A DNA stretch of 64,000 nucleotides. It comes from Candidatus Dojkabacteria bacterium (lineage in GTDB: Bacteria > Patescibacteriota > Dojkabacteria > JAHIVN01). Shown piece after piece: positions 1 to 64,000 of this stretch. The notes below the pieces were generated by a model. The model saw only the letters and a list, made by a program, of their open reading frames with translations. It searched no databases and was not told the DNA's origin. Within the stretch, counting starts at the first letter, position 1. Each line of letters begins with the position of its first letter. The DNA lies in contig JAFGDO010000032.1 of NCBI GenBank assembly GCA_016932045.1, positions 127,612 through 191,611 on the forward strand. The letters run 5' to 3'. A program made the translations under genes and the position numbers.

Positions 1-197
1 TTCTTGCCTACTAAAGGAATTCTTCGAGTAAGAATTGTAAAAATCGACAAGCATTCACCAGCTTCAAATACTCCTAACCTCAAAGGTTCCCATACAGGAC
101 GCTTTAATTCCCCCCAAGAGTAGGACTGGAGCGGATGAACGTTTAACTCCTCTGAGAATTTTAAATATTCGTCTTTTCCTAATTCTTTTATCTGCAT
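1..197 (-). CDS. FemAB-family (peptidoglycan interpeptide-bridge transferase-like) protein, N-terminal fragment; gene continues beyond window start
   Basis: Reverse-strand translation from ATG at 197: MQIKELGKDEYLKFSEELNVHPLQSYSWGELKRPVWEPLRLGVFEAGE..., matching the FemAB N-terminal pattern (LQSxEWGE). Truncated by the window edge and absent from the ORF track. Confidence 0.5.
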   Translation of the reverse strand, partial: MQIKELGKDEYLKFSEELNVHPLQSYSWGELKRPVWEPLRLGVFEAGECLSIFTILTRRIPLVGK

Positions 198-360
198 TTT
201 TATTAATGATTAACCTAATCGAGACGATTAAAACGGTCGTTCAGTCATCTCAACCGATTTGATCATTTCTAATTCTACATTTATTTAACGGAAGAATAAA
301 GGAGAAGTAAACCAAAGTCTGCTGTCTGTCAGCTGTTATCTGTTTGCATACATCTCTTAT

Positions 361-936
361 CTATTTAAAGCTAAGTCCATAAGCACTTATAAGTTCTACT
401 TTATCACCATCTACCTCAAGTCCAAGTATGCAGCAATCTTCCTTCTTATCTAATTCTTTCCCTAAGAATTCCTTTACAATAGCAGCTAGAACCTTGCCGT
501 GGGTCACAGCAAGAATTCTCTCTGCTTTAAAAGCCTGTATCTTTTTCATCATCTCTTTCAATCTTTTAACTAAATCTTCATACCTCTCACTACCAGCTAC
601 CCAACCTCCGTCTTCATAAGCATCATACAACTCTGGGTACTCTTTTTTCATATCTTCCTCTTTCTCCCCGCACATCAAACCATATGTGTTTCTTTCTTTG
701 AGATAAAGCCATCTTTTTGCTTTTAGATTCTTGCCTTTTGCTAATATCTCTGCTGTTTCCATCGCCCGTTTAAGGGGGGAGGAGAGAACCAAATCAATAT
801 CCAATTTCTCAACCTTTTCAACTGAGTCCTTTGCCTGCTTTCTACCTTTTTCTGACAAAGGCAAGTCTCCCCAACCACCATATCTCTTTTCAACATCATC
901 TACTCCCTCGCCATGACGCATAAAAAATACTTTCAT
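361..936 (-). CDS. histidine phosphatase family protein (phosphoglycerate-mutase-like)
   Basis: RHGE motif near N-terminus (FFMRHGEG), LSEKGRKQA and TSPLKRA motifs typical of the histidine phosphatase superfamily. Confidence 0.8.
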   Translation of the reverse strand: MKVFFMRHGEGVDDVEKRYGGWGDLPLSEKGRKQAKDSVEKVEKLDIDLVLSSPLKRAMETAEILAKGKNLKAKRWLYLKERNTYGLMCGEKEEDMKKEYPELYDAYEDGGWVAGSERYEDLVKRLKEMMKKIQAFKAERILAVTHGKVLAAIVKEFLGKELDKKEDCCILGLEVDGDKVELISAYGLSFK

Positions 937-1079
937 AATTTGAGAGTAATAAAGAATTAAATATCAAAAGAATTATATAAAACAACAGTTCCCAAATCAA
1001 TCATAATCGACAGGATATATTACTTGATATACAACACACATCTCGTATATAATGTCATCATCATCAATTATATCTGACA

Positions 1080-1649
1080 GTGTATATATCGGAATTACTA
1101 AGCAAAATTGGTTTTGGAGACAAAGATGCTCAAATTCTTACCTATCTTTATGAGCGCGGGAAAAGTGTTGCCTCAACTATATCAAAAGAATTAAACATCC
1201 CAAAGAGTACTGTTCTCTATATACTTTATGAATTAGAAAGGGAAGGACTCGTAACTAAGAGGAAAGAGCGAAAGACATATGTTTTTGAATCAACTGATCC
1301 AGAAAATATCATAAAAAAAATAGATGAAGATATTGAACTTCAAAAGGAAAGAAGAAAGATCATACTTCCCAATCTTTCAAAGCTCAGAAGGCTGAAAGAC
1401 TTAAAGTCTGATATGCAGATCCACTATTACGATAAGGAAGGCTCCATAAAAGACCTTAAACGATCTATTGATGAACGTCTAGACAACAAGGATATCGAAA
1501 GGATTTACTCTAAAAATTATAAAAGTATATATACTAATGAAGATTTTACCTTTCTTGTAAATGAAGATTTCGCGATAAGGTTTAGGGACAAAGATACATT
1601 GAAAAAGTTTATTTCAGCTTTAAAAGACATCGATGAAACAGAGTTTTAA
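1080..1649 (+). CDS. winged-helix transcriptional regulator, TrmB-like
   Basis: N-terminal wHTH pattern (DAQILTYLYERGKSVASTISKELNIPKSTVLYILYELEREGLV). GTG start. Overlaps the downstream phosphatase gene by 17 nt. Confidence 0.6.
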   Translation: MYISELLSKIGFGDKDAQILTYLYERGKSVASTISKELNIPKSTVLYILYELEREGLVTKRKERKTYVFESTDPENIIKKIDEDIELQKERRKIILPNLSKLRRLKDLKSDMQIHYYDKEGSIKDLKRSIDERLDNKDIERIYSKNYKSIYTNEDFTFLVNEDFAIRFRDKDTLKKFISALKDIDETEF

Positions 1650-2274
1650 AACAATTTACTTTTTCAGACACGGAGAGGGAATGGACGACTTGCGACACGA
1701 ATTTGGTGGCTGGTCGGATCCGGAGTTAGCACCAAAAGGGAAAAAACTTGCCGAAAAAGTCGCTGGAGATTTTAATAAAAAGAAAAAACACTTTGATATT
1801 ATCCTAACATCACCTCTTGAGAGAGCAAAACAGAGCGCAGAACTTATCAGCATGTTTACGCACACTCCAGTAGAAGAATTTGTCTATCTTAAGGAACGCA
1901 ATACCTACGGCTTACTCTGCGGCTTATCAAAAAGAAAAGCCAGAAAGAATTATCCGGAACTAGTTAAGGCCTACAACGCTCAAGAATTTATCCCCGGTGC
2001 AGAAAGGTATGAAGACTTCAAAAATAGGGTAGACACACTTCTCACAAAACTATTACAAATGAAATATAAATCCATTCTCTGCGTGACACACGGTTACCTT
2101 ATAACAACCATCATGGAAGAATTTCTCGGATTAAGTAGAGAAAAAATTAAAGACGGAGCAATATTAGGGCTGAAGGTAGAAGGTAAAAAGTATAAGGTTA
2201 TAGAATATAAAGGATTAACCTTTTCAGAAGGGAAGAGAACTTATGATAGTGAGAGGTATAGGAAGTTTAAGTAG
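1633..2274 (+). CDS. histidine phosphatase family protein (paralog of 361..936)
   Basis: FFRHGEG, LAPKGKKLA, TSPLERA, CVTHG motifs; clearly paralogous to the upstream minus-strand gene. Confidence 0.8.
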   Translation: MKQSFKTIYFFRHGEGMDDLRHEFGGWSDPELAPKGKKLAEKVAGDFNKKKKHFDIILTSPLERAKQSAELISMFTHTPVEEFVYLKERNTYGLLCGLSKRKARKNYPELVKAYNAQEFIPGAERYEDFKNRVDTLLTKLLQMKYKSILCVTHGYLITTIMEEFLGLSREKIKDGAILGLKVEGKKYKVIEYKGLTFSEGKRTYDSERYRKFK

Positions 2275-2288
2275 GAATTCATCCAAAC

Positions 2289-2337
2289 TGGTTCTATGCT
2301 CCCTGGACTGAGCATGCCGAAGTCGAGCTTGGAACCA
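2289..2337 (+). repeat. intergenic hairpin element, family B copy 1 (ACTGAGYNTGYCGAAGTS core)
   Basis: TGGTTC…GCTCCCTGGACTGAGCATGCCGAAGTCGAGC…GAACCA: nested inverted repeats between convergent genes, a likely bidirectional terminator. Confidence 0.5.
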
Positions 2338-2359
2338 CAATAACCTCTTTTAAACTATA

Positions 2360-2821
2360 TCACTCGGCAGTATACATTTCGCATTTCTTTATATTATCTT
2401 TCTTGTATAGAAATAGGATTTTAGTCCATAGATATTGAAATGTGTCTTCTTTTTTGTCAACCGGACATATAATATCAACTTCCTGGCCATTCTCGAAGTC
2501 TAAATTTGTTTCAATGGTTATTGCAAAAAACGGCCAATATTCTCTGATGTTCCAGTCTACAAAACCATCCTCATATTTCCCGTCAAAAATGATACATGCC
2601 TCGTTATCACACAGTTCCTCAGCATTTTCTAGTTCAACACTAACAGTATCATCAAGTCCATTCTTGATAGTTATAGCAATATAAACAAGTAAAATGAACA
2701 ACAATACAGCTATAACGTAGCTTATAATCTTCTTAATCCTCTCTGGTTTCTCTTTTACTTCAACCTGAACCTTTTGAGCTTCGACTTTTTTTGGCTTTTG
2801 GGGCTTTTTCTTTTTAGCCAT
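2360..2821 (-). CDS. hypothetical membrane-anchored protein (Lys-rich N-terminal tail, single TM)
   Basis: ORF with K-rich N-terminus followed by a hydrophobic helix (IISYVIAVLLFILLVYIAITI). No recognisable domain. Confidence 0.5.
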   Translation of the reverse strand: MAKKKKPQKPKKVEAQKVQVEVKEKPERIKKIISYVIAVLLFILLVYIAITIKNGLDDTVSVELENAEELCDNEACIIFDGKYEDGFVDWNIREYWPFFAITIETNLDFENGQEVDIICPVDKKEDTFQYLWTKILFLYKKDNIKKCEMYTAE

Positions 2822-2921
2822 AATTTGTCCATTAAATATTAATTAATGCTTTAAGTCACTATAGCAGAAATTTAGGGAAAACGTAAATTCGAAAGGGAAC
2901 TTCAAAAAGACAGAGGTAATA

Positions 2922-3404
2922 CTATGATTTGTGGAATATTTTTGTTTCGAGAGTAACTAATAATTTCTTTAAACCCATTTCTTCATAGAATTTTATTCCC
3001 TTCTCGTTCTTTGCATATGCTTCCACTCTAATTCTTTCGACATTTCTGTTCCTGCACCATTCTAAAAAGTATTTGCATAAAAGACTACCGATTCCCTTAC
3101 TCCTAAAATCCTTCAAAATAAACATATTTTCTAGTTCAGCGACTTTCACATTCTTCTTAAAAGAACCCATTTCTTTTAGACCTCCGCATAAATATCCTAT
3201 TACCTCATCTCTTTGGACAGCCACCAAAACACAGCCGTTTCTCAGCCTTTTTTTGAAATACTTTTCTCCGTCTTTTTCAAAAGGCCAGTTAATGTTTAAA
3301 GTCCTATCGTACTCCTTAAATTCTTTTCTAAATAGCTTTTGATTTAGGGTCTGAATTCTTTTTAGATCACTAACTTTGGCTTTACTAATCTGCACTCGCA
3401 ACAT
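2922..3404 (-). CDS. GNAT family N-acetyltransferase
   Basis: Acetyl-CoA binding motif region (FRSKGIGSLL) and GNAT-like length. Confidence 0.8.
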   Translation of the reverse strand: MLRVQISKAKVSDLKRIQTLNQKLFRKEFKEYDRTLNINWPFEKDGEKYFKKRLRNGCVLVAVQRDEVIGYLCGGLKEMGSFKKNVKVAELENMFILKDFRSKGIGSLLCKYFLEWCRNRNVERIRVEAYAKNEKGIKFYEEMGLKKLLVTLETKIFHKS

Positions 3405-3410
3405 AGTTTC

Positions 3411-4121
3411 TTAGACACTTTTTAATACACATATAATATGTACTCTGAAGTTTTTTAAAAAAGGCAAACTTAAGATAGCTTCAAGAGCAACTCCAAAAAA
3501 GAAAAAAAGCTTACTTATTGCAATGTACGTTGGATCACCGTTTAGTATAAATTCTTCAATTTGAAAACCATTATCTGAAGCAAGACTTTTAATTCTAGAC
3601 CAAGAATTTGCTTTATAAAAAGCAGGCATGGGGTCAGTTACCAGATCTTTATTCATCCTTTTTGCTATGAGATTTCTCAAACTTGCCGGAATAAGTCTAT
3701 TTAAAATCACAACATAGTTCAGAGCATTAGGAGTCAAGAAAATTACTTTTCCGCCTTCTTTCAAAACCCGAGAGAATTCTTTAAAAATTTCCTTTGGATT
3801 TTTTAAGTGTTCCAAAACCCAGGAAGATATAATTAAATCTATAGATTTATCTTTCACTTGAGGCATGCTTTCGAGATTCGCTACTATTTTTTCCTTAAGA
3901 AGCGGATTAAGTTCTAGAAATTCTTTATTTACATCTACTCCAATAACCTTTTTAGCCCTCTGGTATTCATTCTTAAAAAGATTTGAGAATCCGCAGCCTG
4001 CCTCGAGAACAACTGTATCTTTATTTATATTTTCTGCAACCAAATTCTTGTATATCGAAACGGAATCAGCCCAAGACTTATTTATACTCTTATAAAGTTT
4101 TCTATAATCTTCTTGTTGCAT
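3411..4121 (-). CDS. class I SAM-dependent methyltransferase
   Basis: Motif I VLEAGCGFS, motif GGKVIFLTPN. Start probably at internal ATG (MQQEDYRK...) rather than ORF start 4157. Confidence 0.75.
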   Translation of the reverse strand: MQQEDYRKLYKSINKSWADSVSIYKNLVAENINKDTVVLEAGCGFSNLFKNEYQRAKKVIGVDVNKEFLELNPLLKEKIVANLESMPQVKDKSIDLIISSWVLEHLKNPKEIFKEFSRVLKEGGKVIFLTPNALNYVVILNRLIPASLRNLIAKRMNKDLVTDPMPAFYKANSWSRIKSLASDNGFQIEEFILNGDPTYIAISKLFFFFGVALEAILSLPFLKNFRVHIICVLKSV

Positions 4122-4174
4122 AGTAAAAAATAGGGCAGTACAGAATATATTCCGCACTACCCTTATAAGTCATC

Positions 4175-5305
4175 TTAATCAAGTCTCATAGGCATAATTA
4201 TATGCAGAAAGTCTTTATCTTCGCTATCCTTGAATACTCCAGGTGCTGTAACTCCATTTGTTTCAAATAGAACTTCCTCTCCTTCTATAGCATTTATCAT
4301 TTCACTTAAGAAGCCAACGTTGTAACCTGTCTTTAAACTATCTCCTTCAACGTCGTGGACTTCTACTATGCTTTCATTTTCTCCTACATCTGCAACTTGT
4401 GCTGACAGCTTAAGAGCGTTTTTCTCAGGCATAAATTCGAATATAGCTTTATTCCCAACTGCAGCTCTTGCAAATATGCTTACCACTTTCACTGTTTTTG
4501 CAAGAGATTCCTTATCTGCACTGAACTTATACTTTGCTTCTTTAGGCATTATTTGCTCGTATTCTGGGAATTCTCCCTCGATCAGCCTTGTAGATATCTC
4601 AACATCTTTTACTTTAAATAACATCTGATTCTTATCGCCAAGGATAAAAACCTCAAGGTCATCATCCTCTTCACATGTATCAAGAGCAATTCTAGCAACT
4701 TCATTCAAAGCCCTTGCTGGAACAATATGTTTAAACTCATCTGTCTTTTTTCTCTCTATATCAATCACCTTTTTGGAAAGGCGAAATCCATCCACACCTA
4801 CCATGGAAATACGCTTTTTAGTAGCCTCAAATAGTACTCCTGTTAGCACAGGTCTTGAGTCATCAGATGCTGAAGAGAAAGTTACCTTTTGCAAGGATTT
4901 TGCAAAAGCACAAGCTTTAACTTTGAAATCGGCTTTTCCTGTTGTCTCTGGTAGGGGAGGAAATTCTTCTGCATCCACAACATTAAACTCAGCACTGTTC
5001 ATTTTGTTATGCACAGAAAGAAGTTTTCCCTCAAGTTCGACATTCAATTTCCCGCTAGAAGATAGCGAATTCACAAATTCCGACAAGGTCTTCGCATCAA
5101 CTGTAATTTTACCTGGAGCTTTTGTATCAGCCCCTATCTGAGTAGATATACCTATTTCAAGATCAGTTGTCGAAAGTATAAGTGTATCTTTTGTTATCTC
5201 CATCAATACATTTGACAAGACGGGGATAGAAGGATTTGAACTTATTGCTTTTGAAACATAATTTAAAGCTTTAGCAAAGTTTTCTTGTGTTACAGTTGCT
5301 CTCAT
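4175..5305 (-). CDS. dnaN: DNA polymerase III beta subunit (sliding clamp)
   Basis: Three-domain clamp, N-terminus MRATVTQENFAKALNYVSKAISSNPSIPVLSNVLMEI, immediately downstream of dnaA. Confidence 0.9.
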   Translation of the reverse strand: MRATVTQENFAKALNYVSKAISSNPSIPVLSNVLMEITKDTLILSTTDLEIGISTQIGADTKAPGKITVDAKTLSEFVNSLSSSGKLNVELEGKLLSVHNKMNSAEFNVVDAEEFPPLPETTGKADFKVKACAFAKSLQKVTFSSASDDSRPVLTGVLFEATKKRISMVGVDGFRLSKKVIDIERKKTDEFKHIVPARALNEVARIALDTCEEDDDLEVFILGDKNQMLFKVKDVEISTRLIEGEFPEYEQIMPKEAKYKFSADKESLAKTVKVVSIFARAAVGNKAIFEFMPEKNALKLSAQVADVGENESIVEVHDVEGDSLKTGYNVGFLSEMINAIEGEEVLFETNGVTAPGVFKDSEDKDFLHIIMPMRLD

Positions 5306-5811
5306 GTTTCTATGACTAATATTATTTATTATATATATAAAGTAATAGTAATAACCTTGGTGGATTTGTTTATAATATTGAGAATCTCTTTACCAAGAAA
5401 AGAAACTCCTAGTCTTTCTTTGTGGATTTTAAATTTTGCTTGTATTTAGATATATACAACGAGTATCTTATTTTAAAAAGCTCTTGTCAAGGCATTTGTG
5501 AGAGTGAATAATTAGTAAAGAATTGTGGATAATGTGTGAACCGTTTTTACAAGTTCTATCATTCTCCTTTAAGCTAAAAATTCACATAAAATAAAAAAAT
5601 TAGACAGTCTAAGGAAAAAGCCTTGTCTATCAGTCAATTACTTATTCACAAAGTTTTAAAGATTCATGAGATTTATCCACTTTTGCAGTCAACAGAATTT
5701 TTAAAGAACGATAAGAGTTTCTAAAGAATTATCAACTTATACACAAATAGAACTAAAAGTGAAAAGTGGGAATGCAGATTATCTTTTGTTCTGTTTTTAC
5801 CTTTTAAAAAA
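5306..5811. promoter_or_regulatory. candidate oriC: dnaA-dnaN intergenic region with DnaA-box cluster and AT-rich unwinding stretch
   Basis: Perfect DnaA box TGTGGATAA (5524-5532, reverse complement of TTATCCACA). Near-consensus boxes TTATTCACA (5642-5650), TTATCCACT (5673-5681), TTATACACA (~5716-5726), TGTGGATTT (5421-5429), GGTGGATTT (~5359-5368). Very AT-rich run 5306-5350. Confidence 0.6.
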
Positions 5812-7197
5812 TTATTCTGTGACCGGTTTGTAAATTTCTGCTATAAGATTGTTTATTTGTTCTGAAAAAGTTAGATTGGCCTGCATTTTACTTTCAATTT
5901 TGTCAATAGCATGAATAGCAGTTGTGTGGTCATTTCTTTTTAGAATCTCTGAGACTTCCTTAAATTTATAACCAAGCTCCTTTCTCAGAATGTACATGCA
6001 AACCTGACGTGCAAATGCTATGTCTTTTGTTCTGCGTGGGCCTTTGAGATCTTTTGCATTTACTCCAAATTCTTTTGCAACATTTTTAAATATGGTGGAA
6101 ATTTTTATAGTCTTTCTTTTTGAATTAGGATCTTTTCCAAGAATCTTTGCGATTTCTGCAGGTGTAAGTTCTCCTTCTTTTTTCATTGAATTGTACAAGC
6201 TGATCTTTTGAAGCGAGCCTTCAAGTTCGCGTATGTTGTCAGTTGATATTTCAGCAATGGCTTTAAGAATGCTGTCTGAGAGATCTATCCCGTATTCCTT
6301 TCTTTTTTGTTCGAGAATTGCAACTCGCTCTTCATAATCGGGCCTTGATATGTCTGCGACCATGCCGCCTTGAAATCTGGATATAAGTCTTTTTTCAACA
6401 TTGGGTATTTCCTCAGGTGCTCTGTCTGAAGTTATAATAATTTGCTTAGATTCGTGGAAAAGTGCATTAAATGTATTGAAGAATATACTTTGGGTTTCTC
6501 TGCGATTTGAAAGCAGCTGTATATCATCTATAAGCAATGCATCCAATTTCCTATACTTGTTTCGGAATTTTTCCATAGTGTTAGCTTTAATGTTTTCAAC
6601 CATATCATTTAGAAAGTTTTCTGATGTACAGTAAAGAACTCTTTTTTCAGTGTTGCCATCCATTATAGATCTTCCTATCGCATGAATCAGATGGGTTTTT
6701 CCAACACCCGTAGGACCGTATATAAAGAAGGGATTGTAGCTTTTGCCTGGGTTTTCAGAAACTGAAATAGCAGCAGCATGTGCAAGCCGGTTAGAAGCTC
6801 CAACTACAAAATTGTTAAAAGAGTATCGCTCATTTAGATTTGAGTCTTTTATCCGTTGAAATGAAGCCTCATCTATTCCATTCTTTACTTGAAGAATTGG
6901 TTCCTGAGGGGTGTCCATGCTTTTAGTGACCTGCAAGTTTTCAGCCAGCTCCTTGTCATATACGAATTCTACTGTCAACTCTTTTCCATATACGAACGAG
7001 AGAGTTTTTTCTATAAGAGCTCGATGTTTTTGGGAAAGCCAGTCACCTGCGTAGCTATTTTTGACTCCGATAACTGCGTTTTTGCCGTTTATATCTTTTA
7101 GCCTTGTATCTTTGAACCATGTTTTAAAATGAGCAGGGGAGTCAAGTTTTATCTCTATTTGGGCTAGTGTTTTTTTCCATATTTGGTTGATGTCCAT
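5812..7197 (-). CDS. dnaA: chromosomal replication initiator protein DnaA
   Basis: Walker A GPTGVGKTHL, AAA+ motifs, C-terminal DNA-binding domain (…DIAFARQVCMYILRKEL…). Confidence 0.95.
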   Translation of the reverse strand: MDINQIWKKTLAQIEIKLDSPAHFKTWFKDTRLKDINGKNAVIGVKNSYAGDWLSQKHRALIEKTLSFVYGKELTVEFVYDKELAENLQVTKSMDTPQEPILQVKNGIDEASFQRIKDSNLNERYSFNNFVVGASNRLAHAAAISVSENPGKSYNPFFIYGPTGVGKTHLIHAIGRSIMDGNTEKRVLYCTSENFLNDMVENIKANTMEKFRNKYRKLDALLIDDIQLLSNRRETQSIFFNTFNALFHESKQIIITSDRAPEEIPNVEKRLISRFQGGMVADISRPDYEERVAILEQKRKEYGIDLSDSILKAIAEISTDNIRELEGSLQKISLYNSMKKEGELTPAEIAKILGKDPNSKRKTIKISTIFKNVAKEFGVNAKDLKGPRRTKDIAFARQVCMYILRKELGYKFKEVSEILKRNDHTTAIHAIDKIESKMQANLTFSEQINNLIAEIYKPVTE

Positions 7198-7461
7198 ATT
7201 GTTGTTTTAGTCAAGCAAAAAATTTAGTTTCTATAAACAAGATCAAATTTAACACTAGGCCTAAAAATAGGCTTAAATTTCTGGCAGTGGATAGCAGTTT
7301 TTATGTGTGGATGATGAATATAATTTAGATGATTGTGGATAACTTGTCAAAAAAGTGGATAATTAAGTATTGAGATTAGTAGACTAGAGATTAAAGTATA
7401 TTTGAGGAATAAAGTGGAACGAAAGGGGTAGTTTCTGATAAAATGCAAAATAGAAGACAAA
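7198..7461. promoter_or_regulatory. second DnaA-box cluster upstream of dnaA (dnaA promoter/autoregulation or second half of a bipartite origin)
   Basis: TGTGGATAA (7334-7342), AGTGGATAA (7354-7362), AGTGGATAG (~7286-7294), TGTGGATGA (~7306-7314). Confidence 0.55.
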
Positions 7462-7944
7462 ATGGCAGAAGAAACTATTGATAATACAACTGCAGCAAAA
7501 TTATTTGCAGTAGAAAGCTTAAGCTATGCACCCTTTAGTGATCTAATGGTAGGGCAGGTGTGTTTATTGTTTGTTCCAGATGAATCTGAATTAGTGGGAC
7601 AGGAGGCGAGTTTGGCAGAGGAAGATGACCGGGGAAGAAGATATGCAATATTGGATAGAACAAGTCTAGCGGGTGTTGTGGCTCTAAGGTTTCGTGGCAG
7701 TATTACTCTAAACGAAGTAAGAGGTCCTAATGGGCAGGTATTGAAGTATGGATATCCAACTCAAGGGTACCTTGTTGAGGTTCTAAAGAGTGATGGTGGA
7801 ACAAGTTTCAAGGTTGATAGAGTTGTGTATATACATACAATACTGGATACAAAATCAAGAACTGGTTTTGGGATAGAAACTGTGAAGGACTATTTAAAAA
7901 TTGTGAAGTTTGATTTGAAGCAAGTGGTAGTGAGAAGAGGGTAG
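7462..7944 (+). CDS. hypothetical protein (no recognisable domain; atypical composition)
   Basis: 160-aa ORF with few lysines compared with neighbours; starts immediately after the DnaA-box cluster. Confidence 0.5.
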   Translation: MAEETIDNTTAAKLFAVESLSYAPFSDLMVGQVCLLFVPDESELVGQEASLAEEDDRGRRYAILDRTSLAGVVALRFRGSITLNEVRGPNGQVLKYGYPTQGYLVEVLKSDGGTSFKVDRVVYIHTILDTKSRTGFGIETVKDYLKIVKFDLKQVVVRRG

Positions 7945-7949
7945 GTAGC

Positions 7950-8237
7950 TTAATTAGAAGTGATATCAAGAATTTTTATTTCATAAGGTACTGGGGCTCT
8001 AACTGTGACTGTTGCTCCTTTTTGTTGTCCAATAATGGCTTTTGCTACGGGTGAATCTGGACTGATAGAATCAACTCCTAGAAGAGGGGTTTCGTGTTCG
8101 TGTAATATAGCTACAGTTTCATTGAATGTTCCGTCTTCATCATGTCCTTGAAACGTAACAACATCCCCATGTTGGACAACCAAATGTACTAGGGCTTCGT
8201 TTTGATGAGCTTGTGCTGTATCAGGACCTGCTACCAT
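7950..8237 (-). CDS. GreA/GreB C-terminal (FKBP-like) domain-only protein
   Basis: …DSISPDSPVAKAIIGQQKGATVTVRAPVPYEIKILDI matches the GreA C-terminal domain signature (SPIAxALIGKxxGDxV…xEYEIxxI). No N-terminal coiled-coil and no upstream ORF extension. Confidence 0.55.
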   Translation of the reverse strand: MVAGPDTAQAHQNEALVHLVVQHGDVVTFQGHDEDGTFNETVAILHEHETPLLGVDSISPDSPVAKAIIGQQKGATVTVRAPVPYEIKILDITSN

Positions 8238-8411
8238 GTTTGAAGTGTTAAGCTTATAGGGTAATTATACTAAAGGGGGCAATATTAGGTAAAGCATTAG
8301 GGAAGAATTAACTCTCTGTCATTACACAAGATCTTGCATAATGATGTAAGAGAAAGTTGTAAATTCATATATCTAGTTGATATAATAGCCTATATTTGTT
8401 AGAGAAATTAG

Positions 8412-8834
8412 ATGGAAACAGACCCAAGGGCAAATGGAACGGATATATATAATGAGCCAGATTATGCTCAAGGTGGAATTCTAATAATAGAAAGGGGGCA
8501 ACCTTCTCAAACAGTCTTACGCGTTGAATTAGGACCGGTGCAAGATATGGATGAAGTTAAAATCATCAGATTGGAGGTGGCAGGTTCAGGGTCAACTAAT
8601 CATTTTGTTATGGTTGGAAAGGTAGGAGAGTTAGATTTAACTGCTTGCCTGGTAAAAACTTCAGTAACATTGAATATGACAACAGAACAGACGGATGAAG
8701 GGCCTTTCAGAGTATTCTTTGAACCTTCAGAAAGAAAGTTTTACGCAATGGCTTTACAGGCTGCCAGAGGTATGGAAGTCCAGGCGGCATTAAGGGTATG
8801 TGCCGAGGATCTTTTAGGCGCTACACTTCGCTAG
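8412..8834 (+). CDS. hypothetical protein (atypical composition)
   Basis: 140-aa ORF, no recognisable motifs. Confidence 0.45.
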   Translation: METDPRANGTDIYNEPDYAQGGILIIERGQPSQTVLRVELGPVQDMDEVKIIRLEVAGSGSTNHFVMVGKVGELDLTACLVKTSVTLNMTTEQTDEGPFRVFFEPSERKFYAMALQAARGMEVQAALRVCAEDLLGATLR

Positions 8835-8892
8835 TAAACATTTTATTCCACCTGTTGTGAATAAACTTTCCCGTATGAGATAATATCTACGT

Positions 8893-9675
8893 ATGTATAC
8901 ATCTATTAATGGCTTAAAGCTTAACTTTGAAGTTATTGGGAAGGGGGAGCCTATACTTCTTCTACATGGATGGGGGGGGAGTATAGCTAGCTTATCGCCT
9001 CTCGCTAATCGCCTAGCAAGTTGCCTAAAAGTAATTCTACTTGACCTTCCTGGTTTTGGTAAGTCGGAATCTCCACAGAAAGATTTTTGTCTTGACGATT
9101 ATGCGGAAGTTTTAGAAGAATTCCTGAAGAAGCAGGGGATAAAAGAAGTGTACATCTTTGGTCATTCTTTTGGAGGCGCGGTGGCTATTAAGCTTGCTGT
9201 GAGAAGGAATATTCAACTTAAGAAACTGATTCTTTGCAATGCTTCTGGGATTAGAAAGCCAGCAGCAATCAGCCATCAGCTATCAGCTCTACCTAAGATT
9301 GGCAAAAGGTTATCCAAGATTCCTGTAGTAAAGGGTGTGTATTTCTTTTTTCGAAAATTCTTCTACTACTACATTCTTCATAACCGGGATTATATTGACT
9401 ACCAGGAAATAGCAGGGACATTCAGGAAAGTTATTGCTGAGGATCTAACACCAATATTAAAGGAAGTTAAGGTACCAACGTTGCTTCTTTGGGGAGAAGA
9501 GGATAAAGATACGCCAGTTAGTCACGCTAAGATAATGAAATTAAAAATTGAAGACAGTCCTGAGCTTGTCGAAGGAAAAGTGAGATTGAAGATTTTCAAG
9601 GGTATTGGTCATGGTTTGCCCAAATTTAGATCGGACTTATTAGTCGATGACATTGTTGAATTCTTGAAGAGCTAA
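8893..9675 (+). CDS. alpha/beta hydrolase
   Basis: LLLHGWGGS oxyanion region, nucleophile elbow GHSFGG, C-terminal GIGHGLP. Confidence 0.8.
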   Translation: MYTSINGLKLNFEVIGKGEPILLLHGWGGSIASLSPLANRLASCLKVILLDLPGFGKSESPQKDFCLDDYAEVLEEFLKKQGIKEVYIFGHSFGGAVAIKLAVRRNIQLKKLILCNASGIRKPAAISHQLSALPKIGKRLSKIPVVKGVYFFFRKFFYYYILHNRDYIDYQEIAGTFRKVIAEDLTPILKEVKVPTLLLWGEEDKDTPVSHAKIMKLKIEDSPELVEGKVRLKIFKGIGHGLPKFRSDLLVDDIVEFLKS

Positions 9676-9775
9676 AAGTTTTCCTCAAGTTTTATTCTTT
9701 TTTCAATTAAATCAAAGTGCGAAAAAAATTCTTTTTGTGCTAAGATAGTAGTAATTAGTTATAAACAAAAATTCC

Positions 9776-11500
9776 ATGTTTAGAATTTTATTTTTTCTCC
9801 TCTTTGTCTTTTTCTTCTTCTTTACACACATAATTAAAAGGGCTTTTGAACATACTTATCTTTGGCAGATAAAAGAATATCGTTGGGACAGGTTTAGGGT
9901 TTTTCTAAGGGAGTCAGGTCTATCATTAGGGACCGTTATTCCTTCGGTAATAGCAGCGGTATTATCTTTTTTTGGTATTCTTCTTTGCGAATTTTTGCGT
10001 GTAAAATGGCTGTATCTGGTAATAGTAGTTGGATTTGGTTATTACGTTCATCTGACTTTAGTTACTTTTACAAGTATTTTAGACGGCAAGTTGATTCGTC
10101 CGAAAATAAGCATTCGGAATATGCTGATTGTCGGAACTGTTGCTCTTCTTTCTCTTATACCCATGATTGTTCCTATTAAATATTTTCATCTGCATTTCAA
10201 CTTACCCGAGCGTGAGGGAAAAGAGATAGAATCAGCAGAAGTCATTGAGATATTTCCGAAAGAAACAGAAGAAGGAATTTTTATCATTCCCTTAGAAACA
10301 GCTACTGCTGTTTTATATTTTAAATGTTTATTTATATTTGATCTTGCCCTTCCGGTTTCTATCGGTGCGATGGTGGCATTTACTTCAATTTTTGTTCATT
10401 TTTCAAGAAAAAGGAAAATACGGCTGGCAAAGGAAAAAATTAAGAAAATAGAAAATTTGAAAATCATAGGAATAACTGGTAGTTATGGAAAGACTACAAC
10501 GAAAGAAATTCTGCACATGATCTTGGCTTCAAAATATAAAACCTATGCAACACCTGAAAACGTTAATTCTGATGTCGGAGTTGCAATAACAATACTTGAG
10601 AATGTTGGGGTGCTTGCAGATGTCTTTATCGTTGAGATGGGTGCTTACAAAATAGGTGAGATCAAAGCTATCTGCGACATTGTACAGCCTGACGTTGCTG
10701 TCATTACAGCTATAGCTGAGCAGCACCTAGCTTTGTTTGGAACTATTGAGAATACATTGAAAGCAAAGTATGAGATAGTGGAACACTCTAAACCCGAAGC
10801 AGTTATCGTTCTTAATGGAGACAGTGACTTGGTACTTAGAGTAGCTGGCAAATCAGATAAACGTGAAGTTTTATATTCGACAAGAAAAGAGCTTGATGTT
10901 TGGGCGAGTGATATCAAGTCAAGAAGTGATAGAGTTGAGTTTAATGTTCATTATAAGGGAAAGGTGCAACGTGTAGAGATAAGAATGCTGGGAGAGCATA
11001 ACATCTCAAATGTACTGGCGGCAGTTTCGGTTGCCTTACAGTTGGATATGGAGCTTTCTGAGGTGGCGAAAGCCTTAAAAAAGGGGTCGGAAACTAAACA
11101 AATAGGGCGTTTGTCAGTGAGGAAGAGTAAATACGGTTTTCGAGTAATAGATGATAGTTACAATTCAAATCCAGCCGGATTTGCAGCAAGTCTAGATTTA
11201 TTAGATAAGCAAAAAGCAAATAAGAAGGTTTTAGTAACTATAGGTATACTTGAACTTGGCGGTATAAGGAAAAGCATATACGAGGAATTGTCCAAGAAGA
11301 TCGTAAGTACTTGTGATGCCGTAGTTACAACTGACGAAAAACTGGTCCGAGCTGTAAAGGAGCAGAGAAAAAAGATTCAAATAATATTTGATAAGGGTAT
11401 AGATAAACAGCTAGCTTTTTTGCGAAACGAAGTTGGCAAGAGTGACGTTGTATTATTTGAGGGGCCAAATTTGAGGTTGATTGAGGAGATAGTCAAGTAG
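9776..11500 (+). CDS. Mur ligase family protein (MurF-like central and C-terminal domains) with about 220-aa N-terminal polytopic membrane domain
   Basis: Residues 1 to about 220 contain 4-5 hydrophobic helices. P-loop GITGSYGKTTTKE at about residue 226. C-terminal VIDDSYNSNPAGF motif typical of MurF. Single continuous ORF. Confidence 0.8.
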   Translation: MFRILFFLLFVFFFFFTHIIKRAFEHTYLWQIKEYRWDRFRVFLRESGLSLGTVIPSVIAAVLSFFGILLCEFLRVKWLYLVIVVGFGYYVHLTLVTFTSILDGKLIRPKISIRNMLIVGTVALLSLIPMIVPIKYFHLHFNLPEREGKEIESAEVIEIFPKETEEGIFIIPLETATAVLYFKCLFIFDLALPVSIGAMVAFTSIFVHFSRKRKIRLAKEKIKKIENLKIIGITGSYGKTTTKEILHMILASKYKTYATPENVNSDVGVAITILENVGVLADVFIVEMGAYKIGEIKAICDIVQPDVAVITAIAEQHLALFGTIENTLKAKYEIVEHSKPEAVIVLNGDSDLVLRVAGKSDKREVLYSTRKELDVWASDIKSRSDRVEFNVHYKGKVQRVEIRMLGEHNISNVLAAVSVALQLDMELSEVAKALKKGSETKQIGRLSVRKSKYGFRVIDDSYNSNPAGFAASLDLLDKQKANKKVLVTIGILELGGIRKSIYEELSKKIVSTCDAVVTTDEKLVRAVKEQRKKIQIIFDKGIDKQLAFLRNEVGKSDVVLFEGPNLRLIEEIVK

Positions 11501-11644
11501 CTAAACAGTTAGATAACAAAATGGTTGAATAGCTTTCTTGGTAATCGGATATTGATTATGGAATATCATTGATTGTAGATTGATAATTGTTGGTTGTTTG
11601 GAGTATAGCTCGTTTGTTAAATTAGTTATTATCCATTTGAACCT

Positions 11645-12889
11645 GTGATCTTCACCTCCCTTAGCCCAAATACGCAAAGAGATGATTTTTTATTAGCACT
11701 AAAGACGATTCTAAAGCCGGGTGAATACTTCGAAGGCGAGTATATAGGTAAAGTGAAAAAATGGTTTAAAGACTTTTTCGGGGTCTTTCATGTTTCAGTA
11801 TATGAGAGCGCTCGGAGTGGTCTGTACTTTGTATTGAAGGAGCTTGGGATAAAAGAGGGCGATGAAGTTTTGTTGCAGGCATTTACATGTGTTGCGGCGG
11901 TTAATCCTGTGAAGTGGACCGGTGCAAGGCCGGTGTTCGTTGACATAAATCCAAAAGATTTTAACATGGATATAGATGACTTGGAGAATAAGGTGAATGA
12001 AAAAACAAAAGCCATAATAGTTCAGCACACTTTCGGCTACCCTGCAAAAGTAAATGAAATAAAGGAAATTGTTGGTCGCAAGGGAATCTATATCATCGAG
12101 GATTGTGCTCACACAATCGGAACAGAATACATGGGAAAGAAATTAGGTCTATGGGGCGATGCCGGAGTTTTTAGTCTTGGGAGAGATAAAGCTGTTTCAG
12201 CAAGTTTTGGAGGAGTTGTTATCACAAATAGAAAGTTTGGCAAGAATTTAGAAGAGAAAGAGAAGTTCTTAAGTTTTCCACAAAAAAAGTGGGTAAAAAA
12301 ACAGATTTTGTATACGATAGTAGCATTTTTAACAAGGACTCTCTATGAAGTGTTATTTATCGGGAAGCTTGTACACTATATTGCAACACGGTGGAATTTG
12401 GTTGAAAAGGCAACTACTGAGGAAGAGAAAAAAGAAGGTGAAATGCCGGATAATGCGCGTTCCAAACTCCCAAATGCCTTTGCAAGACTGGCATTTAACC
12501 AGCTTAGAAAAATTGGAATTCTGAATAAGAAGAGAAGAGACCTTTCTCACTTATATGTAAAGAGACTCTCAAAGATAGGTCTTGAAGAAGTGAAACTGCC
12601 TGAGTGGAAAATCGGTGAACATTTCTATCCCTTGCGATTTCCTTTGCTTGTAAAAAGAAGAGATGAGCTGTTAAAATTTGCCCAAGAGAGGGGAATGCTG
12701 CTGGGCGACTGGTATGACGTACCAATTGCTCCAAAACAGGTTGATCAAGTGAAGACAGGATACAAACAAGGGAGTTGTGTTTACGCCGAGAAAGTTTGCG
12801 AAAGTATTTTAAATCTGCCACTTCATTCTGACTTAACAGAAGAGGATGCTCTAAAGGTGATTGCAGTTATAAGGGACTTTTATCTATAA
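11645..12889 (+). CDS. DegT/DnrJ/EryC1/StrS-family PLP-dependent aminotransferase
   Basis: SARSGLYFVLKELG…EVLLQAFTCVAAV…IIVQHTFGYPA…IIEDCAHTIG…GRDKAVSASFGG pattern of sugar aminotransferases. GTG start. Confidence 0.8.
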   Translation: MIFTSLSPNTQRDDFLLALKTILKPGEYFEGEYIGKVKKWFKDFFGVFHVSVYESARSGLYFVLKELGIKEGDEVLLQAFTCVAAVNPVKWTGARPVFVDINPKDFNMDIDDLENKVNEKTKAIIVQHTFGYPAKVNEIKEIVGRKGIYIIEDCAHTIGTEYMGKKLGLWGDAGVFSLGRDKAVSASFGGVVITNRKFGKNLEEKEKFLSFPQKKWVKKQILYTIVAFLTRTLYEVLFIGKLVHYIATRWNLVEKATTEEEKKEGEMPDNARSKLPNAFARLAFNQLRKIGILNKKRRDLSHLYVKRLSKIGLEEVKLPEWKIGEHFYPLRFPLLVKRRDELLKFAQERGMLLGDWYDVPIAPKQVDQVKTGYKQGSCVYAEKVCESILNLPLHSDLTEEDALKVIAVIRDFYL

Positions 12890-12964
12890 GAAGCGGTTCA
12901 TACAGTAGAGCATACAGTTGTGAGTACAACTGTATATACGATATATTTCTAATTAATAGAATTT

Positions 12965-14005
12965 ATGGAAATTAAACAAATAGAAGATAAAAGTTTATGG
13001 GAGAAATTTATCCTGAAGCAGAATTATTCGTCTCCTTTTCTCTCGTGGAACTGGGCGGAGTTTGAGAGGAGCTTAGGCAATAAGTTTGAGAATTACGGTT
13101 TGTTTGAGGGAAAAAATCTAATTGGGCTTATTCCTATAAAGTATGTTGATGCAAAAAGAGGGAAGTACTTACACCTTCGTCATGGGCCAATTTTTAATTT
13201 TAACAAGGAGGAAATTTGGGCAGAATTCTTCAAATTTATAATAAGAAAGGCGAGGGATGAAAAATTCTGGTTTGTTCGGTTAAGTCCTCTTATTCCTCAA
13301 GATCTCGAGCTTAAGTATGGTGAAGTTTTGTCGCGTCTTAAGGAAAGTCCTATGCATGACGTGGATGCTGAAATTACCTGGGTATTAAACCTTTCTCAAA
13401 GTGAAGAAGAAATTATGCAGAACATGAGGAAGAATACAAGGTATTATATCCGAAAAGCTATAAAAGATGGAGTTGAGATTCTGAAAACAAAAAATCCAAA
13501 GTATCTAGAGGAGTTCTGGAATATCTACTCCGACACAGTAAAGAGACAGAAGTGGACTGCTTATTCAAGAGATTACATAGAAAAAGAATTTAATGCATTT
13601 GTTTCAGATGATGAGATAGATCTATATCTTGCCAAATACAAGGGTGAGTTTATTGCAGCTTCATTAATTCTCTATTACCAAAACCAGGCTATTTATCATC
13701 ATAGTGGCACTATAGAGCAATACTTAAAGATCCCCGCAAGTTACCTGATTCAATGGGAGGCCATAAAAGAAGCAAAAAGGCGGAATTTAAGCTGGTACAA
13801 CTTTTGGGGCATCTCTCCTCTTGTTATGGAAGATGGGGAATACAAAGCTCAGGCAGGTCATCCTTGGACAGGACTTACTTTTTTTAAACTTGGTTTTGGA
13901 GGAGAGGTGAGGCAATTTGTTCATGCAAAAGATTTGCCCATAAATAAAAAGTACTTTGTAACAAGGTTCTTTGAGAAAATTGAGAAGTGGAGAAGAGGAT
14001 ATTAA
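12965..14005 (+). CDS. FemAB-family aminoacyl-tRNA-dependent peptidyltransferase-like protein
   Basis: N-terminal LWEKFILKQNYSSPFLSWNWAEF and later YLHLRHGPI and YIRKAIKDGVEI motifs of the FemAB/FemX family. Confidence 0.8.
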   Translation: MEIKQIEDKSLWEKFILKQNYSSPFLSWNWAEFERSLGNKFENYGLFEGKNLIGLIPIKYVDAKRGKYLHLRHGPIFNFNKEEIWAEFFKFIIRKARDEKFWFVRLSPLIPQDLELKYGEVLSRLKESPMHDVDAEITWVLNLSQSEEEIMQNMRKNTRYYIRKAIKDGVEILKTKNPKYLEEFWNIYSDTVKRQKWTAYSRDYIEKEFNAFVSDDEIDLYLAKYKGEFIAASLILYYQNQAIYHHSGTIEQYLKIPASYLIQWEAIKEAKRRNLSWYNFWGISPLVMEDGEYKAQAGHPWTGLTFFKLGFGGEVRQFVHAKDLPINKKYFVTRFFEKIEKWRRGY

Positions 14006-14173
14006 ATAATATCCAATTATCAATAATCAATCTTCAATTAATAAGGAGGAATTATGAATGAAGAATTGAGGAAGGTAGAAGGTAATAAGTAGAAGAAATG
14101 TTGTAGGTGGAAATTTGATTTGTTAAATTCTCACACTTAAAACATTTTCAAATTATTGATTAAATGGAGAAGA

Positions 14174-15559
14174 ATGAATAAATTAAAAGCTTTTGCATCT
14201 AAATTGTTTCTTAAGTATTTGCAAATTCTCACAAGAAGCTATGTAAAGAGGCAGAATATTGATGTGTTCGGATTAACCGGAACAGCAGGCAAGACGACTT
14301 TGACAATTGCATTATATGAAGTGCTTTCAAAGAAGTATAAGTCCGGCATGACATATACTCAAGGCAAAGGTCTGAATAGTGAAACCGGAATTCCTTTTGC
14401 AATGCTTGGAGTAAAAGTTGATGGATACTCTATAGCTGATTGGGTGCGATACTTTTTTGAATTTACCTGGAACTTCTTCTTCAAAAAGTGTCCTTATGAA
14501 AAGTATGTTATTGAGATGGGTGTAGATAAACCGGGTGACATGGACTTCATCCTTTCGATGACGAAGGTAGATCTAGGTATATTCTTAACAATAGGAAAGG
14601 TTCATGCTGCAAATTTTGAGAAGTTGCTGGAATCCAAATTCAAAGATAAAGAGCTGGCTGAACTGAAAGAAAAGGTTGACGACGTTTTGATGGAGTTAAT
14701 ATTTGAAGAAAAAGCGAAGCTTATCAGAAAATTGGATTCTGACGGGTGGGCAGTTTTAAATTATGACGAACCGATTATTCGTAATCTAGAAAAAGTTACA
14801 AAGGCAAAGACTATTACATTCGGGTTATCAAAAGATGCTGACATTTCAGGTGTTATTACAAAGAATACACCAAGTGTTTTCGAGGCAGAAGTTTCATATA
14901 AAGGAAAAAGTGAGAAAATTGAAATTACAAAATATTTTATAAACGAGAATGTACTTAGGACGCTGCTTGCTGCAATTGCAGTTGGTATAACTTATGAAAT
15001 TCCTTTGAAAAAATGTATCAGCGCAATAGAAGGAATGAATTTTCCTCCCGGAAGGATGACAAAGATAGAGGGAATAAAAGACACAGTTATTATTGATAGC
15101 TCATATAATGCATCAACGCAAGCTGTAATAGAAGCTCTGAATAATCTTGCGTTATTTAAAAAACGAGAAAAGATTGCAATACTTGGGGATATGAGAGAGC
15201 TTGGTAGAGCAGAAAAGAGAGAGCATGAGGAGGTAGCAAGACATGCAGCGAATAGAACAGATAAACTGATTGTGATTGGACCTGCAATGAAAAAATATTT
15301 TCTACCGGAAGTGATAAAGCAAGGATTCGATGTAAGCAGTATCTGGCACTTTGATAATACTTGGAAGGCACTGCGGTTTATACAAGAAAAAGTAATAAAA
15401 GGAGGAGAAGCGATCCTTATAAAGGGCTCACAAAATACTTTGTTTCTTGAAATTATTGTTGAGGGGCTGATGAAGGATAAGGCAAAAGTAGAAGATATTT
15501 TGTGTAGGAGAGGGAGTTTTTGGGAGAAGAAGAGGAGACAATTAAAAATTAAAAATTAA
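14174..15559 (+). CDS. Mur ligase family protein lacking the canonical N-terminal substrate domain (MurF/CapB-like)
   Basis: P-loop GLTGTAGKTTLT only about 35 residues from the start. C-terminal IIDSSYNASTQAV…ILGDMRELG typical of the MurF C-domain. ATG at 14174 with GGAGA upstream; the ORF track starts at TTG 14156. Confidence 0.8.
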   Translation: MNKLKAFASKLFLKYLQILTRSYVKRQNIDVFGLTGTAGKTTLTIALYEVLSKKYKSGMTYTQGKGLNSETGIPFAMLGVKVDGYSIADWVRYFFEFTWNFFFKKCPYEKYVIEMGVDKPGDMDFILSMTKVDLGIFLTIGKVHAANFEKLLESKFKDKELAELKEKVDDVLMELIFEEKAKLIRKLDSDGWAVLNYDEPIIRNLEKVTKAKTITFGLSKDADISGVITKNTPSVFEAEVSYKGKSEKIEITKYFINENVLRTLLAAIAVGITYEIPLKKCISAIEGMNFPPGRMTKIEGIKDTVIIDSSYNASTQAVIEALNNLALFKKREKIAILGDMRELGRAEKREHEEVARHAANRTDKLIVIGPAMKKYFLPEVIKQGFDVSSIWHFDNTWKALRFIQEKVIKGGEAILIKGSQNTLFLEIIVEGLMKDKAKVEDILCRRGSFWEKKRRQLKIKN

Positions 15560-15561
15560 TT

Positions 15562-16206
15562 ATGAAACTGTTTTTTTATTCTGGAGGAACAAGAAAGTTA
15601 AATCACAATCTAAACCTTGAACTTATAAAATTACTATCTCTAAGTTCAAGAATAACATACATACCTTCTTCATCGGATATTAAGAGAAAAAATTTCGATA
15701 AATTTAGAGAATGGTTTGGGTTTTATGGTTATAAGAATTTTCTGTATTTTGATCTTGATAAAGAATTTGACAAAAGAATGATTTCGGAAGTTGAAAAATC
15801 CGAGGCAGTCTATCTTTCTGGGGGTAATACATTTCATTTTATTCATTTAATAAGAAAAAGAAAATTTAGCAGGGTTCTTAGAGATTTTGTATCTTGTGGC
15901 AAAGTACTGATAGGCTTAAGTGCTGGAAGTATGATTATGACGCCAACAATTAGAGTTTCAGTTGATTATCATAATCATCTAGGTGATTTCGATGAGCTTA
16001 ATGTTGATGAAATTAAAAGTTATAAGGGGTTGAGTTTAGTAGACTTTGAGTTTTTACCGCATTTCAATCTTAAACCAAAAAGGAACTTTGCTGAAAATTA
16101 TTTAAAGAGAAGAGGACGAGACATATACACTTGTTGTGATGGGAGTGGAATTATCGTTGAAGGTAAGAAACTAAAACTTATTGGAGAGGTAGAAAAGATC
16201 TGTTAA
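15562..16206 (+). CDS. peptidase S51 family (dipeptidase E / cyanophycinase-like)
   Basis: YLSGGNTFHFIHLIRK…GLSAGSMIMTPTI: Ser nucleophile in GxSAG context, characteristic of S51. Confidence 0.75.
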   Translation: MKLFFYSGGTRKLNHNLNLELIKLLSLSSRITYIPSSSDIKRKNFDKFREWFGFYGYKNFLYFDLDKEFDKRMISEVEKSEAVYLSGGNTFHFIHLIRKRKFSRVLRDFVSCGKVLIGLSAGSMIMTPTIRVSVDYHNHLGDFDELNVDEIKSYKGLSLVDFEFLPHFNLKPKRNFAENYLKRRGRDIYTCCDGSGIIVEGKKLKLIGEVEKIC

Positions 16207-16210
16207 TGTT

Positions 16211-16285
16211 TGCACTGAGCGACCCTGAGCACTGAGTCTGTCGAAGTGCGGGAATTATGCGTTTAAAGTGCGGGAAATAATTCAT
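16211..16285 (+). repeat. family B copy 2 plus tandem AGTGCGGGAAWTAT direct repeats
   Basis: CACTGAGCGACCCTGAGCACTGAGTCTGTCGAAGTGCGGGAATTATGCG…AAAGTGCGGGAAATAATTC. Confidence 0.45.
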
Positions 16286-16376
16286 GTACTATTATCCAAC
16301 TATTCAAAGATACAAATATTCAATTAAGAATTAAAAAATTAATAATTAGGAATATAGCTTACAGCCCTAAGTTTAC

Positions 16377-16403
16377 GGCTATTAAACCATTCAGCCATAC
16401 GAC
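16377..16403 (+). repeat. short dispersed intergenic repeat, family A copy 1 (GGCYATNNNACCATYCAGCCRTNCGRC)
   Basis: GGCTATTAAACCATTCAGCCATACGAC. Confidence 0.5.
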
Positions 16404-16506
16404 AATACATTTTAAACCTTTCATCCACTATATGTTAAAATAAGTAAGTCTATTCAATTGTAAGTACTGACCTTTTACCATATACCTTGTACTTTATACC
16501 TTTTTC

Positions 16507-17205
16507 ATGAAAATCGATATCCTTACAATTTTTCCTGAGATGTTTGAGTCGCCATTTGACCAGTCCATTGTTAAACGGGCAAAAGATGCGGGAAAAGCTG
16601 AGATACATATTTATGATCTTCGTAAGTGGACAACCGACAAGCACAAAACTGTTGACGATAAGCCCTTTGGAGGTGGTGCTGGGATGATCATGATGATTGA
16701 GCCAATTTATAAGGCTCTTGAAGAATTGGATCCTAATCATAAAGCCCATAGGATATTATTTACCGCAAAAGGTGCGAGAATTATGCAGGAAAAAGTGCGG
16801 GAATTATATAAAAAGGAGCATTTAGTACTGATTTGCGGCCATTATGAGGGTGTTGATCACCGAGTGCATGAGTACTTAGTTGATGAATGTATTTCTATTG
16901 GAGACTTTGTTTTAACTGGCGGCGAGATACCAGCAATGGCACTAACCGATGCAGTTGTTAGATTATTACCAGGGGTATTGGGGAATGTAGAGTCTTTGTC
17001 TGAGGAGTCTTTTTCAGCTGGAAGCAAGGCTGAAAGCCAGCAGCTGACAGCTGACAGCTATTTAGAATATCCCCAGTACACGCGTCCAGCAGTTTTCAAA
17101 ACAAAAGACGAGAAAGAATTGAAAGTTCCCGAAGTATTGCTTAGCGGTGATCATGAAAAGATTGCCGAGTGGCATGAAGCAAATAAACAACCCGTAGGGG
17201 ACTAA
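16507..17205 (+). CDS. trmD: tRNA (guanine37-N1)-methyltransferase
   Basis: MKIDILTIFPEMF…DDKPFGGGAGM…LVLICGHYEGVDHRV. Carries a low-complexity C-terminal insertion (SAGSKAESQQLTADS). Confidence 0.9.
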   Translation: MKIDILTIFPEMFESPFDQSIVKRAKDAGKAEIHIYDLRKWTTDKHKTVDDKPFGGGAGMIMMIEPIYKALEELDPNHKAHRILFTAKGARIMQEKVRELYKKEHLVLICGHYEGVDHRVHEYLVDECISIGDFVLTGGEIPAMALTDAVVRLLPGVLGNVESLSEESFSAGSKAESQQLTADSYLEYPQYTRPAVFKTKDEKELKVPEVLLSGDHEKIAEWHEANKQPVGD

Positions 17206-17257
17206 TATATTAATCCCCTTATATGGCAGCATCCGTTTAAAATGAATTTATATTAAA

Positions 17258-17854
17258 ATGGCTAAATTTAAATCAAAACTAAACCCTGAAATAGAAGCGA
17301 AATTCTATGATATAGATAAGGATGTTATTCGAGATCATCTAAAAAAGCACAGGTATGAATGTAAATTTCCAGAGCGAAAGATGAGAAGGGTTATATTTGA
17401 TCATCGTGAAAATTCCCAAGTGAAAGCTCATTATATACGGGTAAGAGATGAAGGCGAGGCTGGGATTACGATGAGTGCGAAAATTCATGCAGGAGAAAAT
17501 GGGAGAGTCTTGGACCAAGAGGAGGAAGTTGTGAAAGTTAGTGATTTTGAGAATACCGTAAAAATTCTCAAAGCTTGTGGACTTGAGATTTCGGCTGATC
17601 AAGAAACTTTGAGGGAAACGTGGATTGAAAAAGATGATAGAGGAGAAACAGAAGTTTCAATTGATACATGGCCCATGCTCAAGCCACTTATCGAGATCGA
17701 AACTTATTCAGAAGATAAGCTAAAACAAGTAGCACGGGAGTTAGGGTTTGATTGGAAGGATAGAATCATCACATCGGTTGTCGAGATATATATGAAGGAG
17801 CATGGATGGGATAACAAGGAGGTATTTGAAAATATAAGAAATTTACGATTCTAA
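17258..17854 (+). CDS. CYTH-domain protein (class IV adenylyl cyclase / triphosphate tunnel metalloenzyme family)
   Basis: N-terminal EIEAKF motif (ExExK), later YIRVRDEGE…TMSAKIHAGE…EVSIDTWP…IEIE pattern of CYTH. Confidence 0.7.
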   Translation: MAKFKSKLNPEIEAKFYDIDKDVIRDHLKKHRYECKFPERKMRRVIFDHRENSQVKAHYIRVRDEGEAGITMSAKIHAGENGRVLDQEEEVVKVSDFENTVKILKACGLEISADQETLRETWIEKDDRGETEVSIDTWPMLKPLIEIETYSEDKLKQVARELGFDWKDRIITSVVEIYMKEHGWDNKEVFENIRNLRF

Positions 17855-17921
17855 CAAAATGCATAATGAAAGATGAGATTTAAATAAAAGCATTTATATT
17901 TTTATCATCACGAAGAATATA

Positions 17922-18398
17922 GTGATAGTTAGAGATAGATCAAAATTGAAGACAATTATCGAATCAGCCAAAAGGTCGGGAAAGTCCGTTCTTATCAAAA
18001 AAGGAGTTTTTGATATCATCCATCCTGGACATATTTATGCTATCAATATGTTTAAAGAGGTAGCAAATGTTGTAATAATTTTAACCCAATCTGATGAATT
18101 TACTAGAAAGAAGAAAGGTAATGATCGCCCAATTAATAGCCAGAAACAAAGGGTGGAAGTTGTTGATGGTTTGAAAGGAGTAGATTATACATTTGCAGAT
18201 AAATCGAATTCTAGAGAAGAATATATAAAACTCTTGGAGTATCTAAAACCGACTATAGTTGCGGTTACTTCGGTTAATCCGGAAAAAACACGAGATTATA
18301 CCAGTCCGTTTTGGAAGCTTGTTGAATTTCCAGACAAGAAAAAACCTGGATACTCTTCTACAGAAATTATAGATAAAATAAAGTATTTTAATGGCTGA
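17922..18398 (+). CDS. cytidylyltransferase-fold nucleotidyltransferase resembling HldE/RfaE domain II (sugar-phosphate adenylyltransferase-like)
   Basis: GVFDIIHPGH (HxGH), KKKGNDRPINSQKQRVEVVDGLKGVDYTF aligns with the RfaE-II pattern LKGDSRPVNPLEQR…L..VD.V, C-terminal GYSSTEIIDKI. GTG start. Confidence 0.65.
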   Translation: MIVRDRSKLKTIIESAKRSGKSVLIKKGVFDIIHPGHIYAINMFKEVANVVIILTQSDEFTRKKKGNDRPINSQKQRVEVVDGLKGVDYTFADKSNSREEYIKLLEYLKPTIVAVTSVNPEKTRDYTSPFWKLVEFPDKKKPGYSSTEIIDKIKYFNG

Positions 18399-18918
18399 AT
18401 ACCTAGACATTGTAGATACAAATGGGAATATTGTAGGCAAAGATACAAGGGCAAATTTACACAAAAGCCCTGATAAAATTCATATGACAGTAAATATTTT
18501 GATTGTGAATTCTAAAGGAGAGATTCTTGTTCAACAAAGATCAAAAAATAAGAAATTTGGACCTGGAATCTGGGAAATTTCAGCTGGAGGCCATGTGGAA
18601 AGTGGAAGTACGCCTGATGAGACTGCCAAAAAGGAATTGAAAGAAGAATTGGGAATTGAAGTAGAATTAAAATTTATTGAGAAGAAAGTTTTTAAATTCC
18701 CAGAACAGAGTGAACTTGCTCATCTCTATGTTGGTTATAGCGATGGACCTTTTTGTTTGGAAGAAAATGAAATTGAAAGGGTACACTTTGTTGGCCTTGA
18801 TAAACTAGACGCTTTTCTAATGGCGAGTAATTCTTCTGAAAGTATGCTAGGATATTGGATGGAAGTTATAAAGGCAAAGAAGGATATGATATTTAAAAAC
18901 AAAAATTTAGGAATTTAA
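18391..18918 (+). CDS. Nudix hydrolase
   Basis: Nudix box GGHVESGSTPDETAKKELKEELGIEV. Overlaps the upstream gene by 8 nt. Confidence 0.85.
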   Translation: MAEYLDIVDTNGNIVGKDTRANLHKSPDKIHMTVNILIVNSKGEILVQQRSKNKKFGPGIWEISAGGHVESGSTPDETAKKELKEELGIEVELKFIEKKVFKFPEQSELAHLYVGYSDGPFCLEENEIERVHFVGLDKLDAFLMASNSSESMLGYWMEVIKAKKDMIFKNKNLGI

Positions 18919-18949
18919 GAATCAAGAAATTATATTTTACAATTGTGTT

Positions 18950-21049
18950 GTGCCAAGTTTAGACTCTTTAATAAAACCAAAATCAGTAGCAGTTATAGGA
19001 GCGTCAAGAGATAGAAGCAAACTGGGGAGATTAGTTCTCGATAATATTGTAAATCAAAAATATCGAGGAAAAATTTTCCCTGTGAATCCTAAAGCAAATG
19101 TAGTAGGAAGCTTGAGATGTTATAAGAGTATAAAAGCGATTCCGGGTAAGGTTGATCTTGCTATTATTGCTATCCCAGCTCAGTTTGTTCTTCCGGTAGT
19201 GAGAGAGTGTTGTGAAAAGAAGGTGTGTAGTATCGCCATTATCTCTGCAGGATTTTCTGAAACAGGACATGAGGGGTTGGTGGAAGAGTATAAGATCAAG
19301 GAACTTGTTGAAAAGTATGGAGTGAATCTTCTTGGGCCAAATTGCCTTGGAATAATCTCGTCAGAGGTAAATTTAAACGCTACGTTTGCAAAGAATAAAA
19401 TGAACAAAGGGAGTATTGCTTTTCTATCTCAATCCGGAGCTTTAGGAACAGCAGCTTTGGACTGGGCAGAAGGAACAGGGGTAGGATTCTCTCATTTCGT
19501 TTCTCTTGGCAATAAAGCGAACCTTTCTGAAAATGACTTTTTAGAGTACTTTTCAAGGGATAAAGATGTTAAAGCCCTGGCTTACTATTTAGAAGATTTT
19601 TCTGATGGAAGACGCTTTATGCAGCTTGCAGCAAAAGCCGGTAAACCAATTGTGGTTTTGAAGCCCGGAAAGTCTGAGGCTGCACAAAAAGCTCTCGGCT
19701 CACATACAGGGTCACTTGCTCAGGATGACATGATTGTTTCCTCGGCATTAACTCAAGCTAGGGTACTTAGGGTTAGATCTATTGAAGAGCTATTTAATGT
19801 TATTCGTCTACTTTCAGCTGAGAAGAAGTTGAAAGGCAATAATATTGCCATAGTGACAAATGCCGGCGGACCGGGAGTGTTTACAACTGATGCAATTGAA
19901 GGGGCAGACTTGAACCTTGCCACTCTTTCAAATTCTGTCCAAAAAAGGCTCGCACTTAAACTTCCTGCAGCTGCCAATGTCAAAAATCCTGTTGACGTTT
20001 TGGGCGACGCTCTTGCTGATAGATTCAGAGTTGCGCTTGAACTTGTAGAAAAGGATGAGAGTGTTGATGGTGTAATTGTCATTCTGACTCCCCAGGTTAT
20101 GACCGAAATAGGTAAAACTGCAGAAATTATTACAGCAATAGCAAAAAAAAGCAGAAAGTTTGTGATCCCGGTATTCATGGGGGGAGAGGAGGTAATAGGA
20201 GGCAGGAAGATCTTTGACAAAAATTTAGTTACATATTTCAATTATCCCGAAGATGCAGTAAGGGCTTTAAGTTATCTTTATAAAGCAAGAAGGAAACTCG
20301 TTGGAAAAAGATTTAAGGTCAAAGTAAGTGAGGCAAAGGCGAAAAGACTCATGAAGGGAATTGGCGGGCCAATGGATACACAGTTAGCCGAGAGGATTTT
20401 AAAGCTCTACAAGATACCTTTACTTGAGTCACATTTCCCGCAGGATATAGCTGCGGCCAGAAGATATGCTTCCAAACTTGAATATCCGGTTGTTATGAAA
20501 CTAATTCATCCTGAGCTTTTGCACAAGACAGATGTGAATGCCGTTAGGTTAAATATTGAAGATGACAAGCAGCTTGATGCAGCCTTTAATGAGCTGAAGA
20601 ATCTAGGTATCAAGCTTGAACTTGCTGGTGCCAGAATTCAAATGCAGCATTTCGTAAAGGGCGCTCTTGAACTTATTGTTGGAGTCAGACGCGACAAGGA
20701 TCAGTATGTCGATATAAAGGGGGAGCAACTTATCAGAAAGATGGGTTTTGGACATTGTATAGTTTTTGGAATGGGAGGAATATATACCGAGGTTTATAAA
20801 GACATAGCACTAGGCATTGCGCCGCTTTCAATTTCGCAAATAAATGATTTGATAAGTAAAACTAAGGTGAGCCAGATACTCGAAGGCGCAAGGGGAAAGA
20901 AATACAATAAGGATAAAGTAATTGAAGTTATCGCAAGCTTAAGTCAGCTTGTGACGGATTTCCCGCAGTTTGCCGAAATTGATATAAACCCGCTTTTTGC
21001 TAAAGGCAGGGGAGTGTGGGTAGTTGACGTAAAGATGATTGTTTGGTGA
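18950..21049 (+). CDS. acetate--CoA ligase (ADP-forming), fused alpha/beta
   Basis: N-terminal CoA-binding fold (KSVAVIGASRDRSKLG), succinyl-CoA-synthetase-like middle and C-terminal ATP-grasp, about 700 aa fused type. GTG start. Confidence 0.8.
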   Translation: MPSLDSLIKPKSVAVIGASRDRSKLGRLVLDNIVNQKYRGKIFPVNPKANVVGSLRCYKSIKAIPGKVDLAIIAIPAQFVLPVVRECCEKKVCSIAIISAGFSETGHEGLVEEYKIKELVEKYGVNLLGPNCLGIISSEVNLNATFAKNKMNKGSIAFLSQSGALGTAALDWAEGTGVGFSHFVSLGNKANLSENDFLEYFSRDKDVKALAYYLEDFSDGRRFMQLAAKAGKPIVVLKPGKSEAAQKALGSHTGSLAQDDMIVSSALTQARVLRVRSIEELFNVIRLLSAEKKLKGNNIAIVTNAGGPGVFTTDAIEGADLNLATLSNSVQKRLALKLPAAANVKNPVDVLGDALADRFRVALELVEKDESVDGVIVILTPQVMTEIGKTAEIITAIAKKSRKFVIPVFMGGEEVIGGRKIFDKNLVTYFNYPEDAVRALSYLYKARRKLVGKRFKVKVSEAKAKRLMKGIGGPMDTQLAERILKLYKIPLLESHFPQDIAAARRYASKLEYPVVMKLIHPELLHKTDVNAVRLNIEDDKQLDAAFNELKNLGIKLELAGARIQMQHFVKGALELIVGVRRDKDQYVDIKGEQLIRKMGFGHCIVFGMGGIYTEVYKDIALGIAPLSISQINDLISKTKVSQILEGARGKKYNKDKVIEVIASLSQLVTDFPQFAEIDINPLFAKGRGVWVVDVKMIVW

Positions 21050-21091
21050 ATTCTAATAGCTAAAGATTCTTTCTAATTTGCGATTTTGCAC

Positions 21092-21577
21092 CTATACAGT
21101 TTCAAATACTTTTTTCAGGATGTCGTTCTTTCCGATTTTGACGTAGTTTCCTGCAATAAAAAAGGCAAAACTCTTGCCAATATCGTTTTTTATCAGTTTG
21201 TTTAGGAGAGAGATGTCCTCTTCTGGACACATAATTACAAGTTTGTTTAGAGTGTTATTTTGGAAATTCTCTTCAATTGATTTAAGAGCTTCTTTATAGA
21301 ATCTCTTTTGAAATTCCTTTCTGACATTCTGTTCATCGGATATTCCGCCTCCTGATGAACCTTTGAAATAACCAGCTTGATCTTCATAAATAGGCAGAGT
21401 TGTAACAAGATCTCCTTCATTCACACCGTCATCTTTGATACTCAAGAATTTTGCGTGTTTTTCGTCGAGTATGAGAATACCAAAGCTATCGAGTCGTTTT
21501 CTGGCTTTGGATACATTAAAAGCAAAATTAATTTTTGCCATTAAGAGGAAATAAAAAGTAATATTATATTTGGACAT
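21092..21577 (-). CDS. hypothetical protein
   Basis: 161-aa ORF with no motif recognised by eye (GSSGGGISDEQN glycine-rich loop). Confidence 0.45.
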   Translation of the reverse strand: MSKYNITFYFLLMAKINFAFNVSKARKRLDSFGILILDEKHAKFLSIKDDGVNEGDLVTTLPIYEDQAGYFKGSSGGGISDEQNVRKEFQKRFYKEALKSIEENFQNNTLNKLVIMCPEEDISLLNKLIKNDIGKSFAFFIAGNYVKIGKNDILKKVFETV

Positions 21578-21673
21578 TTTCCCATGGTTGAAGTTCTATT
21601 GCAAATCGCTGATAACCTAAATCCATATTGTCACGGTGGCTCCAACCGGAGATTGGAACCGGCTTCAGGATCT

Positions 21674-21700
21674 GGCCATATGACCATCCAGCCATGCGAC
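21674..21700 (+). repeat. family A copy 2
   Basis: GGCCATATGACCATCCAGCCATGCGAC. Confidence 0.5.
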
Positions 21701-21708
21701 AAAGGTTC

Positions 21709-22911
21709 TTATCTATTATAACGTCTGGGAACAGTCCGAGTTTCACCTCCTGCGATTATCATACTCGCGATAAGTGAGGTTATAGGAACAGCAAGAATAA
21801 GCCCGATACTTCCAACAAGGGTTCGTACAATTTCTTCGGCAACCATTTCTGTATTTATTATCTCTTGTGAACTAGCACCTGATGCCATAAAGAGCATCAC
21901 AAGGGGGAGAGCAGAACCAGTGTAGGCGAGAACAAGGGTATTTACCATAGAGGCGATATGATCTTTTCCAACTTTCATGGATCTTGCAAAAAGTTCTTTC
22001 CAGGAAAAAGAGGGGTTTGCATTAAATAGTTCAACTATTGTTGAGACTTGGCTTACAGTAATGTCATCTAAAATTCCAATTCCTCCAATGATTAAACTTG
22101 CTAGCAGAACTCCCTGCATGTTAATTGGTTTATCAATGAGCTGGATAAGGAAAGTAGCTTCCTCTGTTGAGTATCCAGTTAGGCGTGATGCTTGTGTGTA
22201 TATTCCGGCTAAAATTGCAGTGATGATTAATGAAATTACTGTTCCGATAAGAGCGATAGAAGTTTTTCTATTAAATCCATGTGAAAGATATATTGACACT
22301 GTCATTATGAGAGAACCTCCAAGTACACTAGCCAGAATTGGACTTGTGCCCGAGAGCATGAGAGGAAGGACCAGTAGTAATAGAACTACGAAGCTGATGC
22401 CAAGGCCAGCAAGAGAACTTAAGCCCTGAAGACCACCTACAGCAACAACAAATACAATAAATATAATGACAAGAGTCAAAAGAGAGGTTCCGCGAATAGG
22501 TTCCTTTATATAATATTGCGTTTCACCGCCCACTTTTGTCTCTACAAGGTAGACTTTTTTCCCTACTTTATAGTTCAAACTGGGAAGTTTTGGATCGTCT
22601 GCAATAGAGGCTATGCTTTCGACCTGTTCACCCTTTTTATCGCCGGTTTGAATTTCAAGTTTAAAAAAGTAACAGTCTCCTTCGCCGATATTATCAGGAC
22701 AGCTTTCAATGAGAAGTTCCGTTATCTTGGCTTTATACTTAATTTCCCGATCTTCAGTTCCATTTGATGGTTCTTCTATAGGAGCTTCTGTACTTTCCGT
22801 CTCTTCAGCTTCAGTTTCATTAGAATTTTCTTCTTGGGCTAATATACTGGTAGGAAAGAAAAGTAGGAGAGTGAAGAAAAATATAATTGTGGAAAAAATA
22901 GTTTTTTTCAA
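21709..22911 (-). CDS. polytopic membrane protein with N-terminal signal peptide and acidic secreted segment (possibly YibE/F-like)
   Basis: Signal peptide MKKTIFSTIIFFFTLLLFFPTSILA, acidic low-complexity region, then at least 7 hydrophobic helices. Confidence 0.6.
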   Translation of the reverse strand: MKKTIFSTIIFFFTLLLFFPTSILAQEENSNETEAEETESTEAPIEEPSNGTEDREIKYKAKITELLIESCPDNIGEGDCYFFKLEIQTGDKKGEQVESIASIADDPKLPSLNYKVGKKVYLVETKVGGETQYYIKEPIRGTSLLTLVIIFIVFVVAVGGLQGLSSLAGLGISFVVLLLLVLPLMLSGTSPILASVLGGSLIMTVSIYLSHGFNRKTSIALIGTVISLIITAILAGIYTQASRLTGYSTEEATFLIQLIDKPINMQGVLLASLIIGGIGILDDITVSQVSTIVELFNANPSFSWKELFARSMKVGKDHIASMVNTLVLAYTGSALPLVMLFMASGASSQEIINTEMVAEEIVRTLVGSIGLILAVPITSLIASMIIAGGETRTVPRRYNR

Positions 22912-23165
22912 GGTGGCTGTATTTTCTCAAATTTTTGAAGTGGGTTCAAATGTTAGTGATCTGGGAAAGGTTATCTTCCAGGAGATAGGTCTCTGTAGGA
23001 GCAAGTAAGTTTTGCACAGTTGGACGGTATTTGTCATGTAAAACGTGGCCTGCGGCTTCCTGTCTACCTGTTCAGACAGGCGTAGCCAGGCAAACAGGGA
23101 AGATTGAACAGGCGGGGAAAAAATGCTAGTATTTATATAATATATTTTTTAAAGATTTTTATCTG

Positions 23166-23786
23166 ATGACTGACACTGAAAGAGAGGGGAAGGAGAAAGG
23201 TTACACTGAGAGGTGTGAACAGTGCTTGGCAGCAATAAAACCAGTGGTTGAGCTCTGCGGTCAAGGTAGGTACCAAGCAGCGTACTGGCAAATCTCCGGA
23301 GCAATAGAAAAACTGGAAGCTATTGAGGGACTGCATGTGCCTGAAGGTACAACTCACTTTGTTTATGAAGAGTTGACCGATGAACAGGTTATTGAACGTT
23401 GGAAATATATTGTTACTGAAGATGTTGCAACGAAGCTATATACAAGGGCTGGTTACTGGGAAGGTCGGTTGATGTTTCCATTGGTTTTAGATTGGAGAAT
23501 TCTTCGCCTTTTAAGAGACAATGACGTCGACTTTATATCTAGAGCCGAAGCAGGAGATGAAGAAGTATATAAACTTGTTAAGCAGAATCCTCTTTTATAT
23601 AGGCTTTTTGTTGAACTTTTCATTGAAGAAAGCTTACACGCTGCTCAAGGTATGAATGGAGGTCCTCTAATGGGAGATAAGGATCCAGAACGAGATGTGA
23701 CGAGATATATGATTGATAAAGGGATAGAACTTACAGATGAATTTCTAGGTGCTTATGGAGGAAGAAGAAGATCCTTAGTGGAATGA
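23166..23786 (+). CDS. hypothetical protein (atypical composition)
   Basis: 206-aa ORF, Lys-poor, preceded by a GC-rich structured leader. Confidence 0.5.
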   Translation: MTDTEREGKEKGYTERCEQCLAAIKPVVELCGQGRYQAAYWQISGAIEKLEAIEGLHVPEGTTHFVYEELTDEQVIERWKYIVTEDVATKLYTRAGYWEGRLMFPLVLDWRILRLLRDNDVDFISRAEAGDEEVYKLVKQNPLLYRLFVELFIEESLHAAQGMNGGPLMGDKDPERDVTRYMIDKGIELTDEFLGAYGGRRRSLVE

Positions 23787-23814
23787 GGCTTTGCATAGTC
23801 AGAAAGGTTTATTC

Positions 23815-24681
23815 TTACTCAAATTCCTCGATAAATCCCTTTATAGAATATTGTTTAACTTCCTGGATTGGAGTAGTTTTTCTATTTTTTCTGTATGTCA
23901 ATTTTTCAGAGTAGGGTACACTTTTTTTGTCTTGATATAGAATTCCTGTAGCAATTCTTTCCTCCACATCCTTTGCTATATCGAAAGCCTTATCCCAATC
24001 CGAAGGATTATAATTCTTTTTATCCTCGAGTTTATATACTCTCTCTTGGAACCACTGGAATGTATTTACCTTATTAAAAGTAACACAAGGCTGAAGAATT
24101 TCAAGGAATGAGAAACCCTTGTGTTTCACAGCTGCTTTCATGAGCTTAACTAGTTGAACCGGATCTCCAGCAAAACCACGTGCTACAAATGTAGCTTTTG
24201 ATATAAGCGCTACGTGAGCAGGAGTGATTGACTCTTCAACTATTCCTCCTGGAGCAGTTTTACCTGGTTCACCCTTCTTTGTAGTTACAGTTTGTTGCCC
24301 TGTGGTCAGCCCGAACCTTTGGTTATTATGCATGATCACCGTAATGTTATAATTGCTTCTTGCGGCCCACATCAGGTGGGTTACTCCTTCTTCCATGATT
24401 CCTCCGTCGCCTCCTGTAGAAATCACTGTAAGATCTGGATTTGCTATTTTTATGGCAGTTGCAACCGGAACAGTCCTGCCGTGCAGAGATTTGAATCCGT
24501 AAGAATTCAACTTATCTGCCATATTGCCTGCGCAGCCAATGTCATAGGTTATGACGACTTCATTTGGTTCTTTACCCATCTCAGCAAGGGCTTGTTTCAG
24601 GCTGTTCCACAGTGCAAAGTTGCCGCATCCCGGGCACCAGTTAGGTTCAATGGTTGTATTGTAATCTGATACTTGAGCCAT
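23815..24681 (-). CDS. korB: 2-oxoacid:ferredoxin oxidoreductase beta subunit (TPP-binding)
   Basis: NWCPGCGNFA near N-terminus, TPP-binding GGDGG…N region. Confidence 0.85.
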   Translation of the reverse strand: MAQVSDYNTTIEPNWCPGCGNFALWNSLKQALAEMGKEPNEVVITYDIGCAGNMADKLNSYGFKSLHGRTVPVATAIKIANPDLTVISTGGDGGIMEEGVTHLMWAARSNYNITVIMHNNQRFGLTTGQQTVTTKKGEPGKTAPGGIVEESITPAHVALISKATFVARGFAGDPVQLVKLMKAAVKHKGFSFLEILQPCVTFNKVNTFQWFQERVYKLEDKKNYNPSDWDKAFDIAKDVEERIATGILYQDKKSVPYSEKLTYRKNRKTTPIQEVKQYSIKGFIEEFE

Positions 24682-24749
24682 AGTATAAAACTCTAAATTC
24701 TAATATTTAAGTTCCCAAATAACTATGCAACTATTTAACTATGTATTTC

Positions 24750-26492
24750 TTACACCTTATGCTTCAAGGCTTCCACAAGTTCATCTCTAAAGAATGGTGT
24801 TCCTACGTATTTTGTCATCTTTGATTTTATCTCAATTCCGGTCTCGGCCCTTATAAGCTGTGCTAGTTGAGCAGAATAATTATTTTCAACTGCAATCAAT
24901 TTATTCTTACCAGCAAGCCTTTTTATAGTTTCATGCTTTACAGGATATACATATGTGTAGTGAAGCATATTTACCTTTGATTTCCCGGCATTTATGTCTT
25001 TAAGAGCGTCAAGAATCGGGCCCTTCTGAGAGCCCCAGCATACAATTGTTGTCCTTGCATTTTTAGGTCCAAGAAGCTTTGGTTCAGGAAGTTCAGACAT
25101 GATGCCCTGAACCTTTCTCATTCTTTTTTCCATCATTTGTTTTCTTGTGAGAAGATCTTCGGTAGAGTATCCCTTTTCATCGTGTTCATCACTATTTGCA
25201 AGGAAAACTCCCCTTTTTGATCCTGGTAGTGATCGCGGAGATATTCCCGAAACTGTAAATTTGTACCGCTTGAAATCTATTTGGCTTGCAAGTTCCTGCC
25301 TGCTTAATATCTGTCCTCTTTGAACTTTTATCTTTGTATCTTTAAACTTCTTCGTTTGATACCAGCTTTCAGATAGGTACTTGTCAAGCAAAATTATTAC
25401 TAAAGTTTGGTATTTTTCAGCTAAGTTAAAGGCTTCGGGTACAAGCGAGAATACCTCATCAATATCTCCTGGTGCTAGTATGATCCTCGGAAATTCTCCA
25501 TGCCCGATTCTTGAGACAAAGGATAGATCTCCCTGTTCAGTCCAAGTAGGAACGCCTGTTGCAGGACCCGGCCGTTGAGAATTAAAAACAACTAATGGCG
25601 TTTCAGTGATCCCTGCAAGTGCTAAACTTTCAGTCATAAGTGCAAGTCCGCCTCCGCTTGTTCCGCATGCTGATCTTGTTCCGGCAAAACTTGCGCCAAT
25701 TGTCATTTGTATGGCAGTTATTTCGTCCTCGGCCTGTTTCACAATTATCCCTGTCTTATCCGTTCTTTGAGCAAGATACTGAAGAATTCCTGTTGAAGGG
25801 GTCATTGGGTAGGCACAATATACTCTACATCCCGAAGCATATACGGAAAGACCGGCAACCTCATTACCAGTACCTATTATTCGATCCTCACTTTCTTTAT
25901 GATCAAGATCAAAAGAAGATATCTCGTGTATCTTTACAGCTGCTCTAACATGATCAAAACCCCCTTTTGTACAAGCAAGATTTGTTTCTATGTTCTTCGC
26001 TTTTTTACCGAATATACTTTTCACCTGGTTTTCTAGGAATTTATATTCAGAGGTAAGTATAGCCCACATTCCACCTATCATAACGGAATTTTCCATTACC
26101 GGAAGACCTTTATTCTTTTTTACAATTTCTTCAAGTGGGAGTTGCACAAGCTGGATTTTCCTATCTTCAAGTGCTTTTTGAACTCTTGGTCTTATTTCAA
26201 ATGTTTTTCCGTATAACAATAGCCCTTTTACGGCAATTTCTTCGTAATGAAGATTTATTGTTTCCTCGTTTAGTGCAACAAGTATATCAACGATTTGATT
26301 TGAAGAATGGATCTTTTCATCTGAAATATCAATCTGGAATGTAGAATGTCCCCCTCGGATTAGTGAAGGGTATTCGCTATAGGAGAACGTCCACCAGCCA
26401 AGGCTCTTTAGAGCTTTTGTAAGTATGTAGCCTGCGGTTTTTACTCCCTGTCCAGCAGCACCACCGATTTTTAATGCAATTGATTGTTTCAT
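24750..26492 (-). CDS. korA: 2-oxoacid:ferredoxin oxidoreductase alpha subunit with N-terminal gamma-type domain
   Basis: IGGAAGQGVKTAG (gamma-domain motif) followed by alpha-subunit core. Start likely ATG at 26492 (MKQSIALK) rather than the ORF-track start 26564. Confidence 0.8.
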   Translation of the reverse strand: MKQSIALKIGGAAGQGVKTAGYILTKALKSLGWWTFSYSEYPSLIRGGHSTFQIDISDEKIHSSNQIVDILVALNEETINLHYEEIAVKGLLLYGKTFEIRPRVQKALEDRKIQLVQLPLEEIVKKNKGLPVMENSVMIGGMWAILTSEYKFLENQVKSIFGKKAKNIETNLACTKGGFDHVRAAVKIHEISSFDLDHKESEDRIIGTGNEVAGLSVYASGCRVYCAYPMTPSTGILQYLAQRTDKTGIIVKQAEDEITAIQMTIGASFAGTRSACGTSGGGLALMTESLALAGITETPLVVFNSQRPGPATGVPTWTEQGDLSFVSRIGHGEFPRIILAPGDIDEVFSLVPEAFNLAEKYQTLVIILLDKYLSESWYQTKKFKDTKIKVQRGQILSRQELASQIDFKRYKFTVSGISPRSLPGSKRGVFLANSDEHDEKGYSTEDLLTRKQMMEKRMRKVQGIMSELPEPKLLGPKNARTTIVCWGSQKGPILDALKDINAGKSKVNMLHYTYVYPVKHETIKRLAGKNKLIAVENNYSAQLAQLIRAETGIEIKSKMTKYVGTPFFRDELVEALKHKV

Positions 26493-26778
26493 GGCAGTTT
26501 TTAAAATGCTTCCTATAGAATAGAGGAAAAGGGGGGAGAGGTCAAGTGGGGAAGCTAGTAGCAAATTGCGAGCAGGATACGGCTGACATATATAAGATAT
26601 TGGATTGAAGATTGATAATTGTAGGTTGGTATATTGTCAGATCGTCGGATGACCTGATATTTGTATTGTTAATTGCTAATTTTAAATTCTTAATTGAATA
26701 ATCGTATCTTAAGATAGTTGCATATATAACTGTGGGTATAGTTTTTTGTTGCTATTTGCTGTAGAATCACTCCTAGTG

Positions 26779-27696
26779 ATGACAATCTCTCAACTACTAC
26801 AAAGAGGTAGTAAAATTTTGAGTAAAAAGTCCCATACCCCTGAGCTTGACTCTGAAGTATTATTAGCTTTTGCCCTTGCTAAGAGCAAATCTTACTTACT
26901 TTCCCACGGAGAACAATCCGTTTCTCCGGCCAAAACCAAAAAGTTTCTCAAACTTATTTCTAAAAGATTAAAGCGTGAACCTATCGCTTATCTTGCGAAT
27001 AAAAAGGAATTCTACGGTTTAGATTTTTATGTGGATCGCGATGTTTTGATTCCAAGGCCCGAGACAGAACAGCTTGTTGATATGGCCTACGATGTTATTG
27101 TTTCTCTATTTAAAAAAGGACAAAAAGAGATCAGAATAATTGATGTCGGGACAGGGTGTGGCAACATTGCAATAGCGTTAATCCACAAGATCATTGAACA
27201 ACGATTGAATAAAAAGGTCGTATTTACAATTTACCTGTCAGATATCTCAGGTAAAGCGCTGGAAATTGCTCGAAAGAATTATAAAAAAATAATAAAGGAT
27301 AAAGATAGCTTTAAGGTGAATTTTGTTAAGAGCGATCTTCTTTCTGGTATGGGATGCTGCTTTGACATTATAGTTTCCAATCCCCCTTATATCCCCAAAA
27401 GGCAGATAGAATATCTTGAACCAAATGTCAGAGATTTTGAACCAAAGGTAGCGCTTGATGGGGGAGTGGGAGGAATAGAAATTATAAAAAAGTTAATATT
27501 CCAGTCGATTGATAGGCTAAAAGAAGGCAGCGTGCTTATATTTGAAATGCATGAAAAGCATCCGAATGAGATAAAGTATTATCTTGAGGAGAATTTTCCT
27601 GAATGGAAAGCTGATTTTCACAAAGATTGCTTTGGCATGTGGAGGTTTGCGAAGGTTAGTAAGCAAAAAATAGCTAACAGTCAAACAGTCGGATAG
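26779..27696 (+). CDS. prmC: release factor glutamine N5-methyltransferase
   Basis: IIDVGTGCGNIAIAL (motif I) and NPPY catalytic motif (VSNPPYI). Start probably ATG 26779; the ORF-track start is TTG 26746. Confidence 0.85.
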   Translation: MTISQLLQRGSKILSKKSHTPELDSEVLLAFALAKSKSYLLSHGEQSVSPAKTKKFLKLISKRLKREPIAYLANKKEFYGLDFYVDRDVLIPRPETEQLVDMAYDVIVSLFKKGQKEIRIIDVGTGCGNIAIALIHKIIEQRLNKKVVFTIYLSDISGKALEIARKNYKKIIKDKDSFKVNFVKSDLLSGMGCCFDIIVSNPPYIPKRQIEYLEPNVRDFEPKVALDGGVGGIEIIKKLIFQSIDRLKEGSVLIFEMHEKHPNEIKYYLEENFPEWKADFHKDCFGMWRFAKVSKQKIANSQTVG

Positions 27697-27782
27697 TTAG
27701 ATAGTCAGATAGCTGGTAACTGTAAGCTGATAGCTAGATGGCTGGATAGCTATCTTAGGTGATAAAAAAGGCATAGCGCTTT

Positions 27783-27986
27783 TTATTTATCCCGCTGTGC
27801 TCTTATAAATGTTTCTACTGATCTATCGCACGTTTTTTCAGCTTCTTTCGGGAAAAGACAGCCGGGGATTTCGCCCCTCTGTCTATGGTATTTGATGCAC
27901 TCACAGCATAAGCCTTTTCTTGAGCAGGAGGGATATGTGCAGGTACAGTTTTTCAGGTTTTCTTCTTGAGTACACTGTTCGGCCAT
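27783..27986 (-). CDS. small cysteine-rich protein (9 Cys in 67 aa; probable metal-binding)
   Basis: CTQEENLKNCTCTYPSCSRKGLCCECIKYH…PGC…C. Confidence 0.5.
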   Translation of the reverse strand: MAEQCTQEENLKNCTCTYPSCSRKGLCCECIKYHRQRGEIPGCLFPKEAEKTCDRSVETFIRAQRDK

Positions 27987-28011
27987 GAGTCATTACCTGT
28001 CCGGCTTTTAT

Positions 28012-28073
28012 GGTCAAAGGTTAAACCTTTGACCAGTGCGGGACTATACTAGTCAAAAGTTCAACTTTCGACT
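28012..28073. promoter_or_regulatory. tandem near-identical palindromes (candidate operator pair)
   Basis: GGTCAAAGG-TTAAA-CCTTTGACC (28012-28034, perfect 9-bp arms) and AGTCAAAAGTT-C-AACTTTCGACT (28051-28073, one mismatch). Located between the AMMECR1 stop and the Cys-rich gene start, with no U-tract after either hairpin. Confidence 0.35.
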
Positions 28074-28091
28074 ATAACTAAAATAAATTTA

Positions 28092-28655
28092 CTACTCACT
28101 GAATTTTAGAACATTATAAGTTTCAATTTCTAGATTTCCCTTTTGCCAATCATTTATTCCCAGACCTGCCTTTAAACATAGATGAGACAGGAATTCTTGA
28201 GGTGTCTTAAGCTCATCCCATACTTGTGGCAGGAAAGTTGCAGAATATAGATTCTGTCGTAGAATGACTCCTGGTTTTTCTTTTCTGAGTTTTGTTATCA
28301 GGTTATCTGGATTTTTGTATTTAAGCAACTTAGGTTTATCCAGAATTGAAATTTCAATTTTTACCTTTTTGAACTCTTCCTTTGTGAGCTGGGCGAAGCG
28401 AGGGTCATCAAACGCAGCGGAGTAAGTGTTTTCAACTACATCCTTGTAAATTTCTTGAACAGGATATATTTTACCTATACAACCCCGGAGTTTTCCGTTT
28501 ATTGTAAGAGTTACAAATGTTGCTCTGTTTTGCCTTAAGTTTTCAGGGATGTCCGAATCTTTTACAACCAATCCCTTACCAGTTTCAAAAATTTTCTCTA
28601 GGGCCTTTCTTGAAAGGTTAAGAAGGTATTCTTGTTCCTTTTTTGGTAGATCCAT
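28092..28655 (-). CDS. AMMECR1-domain protein (AmmeMemoRadiSam system protein A)
   Basis: ATFVTLTINGKLRGCIGKI conserved Cys motif of AMMECR1. Confidence 0.85.
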   Translation of the reverse strand: MDLPKKEQEYLLNLSRKALEKIFETGKGLVVKDSDIPENLRQNRATFVTLTINGKLRGCIGKIYPVQEIYKDVVENTYSAAFDDPRFAQLTKEEFKKVKIEISILDKPKLLKYKNPDNLITKLRKEKPGVILRQNLYSATFLPQVWDELKTPQEFLSHLCLKAGLGINDWQKGNLEIETYNVLKFSE

Positions 28656-28677
28656 AATAGGAGTGTTATTTAAAGCT

Positions 28678-29466
28678 TTACTTGTGAAATATTATTGATG
28701 CATAGCCAACTACCTTGGTTTTCTCCCCCGAAGTATCCCCAGACGTCCTATAATCAAGAAGTTTGGGTTTCCAGTGGTTTAATTTTGCAAGTTCTATAAG
28801 TATCATTATCCCAGCGGCTCCACATGCCTCCTCCTGATTAATTGTTGATTCAAGGGCTAATATCTTTTTAATTGTTTTTTCATCACACTTCTTTGCCTCC
28901 TTGTAAGATAGGTAATGAGAAAAATCCGAGCTGACTACAAGCAAAGTGTCTTCTTTTATATAGTTGTTAAGAGCCAAAGCTATTTCTTTGTGGCTCGTGA
29001 TCCTTCCTGTATTTAAAGGAGTAATCTCGAAGTCGCAAAGAATCGTTTGTAAAAAAGGTAATTGTACCTCTATACTGTGTTCAAAAGCATGGGCTTCATT
29101 CAATAATTTAAATGTGCTCCCGTCGTTCAGTTCTTTGTATAGAGTAGAGGAGGGAATACTGCCCAGAGGAGTTTGCCAGAGGTCAAAATTTGATAAGGCT
29201 ACGCCTTGAAACATCATTCTATGAGAGGTGCCTATAATAATTATATTTTTAGCTTTTTGTCCCCTAGCTTGAATTATCTTGTATCCATAAGCTGCAATTG
29301 GTCCAGAGTAAGCATACCCGGCATGAGGGGAAATTACTGCTTTGATTTCTTTTACTGGGTCAGAAGGTTTGGCATCTAGTAAGTATTTATTTACCGAGTT
29401 TTTTAGTCCCTGTTCATCCTCGGGATAAAAACTACCGGAAAAAGCAGGAGGGCGGATAGTAGTCAT
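28678..29466 (-). CDS. MEMO1-family protein (AmmeMemoRadiSam system protein B)
   Basis: PAFSGSFYPED…ISPHAGYAYSGP…IIIIGTSH motifs of Memo-like / extradiol-dioxygenase-B-like proteins. Confidence 0.8.
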   Translation of the reverse strand: MTTIRPPAFSGSFYPEDEQGLKNSVNKYLLDAKPSDPVKEIKAVISPHAGYAYSGPIAAYGYKIIQARGQKAKNIIIIGTSHRMMFQGVALSNFDLWQTPLGSIPSSTLYKELNDGSTFKLLNEAHAFEHSIEVQLPFLQTILCDFEITPLNTGRITSHKEIALALNNYIKEDTLLVVSSDFSHYLSYKEAKKCDEKTIKKILALESTINQEEACGAAGIMILIELAKLNHWKPKLLDYRTSGDTSGEKTKVVGYASIIFHK

Positions 29467-29505
29467 TGGTGTTTGCCTTAGATGTTAGTTACAAAGGATG
29501 AATTA

Positions 29506-29994
29506 TTATAACTGTTTTGAGAAGATAAAACTAGGTAGAAGCTTACCTTTTTCGATTTCCCAGTTAGTTTCACCACTGATTTTAAAACCATTCTTTTCCC
29601 AGAAGTGTAGCACTCCCTTTTTAAGGTAGGGGTGTTTTTTATTTACCGGGCAGTATAGATTTTTACAGCTGTACCTTTTTGAGACTGCTATAAGTATATT
29701 TAATAACTTACTTCCGAGTCCTTTGTTTCTATATTCTTTTCTGACTGTAATTATTGAGATATAGCCGAGGTTTCCAGATTCATCATGCGTCTTTGAGATG
29801 TCATGATTATAGGGAGGGAAAGTTTGCTTTTTATGTATCTCCCACCCGAGATAGGCGAGTACGTCTTTCTGCTCTTTTATAATGATCAGCCCATCTTTAA
29901 ATGTATTCTCTAAAGACCTGAGTGTATTGAGATTTACCCCTCCATTCCTAAATGTTTCTTTTTCGATTGTTTCAATCTGCTGAAGGTCATCCAT
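29506..29994 (-). CDS. GNAT family N-acetyltransferase
   Basis: RNKGLGSKLLNILI acetyl-CoA binding segment. Confidence 0.8.
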   Translation of the reverse strand: MDDLQQIETIEKETFRNGGVNLNTLRSLENTFKDGLIIIKEQKDVLAYLGWEIHKKQTFPPYNHDISKTHDESGNLGYISIITVRKEYRNKGLGSKLLNILIAVSKRYSCKNLYCPVNKKHPYLKKGVLHFWEKNGFKISGETNWEIEKGKLLPSFIFSKQL

Positions 29995-30107
29995 TAATAT
30001 ATTTTATAATATTTCTTTGGCATTTTGAAGGCGAATTTATGTTTCGATGTTACTTATTATTATGAAAGCCGTTAAAGAGTTTAATTAAATTATTAGTAAA
30101 TGACATC

Positions 30108-30959
30108 ATGAATAGTGAAAACAAAATCTGTAACCAAGAAGCGGCAGATAAATCTAACCAAGGAGGAGATTCTGATAGCTTTTTCTGCCTTGTTAAACAA
30201 TCTGGTAAAAGACAAGTGGCTTTCTTAGTAGCATTTCTGATAATTTCAGTAGTGTTAGGCGGAGCTGTCTTTGCTTATGGTTATATAAATACTTCGAATA
30301 GTAAGGAGAAGGATAGTGTTGGAAAGAATAATATCACAGAAGACAAAAAGAACTCGGAAAGGAATGGAGATCATAAAGAGGAGGTTAATGAGGATACTAT
30401 CGTAGGACAGGGAGATGTACAGAAATCAAAGACATTTTCAATTACTAAAGAGGAAGCAACTTTTGAATTTGAATATTTCGACTATTATTATGCTTCTGAG
30501 TTTCCATTCGAGGGATCTGAATACTTTCCAGTAGAGATAAATGTAAGGACAACGGAAGAAACGCCTTCGTATGAATCCTCAGATACTGAAACAGTTGCAA
30601 ATGTTTTGATAGTAAAAAAGAGTGAGGCAAGAGAAAATGTGAGTGGGTTTCCGGGAGAATTGACGGAAGAAGAAGGTTTTCTGATGACATATACTGCAAA
30701 TCAGTGTTTTATAGCAAACGGCCCATACGAACACATAATCTTAGATGGAAATGAAGTTGTGAGGATAGAAGAAACGGAAGAGTGTTTTCTGCCATCAGAG
30801 GGGGATGATCCTATATCGCCTCTTAAAACGAACGTCATCGCCTATGGTGTAAGTCTCGATGATGAGTATTTTGGGATAGTCTATAATATTAGCTATGGTA
30901 ACGATATCCTTCGAGATGATATATTGCGGCAAATAGCAGGAAGTATAAGAGTAGTGTGA
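30108..30959 (+). CDS. hypothetical membrane-anchored acidic protein
   Basis: Single TM (VAFLVAFLIISVVLGGAVFAYGY) followed by an acidic extracytoplasmic domain. Confidence 0.55.
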   Translation: MNSENKICNQEAADKSNQGGDSDSFFCLVKQSGKRQVAFLVAFLIISVVLGGAVFAYGYINTSNSKEKDSVGKNNITEDKKNSERNGDHKEEVNEDTIVGQGDVQKSKTFSITKEEATFEFEYFDYYYASEFPFEGSEYFPVEINVRTTEETPSYESSDTETVANVLIVKKSEARENVSGFPGELTEEEGFLMTYTANQCFIANGPYEHIILDGNEVVRIEETEECFLPSEGDDPISPLKTNVIAYGVSLDDEYFGIVYNISYGNDILRDDILRQIAGSIRVV

Positions 30960-31022
30960 TTCAGAGAAGTTTTATAAAAAGGCTACATGGATGTATAATT
31001 CTATGTAGCCTTTTCTATTTCT

Positions 31023-31904
31023 ATGAACAAACACATTATAGATTTCTTCTGGCACAAAGGAAAACCGTATTTGGTGACGAAAGAATTAAATTCTTCTCAC
31101 TATCAGAAAGAACCTCTTGTGGGGTTTAAATTCAATATCAAATTAAAGAAAAAAAGGTTATGCCCAGGGACCTACTCTTTACTTAAATGGCGGTATCAAG
31201 AATGTTCAGAAGGTAAAGATCTTACTGGAACTGGCTATCGCAGATGTAAGGTATGTGAGGATAAAATTGGTTTTAAGAATGCATTTCTATTTAACGGGAA
31301 TATTACGAATAAAGATCTAAGGGAATATCTTGGGCAGGAGCATTTAGTATATCTTGCGCAATTCCCTCCTGACATAATTAAGGTAGGAACTACATCTGTT
31401 CTAAGAAAGTACGATCGCTTATATGAGCAAGATGCTAGAATTTTTGCTTTTATAGCAAGAGCAACTGGGTTTGATATCCAATCGATCGAACGATTTATTT
31501 CCAGGGAACTAAACCTTCGAGAGAGTGTGTCACTCAGGCATAAATTAAAATACTTGGGTTTGGAAACGATGAAAGATAAAGCTTTCAATAACATTAAAGT
31601 GGTTTCTGAACTGGTGAAGAAAAAGCTTAAAGGAACCGAATTTGAAGCGTGGCTTTTAGATGAGGTTGAGCTGGGAGAGCTTGATGCTATTGGAACAGGA
31701 GTAGACCTCTCAAATGTTGAGTTATTAAAAAAATACACGGAAGTAGGGGGAAGAGTTAAAACCGTAAGAGGCAGAGTAGTAATTTTCGAAAATAATTCAG
31801 AGCTTTTTGCAATAGATGGGAAGAAATTGATAGGGGAGGTTATTGAGGAGCCTCAGCAAGATATAGTTTTAAAGGGGAAAAACGAACAAATGGGACTAAT
31901 CTAA
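31023..31904 (+). CDS. hypothetical protein with N-terminal Cys4 zinc-ribbon-like motif
   Basis: CPGT…C…CKVC cluster near the N-terminus; otherwise unrecognised. Confidence 0.5.
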   Translation: MNKHIIDFFWHKGKPYLVTKELNSSHYQKEPLVGFKFNIKLKKKRLCPGTYSLLKWRYQECSEGKDLTGTGYRRCKVCEDKIGFKNAFLFNGNITNKDLREYLGQEHLVYLAQFPPDIIKVGTTSVLRKYDRLYEQDARIFAFIARATGFDIQSIERFISRELNLRESVSLRHKLKYLGLETMKDKAFNNIKVVSELVKKKLKGTEFEAWLLDEVELGELDAIGTGVDLSNVELLKKYTEVGGRVKTVRGRVVIFENNSELFAIDGKKLIGEVIEEPQQDIVLKGKNEQMGLI

Positions 31905-31932
31905 TAAAAAAGAATAGTGGGAGATTAGAAGC

Positions 31933-32991
31933 TTATGCCCATACACCATCTATTCTTCCGGCACACCTGTCACATACACCTCTTTTTAAGGTTTGAAGCT
32001 TGGAAAATCCCCAGTCCCGTTTGATTAAAGTATTATTGCATGCTGGACAGTAGGTGCTCTGAAGATCCTCTCCCCAAATATTCCCGCCATAAACATATTT
32101 CAGACCCACCTCTTTACCGATTTTATAGGCCTCTCTAATCTTCTTTTCAGATGTAGTCATCTTATCCTTCATTTTATAAGCTGGAGAAAAACTTGAAACA
32201 TGCCAGGGTATTGAGGGAGAAACTGATAAAATAAATTCAGCGATTTGTGTAAGTTCTTTCTTCGAGTCGTTTTCACCCGGTATCACAAGGGTTGTGACCT
32301 CTACCCATACACCTTTTTTGTGATAGTATTTTATATTATCCAAAACAGGTTGGAGTCGGGCTTTACATGTTTTTTTATAAAAGTCATCAGAAAAGGATTT
32401 AAGATCAATATTAATGGCATCGAGGTAGGGGGTAATTTTGTCAATTGCATCGTGCGATGCATATCCATTTGATACATAGACATTTCTGATCCCGGCTTTA
32501 CTTGCAAGTATTGCAGTATCGTAGGTATATTCGAAAAATATTGCAGGCTCATTGTATGTATAGGCTATTGAAGGAATCTTTTTTTCTTCGCAAAAGCTTA
32601 CAATTGCTTCAGGGGGTAGATCGTATCCGTACCTAGTAACCTCAAGTTTCAGGTCTTTTAGCCTTTTTTCTTTGGATAGTTTCTTCTTAAATTCTTTTGC
32701 TGCTTGAGATATATCCCAATTCTGACAAAAGCTGCACCCAAAATTGCATCCGATTGTACCTATAGAAAAGACCTTGGTACCGGGAAGAAAGTGGAATAAT
32801 GGTTTTTTTTCTATTGGATCAATATTTGCAGCAACTGCTTTACCATAGACCAAAAGGTAGAGATCTCCGCTTATATTCTGTCGTACTCCGCATATGCCGG
32901 TGTTTCCGTCGCCAATTAAACAAAATTGCTTACAGGCTGTGCATTTAACGAATTTATTTTTCACCTTTTGATATAAAAGTGCTTTTTTCAT
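31933..32991 (-). CDS. AmmeMemoRadiSam system radical SAM enzyme (PFL-activase-like)
   Basis: N-terminal CTACKQFC…GICGV Cys cluster, radical SAM CNFGCSFCQNW (CxxxCxxC). Confidence 0.85.
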   Translation of the reverse strand: MKKALLYQKVKNKFVKCTACKQFCLIGDGNTGICGVRQNISGDLYLLVYGKAVAANIDPIEKKPLFHFLPGTKVFSIGTIGCNFGCSFCQNWDISQAAKEFKKKLSKEKRLKDLKLEVTRYGYDLPPEAIVSFCEEKKIPSIAYTYNEPAIFFEYTYDTAILASKAGIRNVYVSNGYASHDAIDKITPYLDAINIDLKSFSDDFYKKTCKARLQPVLDNIKYYHKKGVWVEVTTLVIPGENDSKKELTQIAEFILSVSPSIPWHVSSFSPAYKMKDKMTTSEKKIREAYKIGKEVGLKYVYGGNIWGEDLQSTYCPACNNTLIKRDWGFSKLQTLKRGVCDRCAGRIDGVWA

Positions 32992-33323
32992 GGACAGAGA
33001 TGTAAAGAACTAGACTTTGGTTTCCAATTATACCTTTTTAAGTCTACCATGTATTTATCTGAAACAGCAATGCCTTCTTTTTCTAGGAGTTCTTTTTGAA
33101 GCTGTTTAGGAGCGTTTGGATTTTTGATACTAATGAAACCTTTTGAGTTTATTACGCGCCACCAGGGAATATCGAGTCCCTCAGGCATGTTGAAAAGTGC
33201 CCATCCGACCTGCCTTGCAGCCCGTGGTTTACCGAGTAAAATGGCGATAAAACCATAGGAGGTTACCTTTCCTTTAGGGATTTTTGAAACTAGATCATAA
33301 ACTTTTAGGTGAAAAGGGGACAC
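32988..33323 (-). CDS. alkyltransferase-like protein (MGMT-family DNA-binding domain lacking the active-site Cys)
   Basis: MGMT fold motifs (VTSYGFIAILLG…ARQVGWAL) but PWWRV in place of the PCHRV active site. GTG start. 4-nt overlap with the radical SAM gene. Confidence 0.7.
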   Translation of the reverse strand: MSPFHLKVYDLVSKIPKGKVTSYGFIAILLGKPRAARQVGWALFNMPEGLDIPWWRVINSKGFISIKNPNAPKQLQKELLEKEGIAVSDKYMVDLKRYNWKPKSSSLHLCP

Positions 33324-33451
33324 TTGTGAGAAATTAAGAATTAAAAATGAGCAATTACAGGAGTCTTCCTGCCGGCAATCTTCAATTATTCGATGATACA
33401 GATATTCAATTAATAATTTGAAATCAAACGATAAAACTATGCGTCTATTAA

Positions 33452-34087
33452 CTATTTATCTACTTGACCTTCTATGTCATCTTGTACCTTCTCAATGGAT
33501 TGTTCTCCATTTATTTTGATAAGGATTCCCTTGTCTTTGTAATATTTAGTTAAAGGCTCTGTTTCTTTATGATACGTTGCAATTCTCTTTTTTACAGCTT
33601 CTTCTGTCTCGTCTTCTCGCTGTTCTAGCTTTGAGCCGCACTTGTCACAGATGTTGTCGACTTTTGGTTTTGGAGCTGTGTATATGTTGTATATTGTCTG
33701 ACAGGTTTTGTTCGAGCACGTTCTTCTTCCTGTAAGGCGGTTTATCGCTTCTTTGTCGGATATTTCTAATAGCACCACTTTATCTAACTTAAGAAATTCA
33801 TCTAATAATCTAGCTTGGTTTAGGTTTCTGGGGAATCCATCTAAAATTACGCCCTTTTTAGTATCATCTTTTTTTAATCTTTTGCTTACGAGCTTGACGG
33901 TCAGATCATCTGGGACAAAGATACCTTTGTCAATTAAATCCTTTATTTTGCTTCCAACTTCTGTCGTTGGATCGAGACTTCTAAATATATCGCCGCTTGA
34001 CACATGCGGTATCTTAAGTTTTTTAGATAGCAATTTGGCCTGTGTCCCTTTACCGGAACCCTGTACACCAATCATTAGGATGTTCAT
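33452..34087 (-). CDS. adk: adenylate kinase
   Basis: P-loop GVQGSGKGTQA, zinc-lid Cys4 (C…C…CDKC). Confidence 0.9.
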   Translation of the reverse strand: MNILMIGVQGSGKGTQAKLLSKKLKIPHVSSGDIFRSLDPTTEVGSKIKDLIDKGIFVPDDLTVKLVSKRLKKDDTKKGVILDGFPRNLNQARLLDEFLKLDKVVLLEISDKEAINRLTGRRTCSNKTCQTIYNIYTAPKPKVDNICDKCGSKLEQREDETEEAVKKRIATYHKETEPLTKYYKDKGILIKINGEQSIEKVQDDIEGQVDK

Positions 34088-34128
34088 TGAGTAATTAATA
34101 ATTAATAATTAATAATAAGGAGGAAGTT

Positions 34129-34155
34129 CGGCCATCTAACCATCCAGCCGTCCGG
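34129..34155 (+). repeat. family A copy 3
   Basis: GGCCATCTAACCATCCAGCCGTCCGGC. A partial inverted copy (GCTATCCAGCCATCTAGC) lies at about 27737-27754. Confidence 0.5.
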
Positions 34156-34213
34156 CTATTTACTTCGTATTATTCTCCGCCTAACAATCTCTACATCTGT
34201 AACGTCAATATTT

Positions 34214-34921
34214 TTACAGTGCCGGGTTCATTCCCCATACGGATAATAACCAAAATACGGATGAGACGACAAGAATAATTATTGACAATACAGCAAGAAT
34301 TCTCGAAACGGTTCTTTTAAGTCTGGAAGGATCAAAGGAAATTGCAGGATCAAATATAAAACCGAGCACAATTCCTCCAAGGAGGCCTCCTATGTGTGCC
34401 CAATTGTTGATAGCTGGGTTGATCATCCCGTATATCAAGTTATAAGCTATAAAGGGAACTAATTGCCTTTCATCTATTGGTAAGTCAAAAACATAAGTCT
34501 TTTTTGCCCATCCGTTTCCAAGTAGAAGTCCTGCAAGGCCAAATAGGGCTCCCGACGCCCCGGCTGATATCCCGTTTGTAAATATTAAACTAAGAATACT
34601 TGATGTTATGGCGGTTATAACATACGTTGAAAGCAACTTTTTCTGTCCGAAAAATTTTTCAATAAATGTACCGAGCTGATACAGGGTATAGGAATTCACA
34701 AGAAGATGTATAGGACCAATGTGCAAAAAGGCACAGCTTATAAGTCGCCAAATTTCACCTTCTAAAACAAGCTCTTTGAAAAGTGCCCCAAATCTTAGTA
34801 ATACAAGACTATTCGTTGACCCTCCAGCAATTTCTGTTGCCAACCAAATTATGATATTAGTGATGATCAATGCATAGGTGAGTTTTGCGTTTACTTTTAA
34901 TCTGAAGAAAAGATTATTCAT
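34214..34921 (-). CDS. rhomboid family intramembrane serine protease
   Basis: GASGALFGLAG (Ser) and AHIGGLLGG (His) in TM helices. Confidence 0.85.
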   Translation of the reverse strand: MNNLFFRLKVNAKLTYALIITNIIIWLATEIAGGSTNSLVLLRFGALFKELVLEGEIWRLISCAFLHIGPIHLLVNSYTLYQLGTFIEKFFGQKKLLSTYVITAITSSILSLIFTNGISAGASGALFGLAGLLLGNGWAKKTYVFDLPIDERQLVPFIAYNLIYGMINPAINNWAHIGGLLGGIVLGFIFDPAISFDPSRLKRTVSRILAVLSIIILVVSSVFWLLSVWGMNPAL

Positions 34922-35017
34922 ATGAAATTACGATACTGTCTCCAAATGGATCAGCTTTATCATATAAAATTTAAGGGTTATCGGAAACCAAGCGCAAAGA
35001 TATAAAATATTCTTTGC

Positions 35018-35557
35018 CTATTGAATATCTATCGTTACAGATGCAGACTTGGTTCTTGTTCCATCTGTATTTACAACCTCAGCCCAAACAGAATATCGTC
35101 CTTGCGGTACTTTCGCCCAGGAAGTTTTGTATTCACCTTTTTCAAGTCCTCTGTAGCCCTCTCCGATTTCTAGGATCTCTCCGCCACTTTTTTGTGCAAG
35201 AAATACCACTATCTCGCCATTTGTGTAAAAGCCTTTCGTTGACAGTCCTATGATTTCATCGGGAAGTGCAATGGAAGAATAATTCTCAGGATAAATCATA
35301 AAAAATTCATTCGTAATCGTGATATCTTCTCCGGTTTGGGGAAGAGAAAAGTCAACTGTAGGCCAGGTTGCAACTGAGGAAATGTAAATAAGTGAGCCAA
35401 CAAGTGCGCAAACACTTATAATTACTACCGGCATTGTTCTGCCGAGTACGTTTAAAAGGTCGAGTTTTTTCTCGATCTTTTCAATTTTGGCGAGAAGTCC
35501 TTCTATAGACTTTTTTTTAGTTTGGGGCATTTTATCTTTTTTCTTTTGAGGTTTCAT
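35018..35557 (-). CDS. hypothetical membrane-anchored protein
   Basis: K-rich cytoplasmic tail, one TM, extracytoplasmic domain. Confidence 0.5.
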   Translation of the reverse strand: MKPQKKKDKMPQTKKKSIEGLLAKIEKIEKKLDLLNVLGRTMPVVIISVCALVGSLIYISSVATWPTVDFSLPQTGEDITITNEFFMIYPENYSSIALPDEIIGLSTKGFYTNGEIVVFLAQKSGGEILEIGEGYRGLEKGEYKTSWAKVPQGRYSVWAEVVNTDGTRTKSASVTIDIQ

Positions 35558-35710
35558 AGGTGGAAATTTATAATTGATTACTTATAAGATACTAGATAAA
35601 AGGGACTATGTAAAGGGGAGTAAACGAAACCAGAATTCATTAGTCCGTATTTTGGATCATCCAGTTTATACCCTAGACTTGAATGAGGAATAGAAAAAAC
35701 GAAGTAAGAA

Positions 35711-38700
35711 TCACGAAACACCTCTTGTTGGTATGCCATCAGGCCAGCAGTGATTCCTAAAATCACAATTCTGGCAATGACGGTATTCTTTTGTTCTCTC
35801 AAATTCTAGGTTCCTGATTTTTTCCATATTACTTCGTACGATATCCTTTAAATCCTCAATTTCATCGATGGAATAATTATAAGTCTCCTTCTTTGCTTTT
35901 CTACCGCCCTTTGATTCAACAAAGTCAAATTCTCCTGTAACAACTTCATAGTTGAAATTCCTGTCCAGACTAGAGAGAAGCTTGTAAAAAAGTATCTGTC
36001 TGAAAAGATCACCATCCGATGTTTTTGTCTTCCCTTCGATTTCTCCTTTGGATTTCGGTGATCCTGTTTTATAATCAATGACTTTTACATGCTTTCTGTC
36101 TTTATCCACCCACTCTATCTTATCTACTTTACCCGAAAGAGGTATATTATTTAAGTAAACCTTTCTAAACCCAAATGAGTACTCATTGTAAAGAGGCTCC
36201 TTAAAACTATTCATATTATTCTTATAATACTCATCTAATACCTTTTGTCCGCGAGTAAGGAGAGTAGAGTAGTCTTCCTTTGTAAGAAGTTCTTTTTTGA
36301 GTGCCTTTGCATATTCTTGAATAAGCAGTGTTTTCTGAGGCGCTTTTTTCTGTTTCTTGAATTCTTTGAAATAATTCTCGAGTGCCTTATGAATTGCGGT
36401 TCCAAATGAGAGATAGACTGGCTTTGCCCGCGGGGTTCGGAGTATATTATTCAGCTTGAATTTATAGGGACATTTCAGATAGTTATTTAAAGCAGTAACA
36501 CTAAGTTTCATATTTGCGATTATCGATTGCAGAAAATCTTCCTCTTTTAGAACAGATTTATTCGAGCTTGGAAGCTTGAGTTGTTCTCCGATTTTGTCCT
36601 TAAGAGCTTTTTCAAATTCCGTTGTTGCAATTTGTTTCACGAATTGTCTATCAATTTCAGTTATAAACATTGAGGGAACAGCTTCGCGGGAAAAGCCTCC
36701 ACTTTGATACTTTTCACTATAGGTGATGTATACTTGTTTTTTTGCCCTTGTAAGTGCAACGTAAAAGAGCCGTCTTTCATCTTCGTTTTTTTCCTTTTGC
36801 CTATCCTCGCTTTCTAAAATTTCTTTTGGAAGCTTTATATGTTCCCTAGTGACATTATTGCCCCATTTTTTATCGATACACTTGGTGATGAAAACATGAT
36901 TAAACTCTAGTCCCTTGGCCTTGTGTGCTGTTAGAAGTTTAACAGCATCACTATCGTTTTCAAAAGTTTGCTCTTCAATTTTTATATTGTTCTCTTTCAT
37001 TAACTCTAAATTCTCAAGAAAGCTAGCGAGGTCAAGCGTATGATCCATATAATTAAGTTCTTTGATTTTACTAAAGAATGTATTGATCGTATTTATCCTT
37101 GAGATGTTGTACTTATCTCTAAGAACCCAGTTTAAAAAACCGCTTTCATGAAGAAGAATTTCGAAAAATTCTACAAAAATTTTATTTGTAGAGAGGCCTT
37201 GCCATTTGTTAAGGTCTTCTCCTAGTTGGATAAGTTTTCCTGGATTTTCTAAGTTAATTTCGTTAAAAATATCATGATCTATGATGGCATCTAGGAGATT
37301 AACTCTTTTCTCTGATGCAAAACGAGCTAGTTTAAGGACGTCGAGTTTATTTAAATTCAGGAAGTCGAAATTCAGCAGAGTGAATAAGTCAATGTCTTCT
37401 CCTGGTTTCTCTTTTAAATCTCTTAGAACTTTTAAAAGGAGAATGAGTCTCAATATGTCTCCATCTTCTAGGATGTCTCTGCCTCCTGTTATCTCATAAC
37501 GGATACTTGAGCGGGCGAGAGCATCTTGTATATCTTCAAAGTCCTTATTTTGCCTTACAAGAATTGCTATTTGGTCAGGATCAGAGCCATTATTCAAAAG
37601 CTCTTTTATTTCCATTGCTATAAACTGATTCTCGCTTTCTGCAGTTGAAAATCTTGCAATCTTTATCGGAGAGTTAAATTGTTTTGCTCTGCTTTTTAGT
37701 TTCTTTTCTATTCCTTCAAGTTTCAGCAAGTTCTTATCAATGAGGGTTCTTGAAGCGTCAAGTATGCATTGGCTGCTTCTGTAGCTACTTGTGAGAGTTA
37801 TGACTTTTGCATTCTTGAATAAATTCTTGAAATATAAAACATTCTCAAGAGAAGCTCCCTGAAAGCGATAAATTGACTGTTCATCATCCCCCACAGCGAA
37901 AATATTTGGATTTTCCCAATGATCGGTTAGCAGTCTGATTATGTTGTTCTGACTGGAGTTTGTATCCTGATACTCGTCGACAAGAATGTAGAGGAATCGC
38001 TCTTGAAGAGTTAACTTCAAATTCTCATCATTTTTTAGTTTATCTACGACTAAATTAATCATATCTTCAAAATCAAACCGTTTTATCTTGCTCATTTGAT
38101 CCTGATATATTCTGTAGATCTTTAATAACTCCTCTTGCTTTTGTACGTTTTTTAACTCTTGGATGTATTTCACGCAGGGTTTGCCGGTTCTCGGATTGAT
38201 CTTCTTTTCTGACTTATCAACACGCATTCTTTCATCATCTATAAGATTTTCGAGTTCAACCGGACTTATTCCTTCACGTTTTAGATCTTGAATCGCTTTG
38301 ATAAGACTGTTTATGTAAAAATACGGAACATTCAGGGGTTTTAGAATATCTAATTCGGTTGTGTCAATTATTTGCTTGAACAGCTGAATTCTTTCAAGTT
38401 CGGATAGGGGAGTAGTATCTTCGGTTATTAGAAATTCTTCGGAGAATTCCTTTATGATATCGGTACAAAAGGAATGAAATGTGTTTATATTTACGTAGTA
38501 AGAACTAGGACCTATGATTTCGCCTAGTCTTTCTCTCATGGCTTTTACGCCACTTTCTGTAAAGGTGAGTGCGAGTATCGACTGGGGATCTGTATCCGTT
38601 TTCTTTAGGATATTTGCTATGCGCATTGTAAGGGTTAGTGTCTTACCTGTTCCGGGTCCGGCGATTATCATGACGGGTCCTTCGATTGTGCTGACAGCAT

Positions 38701-38746
38701 CCTTTTGTTCTTTATTGAGCTTTTTATAGAGCGATTGAAATCTCAT
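35711..38746 (-). CDS. UvrD/PcrA-family SF1 helicase fused to C-terminal Cas4/AddB-type PD-(D/E)xK nuclease domain with Fe-S cysteines
   Basis: Walker A AGPGTGKT, helicase motifs (LVDEYQDTN, VGDDEQSIYRFQGA). C-terminal LKCPYKF…VIDYKTG…CQNCDFRNHC. Confidence 0.85.
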   Translation of the reverse strand: MRFQSLYKKLNKEQKDAVSTIEGPVMIIAGPGTGKTLTLTMRIANILKKTDTDPQSILALTFTESGVKAMRERLGEIIGPSSYYVNINTFHSFCTDIIKEFSEEFLITEDTTPLSELERIQLFKQIIDTTELDILKPLNVPYFYINSLIKAIQDLKREGISPVELENLIDDERMRVDKSEKKINPRTGKPCVKYIQELKNVQKQEELLKIYRIYQDQMSKIKRFDFEDMINLVVDKLKNDENLKLTLQERFLYILVDEYQDTNSSQNNIIRLLTDHWENPNIFAVGDDEQSIYRFQGASLENVLYFKNLFKNAKVITLTSSYRSSQCILDASRTLIDKNLLKLEGIEKKLKSRAKQFNSPIKIARFSTAESENQFIAMEIKELLNNGSDPDQIAILVRQNKDFEDIQDALARSSIRYEITGGRDILEDGDILRLILLLKVLRDLKEKPGEDIDLFTLLNFDFLNLNKLDVLKLARFASEKRVNLLDAIIDHDIFNEINLENPGKLIQLGEDLNKWQGLSTNKIFVEFFEILLHESGFLNWVLRDKYNISRINTINTFFSKIKELNYMDHTLDLASFLENLELMKENNIKIEEQTFENDSDAVKLLTAHKAKGLEFNHVFITKCIDKKWGNNVTREHIKLPKEILESEDRQKEKNEDERRLFYVALTRAKKQVYITYSEKYQSGGFSREAVPSMFITEIDRQFVKQIATTEFEKALKDKIGEQLKLPSSNKSVLKEEDFLQSIIANMKLSVTALNNYLKCPYKFKLNNILRTPRAKPVYLSFGTAIHKALENYFKEFKKQKKAPQKTLLIQEYAKALKKELLTKEDYSTLLTRGQKVLDEYYKNNMNSFKEPLYNEYSFGFRKVYLNNIPLSGKVDKIEWVDKDRKHVKVIDYKTGSPKSKGEIEGKTKTSDGDLFRQILFYKLLSSLDRNFNYEVVTGEFDFVESKGGRKAKKETYNYSIDEIEDLKDIVRSNMEKIRNLEFERTKEYRHCQNCDFRNHCWPDGIPTRGVS

Positions 38747-38782
38747 AAGTAATCAAGAATTATGACGGCTATCTTTCTTTAT

Positions 38783-39724
38783 CTATTCCAAATAGACCTG
38801 TGTGCCTATCCACTTCTGGTATTCAGAAAAACCAGGGGTTTGGCCCTCTCCGAGTTTTATTGCCTTGTGAAACAAGCGTACCTGACTAGATGCTCGGTCA
38901 ACGTAGTGGACTATAGCGGCTTCGATTGTTGATGGAAGAATAGGTGATCCAAGTGCAAGTTCGCCTTGATGGGATATAATGATGTGTTCAAGCTTCGTCC
39001 ACAGTTCTTCTGGGAAGTCTTTTGGAAGTCTCGACTTAACGAATTCAGCACCTTGCACGACATGTCCGATTAATTTACCGCGTTTTGTCCTAATTAAAGC
39101 TGTTTTTTTTACTTCAAGTTCATATACTTTTCCAATATCATGGAGAATTACTCCGGAAGCAACTAGATCCTTGTTCGCATCTTGATAATATTTAAGTAGT
39201 GCTTTTGATATGTCATTCATTTCAAGCGTATGTTCCATAAGTCCCCCAATGAAATCATGATGTACCTTTTCAGCAGCAGGAGAACGTTTATATCTTTTGA
39301 CAAAAGAGTCGTCCTCAAAGATTCCCTTAAGTAGTTTTTTTAGATGTTTGTTTTGTACATTGTTTATGATTTCTTGGATTTCGGTGAACATCTTACCTAA
39401 ATCTCTGTCGCTTGATTGTAGAAGATCTGTAATATCGTAATCATCTGTCTTTTTGAGATTTTTTATAGTTATCTGGAGTTGTCCCTTGTAAGTACTGACG
39501 TCGGCGCTTATTTCCACTACTTCACCTGCCTCTATATTCCTAAGTTGGCAATTAGCAAAGTCATCCTGCCAGATTTTCGCTGCAATTTCACCAGTTTTGT
39601 CTTGAAGGACCAATCTATAATACGGTGCTTGAGTTCGTGTTTTATGCTGCTGGATTTCTTCGATCGAAAAAACCTGCTCTGTGATAAAATCTCCATCCTT
39701 AAGATCACTTACAAATATTTTCAT
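38783..39724 (-). CDS. YhaM-like 3'-5' exonuclease (OB-fold + HD domain)
   Basis: N-terminal OB-like segment, HD motif region (VILHDIGKVYE, HH…). Confidence 0.7.
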   Translation of the reverse strand: MKIFVSDLKDGDFITEQVFSIEEIQQHKTRTQAPYYRLVLQDKTGEIAAKIWQDDFANCQLRNIEAGEVVEISADVSTYKGQLQITIKNLKKTDDYDITDLLQSSDRDLGKMFTEIQEIINNVQNKHLKKLLKGIFEDDSFVKRYKRSPAAEKVHHDFIGGLMEHTLEMNDISKALLKYYQDANKDLVASGVILHDIGKVYELEVKKTALIRTKRGKLIGHVVQGAEFVKSRLPKDFPEELWTKLEHIIISHQGELALGSPILPSTIEAAIVHYVDRASSQVRLFHKAIKLGEGQTPGFSEYQKWIGTQVYLE

Positions 39725-39953
39725 TCAAGGCATTCTAATATATAAAATTCCAGTTAATTCCTATATCCCTTAGCGTTCTTAATGGGGGTTTTGATTATCC
39801 AACCATCTATCCATCTACATGACTACTTTCATTTTCTCAAAAATTTGTGCTAATTAAAAGTACAGGCTATGATAATTCTTTTCATTAAATTCTTTTCTTA
39901 CTTCATGTATAATAATTGTGTAGATTGTACCTTATTTCTTAATAATTTACGAA

Positions 39954-40259
39954 ATGGCTGATGCAAAAAAACTGAAGATTAATGTTTCTCCGGATAAAAT
40001 TGAAGCAAAATATAGTGATTTTGCTATTATTGCCAAAAGCGCGCTTGGTTTTAATTTCGACTTTGCCCAAAGAATTCCCGGAGGAAATCAAGTAAATATT
40101 GTTTCGAGAATCGGGATGAGTCCTCAGCATGCAAAACTTTTTTTTAAAGTACTTGAAAGAAATTTAGAGCAGTACGAAAAACAGTATGGTGAGATAAAAG
40201 TGCCCGAAGGAGTGAAAAGATCAAAAGAAGATAACAGTATTATTCATTTTGTGAAGTGA
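39954..40259 (+). CDS. small conserved hypothetical protein (DUF3467-like)
   Basis: SDFAII…FDFAQRIPGG pattern. Confidence 0.45.
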   Translation: MADAKKLKINVSPDKIEAKYSDFAIIAKSALGFNFDFAQRIPGGNQVNIVSRIGMSPQHAKLFFKVLERNLEQYEKQYGEIKVPEGVKRSKEDNSIIHFVK

Positions 40260-40377
40260 CACTTTAGGGAGAAATTTTAAGGTGGGGAAGATCTGATTTC
40301 TAATGGTAGCCAGTTGATTTATAACTTTAAGTGTGGGATACTAAATATAATAATAATTAGTTAATAGCATAAAAAAT

Positions 40378-40725
40378 ATGGAATTTGGAGATTTACCAAA
40401 ATTGATTCTTGCAGTAGCTGTCTCTCTAAGCTGTGTTGGTATAAGCTACCAAATTATGCGCCTTTTAGGTGCCATAACAGAGAACATGCAAGACCTTAGG
40501 AAAACGATTAAAAATCTAGGTATACTTGTTGAGGGTTTGGTCGAGGACCAGAAATTACTAAGTGAAGGTCTTAGGGGAGTGCTTGAAATTATTGAAAAGG
40601 TAAGAGCTATGTCAAATATGGTTTATGAGAAGGTCATGAAACCAATTACTGTAATTTTCGGATTTCTCACAACTGTAGGTAACTTTGTAGAGGGGGTGAA
40701 GGGGAAGTATTTTAAAAATAGATAG
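40378..40725 (+). CDS. hypothetical membrane protein
   Basis: N-terminal TM (LILAVAVSLSCVGISY). Confidence 0.45.
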   Translation: MEFGDLPKLILAVAVSLSCVGISYQIMRLLGAITENMQDLRKTIKNLGILVEGLVEDQKLLSEGLRGVLEIIEKVRAMSNMVYEKVMKPITVIFGFLTTVGNFVEGVKGKYFKNR

Positions 40726-40795
40726 TAGGTTGTGGGGAATTAAAATCGAGATACATTCGTTAATTTTACCTAATTTAAATTTTAGTGTTTCAAAA

Positions 40796-41077
40796 ATGAG
40801 AAGAGATAATAATTCATTACTTTTTATTTCAGGTGTAATACTTGGAGCAGTTGTAGGCGGTGCTATGGGGGTTCTTTTTGCTCCGGCATCGGGTGAGGAA
40901 ACAAGAGACAAAATTGCCAAGAAAAGTAAGAAAGTGATGAAGGAGGTAAAAAAAGGCGCACAAGAGTTGGGTGAAAAAATTGAGCCGGCTCTGGAAAACG
41001 TCAAAAAGGAATTTGCAGAAAGAGTAGAGGAGATGAAAGCTGGATTTGAAAAAGGAGCGAAGGCAGTAAAAAAGTAA
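40796..41077 (+). CDS. YtxH-domain protein
   Basis: GVILGAVVGGAMGVLFAPASGEETR followed by coiled-coil. Start at ATG 40796 rather than ORF-track 40730. Confidence 0.65.
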   Translation: MRRDNNSLLFISGVILGAVVGGAMGVLFAPASGEETRDKIAKKSKKVMKEVKKGAQELGEKIEPALENVKKEFAERVEEMKAGFEKGAKAVKK

Positions 41078-41123
41078 TTAAAAAGATTCGGATTTTTCGA
41101 GTTTATCTTTGATTAGATTTAGA

Positions 41124-41453
41124 ATGGCTATAGAGTTAACAAGTCAAAATTTTAAGGAAGAGGTTCTCGATTTTGATGGTGTAGTTGTTATTGATTTCTG
41201 GGCTGACTGGTGTGGCCCGTGCAAGATGTTATCTCCGGTGATTGAAGAAGTTTCTAGTGAATTTGCTGATAATGAAAAAGTTAAAGTGTGTAAGGTAAAT
41301 GTTGATGAGAATAGTGACCTTGCTCAGGAATACGGCATCATGAGTATACCGGCACTAAAGTTTTTCAGGGGAGGAGAGATTGTTCACGAACTTGTCGGCC
41401 TTCAACCTCGAGATGCTATTATCGAAAGTTTGAATAAACTTATAGCAAATTGA
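41124..41453 (+). CDS. trxA: thioredoxin
   Basis: WCGPCK active site. ATG at 41124; the ORF-track start 41109 is TTG. Confidence 0.9.
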   Translation: MAIELTSQNFKEEVLDFDGVVVIDFWADWCGPCKMLSPVIEEVSSEFADNEKVKVCKVNVDENSDLAQEYGIMSIPALKFFRGGEIVHELVGLQPRDAIIESLNKLIAN

Positions 41454-41506
41454 CATTTAGTACTATAATTTAGTATCATTTCAGCCACGTTTTTAAGTTA
41501 TATAAA

Positions 41507-41773
41507 ATGGCATTAACAACAGACGAAAAAAAGAAGATATTGGGGAAGTATCAATTGCACAAAAAAGATACCGGTTCTCCGCAAGTACAGATAGCTCTAC
41601 TTTCTACAAGGATAGAGGAATTGCGGGAGCACCTTAAGATTCATAAAAAAGACTTTCATTCAAGAAGAGGGCTTTTGAATCTTGTTGGCCAGAGAAGACG
41701 GCTTATGAAATACCTAGAAAAAACAGATCCCAAATCGCTAGCCGAATTAAAGAAAGATCTTAAGCTAGATTAG
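41507..41773 (+). CDS. rpsO: 30S ribosomal protein S15
   Basis: [35 protein letters not shown]. Confidence 0.95.
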
Positions 41774-41807
41774 AGATCTGTGCATAGATACTATAACTAA
41801 TCGAAAC

Positions 41808-41836
41808 AAAGGGGCGCGCAGGCCCTTTTTTTATGG
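41808..41836 (+). terminator. intrinsic terminator after rpsO
   Basis: AAAGGGGC-GCGCAG-GCCCTTTTTTT: GC stem followed by T7 run. Confidence 0.6.
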
Positions 41837-41926
41837 CATTGGATACTTGTAAGTGAAAGCATAAGACTTTATTTGGCTGATATAAGGTATAATGATCCAA
41901 TGATTTCAGATTAACATTGAAATAGG

Positions 41927-43039
41927 GTGGCTAATAGATTTAAAATTTTCAGAAGAAAATTAAAGTCAACGGGAAGTAGGGTGGCATTATCATTTAAAAG
42001 GGATGGGACGAACAAGAAGCTTAGGCGTAGAAAATTCAGGGTTGTTTTGAAAGTACTAAGCGGCGAGCTTTTTAAAAATAAATTTTTTAGAGTTTCTATA
42101 ATTGTCGTAATAAGCTGCCTTTTGATCATACTAGGTAGATTTTTCCTCTTCGGTCCAGAGTTTGAAATAAACGAAATCCAAATTCATGGATGCAACTCTC
42201 TTGATGCATATTCTATCGAAGAGAAACTTTCATACTTGAAGGGTAAAAATATCTTTTTTGTGAGGGCCTCAAGAGTCGGTGATGAAGTTTTAAATATCTC
42301 ACCATATATTATGACAGCAAAGGCTGAGAAACATTTACCTGGAACTATAATTGTTAACATCGAGGAGCGTCGTCCGAGTTTCCTTTGGATAAATTTAAAT
42401 GGGGCGTATTTAGTTGATAATGAGGGTTTTATTCTTGAAGTTATAGTAAACTATAACAACTTTGAAATCTCTGAGGAAGATCTGGATCTTCTTCGAGGAT
42501 ATGGTAATTTAAAGGAGATTGAGGAAAGTAGAGTAAAGGAGGAAAACAGTGCGGTTGAGGATACTGACGCACAAGTTGAAGAATCAGCAGACGAAATTGC
42601 GGAAGAGCTGACTTTGGAGGAAAAATATGTAATCATAGAGGGGAACCGGCAGGAAGTAATCTCTAGGGTCGATAGTTTCTGGGAAGAAAAAATTGTTGGC
42701 ATTCCAGAAGTATATATGAAGTATCCGTTTGTCTTTAGCTACGAACAACGTGAGATAAGTATCCGGGAAGAGATAAGCGAAGAGATAGTTTCTTCTACAA
42801 AGGTTGGAATAGGTATAGATTCTTTAGGCGAAGATGTAGTAAGATATATTTGGGAAAGCAATTATCGTTTCGTAATTTACCTTGCTAGGAGAAGAAAGAT
42901 AGTTTTTACAACGAGAAGGAATTTTGATGAACAGGTGAATGATCTGGATGTATTGCTCGATAAATTTAAGAAGGAGAATTTAGAATTCGTGTATATAGAC
43001 TTAAGTGGTGATATAATTGTTTATGAACTTGAGGAATAA
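41927..43039 (+). CDS. ftsQ: cell division protein FtsQ-like (POTRA domain) with acidic insertion
   Basis: Basic N-tail, TM (VSIIVVISCLLIILG), POTRA-like region. Positioned immediately upstream of ftsA-ftsZ. GTG start. Confidence 0.65.
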   Translation: MANRFKIFRRKLKSTGSRVALSFKRDGTNKKLRRRKFRVVLKVLSGELFKNKFFRVSIIVVISCLLIILGRFFLFGPEFEINEIQIHGCNSLDAYSIEEKLSYLKGKNIFFVRASRVGDEVLNISPYIMTAKAEKHLPGTIIVNIEERRPSFLWINLNGAYLVDNEGFILEVIVNYNNFEISEEDLDLLRGYGNLKEIEESRVKEENSAVEDTDAQVEESADEIAEELTLEEKYVIIEGNRQEVISRVDSFWEEKIVGIPEVYMKYPFVFSYEQREISIREEISEEIVSSTKVGIGIDSLGEDVVRYIWESNYRFVIYLARRRKIVFTTRRNFDEQVNDLDVLLDKFKKENLEFVYIDLSGDIIVYELEE

Positions 43040-43373
43040 TTTTGAAAGGTGATTTTTTAAATGTTAAAAAAGTTTACACAATTTTGAGTGTTAGTACTTG
43101 ACAAAAAGCTCTAAGTGAGAAAAAATATATCAATGGTTCGGGAATTTCAATAATAGGATTAGTTGACAAGAGGGAGATGTAAATTGGAATTCTTCGATTT
43201 GACTGAGTCTGTCAAAGTCACCATACAATTAAGCTAACTTCCGTAAGTAATCGCAAGATATGTTAGCTAGATTTTATCCCATAGAAATAGTTCTATGGGC
43301 GATGTCAAATAAACACAATGTTCTTAGTTATTGATTTATAAGTGTGAAGTTATAATTTACTAAGAGGAACGTC

Positions 43374-44663
43374 ATGGCAAAGAGAATAATTAGTGCTTTA
43401 GATGTAGGATCTGCAAAGGTGTGTGCAGTGATAGCTTCTGTTGAGGAAGACGGTGTGCCGCAAGTGATAGGAGTTGCAAGTCAACCCAGTGCTGGAATTA
43501 AAAAGGGAGTTGTTGTAAATATTGATGATTCAATAAATACAATTGCCTCTACTCTCGAGGCTGCAGAAAGGATGGCGGGCATTACTGTTCCATCTGTATA
43601 TCTTTCTGTATCAGGAAAGCATATTACAAGTACAAATAATAAGGGTGTGGTAGCAGTTTCGACCGAAGAGATTATTCCCGATGATGTGTTCAGAGCTATT
43701 GAAAGTGCTAGGACTGTGTCAATTCCAGCCGGAAGGGAGATACTTCATGTTATACCAAGGGAATTTATTGTTGATTCTCAGGGGTGCGTTAAGGATCCAA
43801 TAGGCATGACGGGTACAAGGCTTGAAGTGGATGCGCATATTGTATCAGCTACATCTACGGTGTTGCATAATCTGTTAAAATGTGTTCAGCAGTTGGGATT
43901 AAAGGTTGACGATGTTGTTTTCAGTGGATGGTCGTCTTCTACAGCGGTCTTGACTGATACAGAGAAAGAACTTGGTGTTATGTTACTCGATATTGGTGGG
44001 GGAGTCACTTCTATTTCGACTTTTGTTGAGGATGCTATTACATATAGCGGATGTGTCCCATTTGGAGGACTGAATGTTACAAGTGATCTTGCTATCGGAC
44101 TTAGGGTTAGTTTAGACGATGCCGAAAGGATAAAAACAAATATTGCGGATATTATAAGGAGCCAAGGTGGTAAAAGGCAGGTTGACATAGGAGGCAAAAA
44201 GAAGGGAGAGAAAGGAAAGAAAAGAGCTAAGGTTGTTGATGTCTCATCTCTTGGCATAGAAGGGACCGATGAGGTTGATAAAGAACTATTTGATGAAATT
44301 ATTGAAGCAAGATTGAGTGAGATTTTCGACCTAGTCACAGCACAAATTGCACAGTCCGGCACAGATACAACGATGCCAGCTGGTGTAGTTGTAACTGGAG
44401 GGAGTGCTTTACTGCCGAATGTTACAAAGATTGCGAAAAAAATATTTAAAGTTCCTGCTCGAGTGGGATATCCAAAAGGCTTGGAGGGACTCGTAGATGA
44501 GATATCAAGTCCTGCATTCTCGACTATACAAGGTTTAATTTTGTATGGATCGAAAAGCAATGGGGAAGGTAGGATGAATGAGGGGGTGACTATGACGGGT
44601 GGAGGAGGTGTTGGGAACATTTTATCAAAAGTTGGGGGATGGTTTAAGAATTTGATACCTTAG
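43374..44663 (+). CDS. ftsA: cell division protein FtsA
   Basis: Actin-fold motifs ALDVGSAKVCAV, DIGGGVT, VVTGGSALL. Confidence 0.9.
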   Translation: MAKRIISALDVGSAKVCAVIASVEEDGVPQVIGVASQPSAGIKKGVVVNIDDSINTIASTLEAAERMAGITVPSVYLSVSGKHITSTNNKGVVAVSTEEIIPDDVFRAIESARTVSIPAGREILHVIPREFIVDSQGCVKDPIGMTGTRLEVDAHIVSATSTVLHNLLKCVQQLGLKVDDVVFSGWSSSTAVLTDTEKELGVMLLDIGGGVTSISTFVEDAITYSGCVPFGGLNVTSDLAIGLRVSLDDAERIKTNIADIIRSQGGKRQVDIGGKKKGEKGKKRAKVVDVSSLGIEGTDEVDKELFDEIIEARLSEIFDLVTAQIAQSGTDTTMPAGVVVTGGSALLPNVTKIAKKIFKVPARVGYPKGLEGLVDEISSPAFSTIQGLILYGSKSNGEGRMNEGVTMTGGGGVGNILSKVGGWFKNLIP

Positions 44664-44754
44664 AGCTCTTTTATTGCACTATATTAAGAAAAACTTAAAT
44701 TTTTTGTACTGTCCTGCTGTAAAGGCGTATAAGCTTACTTAAGAGATTATACTT

Positions 44755-45894
44755 ATGTTAATAAAACCACAATCATCATCACTGGCAAGAATAAAAGTAA
44801 TAGGTATTGGAGGAGGAGGGTGCAATGCTCTGAACAATATGATCAATAATTATAATATTGATGGTGTTGAGTTTGTAGCAGTAAACACCGATGCTGCAGC
44901 TTTGGCTGCGAATCAAGCAGAACTAAAGCTTAGAATAGGGGAGGATCTTACACGTGGATTAGGAAGTGGTGGGGATCCTGTTATTGGAAGAAAGGCAGCA
45001 GAAGAAAGTATTGATTTGATTCACGAGAATTTAGCGGGAGCTGATATGGTATTTTTAACAGCAGGTATGGGCGGGGGAACAGGAACTGGGGCATCGCCCG
45101 TTATTGCTGGCATTGCAAGGAATCTCGGTGCTTTGACAATAGCTATAGTCACAAAGCCGTTTTTGTTTGAAGGGACTAGGAGGACGAAAACTGCTGTTCA
45201 GGGTGTAGATGATCTAAAGGATAAGGTCGACACTTTAATAGTAATTCCAAATCAAAGAATTCTTGAGATAATTGACAAAAACGTTTCATTTCTTGAAGCT
45301 ATGAAGAAGGTTGACGATGTGCTCGGAAATGCAGTTAGGAGTATATCGAATCTTATAACTCAGACAGGGCTTATAAATGTTGACTTTGCTGATGTAAAGT
45401 CGGTGATGGCAGGAGCTGGTACATCACTTATGGGTATTGGAAGTGCTACTGGAGAAGATAGAGCACAAGAGGCAGCAAGACAAGCTATTGCTAGCCCTCT
45501 TCTTGAACTCAATATAGATGGAGCGACTGGAGTACTGTTTAATGTGATCGGAGGAAAGAGTTTGTCCATGTATGAGGTTGACGAGGCAGCTCAGGTTATC
45601 TCCAATGCTGCCGAGGCTGATGCAAATATTATTTTTGGTGCGACGATTGATCCCGATTTAGATGAGGAAATACAGATAACTGTTTTGGCAACAGGTTTCG
45701 ATCATGGCGTAACTGGTGTAAGTAGACCGATGAGTGGAGTTGTTACAGACCAGCAGACTCCTACACAAGCGACTTCAAGGCCGTCTTCAACATCTACTTC
45801 TAAAACAGATGATAAGAAGAAAAGCAAAGGTGGGGACGAAGGTGAGGAAGGTTGGCTCGAGACACCTGCTTTTCTGAGACGAAAACAGGAGTAA
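44755..45894 (+). CDS. ftsZ: cell division protein FtsZ
   Basis: GIGGGGCNA, tubulin signature GGGTGTG. Confidence 0.95.
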
Positions 45895-45933
45895 TTTCAA
45901 AAAACGCATAGGTGTTTGGATTATTTAGATACT

Positions 45934-46764
45934 TTACTGCTGAACAGCAGTTACTACAAGCCTTTTACTACTCAAGCCTGGGGGCGAACAGGTCATAAGC
46001 GTAAGTGTTTTTGTGCCATTAGAGCTTAATATATCAACATCCTCAGGATTTACTTCCTTTATTTTCTTAACAGTATAAGTATATTCCTGTTCCTGGAACT
46101 TAATTGTGATTTCGTCTCCGATATTCAGCTTAAAAAGCCTCGTAAAAGCGGTTACAACATCTTGAGGGTTTTTCTCAGCATAATCTCCTGCAGCACTATG
46201 TCCATAAATTAAAACATTGCAGTCCTGGCCGGGTAAGCATGTGCCTTTAAAATGAGCTAGTCCCTTGCCCAAGGCATCTTTGTAAGTTTCTTCGTTTGAG
46301 CTATCGACGTTTGAAGTAACAGGAGCATCATAGATTTTTATCTTTTTTATGGTAAGATAGAAAGTTCCTTTATAATCAATAGTTTGAGGACTTGGTTTCT
46401 TTTCTGTTATAAGCTTAGAAAAGTATTCGGAACCAGGATCCGAGATGTACTGTGCCCTCATTTTCTCATAGCTTTCCGGTACAAGGGGTATAACTTCTTG
46501 GTTTAGATTATCGGTGAGTTTGGTCTGTATGAGATGCACTGCAAATGGTTTTGCCTGACCATAAAGAATACTCAAGCCGCTGAATATAAATAAAAATGGT
46601 AGGATTAAAGCTACGGGCTTTATAGAAGAAATCTTTTGTGAAACCCGATAGGATACCTTGTCCAATACTGAAGCTATTGTTATACCTTTGATTGGCTTTT
46701 TCTTGACCTTTTTTTCAACCAGTTTGTTTTTAGGAGGTGCCTTTTTATAATAATAGAGTGTCAT
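45934..46764 (-). CDS. sortase family transpeptidase
   Basis: N-terminal TM, catalytic His (LIYGHS), TLMTC active-site Cys motif. Confidence 0.8.
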   Translation of the reverse strand: MTLYYYKKAPPKNKLVEKKVKKKPIKGITIASVLDKVSYRVSQKISSIKPVALILPFLFIFSGLSILYGQAKPFAVHLIQTKLTDNLNQEVIPLVPESYEKMRAQYISDPGSEYFSKLITEKKPSPQTIDYKGTFYLTIKKIKIYDAPVTSNVDSSNEETYKDALGKGLAHFKGTCLPGQDCNVLIYGHSAAGDYAEKNPQDVVTAFTRLFKLNIGDEITIKFQEQEYTYTVKKIKEVNPEDVDILSSNGTKTLTLMTCSPPGLSSKRLVVTAVQQ

Positions 46765-47004
46765 ATTGTGCTCATTTTAAAATATTGGCGTTTAATATGA
46801 TAGCATATTAAATTAGTATTGTTTAGTTTAAGCTACATTTGAAGCAAAAAATCCTGAGGGCTACTCATATTAAGTTTAGCGGTTTACATGTATTTCAAAA
46901 TGAAAACAGAATGACGTCAAAAAGCGCCAGTCATGGATATCGTTTTAAATAGCTATAGTTGTGGATTTTCTCCTGTGGTGCTAAAATGTGGAACAATTTC
47001 AGAC

Positions 47005-48096
47005 ATGAAGATAGGAAAAAAAGATAAACAAAAATTGAAAGAACTAGTTAAAAGGGGGCATATTCAGGGATATCTCACACAGGATGAGGTCCTCGAAATA
47101 TTCCCTGAAATTGAGGAGGATTTGTCCCTACTTGAATACCTAATCATAAAACTTCAAGATGAAGAAATAGAAATTATTGAGCCACTTGACGAAGCTGTGG
47201 AGCCTGTAGAAGCTGAGCGTATGGATTTTGAAAGGAAGATTCAGGTTCTTAAGAAAATTCGTTCTCACATCTCTACCGATCCCATAAGGGCATACCTGCA
47301 TGAGATCGGAAAGATACCCCTTCTGACAGCCGAAGAAGAGGTTATACTTGCCAAAAGGATAGAAAAAGGTGATAAAGAAGCGAAGGACCTACTTACAACG
47401 GCGAATCTCCGATTAGTTGTAAGTATAGCAAAAAAGTATTCGAAGAGGGGGCTGGATCTTTTGGATTTGATACAGGAAGGGAATATCGGTCTAATGCGTG
47501 CCGTAGAAAAGTTTGAATATAAGAAAGGGTTTAAATTTTCCACCTATGCTACTTGGTGGATTCGTCAGGCTATAACTAGAGCCATTGCTGATCAGGCTAG
47601 AACTATAAGAATTCCTGTTCATATGATCGAAACCATAAACAAGTTGAGCAAAGTGATAAATAAACTTTCTGCAAAGCTTGGTAGAAGTCCAGAACCTGAA
47701 GAGATAGCAGAGGAAATGGACATGGAGGTTGACAAGATTCATGAGATTATCAAGATTGCTCAACGTCCATCATCTCTTGATGCTCCAATAGGAGAAGAGC
47801 AGGATAGTAAACTTGGAGATATTATTCCGGACGAGTATGGTGTTGCTCCGGCGGATATTGCTAGCTGGGCATTTCTCAAAAAACAGGTTAATAAGATGCT
47901 TGCCAAACTAACCGACAGGGAGAAGAAGGTGCTAGAGTTGAGATTTGGACTGAAGGACGGAGTCTCGCGTACTTTAGAGGAAGTGGGGCATGAATTCCGG
48001 GTTACAAGAGAAAGGATAAGGCAAATCGAAGCAAAAGCGCTAAAGGCTCTGAAATCTCCTGAGATCAAACAAGCTTTTAAAGATTACCTGAAGTAA
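47005..48096 (+). CDS. rpoD: RNA polymerase sigma-70 factor
   Basis: Region 2 ([28 protein letters not shown]) and region 4 ([23 protein letters not shown]). Start likely ATG 47005. Confidence 0.9.
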
Positions 48097-48146
48097 GATT
48101 CCCCTGGGTATATAATTTGATCAAGTTGAGCAAATCTCTTCACTGT

Positions 48147-48175
48147 TTGACAAAGCCGAGAAATTGCTGTATTGT
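48147..48175 (+). promoter_or_regulatory. sigma-70-like promoter for the riboswitch-controlled operon
   Basis: TTGACA (48147-48152), 17-nt spacer, TATTGT (48170-48175). Confidence 0.4.
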
Positions 48176-48189
48176 CAAGCTACAATTTT

Positions 48190-48345
48190 TTATTTGGGGC
48201 AAGAAGCGATGAACTTGATTGGTTTATCGTGTAGGGTGAGATTCCCTCGCTGTGCCGCAACTGTCCATGAAGTAGAGAAATTTACTTCATGGGAAAGTCA
48301 GAAAACCCAAGTGAAAATTTTAAACTCTCGAGCAAGGGGTTTTGA
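48190..48345 (+). promoter_or_regulatory. cobalamin (B12) riboswitch
   Basis: Conserved elements in order: GGGTGAGATTCC, CTGTGCCGCAACTGTCC, GGGAAAG, and B12-box-like AGTCAGAAAACC. Followed by a terminator. Confidence 0.65.
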
Positions 48346-48395
48346 TTCAATTTAAGTGATCAAAATCAATTAGGAGAATTAAGTTCAGAATTAAC

Positions 48396-48429
48396 GATCC
48401 TCTCGAGAGAGAGGATTTTTGTTTTTTTT
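48396..48429 (+). terminator. intrinsic terminator (riboswitch expression platform)
   Basis: ATCCTCTC-GAGA-GAGAGGAT perfect 8-bp stem then TTTTTGTTTTTTTT. Confidence 0.6.
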
Positions 48430-48583
48430 AATGACTGAGAAGGTCAGAGTTTTTTGCTTACTAGTTAGGAACTATGGACAGGTTCTATGGATTTTTAATA
48501 TTGTAATGTGCTGTTTTGATCTTGGTTGAATAAATTCCGGCTTTAGTCTGCCCATTTTTATTTTATTTTTTTTATTATTTTAA

Positions 48584-49075
48584 ATGGGTAAGTTAGATAA
48601 AAAGCAGCTTCTATGGGGTGCAGTAGCAGGAGCGATAACTGTCCTTCTTATGTTGGTAACTTATGTGGTCGGTATTGAAAAAGGGAAAGAAACCTCGGTT
48701 TTAAGCGAATCTCAGAATCAAGGGAATTACATAGATGACAAGGAAGTGTATATTGCAGTGAGATCAGACTGTACTGATTATGACCTAAGAACAGAGGAAG
48801 ATCATATGAGAAAATACTGTTTAAACTATATCGATGGTGAGACAGCTTTTAGTACTTTGGCAAGGCTTGATCAAGATTCAGAGGAATTCTCCTTTGATTA
48901 TGATGAAAGTGATTTCGGGGTTTTTATAACATCTATAAATAATTACCATCCTGATGTGAAAAGTAAGTTCTGGGCCTTTTTGGTTAACGGAGAAATGAGT
49001 ATGGTGGGTGTTAGTGATCATCTTGTTCAAGATGGTGACGAACTGGGGTTTAGAGTTGAGGAAGTGGTGTTTTAA
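48584..49075 (+). CDS. DUF4430-like secreted/membrane-anchored protein
   Basis: N-terminal TM, then the beta-grasp-like pattern W.F.VNGE…G…L.DGDEL.F seen in DUF4430. Confidence 0.6.
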   Translation: MGKLDKKQLLWGAVAGAITVLLMLVTYVVGIEKGKETSVLSESQNQGNYIDDKEVYIAVRSDCTDYDLRTEEDHMRKYCLNYIDGETAFSTLARLDQDSEEFSFDYDESDFGVFITSINNYHPDVKSKFWAFLVNGEMSMVGVSDHLVQDGDELGFRVEEVVF

Positions 49076-49135
49076 AAAGTAATATGAAGTTAATGATCTT
49101 ACATTCTTAATAATTAAAATTATAAACTGTCAATC

Positions 49136-49702
49136 ATGAAGGTCAAAGATGTTTTGCTTATCTTTATATACGTCCTACTTGGAGTCTTAACCAGAACTAT
49201 TTGGCACATTGCCCCTAATGTCGAGTTTGTAACTGCATTGTCTATAGCCAGCGCATTTTTCTTGAGGAAAAAGTACTCGTTCTTTGTACCAATTATAATT
49301 ATGGTTGTTAGTGATTTGATTATTGGCAATACTCCGATATTTCTTTTTACATGGTCAGCTTTTGCATTAGCCCATATATTGGGGAAGTCTCTGCATTTGA
49401 ATGTTGCAGATAGGCTGCTTGGAAAGATTGCTAGAGAAGTGAAGATATTGGTTGTGTCCGAATGCGGAGGAATAATTTTTTCACTATTTTTCTACCTCTG
49501 GACAAATTTTGGTGTAGTTGTTGTTTCAAATATGTATCCTAAAAATATAGAGGGTTTGTTTCTGAGCTACAAGATGGGCCTTCCCTTTTTATGGCCCCAG
49601 CTTATTGGCAATATGATCATTGTACCAGCAGTTTTTTTACTTACCGACATCGCATACAAGAGGAAGTTCAATATATTAAAAGGTGTAAGGGAGAAGGTGT
49701 GA
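49136..49702 (+). CDS. small polytopic membrane protein, putative ECF-type transporter substrate-specific (S) component
   Basis: 188 aa with about 6 hydrophobic helices. Co-transcribed candidate downstream of the B12 riboswitch and the DUF4430 gene. Confidence 0.45.
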   Translation: MKVKDVLLIFIYVLLGVLTRTIWHIAPNVEFVTALSIASAFFLRKKYSFFVPIIIMVVSDLIIGNTPIFLFTWSAFALAHILGKSLHLNVADRLLGKIAREVKILVVSECGGIIFSLFFYLWTNFGVVVVSNMYPKNIEGLFLSYKMGLPFLWPQLIGNMIIVPAVFLLTDIAYKRKFNILKGVREKV

Positions 49703-49781
49703 GGTAAAGAGTTCAGTGGTTGTTTATCTTTGCTTCGGTTGTTGTTATAATATATTTTGAATAAGTTTTTTTGAAATTTTT

Positions 49782-51125
49782 GTGAAGAGGACTATTACAT
49801 TCCTACTGATCTATCTTTTTACTCTCTCTTTCTTTCCCATCAGTGTTTTTGCACAGGAAACTCAGACAACTACACTTTTTCCTTCCCAAGATGCCACTAT
49901 TGTCCAGGGAAACTCAAGTAACTATGGAAGTCTATCCACATTGACTTGTGCAAATGATGGGGTAGAATTCAAGTCTTTTTCGGTTAAGTTTGACTTAGGA
50001 GTATTGCCTTCAAATGCACAAATTGAAAATGTTACTTTGAATTTAGTGCAGAATAATTCGGGAGGCGATACGGTTGTTGTTAATGTGTATAGAATTACAT
50101 CAAGCTGGGGTGAGACATCTGTGACTGGAACAAATAAGCCTACCATCGATACCGGAGTAAGCTATGGTGCATTATCTGTTGATACAAATAATGGGCAAAA
50201 AACATTTCCTCAGGATTTTTCAGGACTTATTAAGTCTTGGCTGGCAAATCCAAGTACGAATTTTGGGCTACATTTCGAAGCTACGACTTCAGCAAACTAC
50301 AGTCACGAATTCGGGAGTAGAGAAAGTGGAAGTAAGCCTTCGCTAGTTATTACTTATAGTATTCCTGATGAAGATTCTCCTGTCATATCTGATATTCAAG
50401 TGACAGAAATTTCCTCTGACGAAGTAACGATCAAATGGGTTACCAGCGAAGAGTCAACAAGTTATGTTGAATACGGGGAAGGTACAGATTATGGGAAGTT
50501 ATCAGGAAGTGATGACTTTGTTTCAAGTCATATAGTAAAGATCGGATTGCTTAAATCAGATGCTACATACCATTTTAAGGTTATCAGCGAAGATGCTGTC
50601 GGGAACAGGATTGAGTCTGAGGATCGGACATTTAAAACCTCTAAAGATGGGGAGGAGGAAGGGCCAGAAAAAAGCGATGAGCATGTTTCTTCTGATATCG
50701 CTCCGCCTCAACACCTTAAGTTAGCTATAGTCACTGAAGATGGCAAGTATTCTGTAGAATTAAAATGGGATCATACTATTACAGAAGACTTTGATGGATA
50801 TAGAATTTACAGAAGTGGAGAAGATGCTATCTCATACGTGTTATTGACAGAAGTAGGGCCTGATAAAACATATTACAAGGATCAGGAGGTTGAGAAGGGA
50901 AAAACTTATTTTTATATACTGAGGACTGTGAGGGGAGAAGAGGAATCGGCGGACTCAAATGAAGAAGTTGTTACTATTTACTCAAGTATACTTGGAGAAA
51001 GTTTGAACGGCCTAAGCTTTTGGAAAGGCTTTATCATTTGCAATATCTTTATTTTGCCTCTATTTGGCCTTGGATATTATTATTACAAGAAGAAAGGGAA
51101 GAGGCTAGGCAAGAAGAAAAAATGA
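49782..51125 (+). CDS. cell-surface protein: signal peptide, DNRLRE-like domain, two fibronectin type III domains, C-terminal TM anchor with polybasic tail
   Basis: Signal peptide (LIYLFTLSFFPISVFA). DNRLRE-like region (ATIVQGNSSNYGS…VNVYRITSSWGE). FN3 (EISSDEVTIKWVTSEESTSYVEYG…TYHFKV). C-terminal hydrophobic helix plus KKKGKRLGKKKK. Confidence 0.7.
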   Translation: MKRTITFLLIYLFTLSFFPISVFAQETQTTTLFPSQDATIVQGNSSNYGSLSTLTCANDGVEFKSFSVKFDLGVLPSNAQIENVTLNLVQNNSGGDTVVVNVYRITSSWGETSVTGTNKPTIDTGVSYGALSVDTNNGQKTFPQDFSGLIKSWLANPSTNFGLHFEATTSANYSHEFGSRESGSKPSLVITYSIPDEDSPVISDIQVTEISSDEVTIKWVTSEESTSYVEYGEGTDYGKLSGSDDFVSSHIVKIGLLKSDATYHFKVISEDAVGNRIESEDRTFKTSKDGEEEGPEKSDEHVSSDIAPPQHLKLAIVTEDGKYSVELKWDHTITEDFDGYRIYRSGEDAISYVLLTEVGPDKTYYKDQEVEKGKTYFYILRTVRGEEESADSNEEVVTIYSSILGESLNGLSFWKGFIICNIFILPLFGLGYYYYKKKGKRLGKKKK

Positions 51126-51222
51126 GCAGTTTTATACTATAGTACAAACAGCAGGTAGCTTATAGATAATTTCTCGATATTACCAATTATTTCCTACTTT
51201 TTCCCTTTAATCCTATATTTTT

Positions 51223-52038
51223 TTAGCTACTTGCAGAAGAGTAATGTTTAATCATTTTGTTCCAAAAGGTTATTGCGGCAAAAAGGAATACTATTGCTAA
51301 TATACCCCCTATTAGTATTGGCCCGCCCGAGGGCCCGTGCATCATAGTATAAGCAGGAATACTTGAAACAAAAACAACAGGAAAGATGTAGAAAAAGATA
51401 ACTTTTAGGGCACCTTCATAAACATGATGCGGATTTGATTTATAGAAGAATATATGTTCGCCGATACTTGGTATTGAAGGTGTATTTATAAAGAGAAAAG
51501 AGAATGAGGCCGATATTACAAGTATTGAGAAACCTATGATGAATCCGCAGGCTAGAAGAAAAATCCCCGCAAAGACACCGGAAGTATTTAAAGAGAGGTC
51601 CGAATGTGAAATTGCATAGAACATAAGGAAGAATCCAGAAATTGTTGATATAAAGCTCATGATATATGGGTGTCCTAGGCTTGCTTGGAATAGGCTATTA
51701 AGTGGCCTAAGAATGATAGCATCAAGAGCTCCGGTGCGGATTTTTTCGGGAAGTCTACGAAGGTTGAATATACTCAAAGCTCCAAGAAGAACTTCACTTG
51801 TTATCACGTTAATTCCGGCTAAGAATAGCATTTCATGATAACTCCATCCTGCAAGTTCCTTTATGTTGCTGAATATCACGTTAAAGAAGAGTATATGTGC
51901 CCCCTGATATCCAAACTCGACAGCTAGTTCCACAAAGAAGCTAATTCTGTAGCTTACAATTTCCATAAAGCTGTATTTGACCAGCAGAAGGTATATCCGC
52001 AAATATTTTTTAATTGCTTTAATTCCCGAAAGCTTCAT
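51223..52038 (-). CDS. ABC-2-type transporter permease
   Basis: 6-TM permease-like topology. Pairs with the upstream gene, which it overlaps by 20 nt. Confidence 0.55.
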   Translation of the reverse strand: MKLSGIKAIKKYLRIYLLLVKYSFMEIVSYRISFFVELAVEFGYQGAHILFFNVIFSNIKELAGWSYHEMLFLAGINVITSEVLLGALSIFNLRRLPEKIRTGALDAIILRPLNSLFQASLGHPYIMSFISTISGFFLMFYAISHSDLSLNTSGVFAGIFLLACGFIIGFSILVISASFSFLFINTPSIPSIGEHIFFYKSNPHHVYEGALKVIFFYIFPVVFVSSIPAYTMMHGPSGGPILIGGILAIVFLFAAITFWNKMIKHYSSASS

Positions 52039-52822
52039 ATTTTTTAATTCCTTTTTTCCACAGAATTAAACCTGAAATAAAAAAAATCAGTAACCACAAA
52101 AGAATTCCTGCTAAATCAGAGAGAATATTCTCCTGTATATTTCTGCTCCCAGAAAAATAACTTATAGGGACATAGTAGAAGTATTTAAAAGGGAGGTTTT
52201 CAAAAATTGTCCGAATATTTGCAGGTAGTAAGTCAAAAGGAAAGCTCAGGCCCCCAAAAACTGAAAATAGGATGTATTTAAAATGCCTGAAAGACCATAC
52301 ATCTGTTACCCAAAATGCTAGCCAGGAAATAAAAAGATCCATGATGAAGTGTAGAAGGAATCCTCCGGAAGCAAAAGCTAAGGCTAGAAGAATATTGTAG
52401 AACTTAAACTCGGAAGAAGGGAGGAGTTTCGAGTAAGTCACGATGATAATTAAATAGATCGGCAGGATAAGTACAAGGGTATGAATTTTTCTTGCTATCA
52501 TTTCTGCAAGACTATCCAGCCATAGGTTGTAAGGTTTCAAGAGATATTTTGATAATTCACCCGATCTTATCTCTTGAGATCTTTTACTTGAAATATCTAC
52601 CTGAGTTATAAATCCTATGAGAGGAACAATTAGATAATAGAGCAGAGTAGCTCCAAAGGTAAATCCTCTTATCTCATTTTCTGAGCGGAATATTGCAATC
52701 CAAAGTATGAGAACTTCTCCAATTGAAATAAGCTCGAGAATAATTATACCAACTAGATTTGCTCTATACTCGAGCATTGTACCAAGATAGTTTTTGAAAA
52801 GCTGAAGGTACTTTTTCATCAC
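52019..52822 (-). CDS. ABC-2-type transporter permease
   Basis: 6-TM permease-like topology. No ATPase gene adjacent. Confidence 0.55.
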   Translation of the reverse strand: MMKKYLQLFKNYLGTMLEYRANLVGIIILELISIGEVLILWIAIFRSENEIRGFTFGATLLYYLIVPLIGFITQVDISSKRSQEIRSGELSKYLLKPYNLWLDSLAEMIARKIHTLVLILPIYLIIIVTYSKLLPSSEFKFYNILLALAFASGGFLLHFIMDLFISWLAFWVTDVWSFRHFKYILFSVFGGLSFPFDLLPANIRTIFENLPFKYFYYVPISYFSGSRNIQENILSDLAGILLWLLIFFISGLILWKKGIKKYEAFGN

Positions 52823-52884
52823 AGAACAATTATATAGGAATTCAGCACTTTTTATAACAGAATGTAATAGTGCAAAAGGAGTTA

Positions 52885-53301
52885 TTATTTCGCGGACTGA
52901 AGTGCGGTATCGGCAGTTATTGCGAGTGACAATTTTGCACCCGGAGGTTGCGAAACTGATGCTACAAGTTCATCACCGGGTTGACCATCGACATTCCAAC
53001 ATTTTTGAGACCCACAGTCACCACTTGAAAACTCTTGTCCACTTGTCTGATCTCTTAATGTGTCCTCATTAACCACCTTAAATTCTCTCCACCCCGAAGC
53101 AGGATCCCACCAAAAGAAGCTATCTCCCGGATATGCTCTGAGATAGGATGGCTTGCCAGGTTCAATAGTTGGAGGCAAAGGGGTTTCCCTTGCAAAAACA
53201 CCTGGACTACAACCTGTGGCTATCATAGCTAATGCCAAAAGAAATGCATATTTCATTCTTTGAGCTCTTGTTGAAGTTGTTCTGGGCTCTCTATTTTCCA
53301 T
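52885..53301 (-). CDS. putative lipoprotein (atypical composition)
   Basis: Signal peptide with lipobox LALAMIATGCS. The start may be the internal ATG at 53256. Confidence 0.55.
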   Translation of the reverse strand: MENREPRTTSTRAQRMKYAFLLALAMIATGCSPGVFARETPLPPTIEPGKPSYLRAYPGDSFFWWDPASGWREFKVVNEDTLRDQTSGQEFSSGDCGSQKCWNVDGQPGDELVASVSQPPGAKLSLAITADTALQSAK

Positions 53302-53415
53302 TGAGTTGTAATTATTGTTTATAACCTATGTGATTATACCATAACCCATAGTCACTTTTCCAAAAGCCTAAACACCTGACAGGTATTGCCAGGAATGTAG
53401 CCAAGCAGAATAGGT

Positions 53416-55029
53416 GTGGCTTATAGTATTATTTGGCCTTGGTATATAACTATCATGTTAAAAAAGATGGAAGGTATATCTGAAACCTGTCAAAGACAAA
53501 CATATGATAGAAGAACTATGGTTCAAATGGTTTTTCTATTAGCTACTAGTGCAGTTATTTCTAGCTGTATTCCTGACGGATTATTACCGTCTGAAACACC
53601 TTCGGAAACTCAAGAACCCTTAGTGCCGCCGGAAAGCAAGAAAATTATTAGAGACGTATTTACAGACCTTACAGCTGTAGGAGATCATTGGTATGATACC
53701 ATTATTCCAATTGTTTCTGATAGTCAAAGACAAGGAAGTTTTCAATCAAGAAATGGAGTTGAGATAAGTTATGAAGTTCAGGATATTGAAGTAGAGGATG
53801 TCGGTGGTGAGATCCAAGAGATGAAGGTTTCATTCGATGGTAGTAAGTTCTGTGTCTCGGTTAAGGCAGATTTTGATCCACCGGAAGGTACGGACGTAAG
53901 CAGAGAAGATAGTTTCGAGAAGAGGATTATAACCGAGAGTTTTGCTATACACGAGTCTATACATCTCCTTACTATACTTGAATCCGTGTCTAGGATTGCT
54001 GCAACGATTGATGCTCAAAGAGAAGGCTTGGATTTTGGCGAGGTATGTACTCAGATTGGTCAGATGATACAAGAGGCCGGCGATGTGTATCGTGTTGAAA
54101 GGGAATTTTTGCCAACATTATTTATGTCGCTGTTCACAAAATACGCTCTCGAACAAAAAGGCATGCATGTTGAGTTACTGAAAGTCGGACTGAAAAGTAC
54201 CGAAGACGGAAAAAGTTTAGAAGGTACTTTTGCTGTTCCTGTTTATATTGCAGAAGATCAGGAGCTCACATGGGGATTAGCCGGTACTGCAGAAACTGTT
54301 TCAATATTTTCCTGGTATCCGGGCACGAGTGATGGATTAGACCTAACAGGTCAAACCTGGGAAGAGATTTTAAATGCTTTAGCAGCTAGAGTAGATGCAA
54401 AAGAAGGAGTACCAGTCTTATTCGGGAGCTTTCAATCAATGTTGCCTGTTTATAGCAGAGCAAACTTTCCTAAAGCTAGCCTCTATCCCGAGCTGGAAAG
54501 TCTGTGGGAGTTTCAAAAAAGAATTGGCGAGGCAAAAATTCTCAGGATGATCGAAGAAGATTGTCGTAATTTGGGACAAATTATTTTTGCAGAAGGGAAT
54601 ATTTTTAATGTTACAGATGGGGTATCAAAGGTTGATGAAGACGGGCAAGTAAGGCCCGATGACGATCAGAGAACCTTTACTTTATATACTCGAGGTGGAA
54701 GCATTTATTTTATTGCTCACGATTATAGAGAGGCTGGACAGTTTATTAAAAAGCTTACTGAGGGAAATACATTTGCCTGGGCTCTTCGGGGGCAAACCTA
54801 TTCGTACGTTGTATGTGGAGATAGGGATCTTGAGGTTGGTGAGGATATGCATACTTTTGATCAGCTTGCCGAACAAGTAAAGATTAATTTTGGAGAAGAC
54901 TGCTTAAAAGTTATCTTTATAACATGTAACGGCCTGCCTTATCGCCAGAGGTTTACTGATGGCAAAGAGGGAGATTTGCCTGAAAGTTATCATGTAGTAA
55001 CTGCAAAGTTTGACCTTAAAGTAACCTAG
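53416..55029 (+). CDS. putative lipoprotein / secreted hypothetical protein (atypical composition)
   Basis: Internal signal-like segment MVQMVFLLATSAVISSC with a lipobox; the true start is probably downstream of 53416. No recognised domain. Confidence 0.55.
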   Translation: MAYSIIWPWYITIMLKKMEGISETCQRQTYDRRTMVQMVFLLATSAVISSCIPDGLLPSETPSETQEPLVPPESKKIIRDVFTDLTAVGDHWYDTIIPIVSDSQRQGSFQSRNGVEISYEVQDIEVEDVGGEIQEMKVSFDGSKFCVSVKADFDPPEGTDVSREDSFEKRIITESFAIHESIHLLTILESVSRIAATIDAQREGLDFGEVCTQIGQMIQEAGDVYRVEREFLPTLFMSLFTKYALEQKGMHVELLKVGLKSTEDGKSLEGTFAVPVYIAEDQELTWGLAGTAETVSIFSWYPGTSDGLDLTGQTWEEILNALAARVDAKEGVPVLFGSFQSMLPVYSRANFPKASLYPELESLWEFQKRIGEAKILRMIEEDCRNLGQIIFAEGNIFNVTDGVSKVDEDGQVRPDDDQRTFTLYTRGGSIYFIAHDYREAGQFIKKLTEGNTFAWALRGQTYSYVVCGDRDLEVGEDMHTFDQLAEQVKINFGEDCLKVIFITCNGLPYRQRFTDGKEGDLPESYHVVTAKFDLKVT

Positions 55030-55051
55030 GCGGAGGAGTTCGCGAGAAGGT

Positions 55052-56302
55052 CTAAAGTTTAAGTATCAAAAAGAAATTAATACAAATCTGTACTATCAGA
55101 GATATAGCAATAATCCCACTTATCACATATCTTAATACCTTATTCTTGATACCAAAAAATTCCTCAAAGGATTTCCCGATTAATAAAAACATAAATGGAT
55201 AGGCAGGGAAGACGTACCAGCTAATTTTGGTTTGAATAATAGTTATTAAGATTAAGGTAATGAACGGAGCAATTAGGCAGGAGAATAAAGAGTAGTTGAT
55301 AGTTACTAGTGAAGCAGAGTACTTTTTTACTAAATATGCAAGCGAAACAAGTAATAATTCTCCTGAAAAAAAGAAATCCTTTCTGAATAAAAGAGTTATA
55401 TAGAAGTACCAAGGCTCAGTATGTCCCTCAAGTGAGGATATTCCTCTTTTGATAACATGATATCCTATATAGCTGTTCCAGAATTCCTCTCCAAATCGTA
55501 TATGCATATAGATGTGCCATGGCAGTGTGATAATTAACAGTGTAAAAATAATAATTAAAAATGAAATCAGTAGCTGTTTTATTTTTGCCCTTTTGTAATT
55601 CAACAATTGGTAAAGGGAAAAAGTAATTAATGGAATGAGTGCAAATGGGCCTTTTGTTAAAAGCCCAAGGCCTGTTAGAATTCCTGCTAAAGCTAGCAAA
55701 GAGTATTTTTTCTCCCTTGTGAAACGCATTGATTGCCAAAAAGACCAAAAGCTGAGCATGATCAAAAGTAATTGCAGGGCATCCATGTCTGCTGTTCTGA
55801 AAGAATGTGTCGAAAAGATTTTGCTGCTTTCAAGAAATAGGTGCCTTGTGGCTAGGGTAGAGAAAGCTGCAACTAGACCAGCTTTATATGAAAACATCTT
55901 CCATCCAAGATAAAAAACAAGTGCAACGATTCCTAATCCAGACAAGGCACTAATTATTCTTACAGAAAAATTATTTATCCCGAATACCTTGGTGGAAATT
56001 AGTGCTAGATAGAACCAGAGGAGCGGCTTTTCAAAGAATTTATCAGAAGTCTGTTTAGTATAAGTACAGGTCGGGCTTGATGCTTGGTCTTCCGATAGAT
56101 CGGGACATTCTTTTCTGAATGTATACCAGTTATTCTTCTTTAATATTAAATGATCTCTCGACTCGACAGTGTCATAAATTACTCCGAAGTAGATATATTC
56201 ATCCCACGTCTCGAGTTCCGGCTTGGAGAGTTTATAAAAGCAGAAAAAGATTGCAAGAGCGAGAAGTATTGTTGTGAGAACTACTTTTGCTGTCTTCTTC
56301 AA
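55052..56302 (-). CDS. GT-C glycosyltransferase, family 39 / ArnT-PMT-like
   Basis: Polytopic, WDEYIY acidic motif in the first extracytoplasmic loop, typical length. Confidence 0.65.
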   Translation of the reverse strand: MKKTAKVVLTTILLALAIFFCFYKLSKPELETWDEYIYFGVIYDTVESRDHLILKKNNWYTFRKECPDLSEDQASSPTCTYTKQTSDKFFEKPLLWFYLALISTKVFGINNFSVRIISALSGLGIVALVFYLGWKMFSYKAGLVAAFSTLATRHLFLESSKIFSTHSFRTADMDALQLLLIMLSFWSFWQSMRFTREKKYSLLALAGILTGLGLLTKGPFALIPLITFSLYQLLNYKRAKIKQLLISFLIIIFTLLIITLPWHIYMHIRFGEEFWNSYIGYHVIKRGISSLEGHTEPWYFYITLLFRKDFFFSGELLLVSLAYLVKKYSASLVTINYSLFSCLIAPFITLILITIIQTKISWYVFPAYPFMFLLIGKSFEEFFGIKNKVLRYVISGIIAISLIVQICINFFLILKL

Positions 56303-56403
56303 GGTTGGTGATTATTTAGATTTAGGTAGTCTCTTTGATTCTAATGGCAAAATGAAAAGATGTCATCTTAGGACAATTAAACTTGAGTATCCGGATTTGA
56401 GTC

Positions 56404-58764
56404 TTAATAGACTACTACTGCGTTTCTTACAGATCCGCCTCCTAATGCGTACCGTCCCCAGAGACTATTAAAGGTCCCTACAGTATGGGTTCGTCGTCCT
56501 CTCCATGGATCATTAGTAATGATGTGTGTGGGGCTGCTTGAGGGACCAATAAAACCTACTGCTACTTCTGAATGCATTCCATTTACGCCCCTTACGTATC
56601 CTGATGGAGAATTCCAGTTTTTAGGAGGCCAGCTGGGGTTTGCCCATCCATTCTGCCACCAGATTATCACGGGATTACCTTGTTCTATTTCTTGAGCAAG
56701 TGCAACAACATTCCAGTTGTTTCTTATTCCAGCGCTTCTTCCTCGGCCGTTTATATAACCTGCAATTGGACTCCAGTATACCCCATAACCTCCGCACTCA
56801 CCTCCGCCATTTATATCTCCGACAAAACCTGAATTTGGATTTCCCCAGTAGGTAATGGTGTCTCCATCTTTCTGACATGGAGTATTATCTTTTGCTATCC
56901 CATTGTAAACACCCATTTCACTGCTTGCTGCTCCCTTGTAAGACAGAGCCATAGCTGCTGCAGTAACATTGCAGGTAAAGGCATGTGTTTGTCTATATTG
57001 CGGGACATCGAGGATAAAAACATTGTGTTCGGTAGTGAAAGATGAGGAAAAGTTCTGATTTGAATCAAGTCCGTAAACTGTTTTTACTCCTGCGGCAACT
57101 GTGACTGTATACTTTGTACTATAAGCAAGACTAGATGAAGGCTTAAAAATCATAGTATAACCACTCCAAGAAAAGCTTCCGGCAACAGAGGGAGAGATTG
57201 AGAATTTGCCTTGAGCTGAGGAATGGTCTACCTCTTGGTCAAAAACGACGTTTATTGAAGTACCTACTCTTATATTGCCTGCTCCATATCCGGGATTCCA
57301 GCCCACAACTCTCACTTTTCCGATTGTATCAAAAGAAAAGGTAATATCTTGTTCGGATATTCCTCCTGCTTGACTCTTTATCCCTTGGGTAAAGATGACT
57401 TCAAAGTGAGTTTCTTTGGGTAGAGGTTGTTTGGGTGTGAATATAAATGTTCTATCATCTTCCCATGTTTTGTCGCCTTCTGTTTCCGGAGTAATGAAAA
57501 AGGCGCTTTCTACAGTATCCTTTTGCATAGGATTGTCGAATACAACCTTTATTGCAACATTTGGCATCACATTGCCATCAGTCGGCTCCATGGACTCAAT
57601 GAGAGGAGCGCTGACAGTTGTGAATGCCAAGGTTTTTACGAGTACTTTGTCGCCACGTTTTGAAACTTCTCCGGTTTCAATATTTGATGAAAGAGGAATC
57701 TGGGATATTTCAAGGGTATAGGCCTCTCCTTGTCTTAAGGTGTTCAGATAAGAAAGTTTCACGATTTCGCTTCCGTCCCTGACTACTTCATAATTGACCT
57801 CTTTGTCGAATTTGAATTCCCAGTCTACATAGGCACCGTCTTTTTGATTTAGGTTTATAAGGAGGTCTTGGTCTATAGGCACATCGACAGAATTTTCTCC
57901 CGGAGTAATTGCCTGAATCTGGGGGAGAGAAATTGATTTAAATTGGATAAGGTGTTCACCTCCCTTCATTGTGTGATAATGATTAGTAAGGTCGGTAAGA
58001 TATATCATAATTGTTTGATCCGGGAAGATTGTTTCTTTTGGATAGAATTTTATTCTCCTGGTATAGGGCAGGAAGGAGAAATTCTTTTCAAATACCCAAC
58101 TGCCTTCTGTCTCTGGCGCCATGTTAATTATCAAGCTTTTTTCGTCTATCGGTACATCGAACTCTATTTCAATCGGGCGTGAATAATCGTTCCAAATCTC
58201 TTCCTCGCGAGGAAATACAGCATAATATTGAGGGTATGAAGTAAATTGCTTTTTTAGGTGAATAAAGAGGAAGGATAGAATGCAGAGGTTTAAAAAAATA
58301 ATTTTAGCTATCCACAATGCAAAAAACGGGATTTTTATCTCAAACTTTACTAATTTCAGCCTTATTTTTGTCCTCCTTTTTCTATCAAAGTTTCCTAGAC
58401 TAAACGGAATGATTGCAAATTTGACTATTCTAGCTAATATATCTTTCAGCTTTGAAAGTAGATTCTTTATTTTTGTCAATTTTTTGATATCGGGGCTTAT
58501 TTCCTTTGCCTTTTTTTCAACGCTTTCGTCTAGGGAAGAAACTCCTAAATCTTTACCATGTCCTTTTTTCTTTGATTTTAGAATGAACGAGTATACTATT
58601 TTTGAAACAGCTGAGACGTCGATCAGGAGCAAAAAGGGCAAAAGAATAAGAGCAGCAATTATTACATGTTCAAACTCCGGCGATTTTATATAGCCCCAAA
58701 GAGCACTTGCGGCTGCAGTTAATGTTACAACGGCATATTTTAAGTACTTTACTATCTGTTCCAT
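56404..58764 (-). CDS. large surface protein with Ig-like repeats and C-terminal peptidase C39-like domain
   Basis: N-terminal TMs, repeated beta-rich segments, C-terminal ILDVPQYRQTHAFTCNVTAAAMAL (C39-like Cys) with downstream His region. Confidence 0.65.
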   Translation of the reverse strand: MEQIVKYLKYAVVTLTAAASALWGYIKSPEFEHVIIAALILLPFLLLIDVSAVSKIVYSFILKSKKKGHGKDLGVSSLDESVEKKAKEISPDIKKLTKIKNLLSKLKDILARIVKFAIIPFSLGNFDRKRRTKIRLKLVKFEIKIPFFALWIAKIIFLNLCILSFLFIHLKKQFTSYPQYYAVFPREEEIWNDYSRPIEIEFDVPIDEKSLIINMAPETEGSWVFEKNFSFLPYTRRIKFYPKETIFPDQTIMIYLTDLTNHYHTMKGGEHLIQFKSISLPQIQAITPGENSVDVPIDQDLLINLNQKDGAYVDWEFKFDKEVNYEVVRDGSEIVKLSYLNTLRQGEAYTLEISQIPLSSNIETGEVSKRGDKVLVKTLAFTTVSAPLIESMEPTDGNVMPNVAIKVVFDNPMQKDTVESAFFITPETEGDKTWEDDRTFIFTPKQPLPKETHFEVIFTQGIKSQAGGISEQDITFSFDTIGKVRVVGWNPGYGAGNIRVGTSINVVFDQEVDHSSAQGKFSISPSVAGSFSWSGYTMIFKPSSSLAYSTKYTVTVAAGVKTVYGLDSNQNFSSSFTTEHNVFILDVPQYRQTHAFTCNVTAAAMALSYKGAASSEMGVYNGIAKDNTPCQKDGDTITYWGNPNSGFVGDINGGGECGGYGVYWSPIAGYINGRGRSAGIRNNWNVVALAQEIEQGNPVIIWWQNGWANPSWPPKNWNSPSGYVRGVNGMHSEVAVGFIGPSSSPTHIITNDPWRGRRTHTVGTFNSLWGRYALGGGSVRNAVVVY

Positions 58765-58871
58765 GACTTATAAACATAATACAAATCAACTTGGTTTGTC
58801 AATTTTATATAAAACGTATAGTTTGTGTAAATACTTACACCCCTAGGAGAAGTGCAAATATACTTACAATT

Positions 58872-61379
58872 CTATTTAGTTATGTCATTATATGCCTCGG
58901 CAAGAGTGGTGTAGATGACCGGACCCGAGTCGGATTTTACATTGTACAGGTCAATGTATTCGTAAGCCGGTTCAAGAATTTTCCGATCTTCACTAAATGC
59001 ATGGGCATGTGAAAGGTATGTAACAACTTTAAATTCTTTCTGAATTCCTTCTGTAAAGTTATCTTGAAATCTTTTTATAAGATCCTCAGTTCGATACAGA
59101 TAAGTGTCAGCTCCATTATTGGGGAACTCCCAGAGATTAAGAGTTGGAGGAGTAGGGGAGTTTTGGTTATTTACTGAGGGTTTAAATGGCTGAGTTGTCG
59201 ATTTTAGATTCCAAGGGGATTGTAGTTTAGTTGATTTAGATCCCCAGATGATAAAGTCTCTTCCGGAAGTGTCAATTAAAAAACCACTGTCCTGAAGAGC
59301 TTTCAGAGTATTTTCGTCTGCACTCCACCCGCCTGCCCTAAATGATGTAGGTGTTCCGAGTCCTTTTTCAGAGAATTTTTTCTTTGACCAAGCAAGGATT
59401 TTCATAAATTCTGGATATGTATAAGCATAGCAAGGTACATCATGGCCATCGTTTATGTAATCTGTCCATTTCGGCTGTGTTCTGAAAGTTACCTGGGACG
59501 CTTCAATAATTTCTCTGTGCATGTGAAGGTGAAGAGCAATTTCATCACCTGCGTATTTTCTCTTTATGATCCAAGAAGTTAGCTGTTCAGCTCTTTCGCT
59601 GCTTATTTTGTCAGAAACATAGATTCTTGGATTGAACATGTGACTTATGGGTAGATTATTGTGCTTTTGAGTAAAATCAACAATTTCTGCAAGTTCTTCA
59701 TCTTTTGTATCTGATCCCTCCCAATCGATTGTCCAAATTACATAAACAGGATATGAAAGGTTAAAGCTTATTTTTTCTGTTTCATAATTTTTTCCGTTAA
59801 CTAGAACGCTAGTTTTCATCTCATACGTCCCTACTTCTAGTGAAGCCAGGTCAATTTCCTGAGTAAATAGTCCGGACTCATTTTTTTGGAGTTCGCCCGT
59901 TACGGTGGTACCTTGTATTTCAAACTTAGGTGGTAGGTCCAGATTATCTACGTTTTTTACTTCAAGTGTATAATTAAGCTTTGAGTACTTTTCGTTGTTT
60001 CCTGTTGTGCCTTTGAGAATCCATTTCCGCTCTATACTAGCGATTAATTCTGGCTCACCAATATTTGTAGTAGCTACGCCCTTTATCTCAGGAGAAAATA
60101 AATTTTGAATATCCGGTGGATCATCTGTATTTACCAGTTGTCTAATGCCAATATATGCGGTAAGGATTGAAGTAATGATAATTGGGAACAGCAATAGAAA
60201 ATACTTTTCTTTTAGTAAATCAGGCTTTTTACGGTGACTTTTCATTCTTAACTTAGGTAATTTAGCTACTTTTTCTATACTTTTAAACTTTTCGAGACCT
60301 ATTTTAGCCTTTTCTGAATAAATTACAAAGTAAGCACTTGCGGTAATTAACACAACGAAAGAGGCAAGTACCTCTGAAACTTGAGGGAAGCGAATACCAA
60401 GCGCAAATTCTGTTATTTGTAATATTAATATATGATAAATGAACAGCGAAAACGCATTGCTTCCAAGGAATATAATGGCCTCCTTTAAGGGTTCAAGTGT
60501 GAAGTTTTTTATTTTGATTTGAATTAAGAAGATTATTGTAATGGCAAAGGAAAGGCCGATAAGTATGAATCCGACTGATGGCGGCCATCTTTGGAATTTC
60601 TCGTCTAAGGGGAATCGGCTAAGAGGTTCAATTAAAGTGAAAAGTGAGAGGAAGATTATAGAGATGAGTGTTATAATAGATAAATTTTGAACCCTTGTTT
60701 TGAGAGTTTTCGTTTTTTTTAGGAGTTGTCCAAGAAGAATGCCAATTAGAAAAATTCCAAGGTATTGTAAGATTGGAAAGCGATACCAGTTTGACTCGCC
60801 GGCAACGAGAGCTTTGTAATATGTCAAAGGTGATGGGAGTGAGATGTGGTAAAGTATATGTCCCAAAAGGTAGGAAATAATTCCAACAGAAAGTGCAAGA
60901 TATTTACTCCTTATTAAAGCACCGATTTTTTTGCGAAAAACGATAACAAGTAGACTGTAGAAGATAAATGGAAGTAAAAATTCTGTATATCCCGGAACCT
61001 TTACAAAAAATATTATTTCAAAGATATTTTTAAGCCATTCGGTTGTTATTGGAAGAGGGAAATCTTTGAGAGAAGAGATAATAGCTGCAAAGTAATACCC
61101 CAAAAGTAATTTGATAATTCTGTTGAAAAATTTTCTCTTTTTCTTTTTCCAGTCTTTTTCAGTAACACTTAGTGCAGAGTAATAGACAGCAGATCCGGAA
61201 ACAAGCAGGAAAGTCGTAAAACATACAGTATCGCCAAGCTTTTGGAGGAAGTTAAGTAAAGAGCTGTTGCTCTCATCAAAAAAAGCAATTGTGTGAGCTA
61301 AAATCATAAGAAAGACGGCTATTCCCCGTAGTATATCAAATGATAATTCACGTTTTTGAGGAGAAGTCCTTTTTCGCAT
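58872..61379 (-). CDS. acyltransferase-3 family membrane domain fused to C-terminal deacetylase-like (CE4-like) extracytoplasmic domain
   Basis: N-terminal FDILRGIAVFLMILAH (acyltransferase_3 signature) and about 10 TMs. C-terminal IDWEG…HLHMH…FRAGGW…IDTSGRD…LSHAH motifs, ordered like the NodB/CE4 metal-binding motifs. Confidence 0.65.
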   Translation of the reverse strand: MRKRTSPQKRELSFDILRGIAVFLMILAHTIAFFDESNSSLLNFLQKLGDTVCFTTFLLVSGSAVYYSALSVTEKDWKKKKRKFFNRIIKLLLGYYFAAIISSLKDFPLPITTEWLKNIFEIIFFVKVPGYTEFLLPFIFYSLLVIVFRKKIGALIRSKYLALSVGIISYLLGHILYHISLPSPLTYYKALVAGESNWYRFPILQYLGIFLIGILLGQLLKKTKTLKTRVQNLSIITLISIIFLSLFTLIEPLSRFPLDEKFQRWPPSVGFILIGLSFAITIIFLIQIKIKNFTLEPLKEAIIFLGSNAFSLFIYHILILQITEFALGIRFPQVSEVLASFVVLITASAYFVIYSEKAKIGLEKFKSIEKVAKLPKLRMKSHRKKPDLLKEKYFLLLFPIIITSILTAYIGIRQLVNTDDPPDIQNLFSPEIKGVATTNIGEPELIASIERKWILKGTTGNNEKYSKLNYTLEVKNVDNLDLPPKFEIQGTTVTGELQKNESGLFTQEIDLASLEVGTYEMKTSVLVNGKNYETEKISFNLSYPVYVIWTIDWEGSDTKDEELAEIVDFTQKHNNLPISHMFNPRIYVSDKISSERAEQLTSWIIKRKYAGDEIALHLHMHREIIEASQVTFRTQPKWTDYINDGHDVPCYAYTYPEFMKILAWSKKKFSEKGLGTPTSFRAGGWSADENTLKALQDSGFLIDTSGRDFIIWGSKSTKLQSPWNLKSTTQPFKPSVNNQNSPTPPTLNLWEFPNNGADTYLYRTEDLIKRFQDNFTEGIQKEFKVVTYLSHAHAFSEDRKILEPAYEYIDLYNVKSDSGPVIYTTLAEAYNDITK

Positions 61380-61573
61380 TATTCTGATTTAAGACTGAAG
61401 AACTAAAGCCAGAAACTCTCGTCCCTACAAAGTTTTGTGGCTTTTAAATTATATCACAAGAAGAATTGCAAAAATAGGAATTTGTTGGTTATCTATGTCG
61501 CACGGTCATGGACTTTGCATTTAGGAGTTGATCTAAATCATCAACTCGACTAGCTAAGTCATCTAGATCATTC

Positions 61574-63343
61574 TTATTTCAGGTCTTTATATGCTTCCTG
61601 GAGTGTGACGTATAAAACCGGACCTTGATCCAGAGTTACGAGGTGCTGATCTATATAGTTGAAGGTTGGCGTCAGCACTTCAAGATCAGTGTGAATTTGG
61701 TGCGGATGGGAAAGGTAAGTAACTACTTGTGGTTGATTAAGTGGTGCATTGGCATAATTTGCATTAAACCTGTTTGTTAAATCTTCGGATTTAAAAAACC
61801 AGCTGTCGGCTCCATTATTTGTGAGTTCCATAATATTGAAATTCGGTGGAGGAGAGGAGGAGTTTTGGTTTGATTTCGAGGGGTAGTATGGGTGTGTTGT
61901 GGCAGAAAGATTCCAGTAGCCCTTTAATCTATTTGCCCCCCAAACATAACTATCTCTTCCAGATGTATCAATTAAAAAACCATTATTTTCGAGTGCTTGG
62001 AGAACCTTAAGGTCAGCAAACCACCCTCCAGCTCTGAATGAAACTGGACTCGGAAGTCCTTGATTTAAGAATTCATCTTTCGACCAGGAGATGATTTGAG
62101 TGAGTTCCTCAACCGTATAGGCAGTCATGGGAACATCATGTCCATTATTTAAGTAGTTTGTCCATTTGGGCGTTTGTCTTGGAGTTATCCCTGCAGATTG
62201 TACTAGGTCATAATGCATATGCAAATGCATGCCGATTTCATCTCCGCTCATCTGTCTTTGCGTGACCCATTTTGTCAGATCCCGCGTACGTTCTTCCGAT
62301 ACTTCTGATGTAACGTAAATTCTCGGATTAAACATATGGGTTATTGGGACGTTATGTTGAATTGAAAATTCTTCTAGCCTTGCTAGCTCATCGTCTGGAA
62401 CATCTGTTCCTTCCCAGTCCATTGTCCAGGTTATGTATAATGGTTCGGAGATAAAAACATGCGTTTTAGGGCTTTTGTATTCTTCACCTGAAGAGATTAC
62501 AGTAGCCTGAATCTGATAAGAGCCAATGGGTAAGTCACTTACAGCGATTTCTTTCGAGTACCACCCCTTGCCCATAAATTCTAACTCTCCTGTGATACCA
62601 CTTCCTAAAAGTTCATATGTAGGGTATGAGTCGGGAGCTATAGACTCGTCAATTTTTAAGGTATACGTGAGTTGAGAGAATTCAGGGAATTCTTTGGTAT
62701 CTTTCAAGATCCAGTGTCTGCTGACTTCTCCAGCTATCTGCGGGTACACAATTCTGTTTATATAAGCCTTTATATTTTGAGCATAAAGTTTTCCATCAAG
62801 ATCTAGAGGATTTACCTGTGCTGCAGAAGCATTCCCATAATAGAGAAAATAGTTGTCGTCTTTGCTTTTAGATTCAATGTCGGTTTGTGGCAAAAAAAGT
62901 ACTTTTGTTTTGGATGTATTGGGTTCAAGAATACGTATCTGTACTTCTGTGTAAGCGTCATTCTCAAAATATAGAAGCCGCAAATCTCCTCCATCAGCGC
63001 GCGATCGTTTATCATCGACAAACAGTGAGTGGTTAAATTCCAGGGTTATAAGACATTCCTTCGAGAGGGATATAGATTTATTTAGATTCTCAATGGAGAT
63101 TTGCTTAAAGTATGAATACTCATCGCTCCACCAGGGATGGTCGTCTGAGTAATCGTTTAAAATTACAGTTTCAATACTTTCTGGTAAATCTGGAGAACAC
63201 TGTTTGTCGGGTTGTCCAGTTCCACCGCCGTCCTGTCCGAAGAATAGTAGTTTTATAGAGACGACTAGACCGGTTATTGATATTGCAAGTATTATTACTA
63301 CTGTGCAGAAATATTTGTTTTTTAGTAATGGCTTTTTTTCCAT
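61574..63343 (-). CDS. paralog of the C-terminal deacetylase-like domain, with single N-terminal TM
   Basis: MDWEG…HLHMH…FRAGGW…IDTSGRD…LSHPH, highly similar to the C-terminal half of 58872..61379. Start probably ATG 63343. Confidence 0.65.
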   Translation of the reverse strand: MEKKPLLKNKYFCTVVIILAISITGLVVSIKLLFFGQDGGGTGQPDKQCSPDLPESIETVILNDYSDDHPWWSDEYSYFKQISIENLNKSISLSKECLITLEFNHSLFVDDKRSRADGGDLRLLYFENDAYTEVQIRILEPNTSKTKVLFLPQTDIESKSKDDNYFLYYGNASAAQVNPLDLDGKLYAQNIKAYINRIVYPQIAGEVSRHWILKDTKEFPEFSQLTYTLKIDESIAPDSYPTYELLGSGITGELEFMGKGWYSKEIAVSDLPIGSYQIQATVISSGEEYKSPKTHVFISEPLYITWTMDWEGTDVPDDELARLEEFSIQHNVPITHMFNPRIYVTSEVSEERTRDLTKWVTQRQMSGDEIGMHLHMHYDLVQSAGITPRQTPKWTNYLNNGHDVPMTAYTVEELTQIISWSKDEFLNQGLPSPVSFRAGGWFADLKVLQALENNGFLIDTSGRDSYVWGANRLKGYWNLSATTHPYYPSKSNQNSSSPPPNFNIMELTNNGADSWFFKSEDLTNRFNANYANAPLNQPQVVTYLSHPHQIHTDLEVLTPTFNYIDQHLVTLDQGPVLYVTLQEAYKDLK

Positions 63344-63391
63344 AATTAGCGATTTCTTTTTTATTATAACGCAGTAGGAAGGAAAGGGGAA

Positions 63392-63460
63392 CACTTCGGC
63401 AGGCTCAGTGTAGACACTTCGGCAAGATTCGACTAACTCATCTCAAGGGCTCAGTGCAGA
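63392..63460 (-). repeat. family B copies (inverted orientation) between the last CDS and tRNA-Ser
   Basis: ACACTTCGGCAGGCTCAGTG, whose reverse complement is CACTGAGCCTGCCGAAGTGT. Additional partial copies ACACTTCGGCAAG and GGGCTCAGTGCAG. Confidence 0.45.
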
Positions 63461-63576
63461 TTCTTACTGGTGGATATACGGCAGCACAGATTGCTATAAC
63501 TGGCTGGTAATTGTTTAAAATGTGTTGATTTGTTATACTCAAAAGACATAATATTAAGACAGAAATTGGTTCTAGT

Positions 63577-63667
63577 GGAGAGGTGCCTGAGTGGTTAAAA
63601 GGAACGGTTTGCTAAACCGTCGTACGGCAAACAAGCTGTACCGAGGGTTCGAATCCCTCCCTCTCCG
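63577..63667 (+). tRNA. tRNA-Ser (anticodon GCU), class II with long variable arm
   Basis: Acceptor GGAGAGG/CCTCTCC, D-arm TGCCTGAGTGGTTAAAAGGAA, anticodon loop TTGCTAA (U33, GCU, A37), long variable arm, T-arm GAGGGTTCGAATCCCTC, discriminator G. No encoded CCA. Confidence 0.85.
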
Positions 63668-63689
63668 TTCGATTCGTCACGCAAGGCAT

Positions 63690-64000
63690 GATTCACTCAC
63701 GGCAGGCCGTTCTTTGAGTCTTTGGCTTAGCCGAGCTGAAGTCCAGGCTCACCACAAGGTGAGATTGTTAAACTATTGAAAAAGTAATGGATGAAGAACT
63801 CTGAAGGATGGTTCGCCTGCCTTGTGAAGCTGAACAGAGTGGAGTGCAGTGCAGAAGGGAATCCCTGTCTGCCGACAGGCAGGCCTCCCTCTCAGTTTGT
63901 TGAAATAATGTGTATCTTTTATTTATAATTTAATAATTGTCACTTAAAATGGTCCAAAATCAAGAAGAAACAAAAGTCCCAGTAGGGGAGCTCCCCCGAA
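63690..64000 (+). ncRNA. rnpB: probable RNase P RNA, 5' portion (continues past window end)
   Basis: GC-rich structured stretch in an AT-rich genome. GCTGAAGTCCAGGCTCACCACAAGGTGAGATTG resembles the conserved P4/P5 region (GGAAAGUCCGGGCUCC, and the Bacillus-type AAGUCCAUGCUCGCACGGUGCUGAGAUG). Downstream GGUUCGCCUGCC and GUGCAGUGCAGAAGGGAAUCCC resemble the GUAACGCCUGGG and CAGUGCAACAGAGAGCAAACC regions. Confidence 0.45.

What the first reader, a model, noticed from the sequence alone, without database searches (positions are those of the whole stretch)
9776..16206. Cluster of two N-domain-less MurF-like ligases (one membrane-embedded) with DegT aminotransferase, FemAB transferase and S51 peptidase
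Seen in sequence: five co-directional genes, all on the + strand. (i) A 574-aa protein has its first roughly 220 residues as 4-5 hydrophobic helices, followed by a Mur-ligase P-loop (GITGSYGKTTT) and a MurF-type C-domain (VIDDSYNSNP). (ii) A DegT-family sugar aminotransferase. (iii) A FemAB-family protein. (iv) A second MurF-like ligase whose P-loop (GLTGTAGKTTLT) lies only about 35 residues from the N-terminus. (v) A peptidase S51 (GLSAGSM nucleophile). Established knowledge: canonical MurC-F enzymes carry an N-terminal Rossmann-like domain of about 80-100 aa that binds the UDP-MurNAc substrate. Mur-ligase-fold enzymes lacking it (MurT, CapB/PgsB, FolC, the cyanophycin synthetase C-half) act on non-UDP substrates. 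FemAB enzymes add amino acids from aminoacyl-tRNA to lipid-linked peptidoglycan precursors. S51 contains cyanophycinase and dipeptidase E, and cyanophycin synthetase itself contains a Mur-ligase module. Inference: both ligases have lost the UDP-binding domain and one has gained a membrane anchor. This suggests ATP-dependent amino-acid ligation onto a membrane-bound (lipid-linked) or polymeric acceptor rather than a cytoplasmic UDP precursor. The cluster could make a modified stem peptide or cross-bridge, or a separate amino-sugar/peptide polymer, with the S51 peptidase as a trimming or turnover activity. A further partial FemAB gene sits at the window start (1..197).
Basis: partly seen in the sequence, partly recalled or inferred. 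Interest (0 to 1): 0.8.

Follow-up and report, generated by a model that had tools for sequence, protein, structure and literature searches.

The report
Membrane-anchored MurF plus a short MurF
This candidate-phylum (Dojkabacteria) genome has two unusual forms of the cell-wall enzyme MurF. One is fused to a five-helix membrane domain and belongs to a widespread family, always partnered with a hydrolase, that I could not find described; the gene cluster is therefore ordinary peptidoglycan machinery in an unexpected form, not a new polymer pathway.

Summary
They are not one conserved unit.

**Ligase 1 (9776-11500)**
- It has a 5-helix membrane domain plus MurF-type middle and C domains.
- The family spans phyla: about 1,000 clusters at 50% identity.
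- In Firmicutes, Bacteroidales, Chloroflexota and Poribacteria the next gene is a D-Ala-D-Ala ligase.
- In Poribacteria the trio fills the murF slot: murE-[hydrolase-ligase-ddl]-mraY.
- In Patescibacteria the order is hydrolase-ligase-DegT-FemAB-ftsQ.

**Ligase 2 (14156-15559)**
- It belongs to a Patescibacteria clade that groups with canonical MurF (100/100 bootstraps).
- Elsewhere it sits directly after ftsI, near murE, murC and mraY.
- Patescibacteria MurE also lacks the N-domain, so this loss is lineage-wide.

**S51 peptidase**
Its adjacency is not conserved.

**Best reading**
Both ligases are dipeptide-adding MurF-type enzymes of peptidoglycan synthesis. They appear to be two alternative forms that co-occur in Dojkabacteria. 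Still open:
- whether the membrane form acts on UDP-linked or lipid-linked tripeptide;
- what the hydrolase does;
- what the DegT-like enzyme does.

I found no published description. I rate it a new variant of a known kind, of moderate to high interest.

The parts
8893..9675 (+). Alpha/beta-hydrolase (260 aa), the obligate upstream partner of the membrane MurF family. The catalytic triad is Ser92, Asp204 and His240.
   Evidence: Pfam Abhydrolase_1 scores 84.6 bits. A homologue lies directly upstream of the ligase in 64 of 82 loci across phyla. The triad and the HGW oxyanion motif are invariant in 64 sequences. No curated NCBIfam family is reached.
9776..10450 (+). Membrane domain of ligase 1 (residues 1-225). 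It has 5 transmembrane helices (about 2-32, 51-72, 77-102, 113-141, 173-208), with the N-terminus outside and the C-terminus inside. Two conserved motifs sit in Lys/Arg-rich, predicted cytoplasmic loops: W30-Q-x-K-E-Y-R-x-D-R39 (nt 9863-9892) and R108-P-K-x-S-x-R-N115 (nt 10097-10120).
10451..11500 (+). MurF-type catalytic part of ligase 1 (residues 226-574). It contains the P-loop G232-T242, the conserved Lys K331 (position of the carbamylated lysine in other Mur ligases; that assignment is from memory) and DDSYNSNP at 459-466.
   Evidence: Pfam Mur_ligase_M and Mur_ligase_C match. TIGR01143 murF scores 261 bits against a cut-off of 288.6, matching the model from position 60 onward. PDB MurF structures are the best matches by sequence and by fold, with TM-score up to 0.73 relative to the PDB structure over about 365 columns.
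11645..12889 (+). DegT/DnrJ/EryC1-family PLP enzyme (414 aa) with PLP lysine K182 and D153. Compared with solved sugar aminotransferases it carries a conserved insert of about 50 aa (residues ~197-274) that includes a moderately hydrophobic helix.
   Evidence: Pfam scores 219.6 bits. It falls below every NCBIfam equivalog cut-off. The PDB alignment splits into two blocks, 14-196 and 275-412. A homologue lies directly after the ligase in 26 Patescibacteria loci. Conserved residues are, hydropathy.
12965..14005 (+). FemAB-family aminoacyl-tRNA-dependent transferase (346 aa), FemX-like.
   Evidence: Pfam FemAB scores 123.9 bits. The closest PDB entries are S. aureus FemA and Weissella FemX, both weak at E about 1e-9. 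A homologue lies 1-4 genes after the ligase in about 25 Patescibacteria loci, usually followed by ftsQ.
14156..15559 (+). Ligase 2, a soluble Patescibacteria-type MurF without domain 1 (467 aa from TTG 14156; probably 461 aa from ATG 14174). The P-loop is G39-T48. A family-specific C-terminal tail L449-C-R-R-G-x-x-W-x-x-x-R460 is present (nt 15500-15535).
   Evidence: Pfam middle and C domains match. TIGR01143 scores 190 bits, below the cut-off. The family alignment is A3. The ligase 2 family groups with canonical MurF in 100 of 100 NJ bootstraps. Among 31 ligase-2-type loci, an ftsI-type PBP is directly upstream in 12. Two loci read PBP-ligase 2-x-MurE-MurC-x-x-MraY-FtsW-MurG.
15562..16206 (+). 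Peptidase S51 (214 aa, nucleophile Ser120). It starts 2 nt after the ligase 2 stop codon, but the adjacency is not conserved.
   Evidence: Pfam scores 97.4 bits. It falls below the PepE cut-off (48 vs 156) and the cyanophycinase cut-off (32 vs 126.6). It is absent from the syntenic Dojkabacteria locus L003, from the other ligase-1-family loci and from all 31 ligase 2 loci.
1..197 (-). The 5' end (start) of a further FemAB gene (minus strand). A second complete FemAB gene lies just beyond it, outside the window.
   Evidence: Locus L004, from the same organism, shows FemAB genes of 330 and 338 aa upstream of the window start.

Best explanation
Both ligases are MurF-type enzymes of peptidoglycan precursor synthesis. 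They use ATP to add a preformed D-Ala-D-Ala-type dipeptide to the stem tripeptide.

**Ligase 2** is the Patescibacteria version of ordinary MurF. It has lost the N-terminal UDP-binding domain, as Patescibacteria MurE also has.

**Ligase 1** belongs to a separate, old sister family of MurF. In this family domain 1 is replaced by a five-helix membrane domain that carries two conserved basic motifs in loops predicted to face the cytoplasm. The enzyme therefore works at the inner face of the membrane, next to MraY. It always works with a catalytically intact alpha/beta-hydrolase.
- Outside Patescibacteria it comes with its own D-Ala-D-Ala ligase (Ddl).
- In Patescibacteria it is followed by a DegT-like PLP enzyme and a FemX-like transferase that would add the cross-bridge residue to its product.

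The two forms look like alternative MurFs used by different Patescibacteria lineages. Dojkabacteria keep both, side by side.

**Shown:** domain architecture, family membership, synteny and tree position.

**Inferred:** the dipeptide-adding activity, the peptidoglycan acceptor and the functional equivalence of the two forms.

**Unknown:** whether the acceptor of ligase 1 is UDP-linked or lipid-linked, and what the hydrolase and the DegT-like enzyme do.
For: **MurF is the nearest family for both ligases**
- NCBIfam TIGR01143 scores 261 and 190 bits; the next family scores far lower.
- PDB sequence searches agree, as does Foldseek.

**Link to the dipeptide supply**
- In about 38 non-Patescibacteria loci the gene after the membrane ligase is a Ddl. 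The four checked pass the NCBIfam D-Ala-D-Ala ligase subfamily cut-offs: NF002528 329-366 bits vs 262, and TIGR01205 274-305 bits vs 245.65.
- One ligase 2 locus (L098) is flanked by two Ddl genes.

**Position in the dcw (division and cell wall) gene cluster**
- Six Poribacteria loci read ftsI-murE-[hydrolase]-[membrane ligase]-[ddl]-mraY-murD-ftsW-murG-murC (the hydrolase was not detected in one, L050). No other MurF-like gene lies within 10 kb.
- Patescibacteria loci read ftsI-(2-7 genes)-hydrolase-membrane ligase-DegT-FemAB-ftsQ. mraY, murD, ftsW, murG or murE-murC lie just upstream in L013, L030 and L085.
- Ligase-2-type loci read ftsI-ligase 2, with murE, murC, mraY, ftsW and murG following.

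**The two layouts look like alternatives**
- In at least 11 membrane-ligase loci, ftsI is not followed by ligase 2.
- In the 31 ligase 2 loci there is no membrane ligase, hydrolase, DegT or FemAB within 10 kb.
- Only Dojkabacteria (the window and L003) show both.

**Tree** (54 sequences, 361 columns, NJ, 100 bootstraps)
- The membrane family is monophyletic in 100.
- Ligase 2 plus canonical MurF group together in 100.
- All three are separated from MurE in 100.

**N-domain loss is lineage-wide**
- Patescibacteria MurE is 388-408 aa. The P-loop is at residue ~32 where the search pattern matched (L085, L091), against residue 123 in Poribacteria MurE.
- The MurD homologues checked have the P-loop at ~110-130, and the MurC homologues (468-472 aa) are full length, so both appear to keep their N-domains.

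**The membrane domain is functional, not just an anchor**
- W30, Q31, K33, E34, Y35 and P109 are invariant; R36, D38, R39 and R114 are conserved in at least 90% of sequences.
- These residues sit in Lys/Arg-rich loops predicted to be cytoplasmic.

**The hydrolase is catalytically intact**
- Ser92, Asp204 and His240 are invariant in 64 sequences.
Against: - No whole genome could be searched. Absence of a canonical MurF is not shown for any genome with the membrane form, and the apparent mutual exclusion of the two Patescibacteria forms rests on +/-10 kb windows only.
- In Bacillales the membrane form is sporadic. It occurs in many haloalkaliphilic genera and some Paenibacillus, and Salibacterium salarium yields two distinct cluster representatives. 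Their relatives are known to rely on canonical MurF. There it is therefore more likely an accessory second MurF-Ddl set than the housekeeping enzyme.
- Dojkabacteria keep both forms next to each other. This argues that the two are not simply redundant.
- Both proteins score below the curated MurF cut-off.
- Loss of the UDP-binding domain is exactly what would be expected if the acceptor were not UDP-linked.
- The invariable hydrolase and the DegT-like enzyme have no role in the textbook MurF reaction.
- The tree is a simple distance tree.
- Gene calls in related loci come from a crude longest-ORF caller, and some MAG (metagenome-assembled genome) organism labels are unreliable.
Confidence: 0.55

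Rival explanations
1. Lipid-linked acceptor (the open part of the first reader's idea). The membrane ligase does not use UDP-MurNAc-tripeptide. Instead it adds the dipeptide to undecaprenyl-pyrophosphate-linked MurNAc-tripeptide (lipid I or II). The two basic cytoplasmic-face motifs of the membrane domain would bind the lipid pyrophosphate, in place of the lost UDP-binding domain. MraY would then act before the MurF step.
For: - Domain 1, which binds UDP in canonical MurF (established knowledge), is fully replaced by a polytopic domain.
- Invariant K33, near-invariant R36, R39 and R114, and R108 and K110 of the second motif lie in predicted cytoplasmic loops.
- In the best 150 profile hits the domain is seen only with a Mur ligase.
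- MurT is a precedent: a Mur-fold ligase without an N-domain that acts on lipid II (established knowledge). Its PDB structures are among the fold matches.
- Patescibacteria MurE also lacks domain 1 and has a hydrophobic N-terminus.
Against: - No direct evidence exists.
- Soluble ligase 2 and Patescibacteria MurE also lack domain 1, so loss of the domain does not by itself imply a lipid substrate.
- A membrane tether next to MraY explains the anchor equally well.
- The gene order murE-ligase-ddl-mraY in Poribacteria is the textbook order.
Confidence: 0.22
2. Alternative-terminus or remodelling pathway. The hydrolase, membrane ligase and dedicated Ddl form a self-contained second route that makes precursors ending in a different dipeptide (D-Ala-D-X). 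The hydrolase would remove or edit the normal terminus. This is the logic of glycopeptide-resistance clusters, some of which (from memory) also carry an extra murF and a Fem-family gene such as vanK. Ligase 2, or a canonical MurF, makes the standard precursor.
For: - The trio stands apart from the dcw cluster in Firmicutes and Bacteroidales.
- The linked Ddl passes only the broad subfamily cut-offs. It misses the D-Ala-D-Ala equivalog cut-offs (for example NF002526, 292-368 bits vs 449). VanG-type D-Ala-D-Ser ligase also scores 228-253 bits, below its cut-off of 495.
- Distribution in Bacillales is sporadic, with two distinct copies recovered from Salibacterium salarium.
- Dojkabacteria keep both ligases.
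- The hydrolase has an intact catalytic triad.
Against: - No VanH/VanX/VanY-type genes or two-component regulators are seen in the loci.
- None of the family was found on PLSDB plasmids.
- In Poribacteria and most Patescibacteria loci it is the only MurF-like gene in the dcw region.
- Ddl specificity was not analysed at residue level.
Confidence: 0.1
3. Roles reversed or split. The membrane ligase is the only true MurF. Ligase 2 is a stem-peptide-modifying ligase that adds an amino acid to another carboxylate of the precursor (for example the D-Glu alpha-carboxyl, as MurT activates it) or to the cross-bridge. Its conserved C-terminal tail would mark the new specificity.
For: - Ligase 2 is more diverged from the MurF model (190 vs 261 bits).
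- It has inserts in the middle domain and an invariant tail LCRRGxxWxxxR that canonical MurF lacks.
- In Dojkabacteria it follows FemAB directly.
Against: - Ligase 2 groups with canonical MurF in 100 of 100 bootstraps.
- It lies directly after ftsI and beside murE, murC and mraY. In those loci no other MurF-like gene is seen within 10 kb.
- One locus has Ddl genes on both sides.
Confidence: 0.1
4. Separate polymer. The cluster builds a non-peptidoglycan amino-sugar or peptide polymer, with the S51 peptidase as the turnover enzyme.
For: - A DegT-family enzyme normally makes amino sugars.
- UDP-sugar dehydrogenase and GT2 genes lie about 9 kb upstream of the window.
- S51 includes cyanophycinase (established knowledge).
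Against: - S51 is not conserved next to either ligase and is below the cyanophycinase cut-off.
- No ATP-grasp module or polymerase, flippase or export genes are conserved in the module.
- The conserved neighbours are Ddl, FemAB, ftsQ, ftsI and mur genes.
Confidence: 0.03

Closest known systems
Canonical MurF (UDP-MurNAc-tripeptide:D-Ala-D-Ala ligase; TIGR01143; PDB 3zl8, 4qf5, 1gg4)
   Same: - Both ligases have the middle ATP-binding domain with P-loop and conserved Lys, and the C-domain with the DDxYNxNP-type motif.
- MurF is the best sequence and fold match.
- Relatives are linked to ddl and to dcw-cluster genes.
   Different: - Domain 1 is absent in both.
- In ligase 1 it is replaced by a conserved 5-helix membrane domain, and the gene is paired with an alpha/beta-hydrolase.
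- Ligase 2 has middle-domain inserts and a conserved basic/aromatic C-terminal tail.
- Both score below the curated family cut-off.
- The membrane family is a sister group to canonical MurF, not a recent derivative of it.
MurT of the MurT/GatD lipid II amidotransferase
   Same: It is a Mur-ligase fold without an N-terminal UDP-binding domain that acts at the membrane on lipid II (established knowledge). It appears among the fold matches.
   Different: - NF045635 MurT scores only 39 bits against a cut-off of 800.
- There is no DUF1727 C-domain and no GatD partner.
- The C-domain here is MurF-type.
- MurT has no transmembrane domain.
Extra murF and Fem-family genes (vanK) in glycopeptide producer and resistance clusters (recalled from memory, not checked here)
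   Same: A second, dedicated set of Ddl-type ligase, MurF-type ligase and Fem transferase sits beside the housekeeping pathway.
   Different: - Those MurF copies are, as far as I recall, normal soluble three-domain enzymes.
- No VanH/X/Y or VanRS genes occur here.
- The present family is chromosomal, spans phyla, and in several lineages is the only MurF-like gene seen in the dcw region.
FemX of Weissella viridescens and FemA/B of S. aureus
   Same: The FemAB gene after the ligase is a clear Pfam family member. It would use aminoacyl-tRNA to add a branch residue to the MurF product (established knowledge for FemX).
   Different: - Similarity is weak (E about 1e-9; NCBIfam FemX 64.5 bits vs a cut-off of 500).
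- Donor and acceptor are unknown.
- At least three paralogues lie within 15 kb.
Natural Mur fusions (MurE-MurF, MurC-Ddl, MurD-FtsW) surveyed in PMC10214165
   Same: These are Mur ligases fused to another module, read as a way to couple steps of the pathway. In the B. pertussis MurE-MurF fusion the MurF part lacks its N-terminal cap.
   Different: That survey selected Mur-family proteins longer than 600 aa. It does not mention a transmembrane MurF or a hydrolase partner. Here the fused module is a membrane domain of no known fold.

Membership tests
MurF (UDP-MurNAc-tripeptide--D-Ala-D-Ala ligase, TIGR01143) | Mur_ligase_M with P-loop plus Mur_ligase_C, with MurF as the closest subfamily | tested here: met
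   Pfam middle and C domains are present in both ligases. TIGR01143 is the top family for both. PDB MurF structures are top by sequence, and for ligase 1 also by fold. Both fall in the MurF side of the tree, separated from MurE in 100 of 100 bootstraps.
MurF (UDP-MurNAc-tripeptide--D-Ala-D-Ala ligase, TIGR01143) | N-terminal domain 1 that binds the UDP moiety (three-domain architecture) | tested here: not met
   There is no Pfam N-domain. Alignments to PDB MurF start at residue 66 (ligase 1) and residue 86 (ligase 2) of the solved enzymes. Residues 1-224 of ligase 1 fold as a transmembrane helix bundle. Ligase 2 has only about 30 residues before the P-loop in 29 homologues. The 150-nt gap upstream cannot encode a domain.
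MurF (UDP-MurNAc-tripeptide--D-Ala-D-Ala ligase, TIGR01143) | Score at or above the curated family cut-off (288.6 bits) | tested here: not met
   Ligase 1 scores 261.3 bits and ligase 2 scores 190.2 bits. Membrane-family members from other phyla score 244-254 bits. For ligase 1 and its family the shortfall corresponds to the missing N-domain positions of the model.
MurF (UDP-MurNAc-tripeptide--D-Ala-D-Ala ligase, TIGR01143) | Genomic association with ddl and/or the murE-murF-mraY region of the dcw cluster | tested here: met
   This is met in relatives, not in the window itself. The membrane family is followed by Ddl in about 38 loci and sits between murE and mraY in 6 Poribacteria loci. The ligase 2 family sits after ftsI in 12 loci and is followed within a few genes by murE, murC, mraY, ftsW and murG in L091 and L095.
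MurF (UDP-MurNAc-tripeptide--D-Ala-D-Ala ligase, TIGR01143) | [quoted passage not shown] | not testable with these tools
   This needs enzyme assays or complementation.
MurT (lipid II isoglutaminyl synthase subunit) | MurT equivalog score, DUF1727 C-terminal domain and adjacent GatD | tested here: not met
   NF045635 scores 39.1 bits against a cut-off of 800. No DUF1727 hit is found in Pfam. No glutaminase gene occurs in the conserved neighbourhood.
Cyanophycin synthetase / cyanophycinase system | ATP-grasp module fused to the Mur-type module; S51 enzyme reaching the cyanophycinase cut-off; the two genes linked | tested here: not met
   cya_phycin_syn scores 64 and 44 bits against a cut-off of 850. 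Cyanophycinase scores 32.2 bits against 126.6. Neither ligase has an ATP-grasp domain. S51 is not conserved next to either ligase.
FemAB family (PF02388) | Pfam gathering score | tested here: met
   The score is 123.9 bits against a cut-off of 24. The FemX equivalog is not reached (64.5 bits vs 500).
DegT/DnrJ/EryC1/StrS aminotransferase family (PF01041) | Pfam gathering score and the PLP-binding lysine | tested here: met
   The score is 219.6 bits against a cut-off of 19.8. K182 aligns with the corresponding Lys of PDB 7b0d (that this is the PLP-binding Lys is family knowledge) and is conserved in 27 family members. No equivalog cut-off is reached, so the substrate is unknown.
Peptidase S51 (PF03575) | Pfam gathering score and nucleophile serine motif | tested here: met
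   The score is 97.4 bits against a cut-off of 23.9. GLSAGS with Ser120 is present. The PepE equivalog is not reached (48.3 bits vs 156).

The most novel reading that the evidence does not exclude
The membrane-embedded MurF family completes the stem peptide on a lipid-linked precursor (undecaprenyl-PP-MurNAc-tripeptide) rather than on UDP-MurNAc-tripeptide. Its conserved cytoplasmic-face basic motifs would read the lipid pyrophosphate, and the obligate alpha/beta-hydrolase would act as an editing or recycling partner. Taken with the N-domain-less MurE and MurF of Patescibacteria, this would mean that part of the 'cytoplasmic' Mur pathway runs on the membrane in a large share of bacterial diversity.
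Probability: 0.2. Interest if true: 0.85.

Novelty: new variant of a known kind. Interest (0 to 1): 0.62.

Why it matters
MurF is taught as a soluble three-domain cytoplasmic enzyme and is an antibiotic target.

This analysis shows a polytopic membrane form without the UDP-binding domain. It always has a serine-hydrolase partner. It occurs in about a thousand sequence clusters across Patescibacteria, Poribacteria, Chloroflexota, Bacteroidales and many cultured haloalkaliphilic Bacillales. In some lineages it sits exactly where murF belongs. Annotation pipelines label it plain 'MurF', so the difference has gone unnoticed in the literature I could search.

It raises three testable questions:
- Is the last precursor step physically coupled to MraY, or even moved onto the lipid carrier?
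- What does the hydrolase do?
- How do Patescibacteria, whose MurE and MurF both lack the UDP-binding domain, recognise their substrates?

Cultured carriers such as Evansella, Gracilibacillus and Paenibacillus make experiments feasible.

Tried and rejected
- **Promoter and terminator scan of 8300-16600.** Counts did not exceed those in shuffled sequence, so it is uninformative about operon structure.
- **Fold search against afdb50.** The library was unavailable.
- **Literature searches.** Eight searches and four papers read gave no description of a transmembrane MurF. The 'murF2' query returned only muscle RING-finger papers.
- **Plasmid search.** No membrane-type member was found; only canonical murF matched, through the catalytic part.
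- **Extending beyond the window to find mur genes of the same genome.** One look-up found no record and one added nothing past the window end. The upstream extension gave two more FemAB genes, an amidase, an S8 peptidase, a UDP-sugar dehydrogenase and a GT2, but no mur genes.
- **First tree attempts.** They failed because of a missing outgroup, the time limit and saturated Kimura distances. Only the Poisson-distance NJ tree is used.

Ideas considered and rejected:
- A hidden Mur N-domain in the hydrophobic region. Nothing was found.
- A frameshifted separate upstream gene. It is a single ORF and the fusion is conserved.
- Cyanophycin-like, CapB-like or MurT-like identity. Scores are far below the cut-offs.
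- S51 as part of the system. Its adjacency is not conserved.

Full report
**Source and setting**

The 574-aa protein is 100% identical to an NCBI protein from a Candidatus Dojkabacteria (candidate division WS6, Patescibacteria/CPR) contig of 202 kb. The window has about 37% G+C. dnaA (5812-7197, minus strand) and dnaN sit at a GC-skew sign change, so the cluster lies about 3 kb from the replication origin. ftsQ-ftsA-ftsZ lie at 41927-45894. No canonical mur gene was found in the parts of the window that were annotated; 32-41 kb was not annotated.

**Observation**

All five + strand ORFs exist as described. Pfam and NCBIfam confirm two Mur-ligase proteins with middle and C domains but no N-domain, a DegT-family PLP enzyme, a FemAB protein and an S51 peptidase. 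For both ligases MurF is by far the best family. TIGR01143 scores 261 and 190 bits, both below the 288.6 cut-off, and the ligase 1 match starts at model position 60.

PDB searches show that ligase 1 residues 211-572 align with T. maritima MurF residues 66-415. Ligase 2 residue 21 aligns with residue 86 of S. pneumoniae MurF. The roughly 65-85-residue domain 1 is therefore missing from both.

A 40-sequence alignment gave an AlphaFold model of ligase 1 with pLDDT 90.6. Helices span residues 2-32, 37-46, 51-72, 77-102, 113-125, 128-141 and 173-224, followed by a MurF-like body. Its best solved-structure matches are A. baumannii and T. maritima MurF over about 365 columns.

Hydropathy and loop charges give five transmembrane helices, with the N-terminus outside and the C-terminus inside. 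The fusion is a single ORF and is conserved in homologues, so it is not a frameshift artefact.

**The membrane domain**

Its sequence is not merely hydrophobic. W30, Q31, K33, E34, Y35 and P109 are invariant, and R36, D38, R39 and R114 are nearly so, in homologues down to about 22% identity over this domain. Both motifs (WQxKEYRxDR and RPKxSxRN) lie in Lys/Arg-rich loops predicted to face the cytoplasm. In other phyla the first motif degenerates to h-Q-x-x-x-Y, for example LQQNSYR.

**What travels with ligase 1**

A scan of GTDB species genomes returned 80 loci. All encode proteins of 450-610 aa with an N-terminal extension of about 105-230 residues before the MurF-type catalytic part.

I clustered neighbours across 82 loci and labelled them with Pfam, NCBIfam and BLAST. 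Three patterns emerged.

- **Hydrolase partner.** An alpha/beta-hydrolase lies directly upstream in 64 of 82 loci in every phylum. Its Ser92-Asp204-His240 triad is invariant.
- **Outside Patescibacteria.** In Bacillales, Clostridia, Bacteroidales/Muribaculaceae, Chloroflexota and Poribacteria, the next gene in about 38 loci is a Ddl of roughly 397 aa. The four checked pass the NCBIfam D-Ala-D-Ala ligase subfamily cut-offs. In six Poribacteria loci the order is ftsL-ftsI-murE-[hydrolase]-[membrane ligase]-[ddl]-mraY-murD-ftsW-murG-murC. The membrane ligase thus occupies the canonical murF slot, and no other MurF-like gene lies within 10 kb.
- **In Patescibacteria.** In Saccharibacteria, Paceibacterota, Staskawicz-, Wildermuth-, Nealson-, Yanofsky-, Peribacteria and WS6, the order is ftsI-(2-7 genes, usually including a class II Asp/Asn/Lys-type tRNA synthetase and seryl-tRNA synthetase, SerRS)-hydrolase-ligase-DegT-FemAB-ftsQ. 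In some loci mraY, murD, ftsW, murG or murE-murC lie just upstream.

The gene order hydrolase-ligase 1-DegT-FemAB is therefore strongly conserved. It belongs to the division and cell wall (dcw) neighbourhood.

**Ligase 2**

Its homologues are widespread in Patescibacteria, including Chisholm- and Levybacteria. They are 390-470 aa long, always have the P-loop about 30 residues from the start, and share an invariant C-terminal tail LCRRGxxWxxxR that canonical MurF lacks.

Outside Dojkabacteria they are not next to the ligase 1 module. A metagenome scan gave 31 ligase-2-type loci.

- In 12 the gene directly follows an ftsI-type PBP.
- L091 reads PBP-ligase 2-x-MurE-MurC-x-x-MraY-FtsW-MurG. L095 shows the same order from ligase 2 onward, because its contig begins at ligase 2.
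- One locus is flanked by Ddl genes.
- None has a hydrolase, membrane ligase, DegT, FemAB or S51 within 10 kb.

In a distance tree of the catalytic parts (54 sequences, 100 bootstraps), the ligase 2 family groups with canonical MurF in 100 replicates. The membrane family is a separate monophyletic sister group (100), and all three are separated from MurE (100).

Patescibacteria MurE homologues (388-408 aa) also lack the N-domain; the P-loop is at residue ~32 where the search pattern matched. The MurD homologues checked have the P-loop at ~110-130, and the MurC homologues are full length, so both appear to keep theirs. Loss of the MurE/F-type domain 1 is therefore a lineage-wide trait, not a peculiarity of this cluster.

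**Two layouts**

In at least 11 Patescibacteria loci with the membrane ligase, ftsI is not followed by ligase 2. L085, for example, reads PBP-MurE-MurC-4 genes-hydrolase-membrane ligase-DegT-FemAB. Ligase 2 loci show no membrane module. Only Dojkabacteria (this window, and L003 at 58% identity) carry both, as hydrolase-ligase 1-DegT-(NUDIX)-FemAB-ligase 2.

Within the limits of +/-10 kb windows, this looks like two alternative MurF forms in different lineages.

**S51**

Its start lies 2 nt after the ligase 2 stop. It is nevertheless absent from L003, from the other ligase-1-family loci and from all ligase 2 loci, and it reaches neither the PepE nor the cyanophycinase cut-off. I treat it as a neighbour, not a component.

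**Mechanism**

The best-supported reading is that both ligases add a Ddl-type dipeptide to the peptidoglycan stem tripeptide. Ligase 2 does so as the lineage's ordinary but domain-1-less MurF. Ligase 1 does so at the cytoplasmic face of the membrane, beside MraY. The FemX-like enzyme would then add a branch residue. At least three FemAB paralogues lie within 15 kb, which suggests a multi-residue bridge.

- **Shown:** architecture, family placement, conserved synteny, conserved motifs and their predicted sidedness, and an intact hydrolase triad.
- **Inferred:** the substrates.
- **Not explained:**
  - why a serine hydrolase is obligatory;
  - what the DegT-like enzyme does — its PLP lysine K182 is conserved, it has a conserved, partly hydrophobic insert of about 50 aa, and it reaches no equivalog;
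  - why Dojkabacteria keep both ligases.

**Caveats**

In Bacillales the membrane form is sporadic. It is found in many cultured haloalkaliphiles (Pseudalkalibacillus, Alteribacillus, Evansella, Gracilibacillus, Salibacterium and others) and in some Paenibacillus. There it is probably an accessory second MurF-Ddl set, which keeps open a Van-like 'alternative terminus' function. It was not found on PLSDB plasmids.

No whole genome could be searched, so presence or absence of a canonical MurF alongside it is untested. Related-locus genes come from a simple longest-ORF caller. Some MAG (metagenome-assembled genome) organism labels are clearly wrong: L044, labelled 'Gammaproteobacteria', carries the Patescibacteria-type module. 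The tree is neighbour-joining on Poisson distances.

**Comparison with known systems and novelty**

Functionally and by descent these are MurF-type ligases, but both fail two formal MurF membership tests: domain 1 and the curated score. They are not MurT, CapB, FolC or cyanophycin synthetase.

Eight full-text searches and four papers, including a survey of natural Mur fusions and two Mur-ligase phylogeny papers, gave no mention of a transmembrane MurF, of its hydrolase partner, or of N-domain-less Patescibacteria MurE/MurF. Public annotation simply calls them 'MurF', 'Mur ligase family protein' or 'hypothetical'.

**Verdict**

- It is a new variant of a known kind.
- The lipid-linked-acceptor hypothesis remains the most novel reading not excluded, at about 20%.

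Noticed in passing
L085:2090-3316; the 402-aa ORF of L091; the 388-aa ORF of L095: Patescibacteria MurE homologues are only 388-408 aa, with the P-loop at residue ~32 (in L085 and L091, where the pattern matched). They therefore lack the MurE/F-type N-terminal domain too. Their N-termini (MWQ[RK]IKNxYH followed by a hydrophobic stretch) faintly resemble the WQIKEYR motif of the membrane MurF.
   Followed up: partly
Patescibacteria loci L008-L085, two and three to four genes upstream of the membrane ligase: Seryl-tRNA synthetase lies two genes upstream of the membrane ligase in 20 loci. A class II Asp/Asn/Lys-type tRNA synthetase lies three to four genes upstream in 16. They sit close to an aminoacyl-tRNA-dependent FemAB gene. 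This may hint at the donor, or may be plain conserved synteny.
   Followed up: no
L004:41-9118 (about 9 kb upstream of window position 1) and window 1-197 (-): Two more FemAB genes (330 and 338 aa), an Amidase_2 protein (536 aa), an S8 peptidase (895 aa), a UDP-sugar dehydrogenase and a GT2 glycosyltransferase lie just before the window. At least three FemAB paralogues therefore lie within 15 kb.
   Followed up: partly
window 4175-7197 (-) and about 6000: dnaN (4175-5305) and dnaA (5812-7197) coincide with a GC-skew sign change near 6 kb. This is probably the chromosomal replication origin.
   Followed up: no
window 11645-12889, residues ~197-274: The DegT-like enzyme has a conserved insert of about 50 aa (Y223, Y234, G240, E261, K262) that solved sugar aminotransferases lack. 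A hydrophobic helix in the insert reaches a relaxed transmembrane threshold (1.5 vs 1.6) in about 40% of family members, so the protein may associate with the membrane.
   Followed up: partly
window 14156-15559, residues 449-460 (nt 15500-15535): The ligase 2 family has an invariant C-terminal tail L-C-R-R-G-x-x-W-x-x-x-R that canonical MurF lacks. Its role is unknown.
   Followed up: no
L059:9746-11119 and L035:4871-6226: Short variants of the membrane family (451-457 aa) have an N-terminal extension of only about 105 residues. They keep the Q-x-x-x-Y motif at the very N-terminus but have fewer helices. L059 lies head to head with mraY-ftsW-murG-ftsQ.
   Followed up: no
window 41927-48096: ftsQ-ftsA-ftsZ (41927-45894), a sortase (45934-46764, minus strand) and a sigma-70 gene (46933-48096) lie here. 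In most other Patescibacteria ftsQ directly follows the FemAB gene of the module. Here it is 26 kb away.
   Followed up: no
window 18950-21049, 21092-21577 (-), 23815-26564 (-): These ORFs encode a 699-aa ADP-forming acyl-CoA synthetase-like protein, a small protein with weak matches to baeRF (release-factor-like) families, and 2-oxoacid:ferredoxin oxidoreductase subunits.
   Followed up: no
L053:10712-11917 and other Ddl genes after the membrane ligase: The Ddl linked to the membrane ligase is longer than usual (about 390-410 aa). In Pseudalkalibacillus it carries a Gly/Ser/Lys-rich insert (GGGSKDGGGSKG). It passes only the broad D-Ala-D-Ala ligase subfamily cut-offs, not the equivalog ones.
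   Followed up: partly

Follow-up and report, generated by a model that had tools for sequence, protein, structure and literature searches.

We suggest that the gene at 9776..11500 (+) of the window, the whole 64,000-nucleotide stretch of Dojkabacteria DNA that was analysed, is probably the form that MurF takes in Patescibacteria (CPR) and Anaerolineales, working at the membrane. MurF, an ATP-dependent ligase, attaches D-Ala-D-Ala to the MurNAc-tripeptide and so finishes the peptidoglycan stem peptide; it is an essential enzyme and an antibiotic target, and it is regarded as a soluble three-domain protein. The gene is complete and encodes a MurF-type ligase of 574 aa, called TM-ligase here, that appears to be embedded in the membrane through its N-terminal 228 residues.

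Similarity to MurF

TM-ligase is a single ORF of 574 codons with an ATG start in the ORF listing of the window, and the identical 574-aa protein has already been deposited as MBN2016459.1 (Candidatus Dojkabacteria bacterium, 202-kb contig) under the name 'UDP-N-acetylmuramoyl-tripeptide--D-alanyl-D-alanine ligase'. The initial annotation held that the hydrophobic N-terminal part was very unlikely to be non-coding because stops are frequent in this DNA, and the numbers bear this out. At a stop-codon frequency of 0.071 per codon, taken from the base composition of the window, the chance probability of 574 open codons is ~4e-19, and each of the remaining five frames contains 13-53 stops over 9776-11500.

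Residues 229-574 comprise two Mur ligase domains, central and C-terminal, that resemble MurF most closely, and the presence of both (PF08245 and PF02875) places the protein in the Mur ligase superfamily. The central ATP-binding domain (aa 233-420, 10472..11035 (+); Pfam Mur_ligase_M, 1.2e-42) carries the P-loop T234-G-S-Y-G-K239-T-T (10475-10498 (+)), located by alignment and invariant across 74 homologues. The C-terminal domain (aa 444-563, 11105..11464 (+); Mur_ligase_C, 1e-10) carries D460-D-S-Y-N and E493-L-G. The catalytic-type residues E287, H317, K331, E333, N347, D460/Y462 and E493 are invariant in the same 74 homologues, and from alignment to 3ZL8 and 4QDI we infer that the first five are equivalent to Mg-binding and carbamyl-lysine positions.

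Within the superfamily, TM-ligase is closer to MurF than to MurC, MurD, MurE, Mpl, MurT, FolC or cyanophycin synthetase. The NCBIfam murF profile TIGR01143 scores 261.3 bits, versus 101 for MurD, 97 for MurE and 87 for MurC; the seven best PDB sequence matches are all MurF (1e-37 to 7e-26), and the ten best Foldseek matches are MurF structures, with ~365 aligned columns. Central and C-terminal domains and fold are the same as in MurF (TIGR01143; PDB 3ZL8, 4QF5/4QDI, 4CVK-M, 2AM1, 1GG4), the P-loop, DDSYN and ELG motifs are held in common, and identity to the structures from T. maritima, A. baumannii and P. aeruginosa is 25-29% over those ~365 columns.

The N-terminus is another matter. The murF score lies under the curated cut-off of 288.6 bits, a shortfall that corresponds to a missing N-domain, since the alignment spans only profile positions 60-415 of 418; solved MurF chains likewise align only from residue 66 to ~116 onward, and a Pfam search gave no PF01225 match in the 574-aa protein. 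Where MurF has an N-domain of ~80-100 residues, TM-ligase has a five-TM module of 228 aa. That a membrane domain stands in place of the nucleotide-sugar-binding N-domain, as initially claimed, is agreed upon by Pfam, NCBIfam, PDB alignments and Foldseek. In other Mur ligases the N-domain holds the UDP-MurNAc end of the substrate, and because the domain that holds the UDP-MurNAc-peptide is missing here, canonical substrate binding is not to be assumed. The C-domain motif reads G-I-L-E-L-G in TM-ligase and G-D-M-x-E-L-G in both P. aeruginosa MurF and lig2, a second ligase of the window that is considered below.

The membrane domain

Hydropathy and an AlphaFold model (pLDDT 92.5, pTM 0.85) both predict five TM helices and then a cytoplasmic linker helix within aa 1-228 (9776..10459 (+)), in agreement with the polytopic domain that had been read from the translation. 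The helices, all on the + strand and with approximate limits, are TM1 (aa 2-24, 9779..9847), TM2 (aa 51-72, 9926..9991), TM3 (aa 78-101, 10007..10078), TM4 (aa 115-137, 10118..10186) and TM5 (aa 175-207, 10298..10396) with conserved D188..P193. Alignment, model and charge indicate that aa 138-174 (10187..10297 (+)) form a variable, acidic loop outside the cytoplasm, in which there is a small beta-hairpin; the loop is missing from shorter family members, and pLDDT is lower there. TM5 is continuous with a basic linker helix bearing A218 and K221 (10397..10459 (+)), such that in the model helix 173-224 runs unbroken from the membrane into the ligase. An N-out/C-in topology fits the charge distribution, with 5, 4 and 9 K+R in the cytoplasmic loops and linker, and 10 D+E in the aa 138-174 loop.

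Two conserved motifs emerged from alignments of 74 full-length and 26 N-domain sequences: the cytoplasm-facing Y28-L-W30-Q31-I-K33-E34-Y35-R36-W-D38-R39 (9857..9892 (+)) and a second cytoplasmic motif, R108-P109-K110-x-S/T-x-R114 (10097..10117 (+)). W30, Q31, E34 and P109 are invariant in the 74 full-length sequences, Y35 is invariant in the 26 N-domain sequences too, and the other residues of the first motif are at least 90% conserved. Near-invariant residues of the module lie only on its cytoplasmic face, which is the ligase side.

Membership of a known Pfam family was ruled out for the membrane domain, as none was found in aa 1-228 of the query (E<=0.01) or in common among 26 membrane-domain members (E<=1). 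It has no fold match in the PDB and no detectable similarity to any solved lipid-carrier-binding protein. Derivation from MraY, FtsW or MurG was also ruled out, with hhalign probabilities below 8% for the N-domain profile against CPR alignments (FtsW 7.9%, MraY 1.4%, MurG 0.1%).

A conserved five-helix membrane module replaces the N-domain, with, in the model, a long rigid helix joining TM5 straight to the ligase. The WQxKEYRxDR/RPK surface may stand in for the lost N-domain, whether as a binding site for the diphosphate-sugar end of the substrate or as a docking site for a partner, and the last Mur-ligase step would take place at the inner membrane face, next to MraY.

Genomic context

Domain search and synteny identify three conserved partners of TM-ligase: upstream, an alpha/beta-hydrolase (8893..9675 (+); 71 of 84 related loci), and downstream, a DegT/DnrJ/EryC1-type PLP aminotransferase (11645..12889 (+); 56 of 84) and a FemAB-family (FemX-like) aminoacyl-tRNA-dependent transferase (12965..14005 (+); 65 of 84). 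The cassette of hydrolase, TM-ligase, DegT-type aminotransferase and FemAB recurs in almost all 84 loci, and 42 of them are adjoined by dcw genes. Thirteen loci (for example L039, L043, L052, L056 and L072) have the order FtsI-MurE-MurC-MurB-MurA-hydrolase-TM-ligase-DegT-FemAB-MraY-(MurD)-FtsW-MurG-FtsA, in which the orthologue lies after murE and before mraY, the usual murF slot. A canonical murF beside the cassette elsewhere is ruled out, the ligases that flank it in related loci all being MurC, MurD or MurE. In the window, the cassette adjoins dnaA, outside any dcw cluster and away from a murF slot, and the only Mur ligase or dcw genes are two ligases and ftsA; the window therefore gives no positional evidence, and the positional argument comes from the orthologues.

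Alternative roles for TM-ligase

Several lines of evidence support the assignment to MurF: the best match by NCBIfam, PDB sequence search and Foldseek; the invariant catalytic-type residues, conserved architecture and murF slot upstream of mraY in orthologues; and the much greater distance of lig2 from solved MurFs, together with its location outside dcw clusters. Against the assignment stand the sub-cut-off murF score, the missing N-domain, the G-I-L-E-L-G motif and the position of the window cassette by dnaA, and the lig2 family, widespread in CPR, could hold the MurF function.

The last point is the basis of the main rival explanation. Domain search and alignments show lig2 (14156..15559 (+), 467 aa) to be a soluble, divergent MurF-like ligase without an N-domain, and lig2-type ligases of 410-465 aa, often annotated MurF, are found widely in CPR. 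It is possible, although we think it unlikely, that this soluble family is the real MurF and TM-ligase an accessory peptidoglycan-modifying ligase. TM-ligase might in that event work with FemAB, DegT and the hydrolase on membrane-bound precursors, attaching or altering a side branch or one more residue, much as MurT/GatD and FemXAB act on lipid II; we give this role a similarly low probability. Co-transcription with precursor-decoration-type enzymes (FemX-like, DegT) in almost all loci would suit such a role, as would the murF score below the curated cut-off and the absence of a UDP-binding domain, a feature of MurT, which is reported to act on lipid II (PMC3266927). However, lig2 lacks the N-domain too and has diverged far more from the solved MurFs (62 bits, 3e-16, versus 133 bits, 1e-37, for TM-ligase), with insertions in its central domain and an altered G-x-H-N motif. 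It lies near clpB/prfA rather than in dcw clusters, whereas TM-ligase holds the murF slot by mraY in 13 loci, without another MurF-like gene there.

A further explanation, which we regard as quite improbable, keeps the MurF function but places it after MraY, on undecaprenyl-PP-MurNAc-tripeptide, so that the late pathway order would differ from the textbook one. The membrane domain would then bind the polyprenyl-diphosphate carrier instead of UDP, a proposal that is equally doubtful. It accords with the use of a polytopic domain, not a single anchor helix, as the substitute for the UDP-binding domain, and with invariant basic and aromatic residues at the cytoplasmic membrane interface, as expected for a diphosphate-lipid head-group site. 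MurT provides a reported precedent for an N-domain-less Mur-ligase fold acting on lipid II (PMC3266927). Many neighbouring CPR MurE proteins are without the N-domain too: of six short MurEs near the cassette, five match the murE profile only from its position 61-72 onward, and the remaining one (L043) matches the sibling equivalog NF001126 from position 90. But MurC and MurD in the same clusters retain their N-domains, the short MurEs are not membrane proteins, and the module resembles neither MraY, FtsW or MurG nor solved lipid-carrier-binding proteins to any detectable degree. The broadest form of this explanation, in which an undecaprenyl-diphosphate-linked precursor would be the substrate of the final Mur-ligase step, and perhaps of the MurE step as well, in Patescibacteria and some Chloroflexota, with the five-TM module as lipid-carrier site, likewise seems to us a distant prospect.

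Distribution and integrity of the gene

The same continuous architecture is present in 113 of the 120 best database matches, many at 30-60% identity and 93-100% coverage, and more than 100 full-length homologues have both membrane domain and ligase. Homologous fusions are common: searching with a profile built from the membrane domain alone retrieved 1145 cluster representatives, with the ligase almost always next, and among the best 150 of these 1145 clusters 125 are 490-630 aa long with the domain at the N-terminus. Matches came from 160 GTDB species, from which 80 loci were retrieved, and include Dojkabacteria, Microgenomates, Parcubacteria, Gracilibacteria, Peregrinibacteria and Anaerolineales. 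Judged from these genomes, the architecture is the norm across the Patescibacteria (CPR), a very large group made up mostly of uncultured bacteria. It had been described as unusual, which is correct relative to textbook MurF but not within Patescibacteria, where it is the rule and databases already say MurF.

The weakest alternative is an artefact, in which a gene-calling error, or an indel from sequencing or assembly, would have fused a truncated Mur ligase gene to an unrelated gene for a membrane protein. It can be rejected as extremely improbable. Four closely related species do have the two halves annotated as separate genes, but no indel parts them in the window, where the junction is in frame and the gene has no obvious indel-prone site, its longest homopolymers being T7 in the whole ORF (9776-11500) and A6 at the domain junction; the fusion recurs in more than 100 independent sequences, which come from many different studies and assemblers; and all 'split' cases break at one conserved A9 run, where a -1 shift restores colinearity.

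The description as a single continuous ORF is accordingly true of the window genome, but not of the whole family, given that the nearest relatives have their halves in different frames, joined at this slippery A9 run at the equivalent of S210-R-K-R-K-I215 in the linker helix. No frameshift-stimulating hairpin was found downstream of the sister-species A9 (z -0.06 to +1.2; mononucleotide shuffles). We consider the run a candidate for programmed slippage within a core cell-wall gene. In E. coli dnaX, a -1 frameshift occurs at A AAA AAG, and in Shigella mxiE standard decoding gives the short product and slippage the long one. As in mxiE, and unlike in dnaX, standard decoding in the sister species would give a short, membrane-only product and slippage the long one. 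In Thermus thermophilus, transcriptional slippage at an A9 lets the single dnaX gene give rise to two products, one short and one long (PMC1088944). The likeness to dnaX is confined to the sister-species variant, in which nine A's at the domain boundary may allow short and long products; the window gene, unlike dnaX, is without an A9 run.

Relation to known systems

Besides the exchanged N-domain, TM-ligase is set apart from MurF by its co-transcription with hydrolase, DegT and FemAB and by its score under the NCBIfam cut-off, while the placement of orthologues beside mraY in dcw clusters is a point of likeness. PgsB/CapB of poly-gamma-glutamate synthetase is a Mur-ligase-like amide ligase in a membrane complex, and it resembles TM-ligase in being such a ligase at the membrane. 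In sequence, however, PgsB is unlike MurF, and it associates with the membrane by way of partner proteins or a short anchor; it is absent among the NCBIfam matches listed for TM-ligase (25 of 26).

MurT of the MurT/GatD lipid II amidotransferase also has a Mur-ligase fold without a UDP-binding N-domain and is reported to use a membrane-bound precursor as substrate (PMC3266927), and the MurT structures 7Q8E and 9SQ9 are among the Foldseek matches of TM-ligase. But MurT is a soluble protein that depends on GatD and ends in a DUF1727 C-domain, whereas TM-ligase has a membrane module and a PF02875 C-domain. TM-ligase does not fit MurT: its NF045635 score, 39 bits, is far from the cut-off of 800, and the cassette showed neither GatD nor any glutaminase gene.

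Natural Mur chimeras, including MurD-FtsW and MraY-MurG, have been surveyed by Shirakawa et al. 2023 (PMC10214165) in named species, among UniProt proteins of >600 aa; the words 'transmembrane', 'Patescibacteria' and 'candidate phyla' were not found in the main text of that paper. Like TM-ligase, these chimeras join peptidoglycan-precursor enzymes to polytopic membrane proteins of that pathway. In them, however, a known enzyme is joined to a ligase with all three domains intact, whereas in TM-ligase one ligase domain has given way to the membrane part, which has no relation to FtsW, MraY or MurG; this sets TM-ligase outside the class. Topical full-text searching of the literature found no account of a membrane-embedded MurF.

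Implications

In the Patescibacteria form of the enzyme, the substrate-anchoring domain appears to have been exchanged for a conserved membrane module without a recognised fold, and orthologues of TM-ligase share their place in the cell-division/cell-wall cluster with three additional conserved genes. This raises the question of how a Mur ligase recognises its substrate without a UDP-binding domain, and of where the boundary between cytoplasmic and membrane steps of peptidoglycan synthesis lies in ultra-small, mostly uncultured bacteria. The module also defines a new membrane-domain family, of ~1100 clusters, for annotation. If lipid-linked ligation were true, much of bacterial diversity would build its stem peptide in a non-textbook order, with a dedicated set of hydrolase, DegT and FemAB.

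Results

The TM-ligase gene (9776-11500, + strand) is an uninterrupted ORF of 574 codons beginning with ATG. At the base composition of the window (37% G+C), a stop is expected about every 14 codons and 574 open codons have a chance probability of about 4e-19, which bears out the initial annotation of a single continuous ORF in AT-rich DNA; each of the other five frames has 13-53 stops over the same interval. The longest homopolymer in the gene is T7, and at the membrane/ligase boundary A6. An identical protein from a 202-kb contig is deposited at NCBI (MBN2016459.1) as 'UDP-N-acetylmuramoyl-tripeptide--D-alanyl-D-alanine ligase [Candidatus Dojkabacteria bacterium]'.

Pfam places Mur_ligase_M at aa 233-420 (1.2e-42) and Mur_ligase_C at aa 444-563 (1e-10). 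The best NCBIfam model is murF (TIGR01143), with 261 bits, below its curated cut-off of 288.6 and aligned over profile positions 60-415 of 418 only; MurD, MurE and MurC score 101, 97 and 87 bits. Against the PDB, the seven highest-ranking sequences all belong to MurF (1.3e-37 to 6.8e-26), and their alignments start no earlier than residue 66 in the T. maritima enzyme and about 100-116 in the others. In the AlphaFold model, built with 74 homologues as input (pLDDT 92.5, pTM 0.85), a single long helix (173-224) links TM5 directly to the first ligase strand, and Foldseek matches the ligase part to the MurF structures 4QF5, 4QDI, 3ZL8 and 4CVM (E 1e-25 to 1e-22). Pfam, NCBIfam, the PDB alignments and the model thus agree with the initial annotation that Mur ligase central and C-terminal domains, here those of MurF, are joined to a polytopic membrane domain, which takes the place of the N-domain, described as the binder of the UDP-MurNAc-peptide precursor in the Mur ligases covered by Shirakawa et al. 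(PMC10214165).

Prediction also upholds the membrane domain itself (aa 1-228), with five hydrophobic helices at approximately aa 2-24, 51-72, 78-101, 115-137 and 175-207. Lys and Arg residues number 5 in the loop after TM1, 4 in that after TM3 and 9 in the stretch after TM5, and the TM4-TM5 loop has 10 Asp and Glu; by the positive-inside rule, the N-terminus is predicted to lie outside and the ligase in the cytoplasm. Conservation is mostly on the cytoplasmic face. The first motif, Y28-L-W30-Q31-x-K33-E34-Y35-R36-x-D38-R39, spans the end of TM1 and the next short helix; W30, Q31 and E34 do not vary among 74 aligned full-length homologues, Y35 is also invariant among 26 aligned N-domains, and the remaining residues are conserved to 90% or more. 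The second, R108-P109-K110...R114, lies in the TM3-TM4 loop, with P109 invariant in the 74 sequences. P193 (TM5) and A218/K221 (linker helix) are conserved as well, while the outer acidic loop (aa 138-174) is variable and missing from shorter family members. Pfam has no family for the membrane domain, either in the query or consistently among the 26 members, and Foldseek found no PDB match to its own model (pLDDT 91.8; best E 1.5, TM 0.2). Kinship with CPR MraY, FtsW or MurG was rejected by profile-profile comparison (probabilities <8%).

The same architecture is found in many other genomes. Among the 120 best matches in a collection of 5.8 billion proteins, 113 have an N-terminal Met, a length above 480 aa and over 150 residues ahead of the P-loop, with 2-6 hydrophobic segments in each before it. 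A membrane-domain profile built from the 26 diverse N-domains and run against a library of 1.84 billion representatives retrieved 1145 at E<=1e-3, of which 678 reach E<=1e-10, and an artefactual fusion can therefore be rejected. In the best 150 of the 1145, the membrane domain begins within residues 1-20 (except in P0220 and P0248) and 125 are 490-630 aa long, lengths that leave no room for another fusion partner. A GTDB scan of one genome per species for WQ[ILV]KEYRxD matched 160 species, among them members of Dojkabacteria/WS6, Gracilibacteria, Peregrinibacteria, Anaerolineales, Microgenomates (including Gottesman-, Levy-, Roizman- and Blackburnbacteria) and Parcubacteria (including Staskawicz-, Nealson-, Andersen-, Magasanik- and Kerfeldbacteria). 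Nine MAG records with a typical CPR cassette (L007, L017, L020, L026, L030, L032, L034, L039 and L078) are titled Romboutsia, Pacearchaeota, Gammaproteobacteria or Nitrospirota, probably through mis-binning or default labelling.

In four close species (L003=L004=L008, L006, L007 and L009), the two parts are called as separate genes. The junction in all four is CGT AAA AAA AAA (R-K-K-K), at L003 5951-5962, L006 10643-10654, L007 927-938 and L009 5755-5766, corresponding to about 10403-10420 of the window. After the A9 run the membrane frame ends within 0-13 codons, and the ligase is read in frame -1. Slippage by -1, or a single A added to the mRNA, would give ...RKKK-I-x-x-A-K-x-K-I...IENLK-V/I-GITGSYGKT, gaplessly colinear with the window protein ...SRKRKIRLAKEKIKKIENLKIIGITGSYGKT. 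Several observations mark the run as non-random: no other A or T homopolymer in any of the four loci is as long as nine bases; RKKK is also the C-terminus of three more stand-alone membrane proteins, each from another cluster (in addition to P0147, which is the product of L009); and contig names of the k141_ and NODE_ types suggest short-read assembly with MEGAHIT or SPAdes in different studies. The 64-kb window has no such run, and no hairpin is predicted downstream of the A9. Transcriptional slippage is described as classically occurring at runs of nine A, with Thermus dnaX as one example and Shigella mxiE as another, in which it yields a longer product (PMC1088944). From its sequence, the A9 is a candidate site of programmed recoding, by slippage during transcription or by -1 frameshifting, and the products would be a membrane-only and a full-length protein. 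The sister lineage either makes the fusion by recoding, alongside a membrane-only product, or has a two-subunit enzyme, and both cases confirm that the membrane and ligase parts belong together. In the window gene the run is interrupted (AGA AAA AGG AAA ATA), and no recoding is needed.

Upstream of the TM-ligase lies an alpha/beta-hydrolase (8893-9675). Downstream of it come a DegT-type aminotransferase (11645-12889), a FemX-like FemAB transferase (12965-14005), a second, soluble MurF-like ligase that we call lig2 (14156-15559) and, directly after lig2, an S51 peptidase of the cyanophycinase/dipeptidase E family (15562-16206). Almost every one of 84 related loci repeats the order hydrolase, TM-ligase, (DegT), FemAB, with the hydrolase in 71, FemAB in 65 and DegT in 56, and loci lacking a partner are mostly truncated by contig ends. 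This cassette (8893-14005 in the window; 9300-13834 in L039; 83 other loci) is conserved across CPR lineages and Anaerolineales, and its genes as called frequently overlap by 1-4 bases. DegT is missing from many WS6/Dojkabacteria loci, and some Parcubacteria have a second FemAB between hydrolase and ligase. Among the relatives, only the closest (L006, L009) showed the S51 peptidase beside lig2.

Cell-division and cell-wall (dcw) genes adjoin the cassette in 42 of the 84 loci, and 13 have the order FtsI-MurE-MurC-MurB-MurA-hydrolase-TM-ligase-DegT-FemAB-MraY-(MurD)-FtsW-MurG-FtsA. The other ligases of these clusters are all MurC, MurD or MurE by NCBIfam, above cut-offs, and none is MurF; the cassette therefore holds the murF position beside mraY, which is the main argument for assigning the MurF role in these organisms to the TM-ligase. 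The dcw cluster of L039 encodes, between the cassette and murD, a class IV (D-amino-acid/branched-chain) aminotransferase (8370-9248, - strand) that may supply D-amino acids.

The window cassette adjoins dnaA (5812-7197, - strand) and not dcw genes, the sole other division gene found being ftsA (43374-44663); the dnaA adjacency is also seen in L003. GC skew turns from negative to positive at about 6000 (region about 5300-7460), and the cassette is probably next to the chromosomal origin of replication. Three ORFs lie between dnaA and the hydrolase (7462-7944 +, 7950-8237 -, 8412-8834 +), the two on the + strand without a Pfam match. L003 has only a 64-aa ORF there, so 7462-8834 may be a lineage-specific insertion.

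Discussion

The TM-ligase has the features of the Mur ligase superfamily, and MurF is its closest family in similarity and gene position. However, it lacks two defining features of the curated MurF family, the N-domain and a score above the cut-off, and we therefore describe it as a MurF variant rather than a plain member. MurT is rejected (39 bits against a cut-off of 800). In the Mur chimeras as catalogued in PMC10214165 (MurE-MurF, MurC-Ddl, MurC-MurB, MurG-MurC, MurD-FtsW and MraY-MurG) the ligase retains three domains, and the TM-ligase, without its N-domain, is not among them. A topical full-text search of the published literature returned no description of this architecture; databases name the protein plainly MurF.

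The rival for the MurF role is lig2, whose family is widespread in CPR and is named MurF by some sources. Were lig2 the true MurF, the TM-ligase would have an accessory role, modifying membrane-bound precursors together with FemAB and DegT, a reading for which MurT/GatD, described as acting on lipid II (PMC3266927), offers a model. We consider this unlikely. Lig2 also lacks the N-domain, with only about 40 residues ahead of the P-loop, scores 190 bits on the murF model and is 22% identical to the TM-ligase. It is farther from solved MurFs (3e-16 versus 1e-37), has central-domain insertions and an altered G-x-H-N motif, and lies near clpB/prfA, outside dcw, in Chisholmbacteria (one genome, two assemblies, L086/L087) and the CPR genome L088. 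For these reasons we lean towards the TM-ligase, in preference to lig2, as the D-Ala-D-Ala-adding enzyme.

The carrier of the TM-ligase substrate could be UDP or undecaprenyl-diphosphate. Some colour is lent to the lipid carrier by the neighbouring MurEs in CPR dcw clusters, many of which have only 394-461 aa and have lost most of the UDP-binding N-domain, yet score above the MurE cut-off (L027 3412-4797, L030 3485-4768, L037 462-1748, L043 2247-3479, L072 689-1870 and L023 7859-9175). In five of these, alignment to the murE profile begins only at position 61-72, and L043 aligns to the sibling equivalog NF001126 starting at position 90; the L039 MurE is full-length (514 aa). Even so, we regard a substrate carried on undecaprenyl-diphosphate as very doubtful.

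The TM-ligase has an intact MurF-type catalytic core, fixed to the membrane and, by predicted topology, cytoplasmic. It has lost the UDP-MurNAc-binding domain, has conserved charged and aromatic motifs facing the cytoplasm, and is linked in an operon to the hydrolase, DegT and FemAB and placed beside mraY. A single helix would suffice as an anchor; a five-helix module with invariant residues facing the catalytic domain suggests that it binds a substrate or a partner, and the WQxKEYRxDR/RPK surface may stand in for the lost N-domain. As in all Mur ligases, ATP would activate the tripeptide carboxylate as an acyl-phosphate, which the incoming dipeptide would attack, and the reaction would take place at the membrane surface, from which the product would be passed to MraY.

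Follow-up and report, generated by a model that had tools for sequence, protein, structure and literature searches.

The locus described here raises the question of whether the genes that lie inside a split AmmeMemoRadiSam system belong to it. It was found in the window, a stretch of 64,000 nucleotides from a contig of Candidatus Dojkabacteria (Patescibacteria/CPR). NCBI proteins that match at 100% identity carry this organism name. The most probable reading, which we put at roughly 0.8, is a canonical, complete AmmeMemoRadiSam system split by the insertion of passenger genes. Its basis is the family membership of the proteins, their intact motifs, and the gene order and its variation. All open reading frames of the initial annotation were found at the coordinates it gave. 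The trio was also arranged as it had described: the genes for AMMECR1 and Memo are minus-strand neighbours, and that of the radical SAM (rSAM) enzyme lies 2.5 kb away. Each scored above its NCBIfam cut-off:

28092..28655, minus strand, AmmeMemoRadiSam system protein A, AMMECR1 domain (TIGR04335 and Pfam AMMECR1)
28678..29466, minus strand, AmmeMemoRadiSam system protein B, Memo (TIGR04336)
31933..32991, minus strand, AmmeMemoRadiSam rSAM enzyme (TIGR04337)

The curated cut-offs used were 99 bits for TIGR04335, 26 bits for TIGR04336 and 220 bits for TIGR04337. Protein A reached 194 bits against TIGR04335 (AmmeMemoSam_A), matched Pfam AMMECR1 (E 1.7e-45) and PDB 1ZQ7 (E 4e-25), and had the RGCIG motif at residue 57. 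Memo reached 254 bits against TIGR04336 (AmmeMemoSam_B). It matched human MEMO1 7KQ8 (E 1.8e-18), with PHAG, SH and SSDFxH aligned, and its PHAG, SH, SSDFSH and ACG motifs were kept and align with the metal-site residues of MEMO1. An identical NCBI protein (P0014) is named "AmmeMemoRadiSam system protein B". The rSAM enzyme scored 345.8 bits against TIGR04337 (AmmeMemoSam_rS). It carried the cluster motif CNFGCSFC (CX3CX2C) at residue 82, plus further Cys motifs at the N-terminus (CTAC...C...C) and the C-terminus (CPAC...CDRC). The three genes span 4.9 kb in one locus, with 22 nt between A and B. With its components full length and their motifs kept, the trio is, as judged by sequence, canonical and intact, with no part of the AmmeMemoRadiSam system missing.

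The nearest PDB sequence of the rSAM enzyme was PFL-AE, with an E value of only 1e-5 over residues 142-255, and PflA (PDB 3C8F / 8FO0) and other glycyl-radical activases are its nearest solved relatives. PflA shares with it the CX3CX2C cluster motif and a partial TIM-barrel core, but lacks the extra N- and C-terminal Cys motifs. An assignment as PFLA (TIGR02493, 50.4 bits vs a cut-off of 231.75) or NrdG2 (TIGR02495, 30.9 bits vs 131.15) was rejected, and the enzyme is not an ordinary PflA/NrdG activase, which agrees with the initial annotation. No glycyl-radical enzyme gene was found near the rSAM gene. Human MEMO1 (PDB 3BCZ, 7KQ8) and the archaeal AMMECR1 homologues (1ZQ7, 1VAJ) have homologous domains, with the metal-site and RGCIG residues conserved. 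Prokaryotic Memo and AMMECR1 act with a dedicated radical SAM enzyme; their eukaryotic counterparts are not known to have such a partner. No biochemical assignment for the AmmeMemoRadiSam system was found in the literature searched. PMC7159879 cites Burroughs et al. 2019 (J Biol Chem 294:10211) for the description of Memo-AMMECR1 systems.

In the window A adjoins B, and the order rSAM-B-A is the same as in most contiguous loci. The locus differs from these in the distance between rSAM and B, which is filled by three probably unrelated genes, of which two run on the other strand. It also has lineage neighbours not seen elsewhere, an alkyltransferase-like (ATL) gene upstream and a DUF6485 gene downstream. 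Between Memo and rSAM we annotated:

29506..29994, minus strand, GNAT acetyltransferase (Pfam Acetyltransf_1), first gene of a GNAT-B-A unit
30108..30959, plus strand, TM283, acidic single-pass membrane protein of no family (pI and hydrophobic segment)
30977..31014, plus strand, 15-bp stem-loop between TM283 and DUF2797, a terminator-like match
31023..31904, plus strand, DUF2797 protein (PF10977)

The GNAT and the acidic single-TM protein were recognized as initially annotated. The GNAT scored 36.3 bits against Pfam Acetyltransf_1 (cut-off 20.7) and had the acetyl-CoA motif R/Q-x-x-G-x-G/A as RNKGLG at residue 89. It reached no equivalog (RimI, 24.6 bits vs a cut-off of 86.4). TM283 had a pI of 4.32, with acidic residues (52) outnumbering basic ones (24), and a single TM segment around residues 37-60. 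It gave no match in Pfam, NCBIfam, PADLOC or PHROGs.

The third gene, convergent with the rSAM gene and 28 nt from it, had been described as encoding a Cys4 zinc-ribbon protein. The four invariant Cys are there (C47, C61, C75 and C78 in the alignment), but the protein is a three-domain DUF2797 rather than a simple zinc ribbon. It scored 29.5 bits against PF10977 (cut-off 25), and all five aligned homologues matched the same family (best E 3.4e-12). The AF2 model (pLDDT 83, pTM 0.82) consists of two beta domains, an N-terminal one with the four Cys and a C-terminal one, on either side of a beta-beta-alpha-beta-alpha domain. The topology of the middle domain and a Y-x10-VG...R...E pattern fit GIY-YIG, but there was no Pfam GIY-YIG match at E up to 10. 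Its top Foldseek match, the GIY-YIG domain 1ZG2 (UPF0213), was non-significant (E 0.14, TM 0.33-0.39).

To call the trio usually contiguous, as in the initial annotation, was an overstatement. Sixty-eight rSAM-anchored loci had 3 kb or more of sequence on each side; A and B lay within 10 kb of rSAM in 28 of them, B only in six and neither in 34. A was displaced by 4.4-4.8 kb in three loci (L020, L107 and L108). Unbiased clustering of the genes lying up to 6 kb from rSAM, over 163 loci, gave only B (67 loci) and A (51 loci) as broadly recurrent real genes. A split trio is common.

Four sister loci (L171-L174) were sampled through Memo (60-64% identical), blind to the inserted genes. All four had a contiguous rSAM-B-A within the same flanking block as the window, and the GNAT, TM283 and DUF2797 were absent from the locus in each. 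At the rSAM/Memo junction or next to it, sister genomes held CutA1, two NUDIX genes, NUDIX plus HIT, unknowns or nothing, and the junction is an indel hot spot. Since the sisters carry differing small genes or none at the junction, the inserted genes are most likely unrelated passengers. Being missing from the closest relatives, the GNAT, TM283 and DUF2797 are probably functionally unrelated neighbours of the trio.

The inherited order of the lineage was co-directional and comprised a UvrD-like helicase, a 179-aa protein, rhomboid, adk, ATL, rSAM, Memo, AMMECR1 and DUF6485. Beyond this block lay PrmC and pyruvate:ferredoxin oxidoreductase (POR). The flanking genes in the window were:

26746..27696, plus strand, PrmC-like methyltransferase (Pfam families of the identical gene in L161)
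27783..27986, minus strand, DUF6485 small Cys-rich protein, downstream of A (PF20095, 35.9 bits)
32988..33323, minus strand, ATL (Pfam DNA_binding_1, 86 bits; best PDB matches are ATLs)
33452..34087, minus strand, adenylate kinase, adk, upstream of ATL (TIGR01351, 222.6 bits)
34214..34921, minus strand, rhomboid protease (Pfam Rhomboid, 129 bits)
35018..35557, minus strand, 179-aa membrane-anchored protein with no family assigned (one hydrophobic segment)
35711..38746, minus strand, UvrD-type helicase with a PD-(D/E)XK nuclease domain (ORF; Pfam families of the L173 orthologue)

These matches bear out the earlier placing of adk and a rhomboid protease next to the ATL. The adk gene was syntenic in L163 and L171-L174, and the rhomboid gene in L163, L171, L173 and L174. 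In these last four loci, homologues of the 179-aa protein (43-53% identical) were found at the same position. The helicase forms the left end of the block, and L171, L173 and L174 each had a homologue there (68-79% identity). PrmC, the right-hand flank on the strand opposite to the block, was syntenic in L162 and L171-L173. DUF6485 follows A in L001 and L171-L174 (60-83% identity), with its Cys pattern conserved, and among the loci compared gave no match outside Dojkabacteria.

The ATL had been annotated as an MGMT-fold protein with a replaced active-site Cys that overlaps rSAM by 4 nt, and this held up throughout. It has 111 aa and only the MGMT DNA-binding domain (PF01035, residues 3-85), with no N-terminal MGMT domain. 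Its best PDB matches were the Vibrio ATL 2KIF (E 3.7e-25) and S. pombe Atl1 3GVA (E 2.2e-23); true MGMTs matched far more weakly (E about 1e-6). PWWRV stands in place of PCHRV, at the position of PWFRV in 2KIF and PWHRV in 3GVA. Like the known ATLs (S. pombe Atl1; Vibrio parahaemolyticus ATL; E. coli YbaZ), it consists of one MGMT C-terminal DNA-binding domain, some 110 aa long, with Trp replacing the active-site Cys. It differs in the residue after this Trp, which is Trp here, His in Atl1 and Phe in the Vibrio ATL, and in its gene context, with adk on one side and a radical SAM gene on the other. From these matches we annotate it as a genuine ATL. An ATGA, read in the sequence, joins its stop codon to the rSAM start codon, and translational coupling of the two genes is predicted.

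The initial annotation had named the interposed genes as candidate substrates or partners of the trio. On such a reading DUF2797 and/or the GNAT would have this role in the lineage only, with the rSAM enzyme modifying DUF2797 or the GNAT acetylating the product. It can draw on DUF2797 adjoining the Memo-side operon in the window and in three other Dojkabacteria contigs (L162, L163 and L164), on its invariant Cys and confident three-domain model, and on the GNAT, which directly precedes Memo both in the window, with a 39-nt gap, and in L164 (52% identity). Recurrence in other genomes was thus found for DUF2797 and, in one contig, for the GNAT, but not for TM283, whose only hmmsearch match was the window's own copy in L161; over the window, L162-L164 and L171-L174, the GNAT was in two of eight loci and TM283 in one. 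Against a partnership, the sisters without these genes have intact trios, and the GNAT, TM283 and DUF2797 were all missing from 160 rSAM-anchored loci of other lineages. The GNAT is also absent from L162, where its slot is empty, and from L163, where the slot holds a non-GNAT 154-aa gene. In WWE3 and two further contigs, DUF2797 genes had unrelated neighbours, without A, B or rSAM nearby. Lying on the opposite strand, DUF2797 shares no transcript with the trio genes. Both trees, of Memo and of rSAM, had DUF2797-bearing loci interspersed with DUF2797-less ones (L162 or L163 grouped with L172-L174 at 100% bootstrap). As the bearing loci are not monophyletic, DUF2797 is a presence/absence polymorphism at this locus; the number of gains and losses is uncertain because the support of the backbone nodes is weak (12-46%). 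Its constant position in four genomes, divergent from the Memo-side operon, with proteins only 47-55% identical, points to some retention and counts against a pure passenger. Still, the inserted genes recur no more strongly than the neighbouring housekeeping genes, and we consider a partnership quite unlikely. A mobile, defence or toxin-antitoxin cassette landed in the operon would suit the changing small genes at the junction, as insertion hot spots have, and some toxins are GNATs. However, flanking direct and inverted repeats were only chance-level short matches, no integrase or transposase was found, and the GC of the segment (0.36-0.37) was that of the flanks. PADLOC gave only a 14-bit DndF match for the GNAT, and PHROGs only generic acetyltransferase matches. 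This origin is very improbable.

A role beside the trio could also be sought in the ATL. Known ATLs bind O6-alkylguanine DNA without repair and recruit excision repair, and Memo contexts have reportedly been tied to nucleotide-base modification. The ATL might be a working accessory that recognises an alkylated or modified base and hands it to rSAM, Memo and AMMECR1, which would tie the trio to nucleic-acid base chemistry. It lies between adk and rSAM, directly upstream of the latter, in five of six lineage loci with a visible junction (window, L163, L172, L173 and L174), and PWWRV is invariant across the five proteins. With crude gene calls, none of the other same-strand gene pairs of the window (39 pairs in all) overlaps by 4 nt as ATL and rSAM do. 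It is also the best-conserved gene of the block, with 78-81% identity in L172-L174 vs 56-66% for adk, rSAM, B and A. However, the 4-nt overlap in L163 and L172-L174 is with adk, not rSAM. L171 has no ATL, its adk and rSAM being 132 nt apart, and none was found in the Dojkabacteria loci L001 and L032 or in the 160 loci of other lineages. In synteny the ATL does not surpass adk, rhomboid or the helicase, genes without any plausible connection to the trio. The ATL is a lineage-conserved neighbour, linked to the trio no more strongly than housekeeping genes such as adk and rhomboid, and an accessory role seems unlikely.

Under the preferred reading of a canonical trio split by passengers, the 2.5-kb segment would divide the trio between two transcription units, (adk)-ATL-rSAM and GNAT-Memo-AMMECR1-(DUF6485). 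The three proteins would act together in trans, so that the separation of their genes would have no functional consequence. The rSAM enzyme may use the [4Fe-4S] cluster of CX3CX2C and SAM to form a 5'-deoxyadenosyl radical, which would abstract hydrogen from a substrate. This might be a partner protein, or else a molecule resembling a nucleotide or an isoprenoid. Memo could offer its His/His/Asp/His/Cys metal site for a redox step, and AMMECR1, with the invariant RGCIG cysteine, may bind or relay the substrate. We think it doubtful that in Dojkabacteria the trio also works with two block-encoded lineage accessories, the ATL as alkylated-base reader and DUF6485. If it did, damaged or modified nucleic-acid bases would be its targets, and the ATL would be a direct handle on its substrate.

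The stem-loop behind TM283 folds at -24 kcal/mol (z -6.4), and none of 200 shuffles folded as well. It probably terminates TM283 transcription or acts as a regulatory hairpin.

The coordinates claimed in the initial annotation for the AmmeMemoRadiSam system, which consists of an AMMECR1-domain protein (protein A), Memo (protein B) and a radical SAM enzyme (rSAM), and for the genes next to it, matched exactly the ORFs found. Scores are from NCBIfam profiles:

28092-28655, minus strand: AmmeMemoRadiSam protein A (TIGR04335, 194 bits, cut-off 99)
28678-29466, minus strand: AmmeMemoRadiSam protein B (TIGR04336, 254 bits, cut-off 26)
29506-29994, minus strand: GNAT protein
30108-30959, plus strand: acidic single-pass membrane protein (TM283)
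31023-31904, plus strand: DUF2797 protein
31933-32991, minus strand: AmmeMemoRadiSam rSAM enzyme (TIGR04337, 345.8 bits, cut-off 220)
32988-33323, minus strand: MGMT-fold alkyltransferase-like protein (ATL)

The rSAM is the enzyme of the trio and not an ordinary activase, with 50 bits for PflA (cut-off 232) and 31 bits for NrdG (cut-off 131). Its nearest solved relative was PFL-AE, yet with an E-value of only 1e-5. The motifs recognized were intact: CNFGCSFC and the Cys pairs at the N- and C-terminus in the rSAM, RGCIG in protein A, and PHAG, SH, SSDFSH and ACG in protein B, motifs which align with human MEMO1. NCBI proteins with 100% identity to the DUF2797 protein and Memo of the window carry the name Candidatus Dojkabacteria bacterium and come from a 202-kb contig, while the exact rSAM sequence had no record. 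The locus was reproduced in a Logan contig (L161). Lewinellaceae/Phaeodactylibacter (Bacteroidota), Woesearchaeota, Nanoarchaeota and 'Methanosarcinales' MAGs (L002-L020) have proteins sharing 58-61% identity with the window rSAM, as close to it as those of other Dojkabacteria (60-64%). This suggests either very strong constraint or inter-domain transfer.

The trio had been described as usually contiguous, which is overstated. Anchoring on the rSAM protein gave 160 loci with 64-40% identity, half of them (80) belonging to species-representative genomes and the other 80 to metagenomes. For 68 loci, both flanks extended over at least 3 kb. In this set, weighted by its many Acidobacteriaceae, both A and B were within 10 kb of the rSAM gene in 28, only B in 6 and neither in 34. 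Where the trio was together, rSAM was usually followed by B and then by A, at spacings of a few to ~50 nt, and A was displaced by 4.4-4.8 kb in three loci (L020, L107 and L108). Because A and/or B are often not near the rSAM gene, a split trio is common and not remarkable in itself.

The genes between the two halves of the trio had been proposed as its candidate substrates or partners. The GNAT (Pfam match, 36 bits) and the acidic single-TM protein (pI 4.3, one TM segment, no family) were confirmed. The supposed Cys4 zinc ribbon indeed has four invariant cysteines, but DUF2797 protein is the better description (PF10977, above cut-off), and its three-domain model was confident (pLDDT 83). Homologs of GNAT, TM283, DUF2797 and ATL were absent from all ORFs of the 160 rSAM-anchored loci, as searched by tblastn, blastp and profiles. 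In a candidate-free clustering of every ORF up to 6 kb from the rSAM gene in 163 loci, only two real genes were broadly recurrent, B in 67 loci and A in 51. The remaining large clusters were antisense shadow ORFs or lineage-specific neighbors.

Few DUF2797 relatives of the window type were present in the protein database. Three loci located through DUF2797, and hence biased towards carrying it (L162, L163 and L164, with 55, 51 and 47% identity to the window's protein), had this gene adjoining Memo, in the following orders:

L162: A, NUDIX, NUDIX, Memo, then DUF2797 on the opposite strand
L163: Memo, 154-aa gene, DUF2797, rSAM, ATL, adk, rhomboid, 179-aa gene
L164: Memo, GNAT, DUF2797, NUDIX, HIT, rSAM

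The 154-aa gene in the GNAT slot of L163 (1299-1763) was rejected as a diverged GNAT (BLASTP E-value 2.9, no Pfam GNAT match). Distant DUF2797 genes, one from WWE3 (35% identity) and two others (26-27%), had none of the three trio genes within 10 kb.

Because of this bias, relatives were also sampled through Memo, taking four of the closest ones on usable contigs (L171-L174, 60-64% identity). All four had rSAM, Memo and AMMECR1 contiguous, and lacked DUF2797, GNAT and TM283. The neighborhood recurrence asked for in the initial annotation was thus found only partially: DUF2797 recurred beside Memo in L162-L164 and GNAT in L164, but none of them in L171-L174 or in the 160 distant loci. The lineage shares a block formed by a UvrD-type helicase, a 175-179-aa protein, rhomboid, adk, ATL, rSAM, Memo, AMMECR1 and DUF6485, followed by PrmC on the other strand and then by the alpha and beta genes of pyruvate:ferredoxin oxidoreductase (POR). 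The same block is present in the window, where a 2.5-kb insertion separates rSAM from Memo.

In neighbor-joining trees of Memo, rSAM and AMMECR1, the DUF2797-bearing loci did not form a clade. With 100% bootstrap, the DUF2797-less L172-L174 were joined by L162 in the Memo tree and by L163 in the rSAM tree, and the window branched deeper than these groups. DUF2797 is therefore a presence/absence polymorphism at the junction, with at least two events and the trio intact throughout, the number of events being uncertain due to the weak backbone nodes (12-46%). Different small genes fill neighboring slots in the sisters, and thus the rSAM/Memo junction is an indel hot spot in this lineage. Slot genes included CutA1 among A, B and rSAM in L001 (2638-2961), two NUDIX genes in L162 (3920-4907), NUDIX and HIT in L164 (2203-3284) and an 81-aa gene in L172 (3051-3296). 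Several belong to nucleotide-hydrolase families, which may be coincidence.

Close relatives may have or lack the inserted genes and still keep an intact trio, and a role of these genes as partners or substrates is not supported. Best supported is that they are unrelated to the trio, and that the AmmeMemoRadiSam system of the locus is intact and ordinary, its gene order being a lineage-specific variant. An ancestral single-strand arrangement would have been broken in the window genome by unrelated genes. From the strand layout alone, two transcription units must result, (adk)-ATL-rSAM and GNAT-B-A-(DUF6485). The promoter scan between 27.5 and 35.2 kb, including the rSAM region, gave 26 sigma-70-like sites, hardly more than the 23.8 expected from shuffles. 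Judging by their families, A, B and rSAM would act in trans. The PFL-activase-like rSAM would cleave SAM on a [4Fe-4S] cluster, and the resulting 5'-deoxyadenosyl radical would attack the substrate; Memo may add a metal-dependent redox step, and the conserved cysteine of AMMECR1 may bind or relay the substrate. A mobile or defense cassette was also considered for the insertion and rejected, there being no border repeats, no GC shift and no meaningful PADLOC or PHROGs matches.

Few prokaryotic systems that have human homologs (MEMO1, AMMECR1) and no known substrate are as widespread as this trio, so that a reliable conserved partner gene would be valuable; the inserted genes do not qualify. The literature found on AmmeMemoRadiSam and AMMECR1 gave incidental mentions only, with no functional or biochemical assignment. 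The useful outcomes here are negative: splitting is common, the junction is prone to indels, and only A and B recur broadly near the rSAM gene.

The MGMT-fold protein is a genuine ATL, as initially annotated, with the active-site Cys replaced (PWWRV instead of PCHRV). Its best PDB matches were 2KIF and 3GVA (E-value ~1e-25), compared with ~1e-6 for true MGMTs. PWWRV was invariant in the ATLs of the lineage, having Trp where Atl1 has His and the Vibrio ATL has Phe. Its gene separates adk from rSAM in the window, L163, L172 (694-1029), L173 (6421-6741) and L174 (4364-4690). It was missing from L171, which has 132 nt between adk and rSAM, and was not found in L001, L032 or any of the 160 distant loci. 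ATL was more conserved than any other gene of the block, with 78-81% identity in L172-L174; the values for adk, rSAM, Memo and AMMECR1 were 56-66%. A functional link between ATL and the trio would agree with the 4-nt overlap of ATL and rSAM, read in the sequence as ATGA at the rSAM start codon. By crude gene calls, this overlap was unique among 39 same-strand adjacent pairs in the window, and ATL-rSAM co-translation is therefore real in this genome. In the sister loci, however, ATL overlaps adk by 4 nt and not rSAM, and adk, rhomboid and the helicase are at least as strongly syntenic as ATL. Such a link is possible but improbable.

Burroughs et al. (2019) reportedly connected the contexts of Memo with the modification of nucleotide bases and isoprenoids. 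Their work is cited in PMC7159879 for 'Memo-Ammecr1 systems'. We see little chance that ATL, DUF6485 or both serve as genuine accessories specific to this lineage, tying the trio to nucleic-acid base chemistry. The lineage-conserved block adk-ATL-rSAM-B-A-DUF6485 is a weak lead, the one worth keeping.

DUF6485 is a Cys-rich protein of 67-72 aa, encoded after AMMECR1 in six Dojkabacteria loci (60-83% identity), with the motif CTCxYPxCxxKGxCCxCIxxHR...PGCLFP:

window, 27783-27986 (minus strand)
L001, 3628-3846
L171, 8037-8234
L172, 4388-4600
L173, 9450-9662
L174, 7117-7279

It was not found in the remaining ~165 loci, and could be a small metal-binding protein tied to the trio in this lineage, or merely conserved synteny. 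The POR alpha and beta genes were found 1-3 kb past AMMECR1 throughout the lineage (window 24750-26564, minus strand, with its left-hand neighbor; L171 11057-13737; L172 6823-9428). A POR alpha homolog was also found 2.4-3.4 kb downstream of rSAM in the metagenome loci L101, L102 and L106. Possibly, POR is a source of reduced ferredoxin for the rSAM, or this is merely synteny. In this lineage, POR is flanked by genes for a bacterial eRF1-like protein (baeRF family) and a YibE_F membrane protein (L161 70-519, left of POR in the window; L172 10723-10998).

The DUF2797 model had three parts: an N-terminal beta domain with the four invariant cysteines, a middle beta-beta-alpha-beta-alpha domain with the invariant block YLAxF..IIKVGT..R..DRLYEQ, and a C-terminal beta domain. 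The modeled middle domain may resemble the GIY-YIG fold. The top Foldseek match, non-significant (E-value 0.14), was 1ZG2, a GIY-YIG-family protein (UPF0213), and no Pfam match supported GIY-YIG. DUF2797 associates with rhomboid and Zn-protease contexts (PMC12804078), pointing away from an AmmeMemoRadiSam link. In the window, a rhomboid gene is located 2.3 kb from DUF2797, and LemA and an M48 peptidase were found beside DUF2797 in L169 (1491-4196). Between the TM283 stop and the DUF2797 start there was a strong 15-bp stem-loop (30977-31014, plus strand; -24 kcal/mol, z -6.4), likely a terminator or regulatory hairpin, with TATAAT within its loop.
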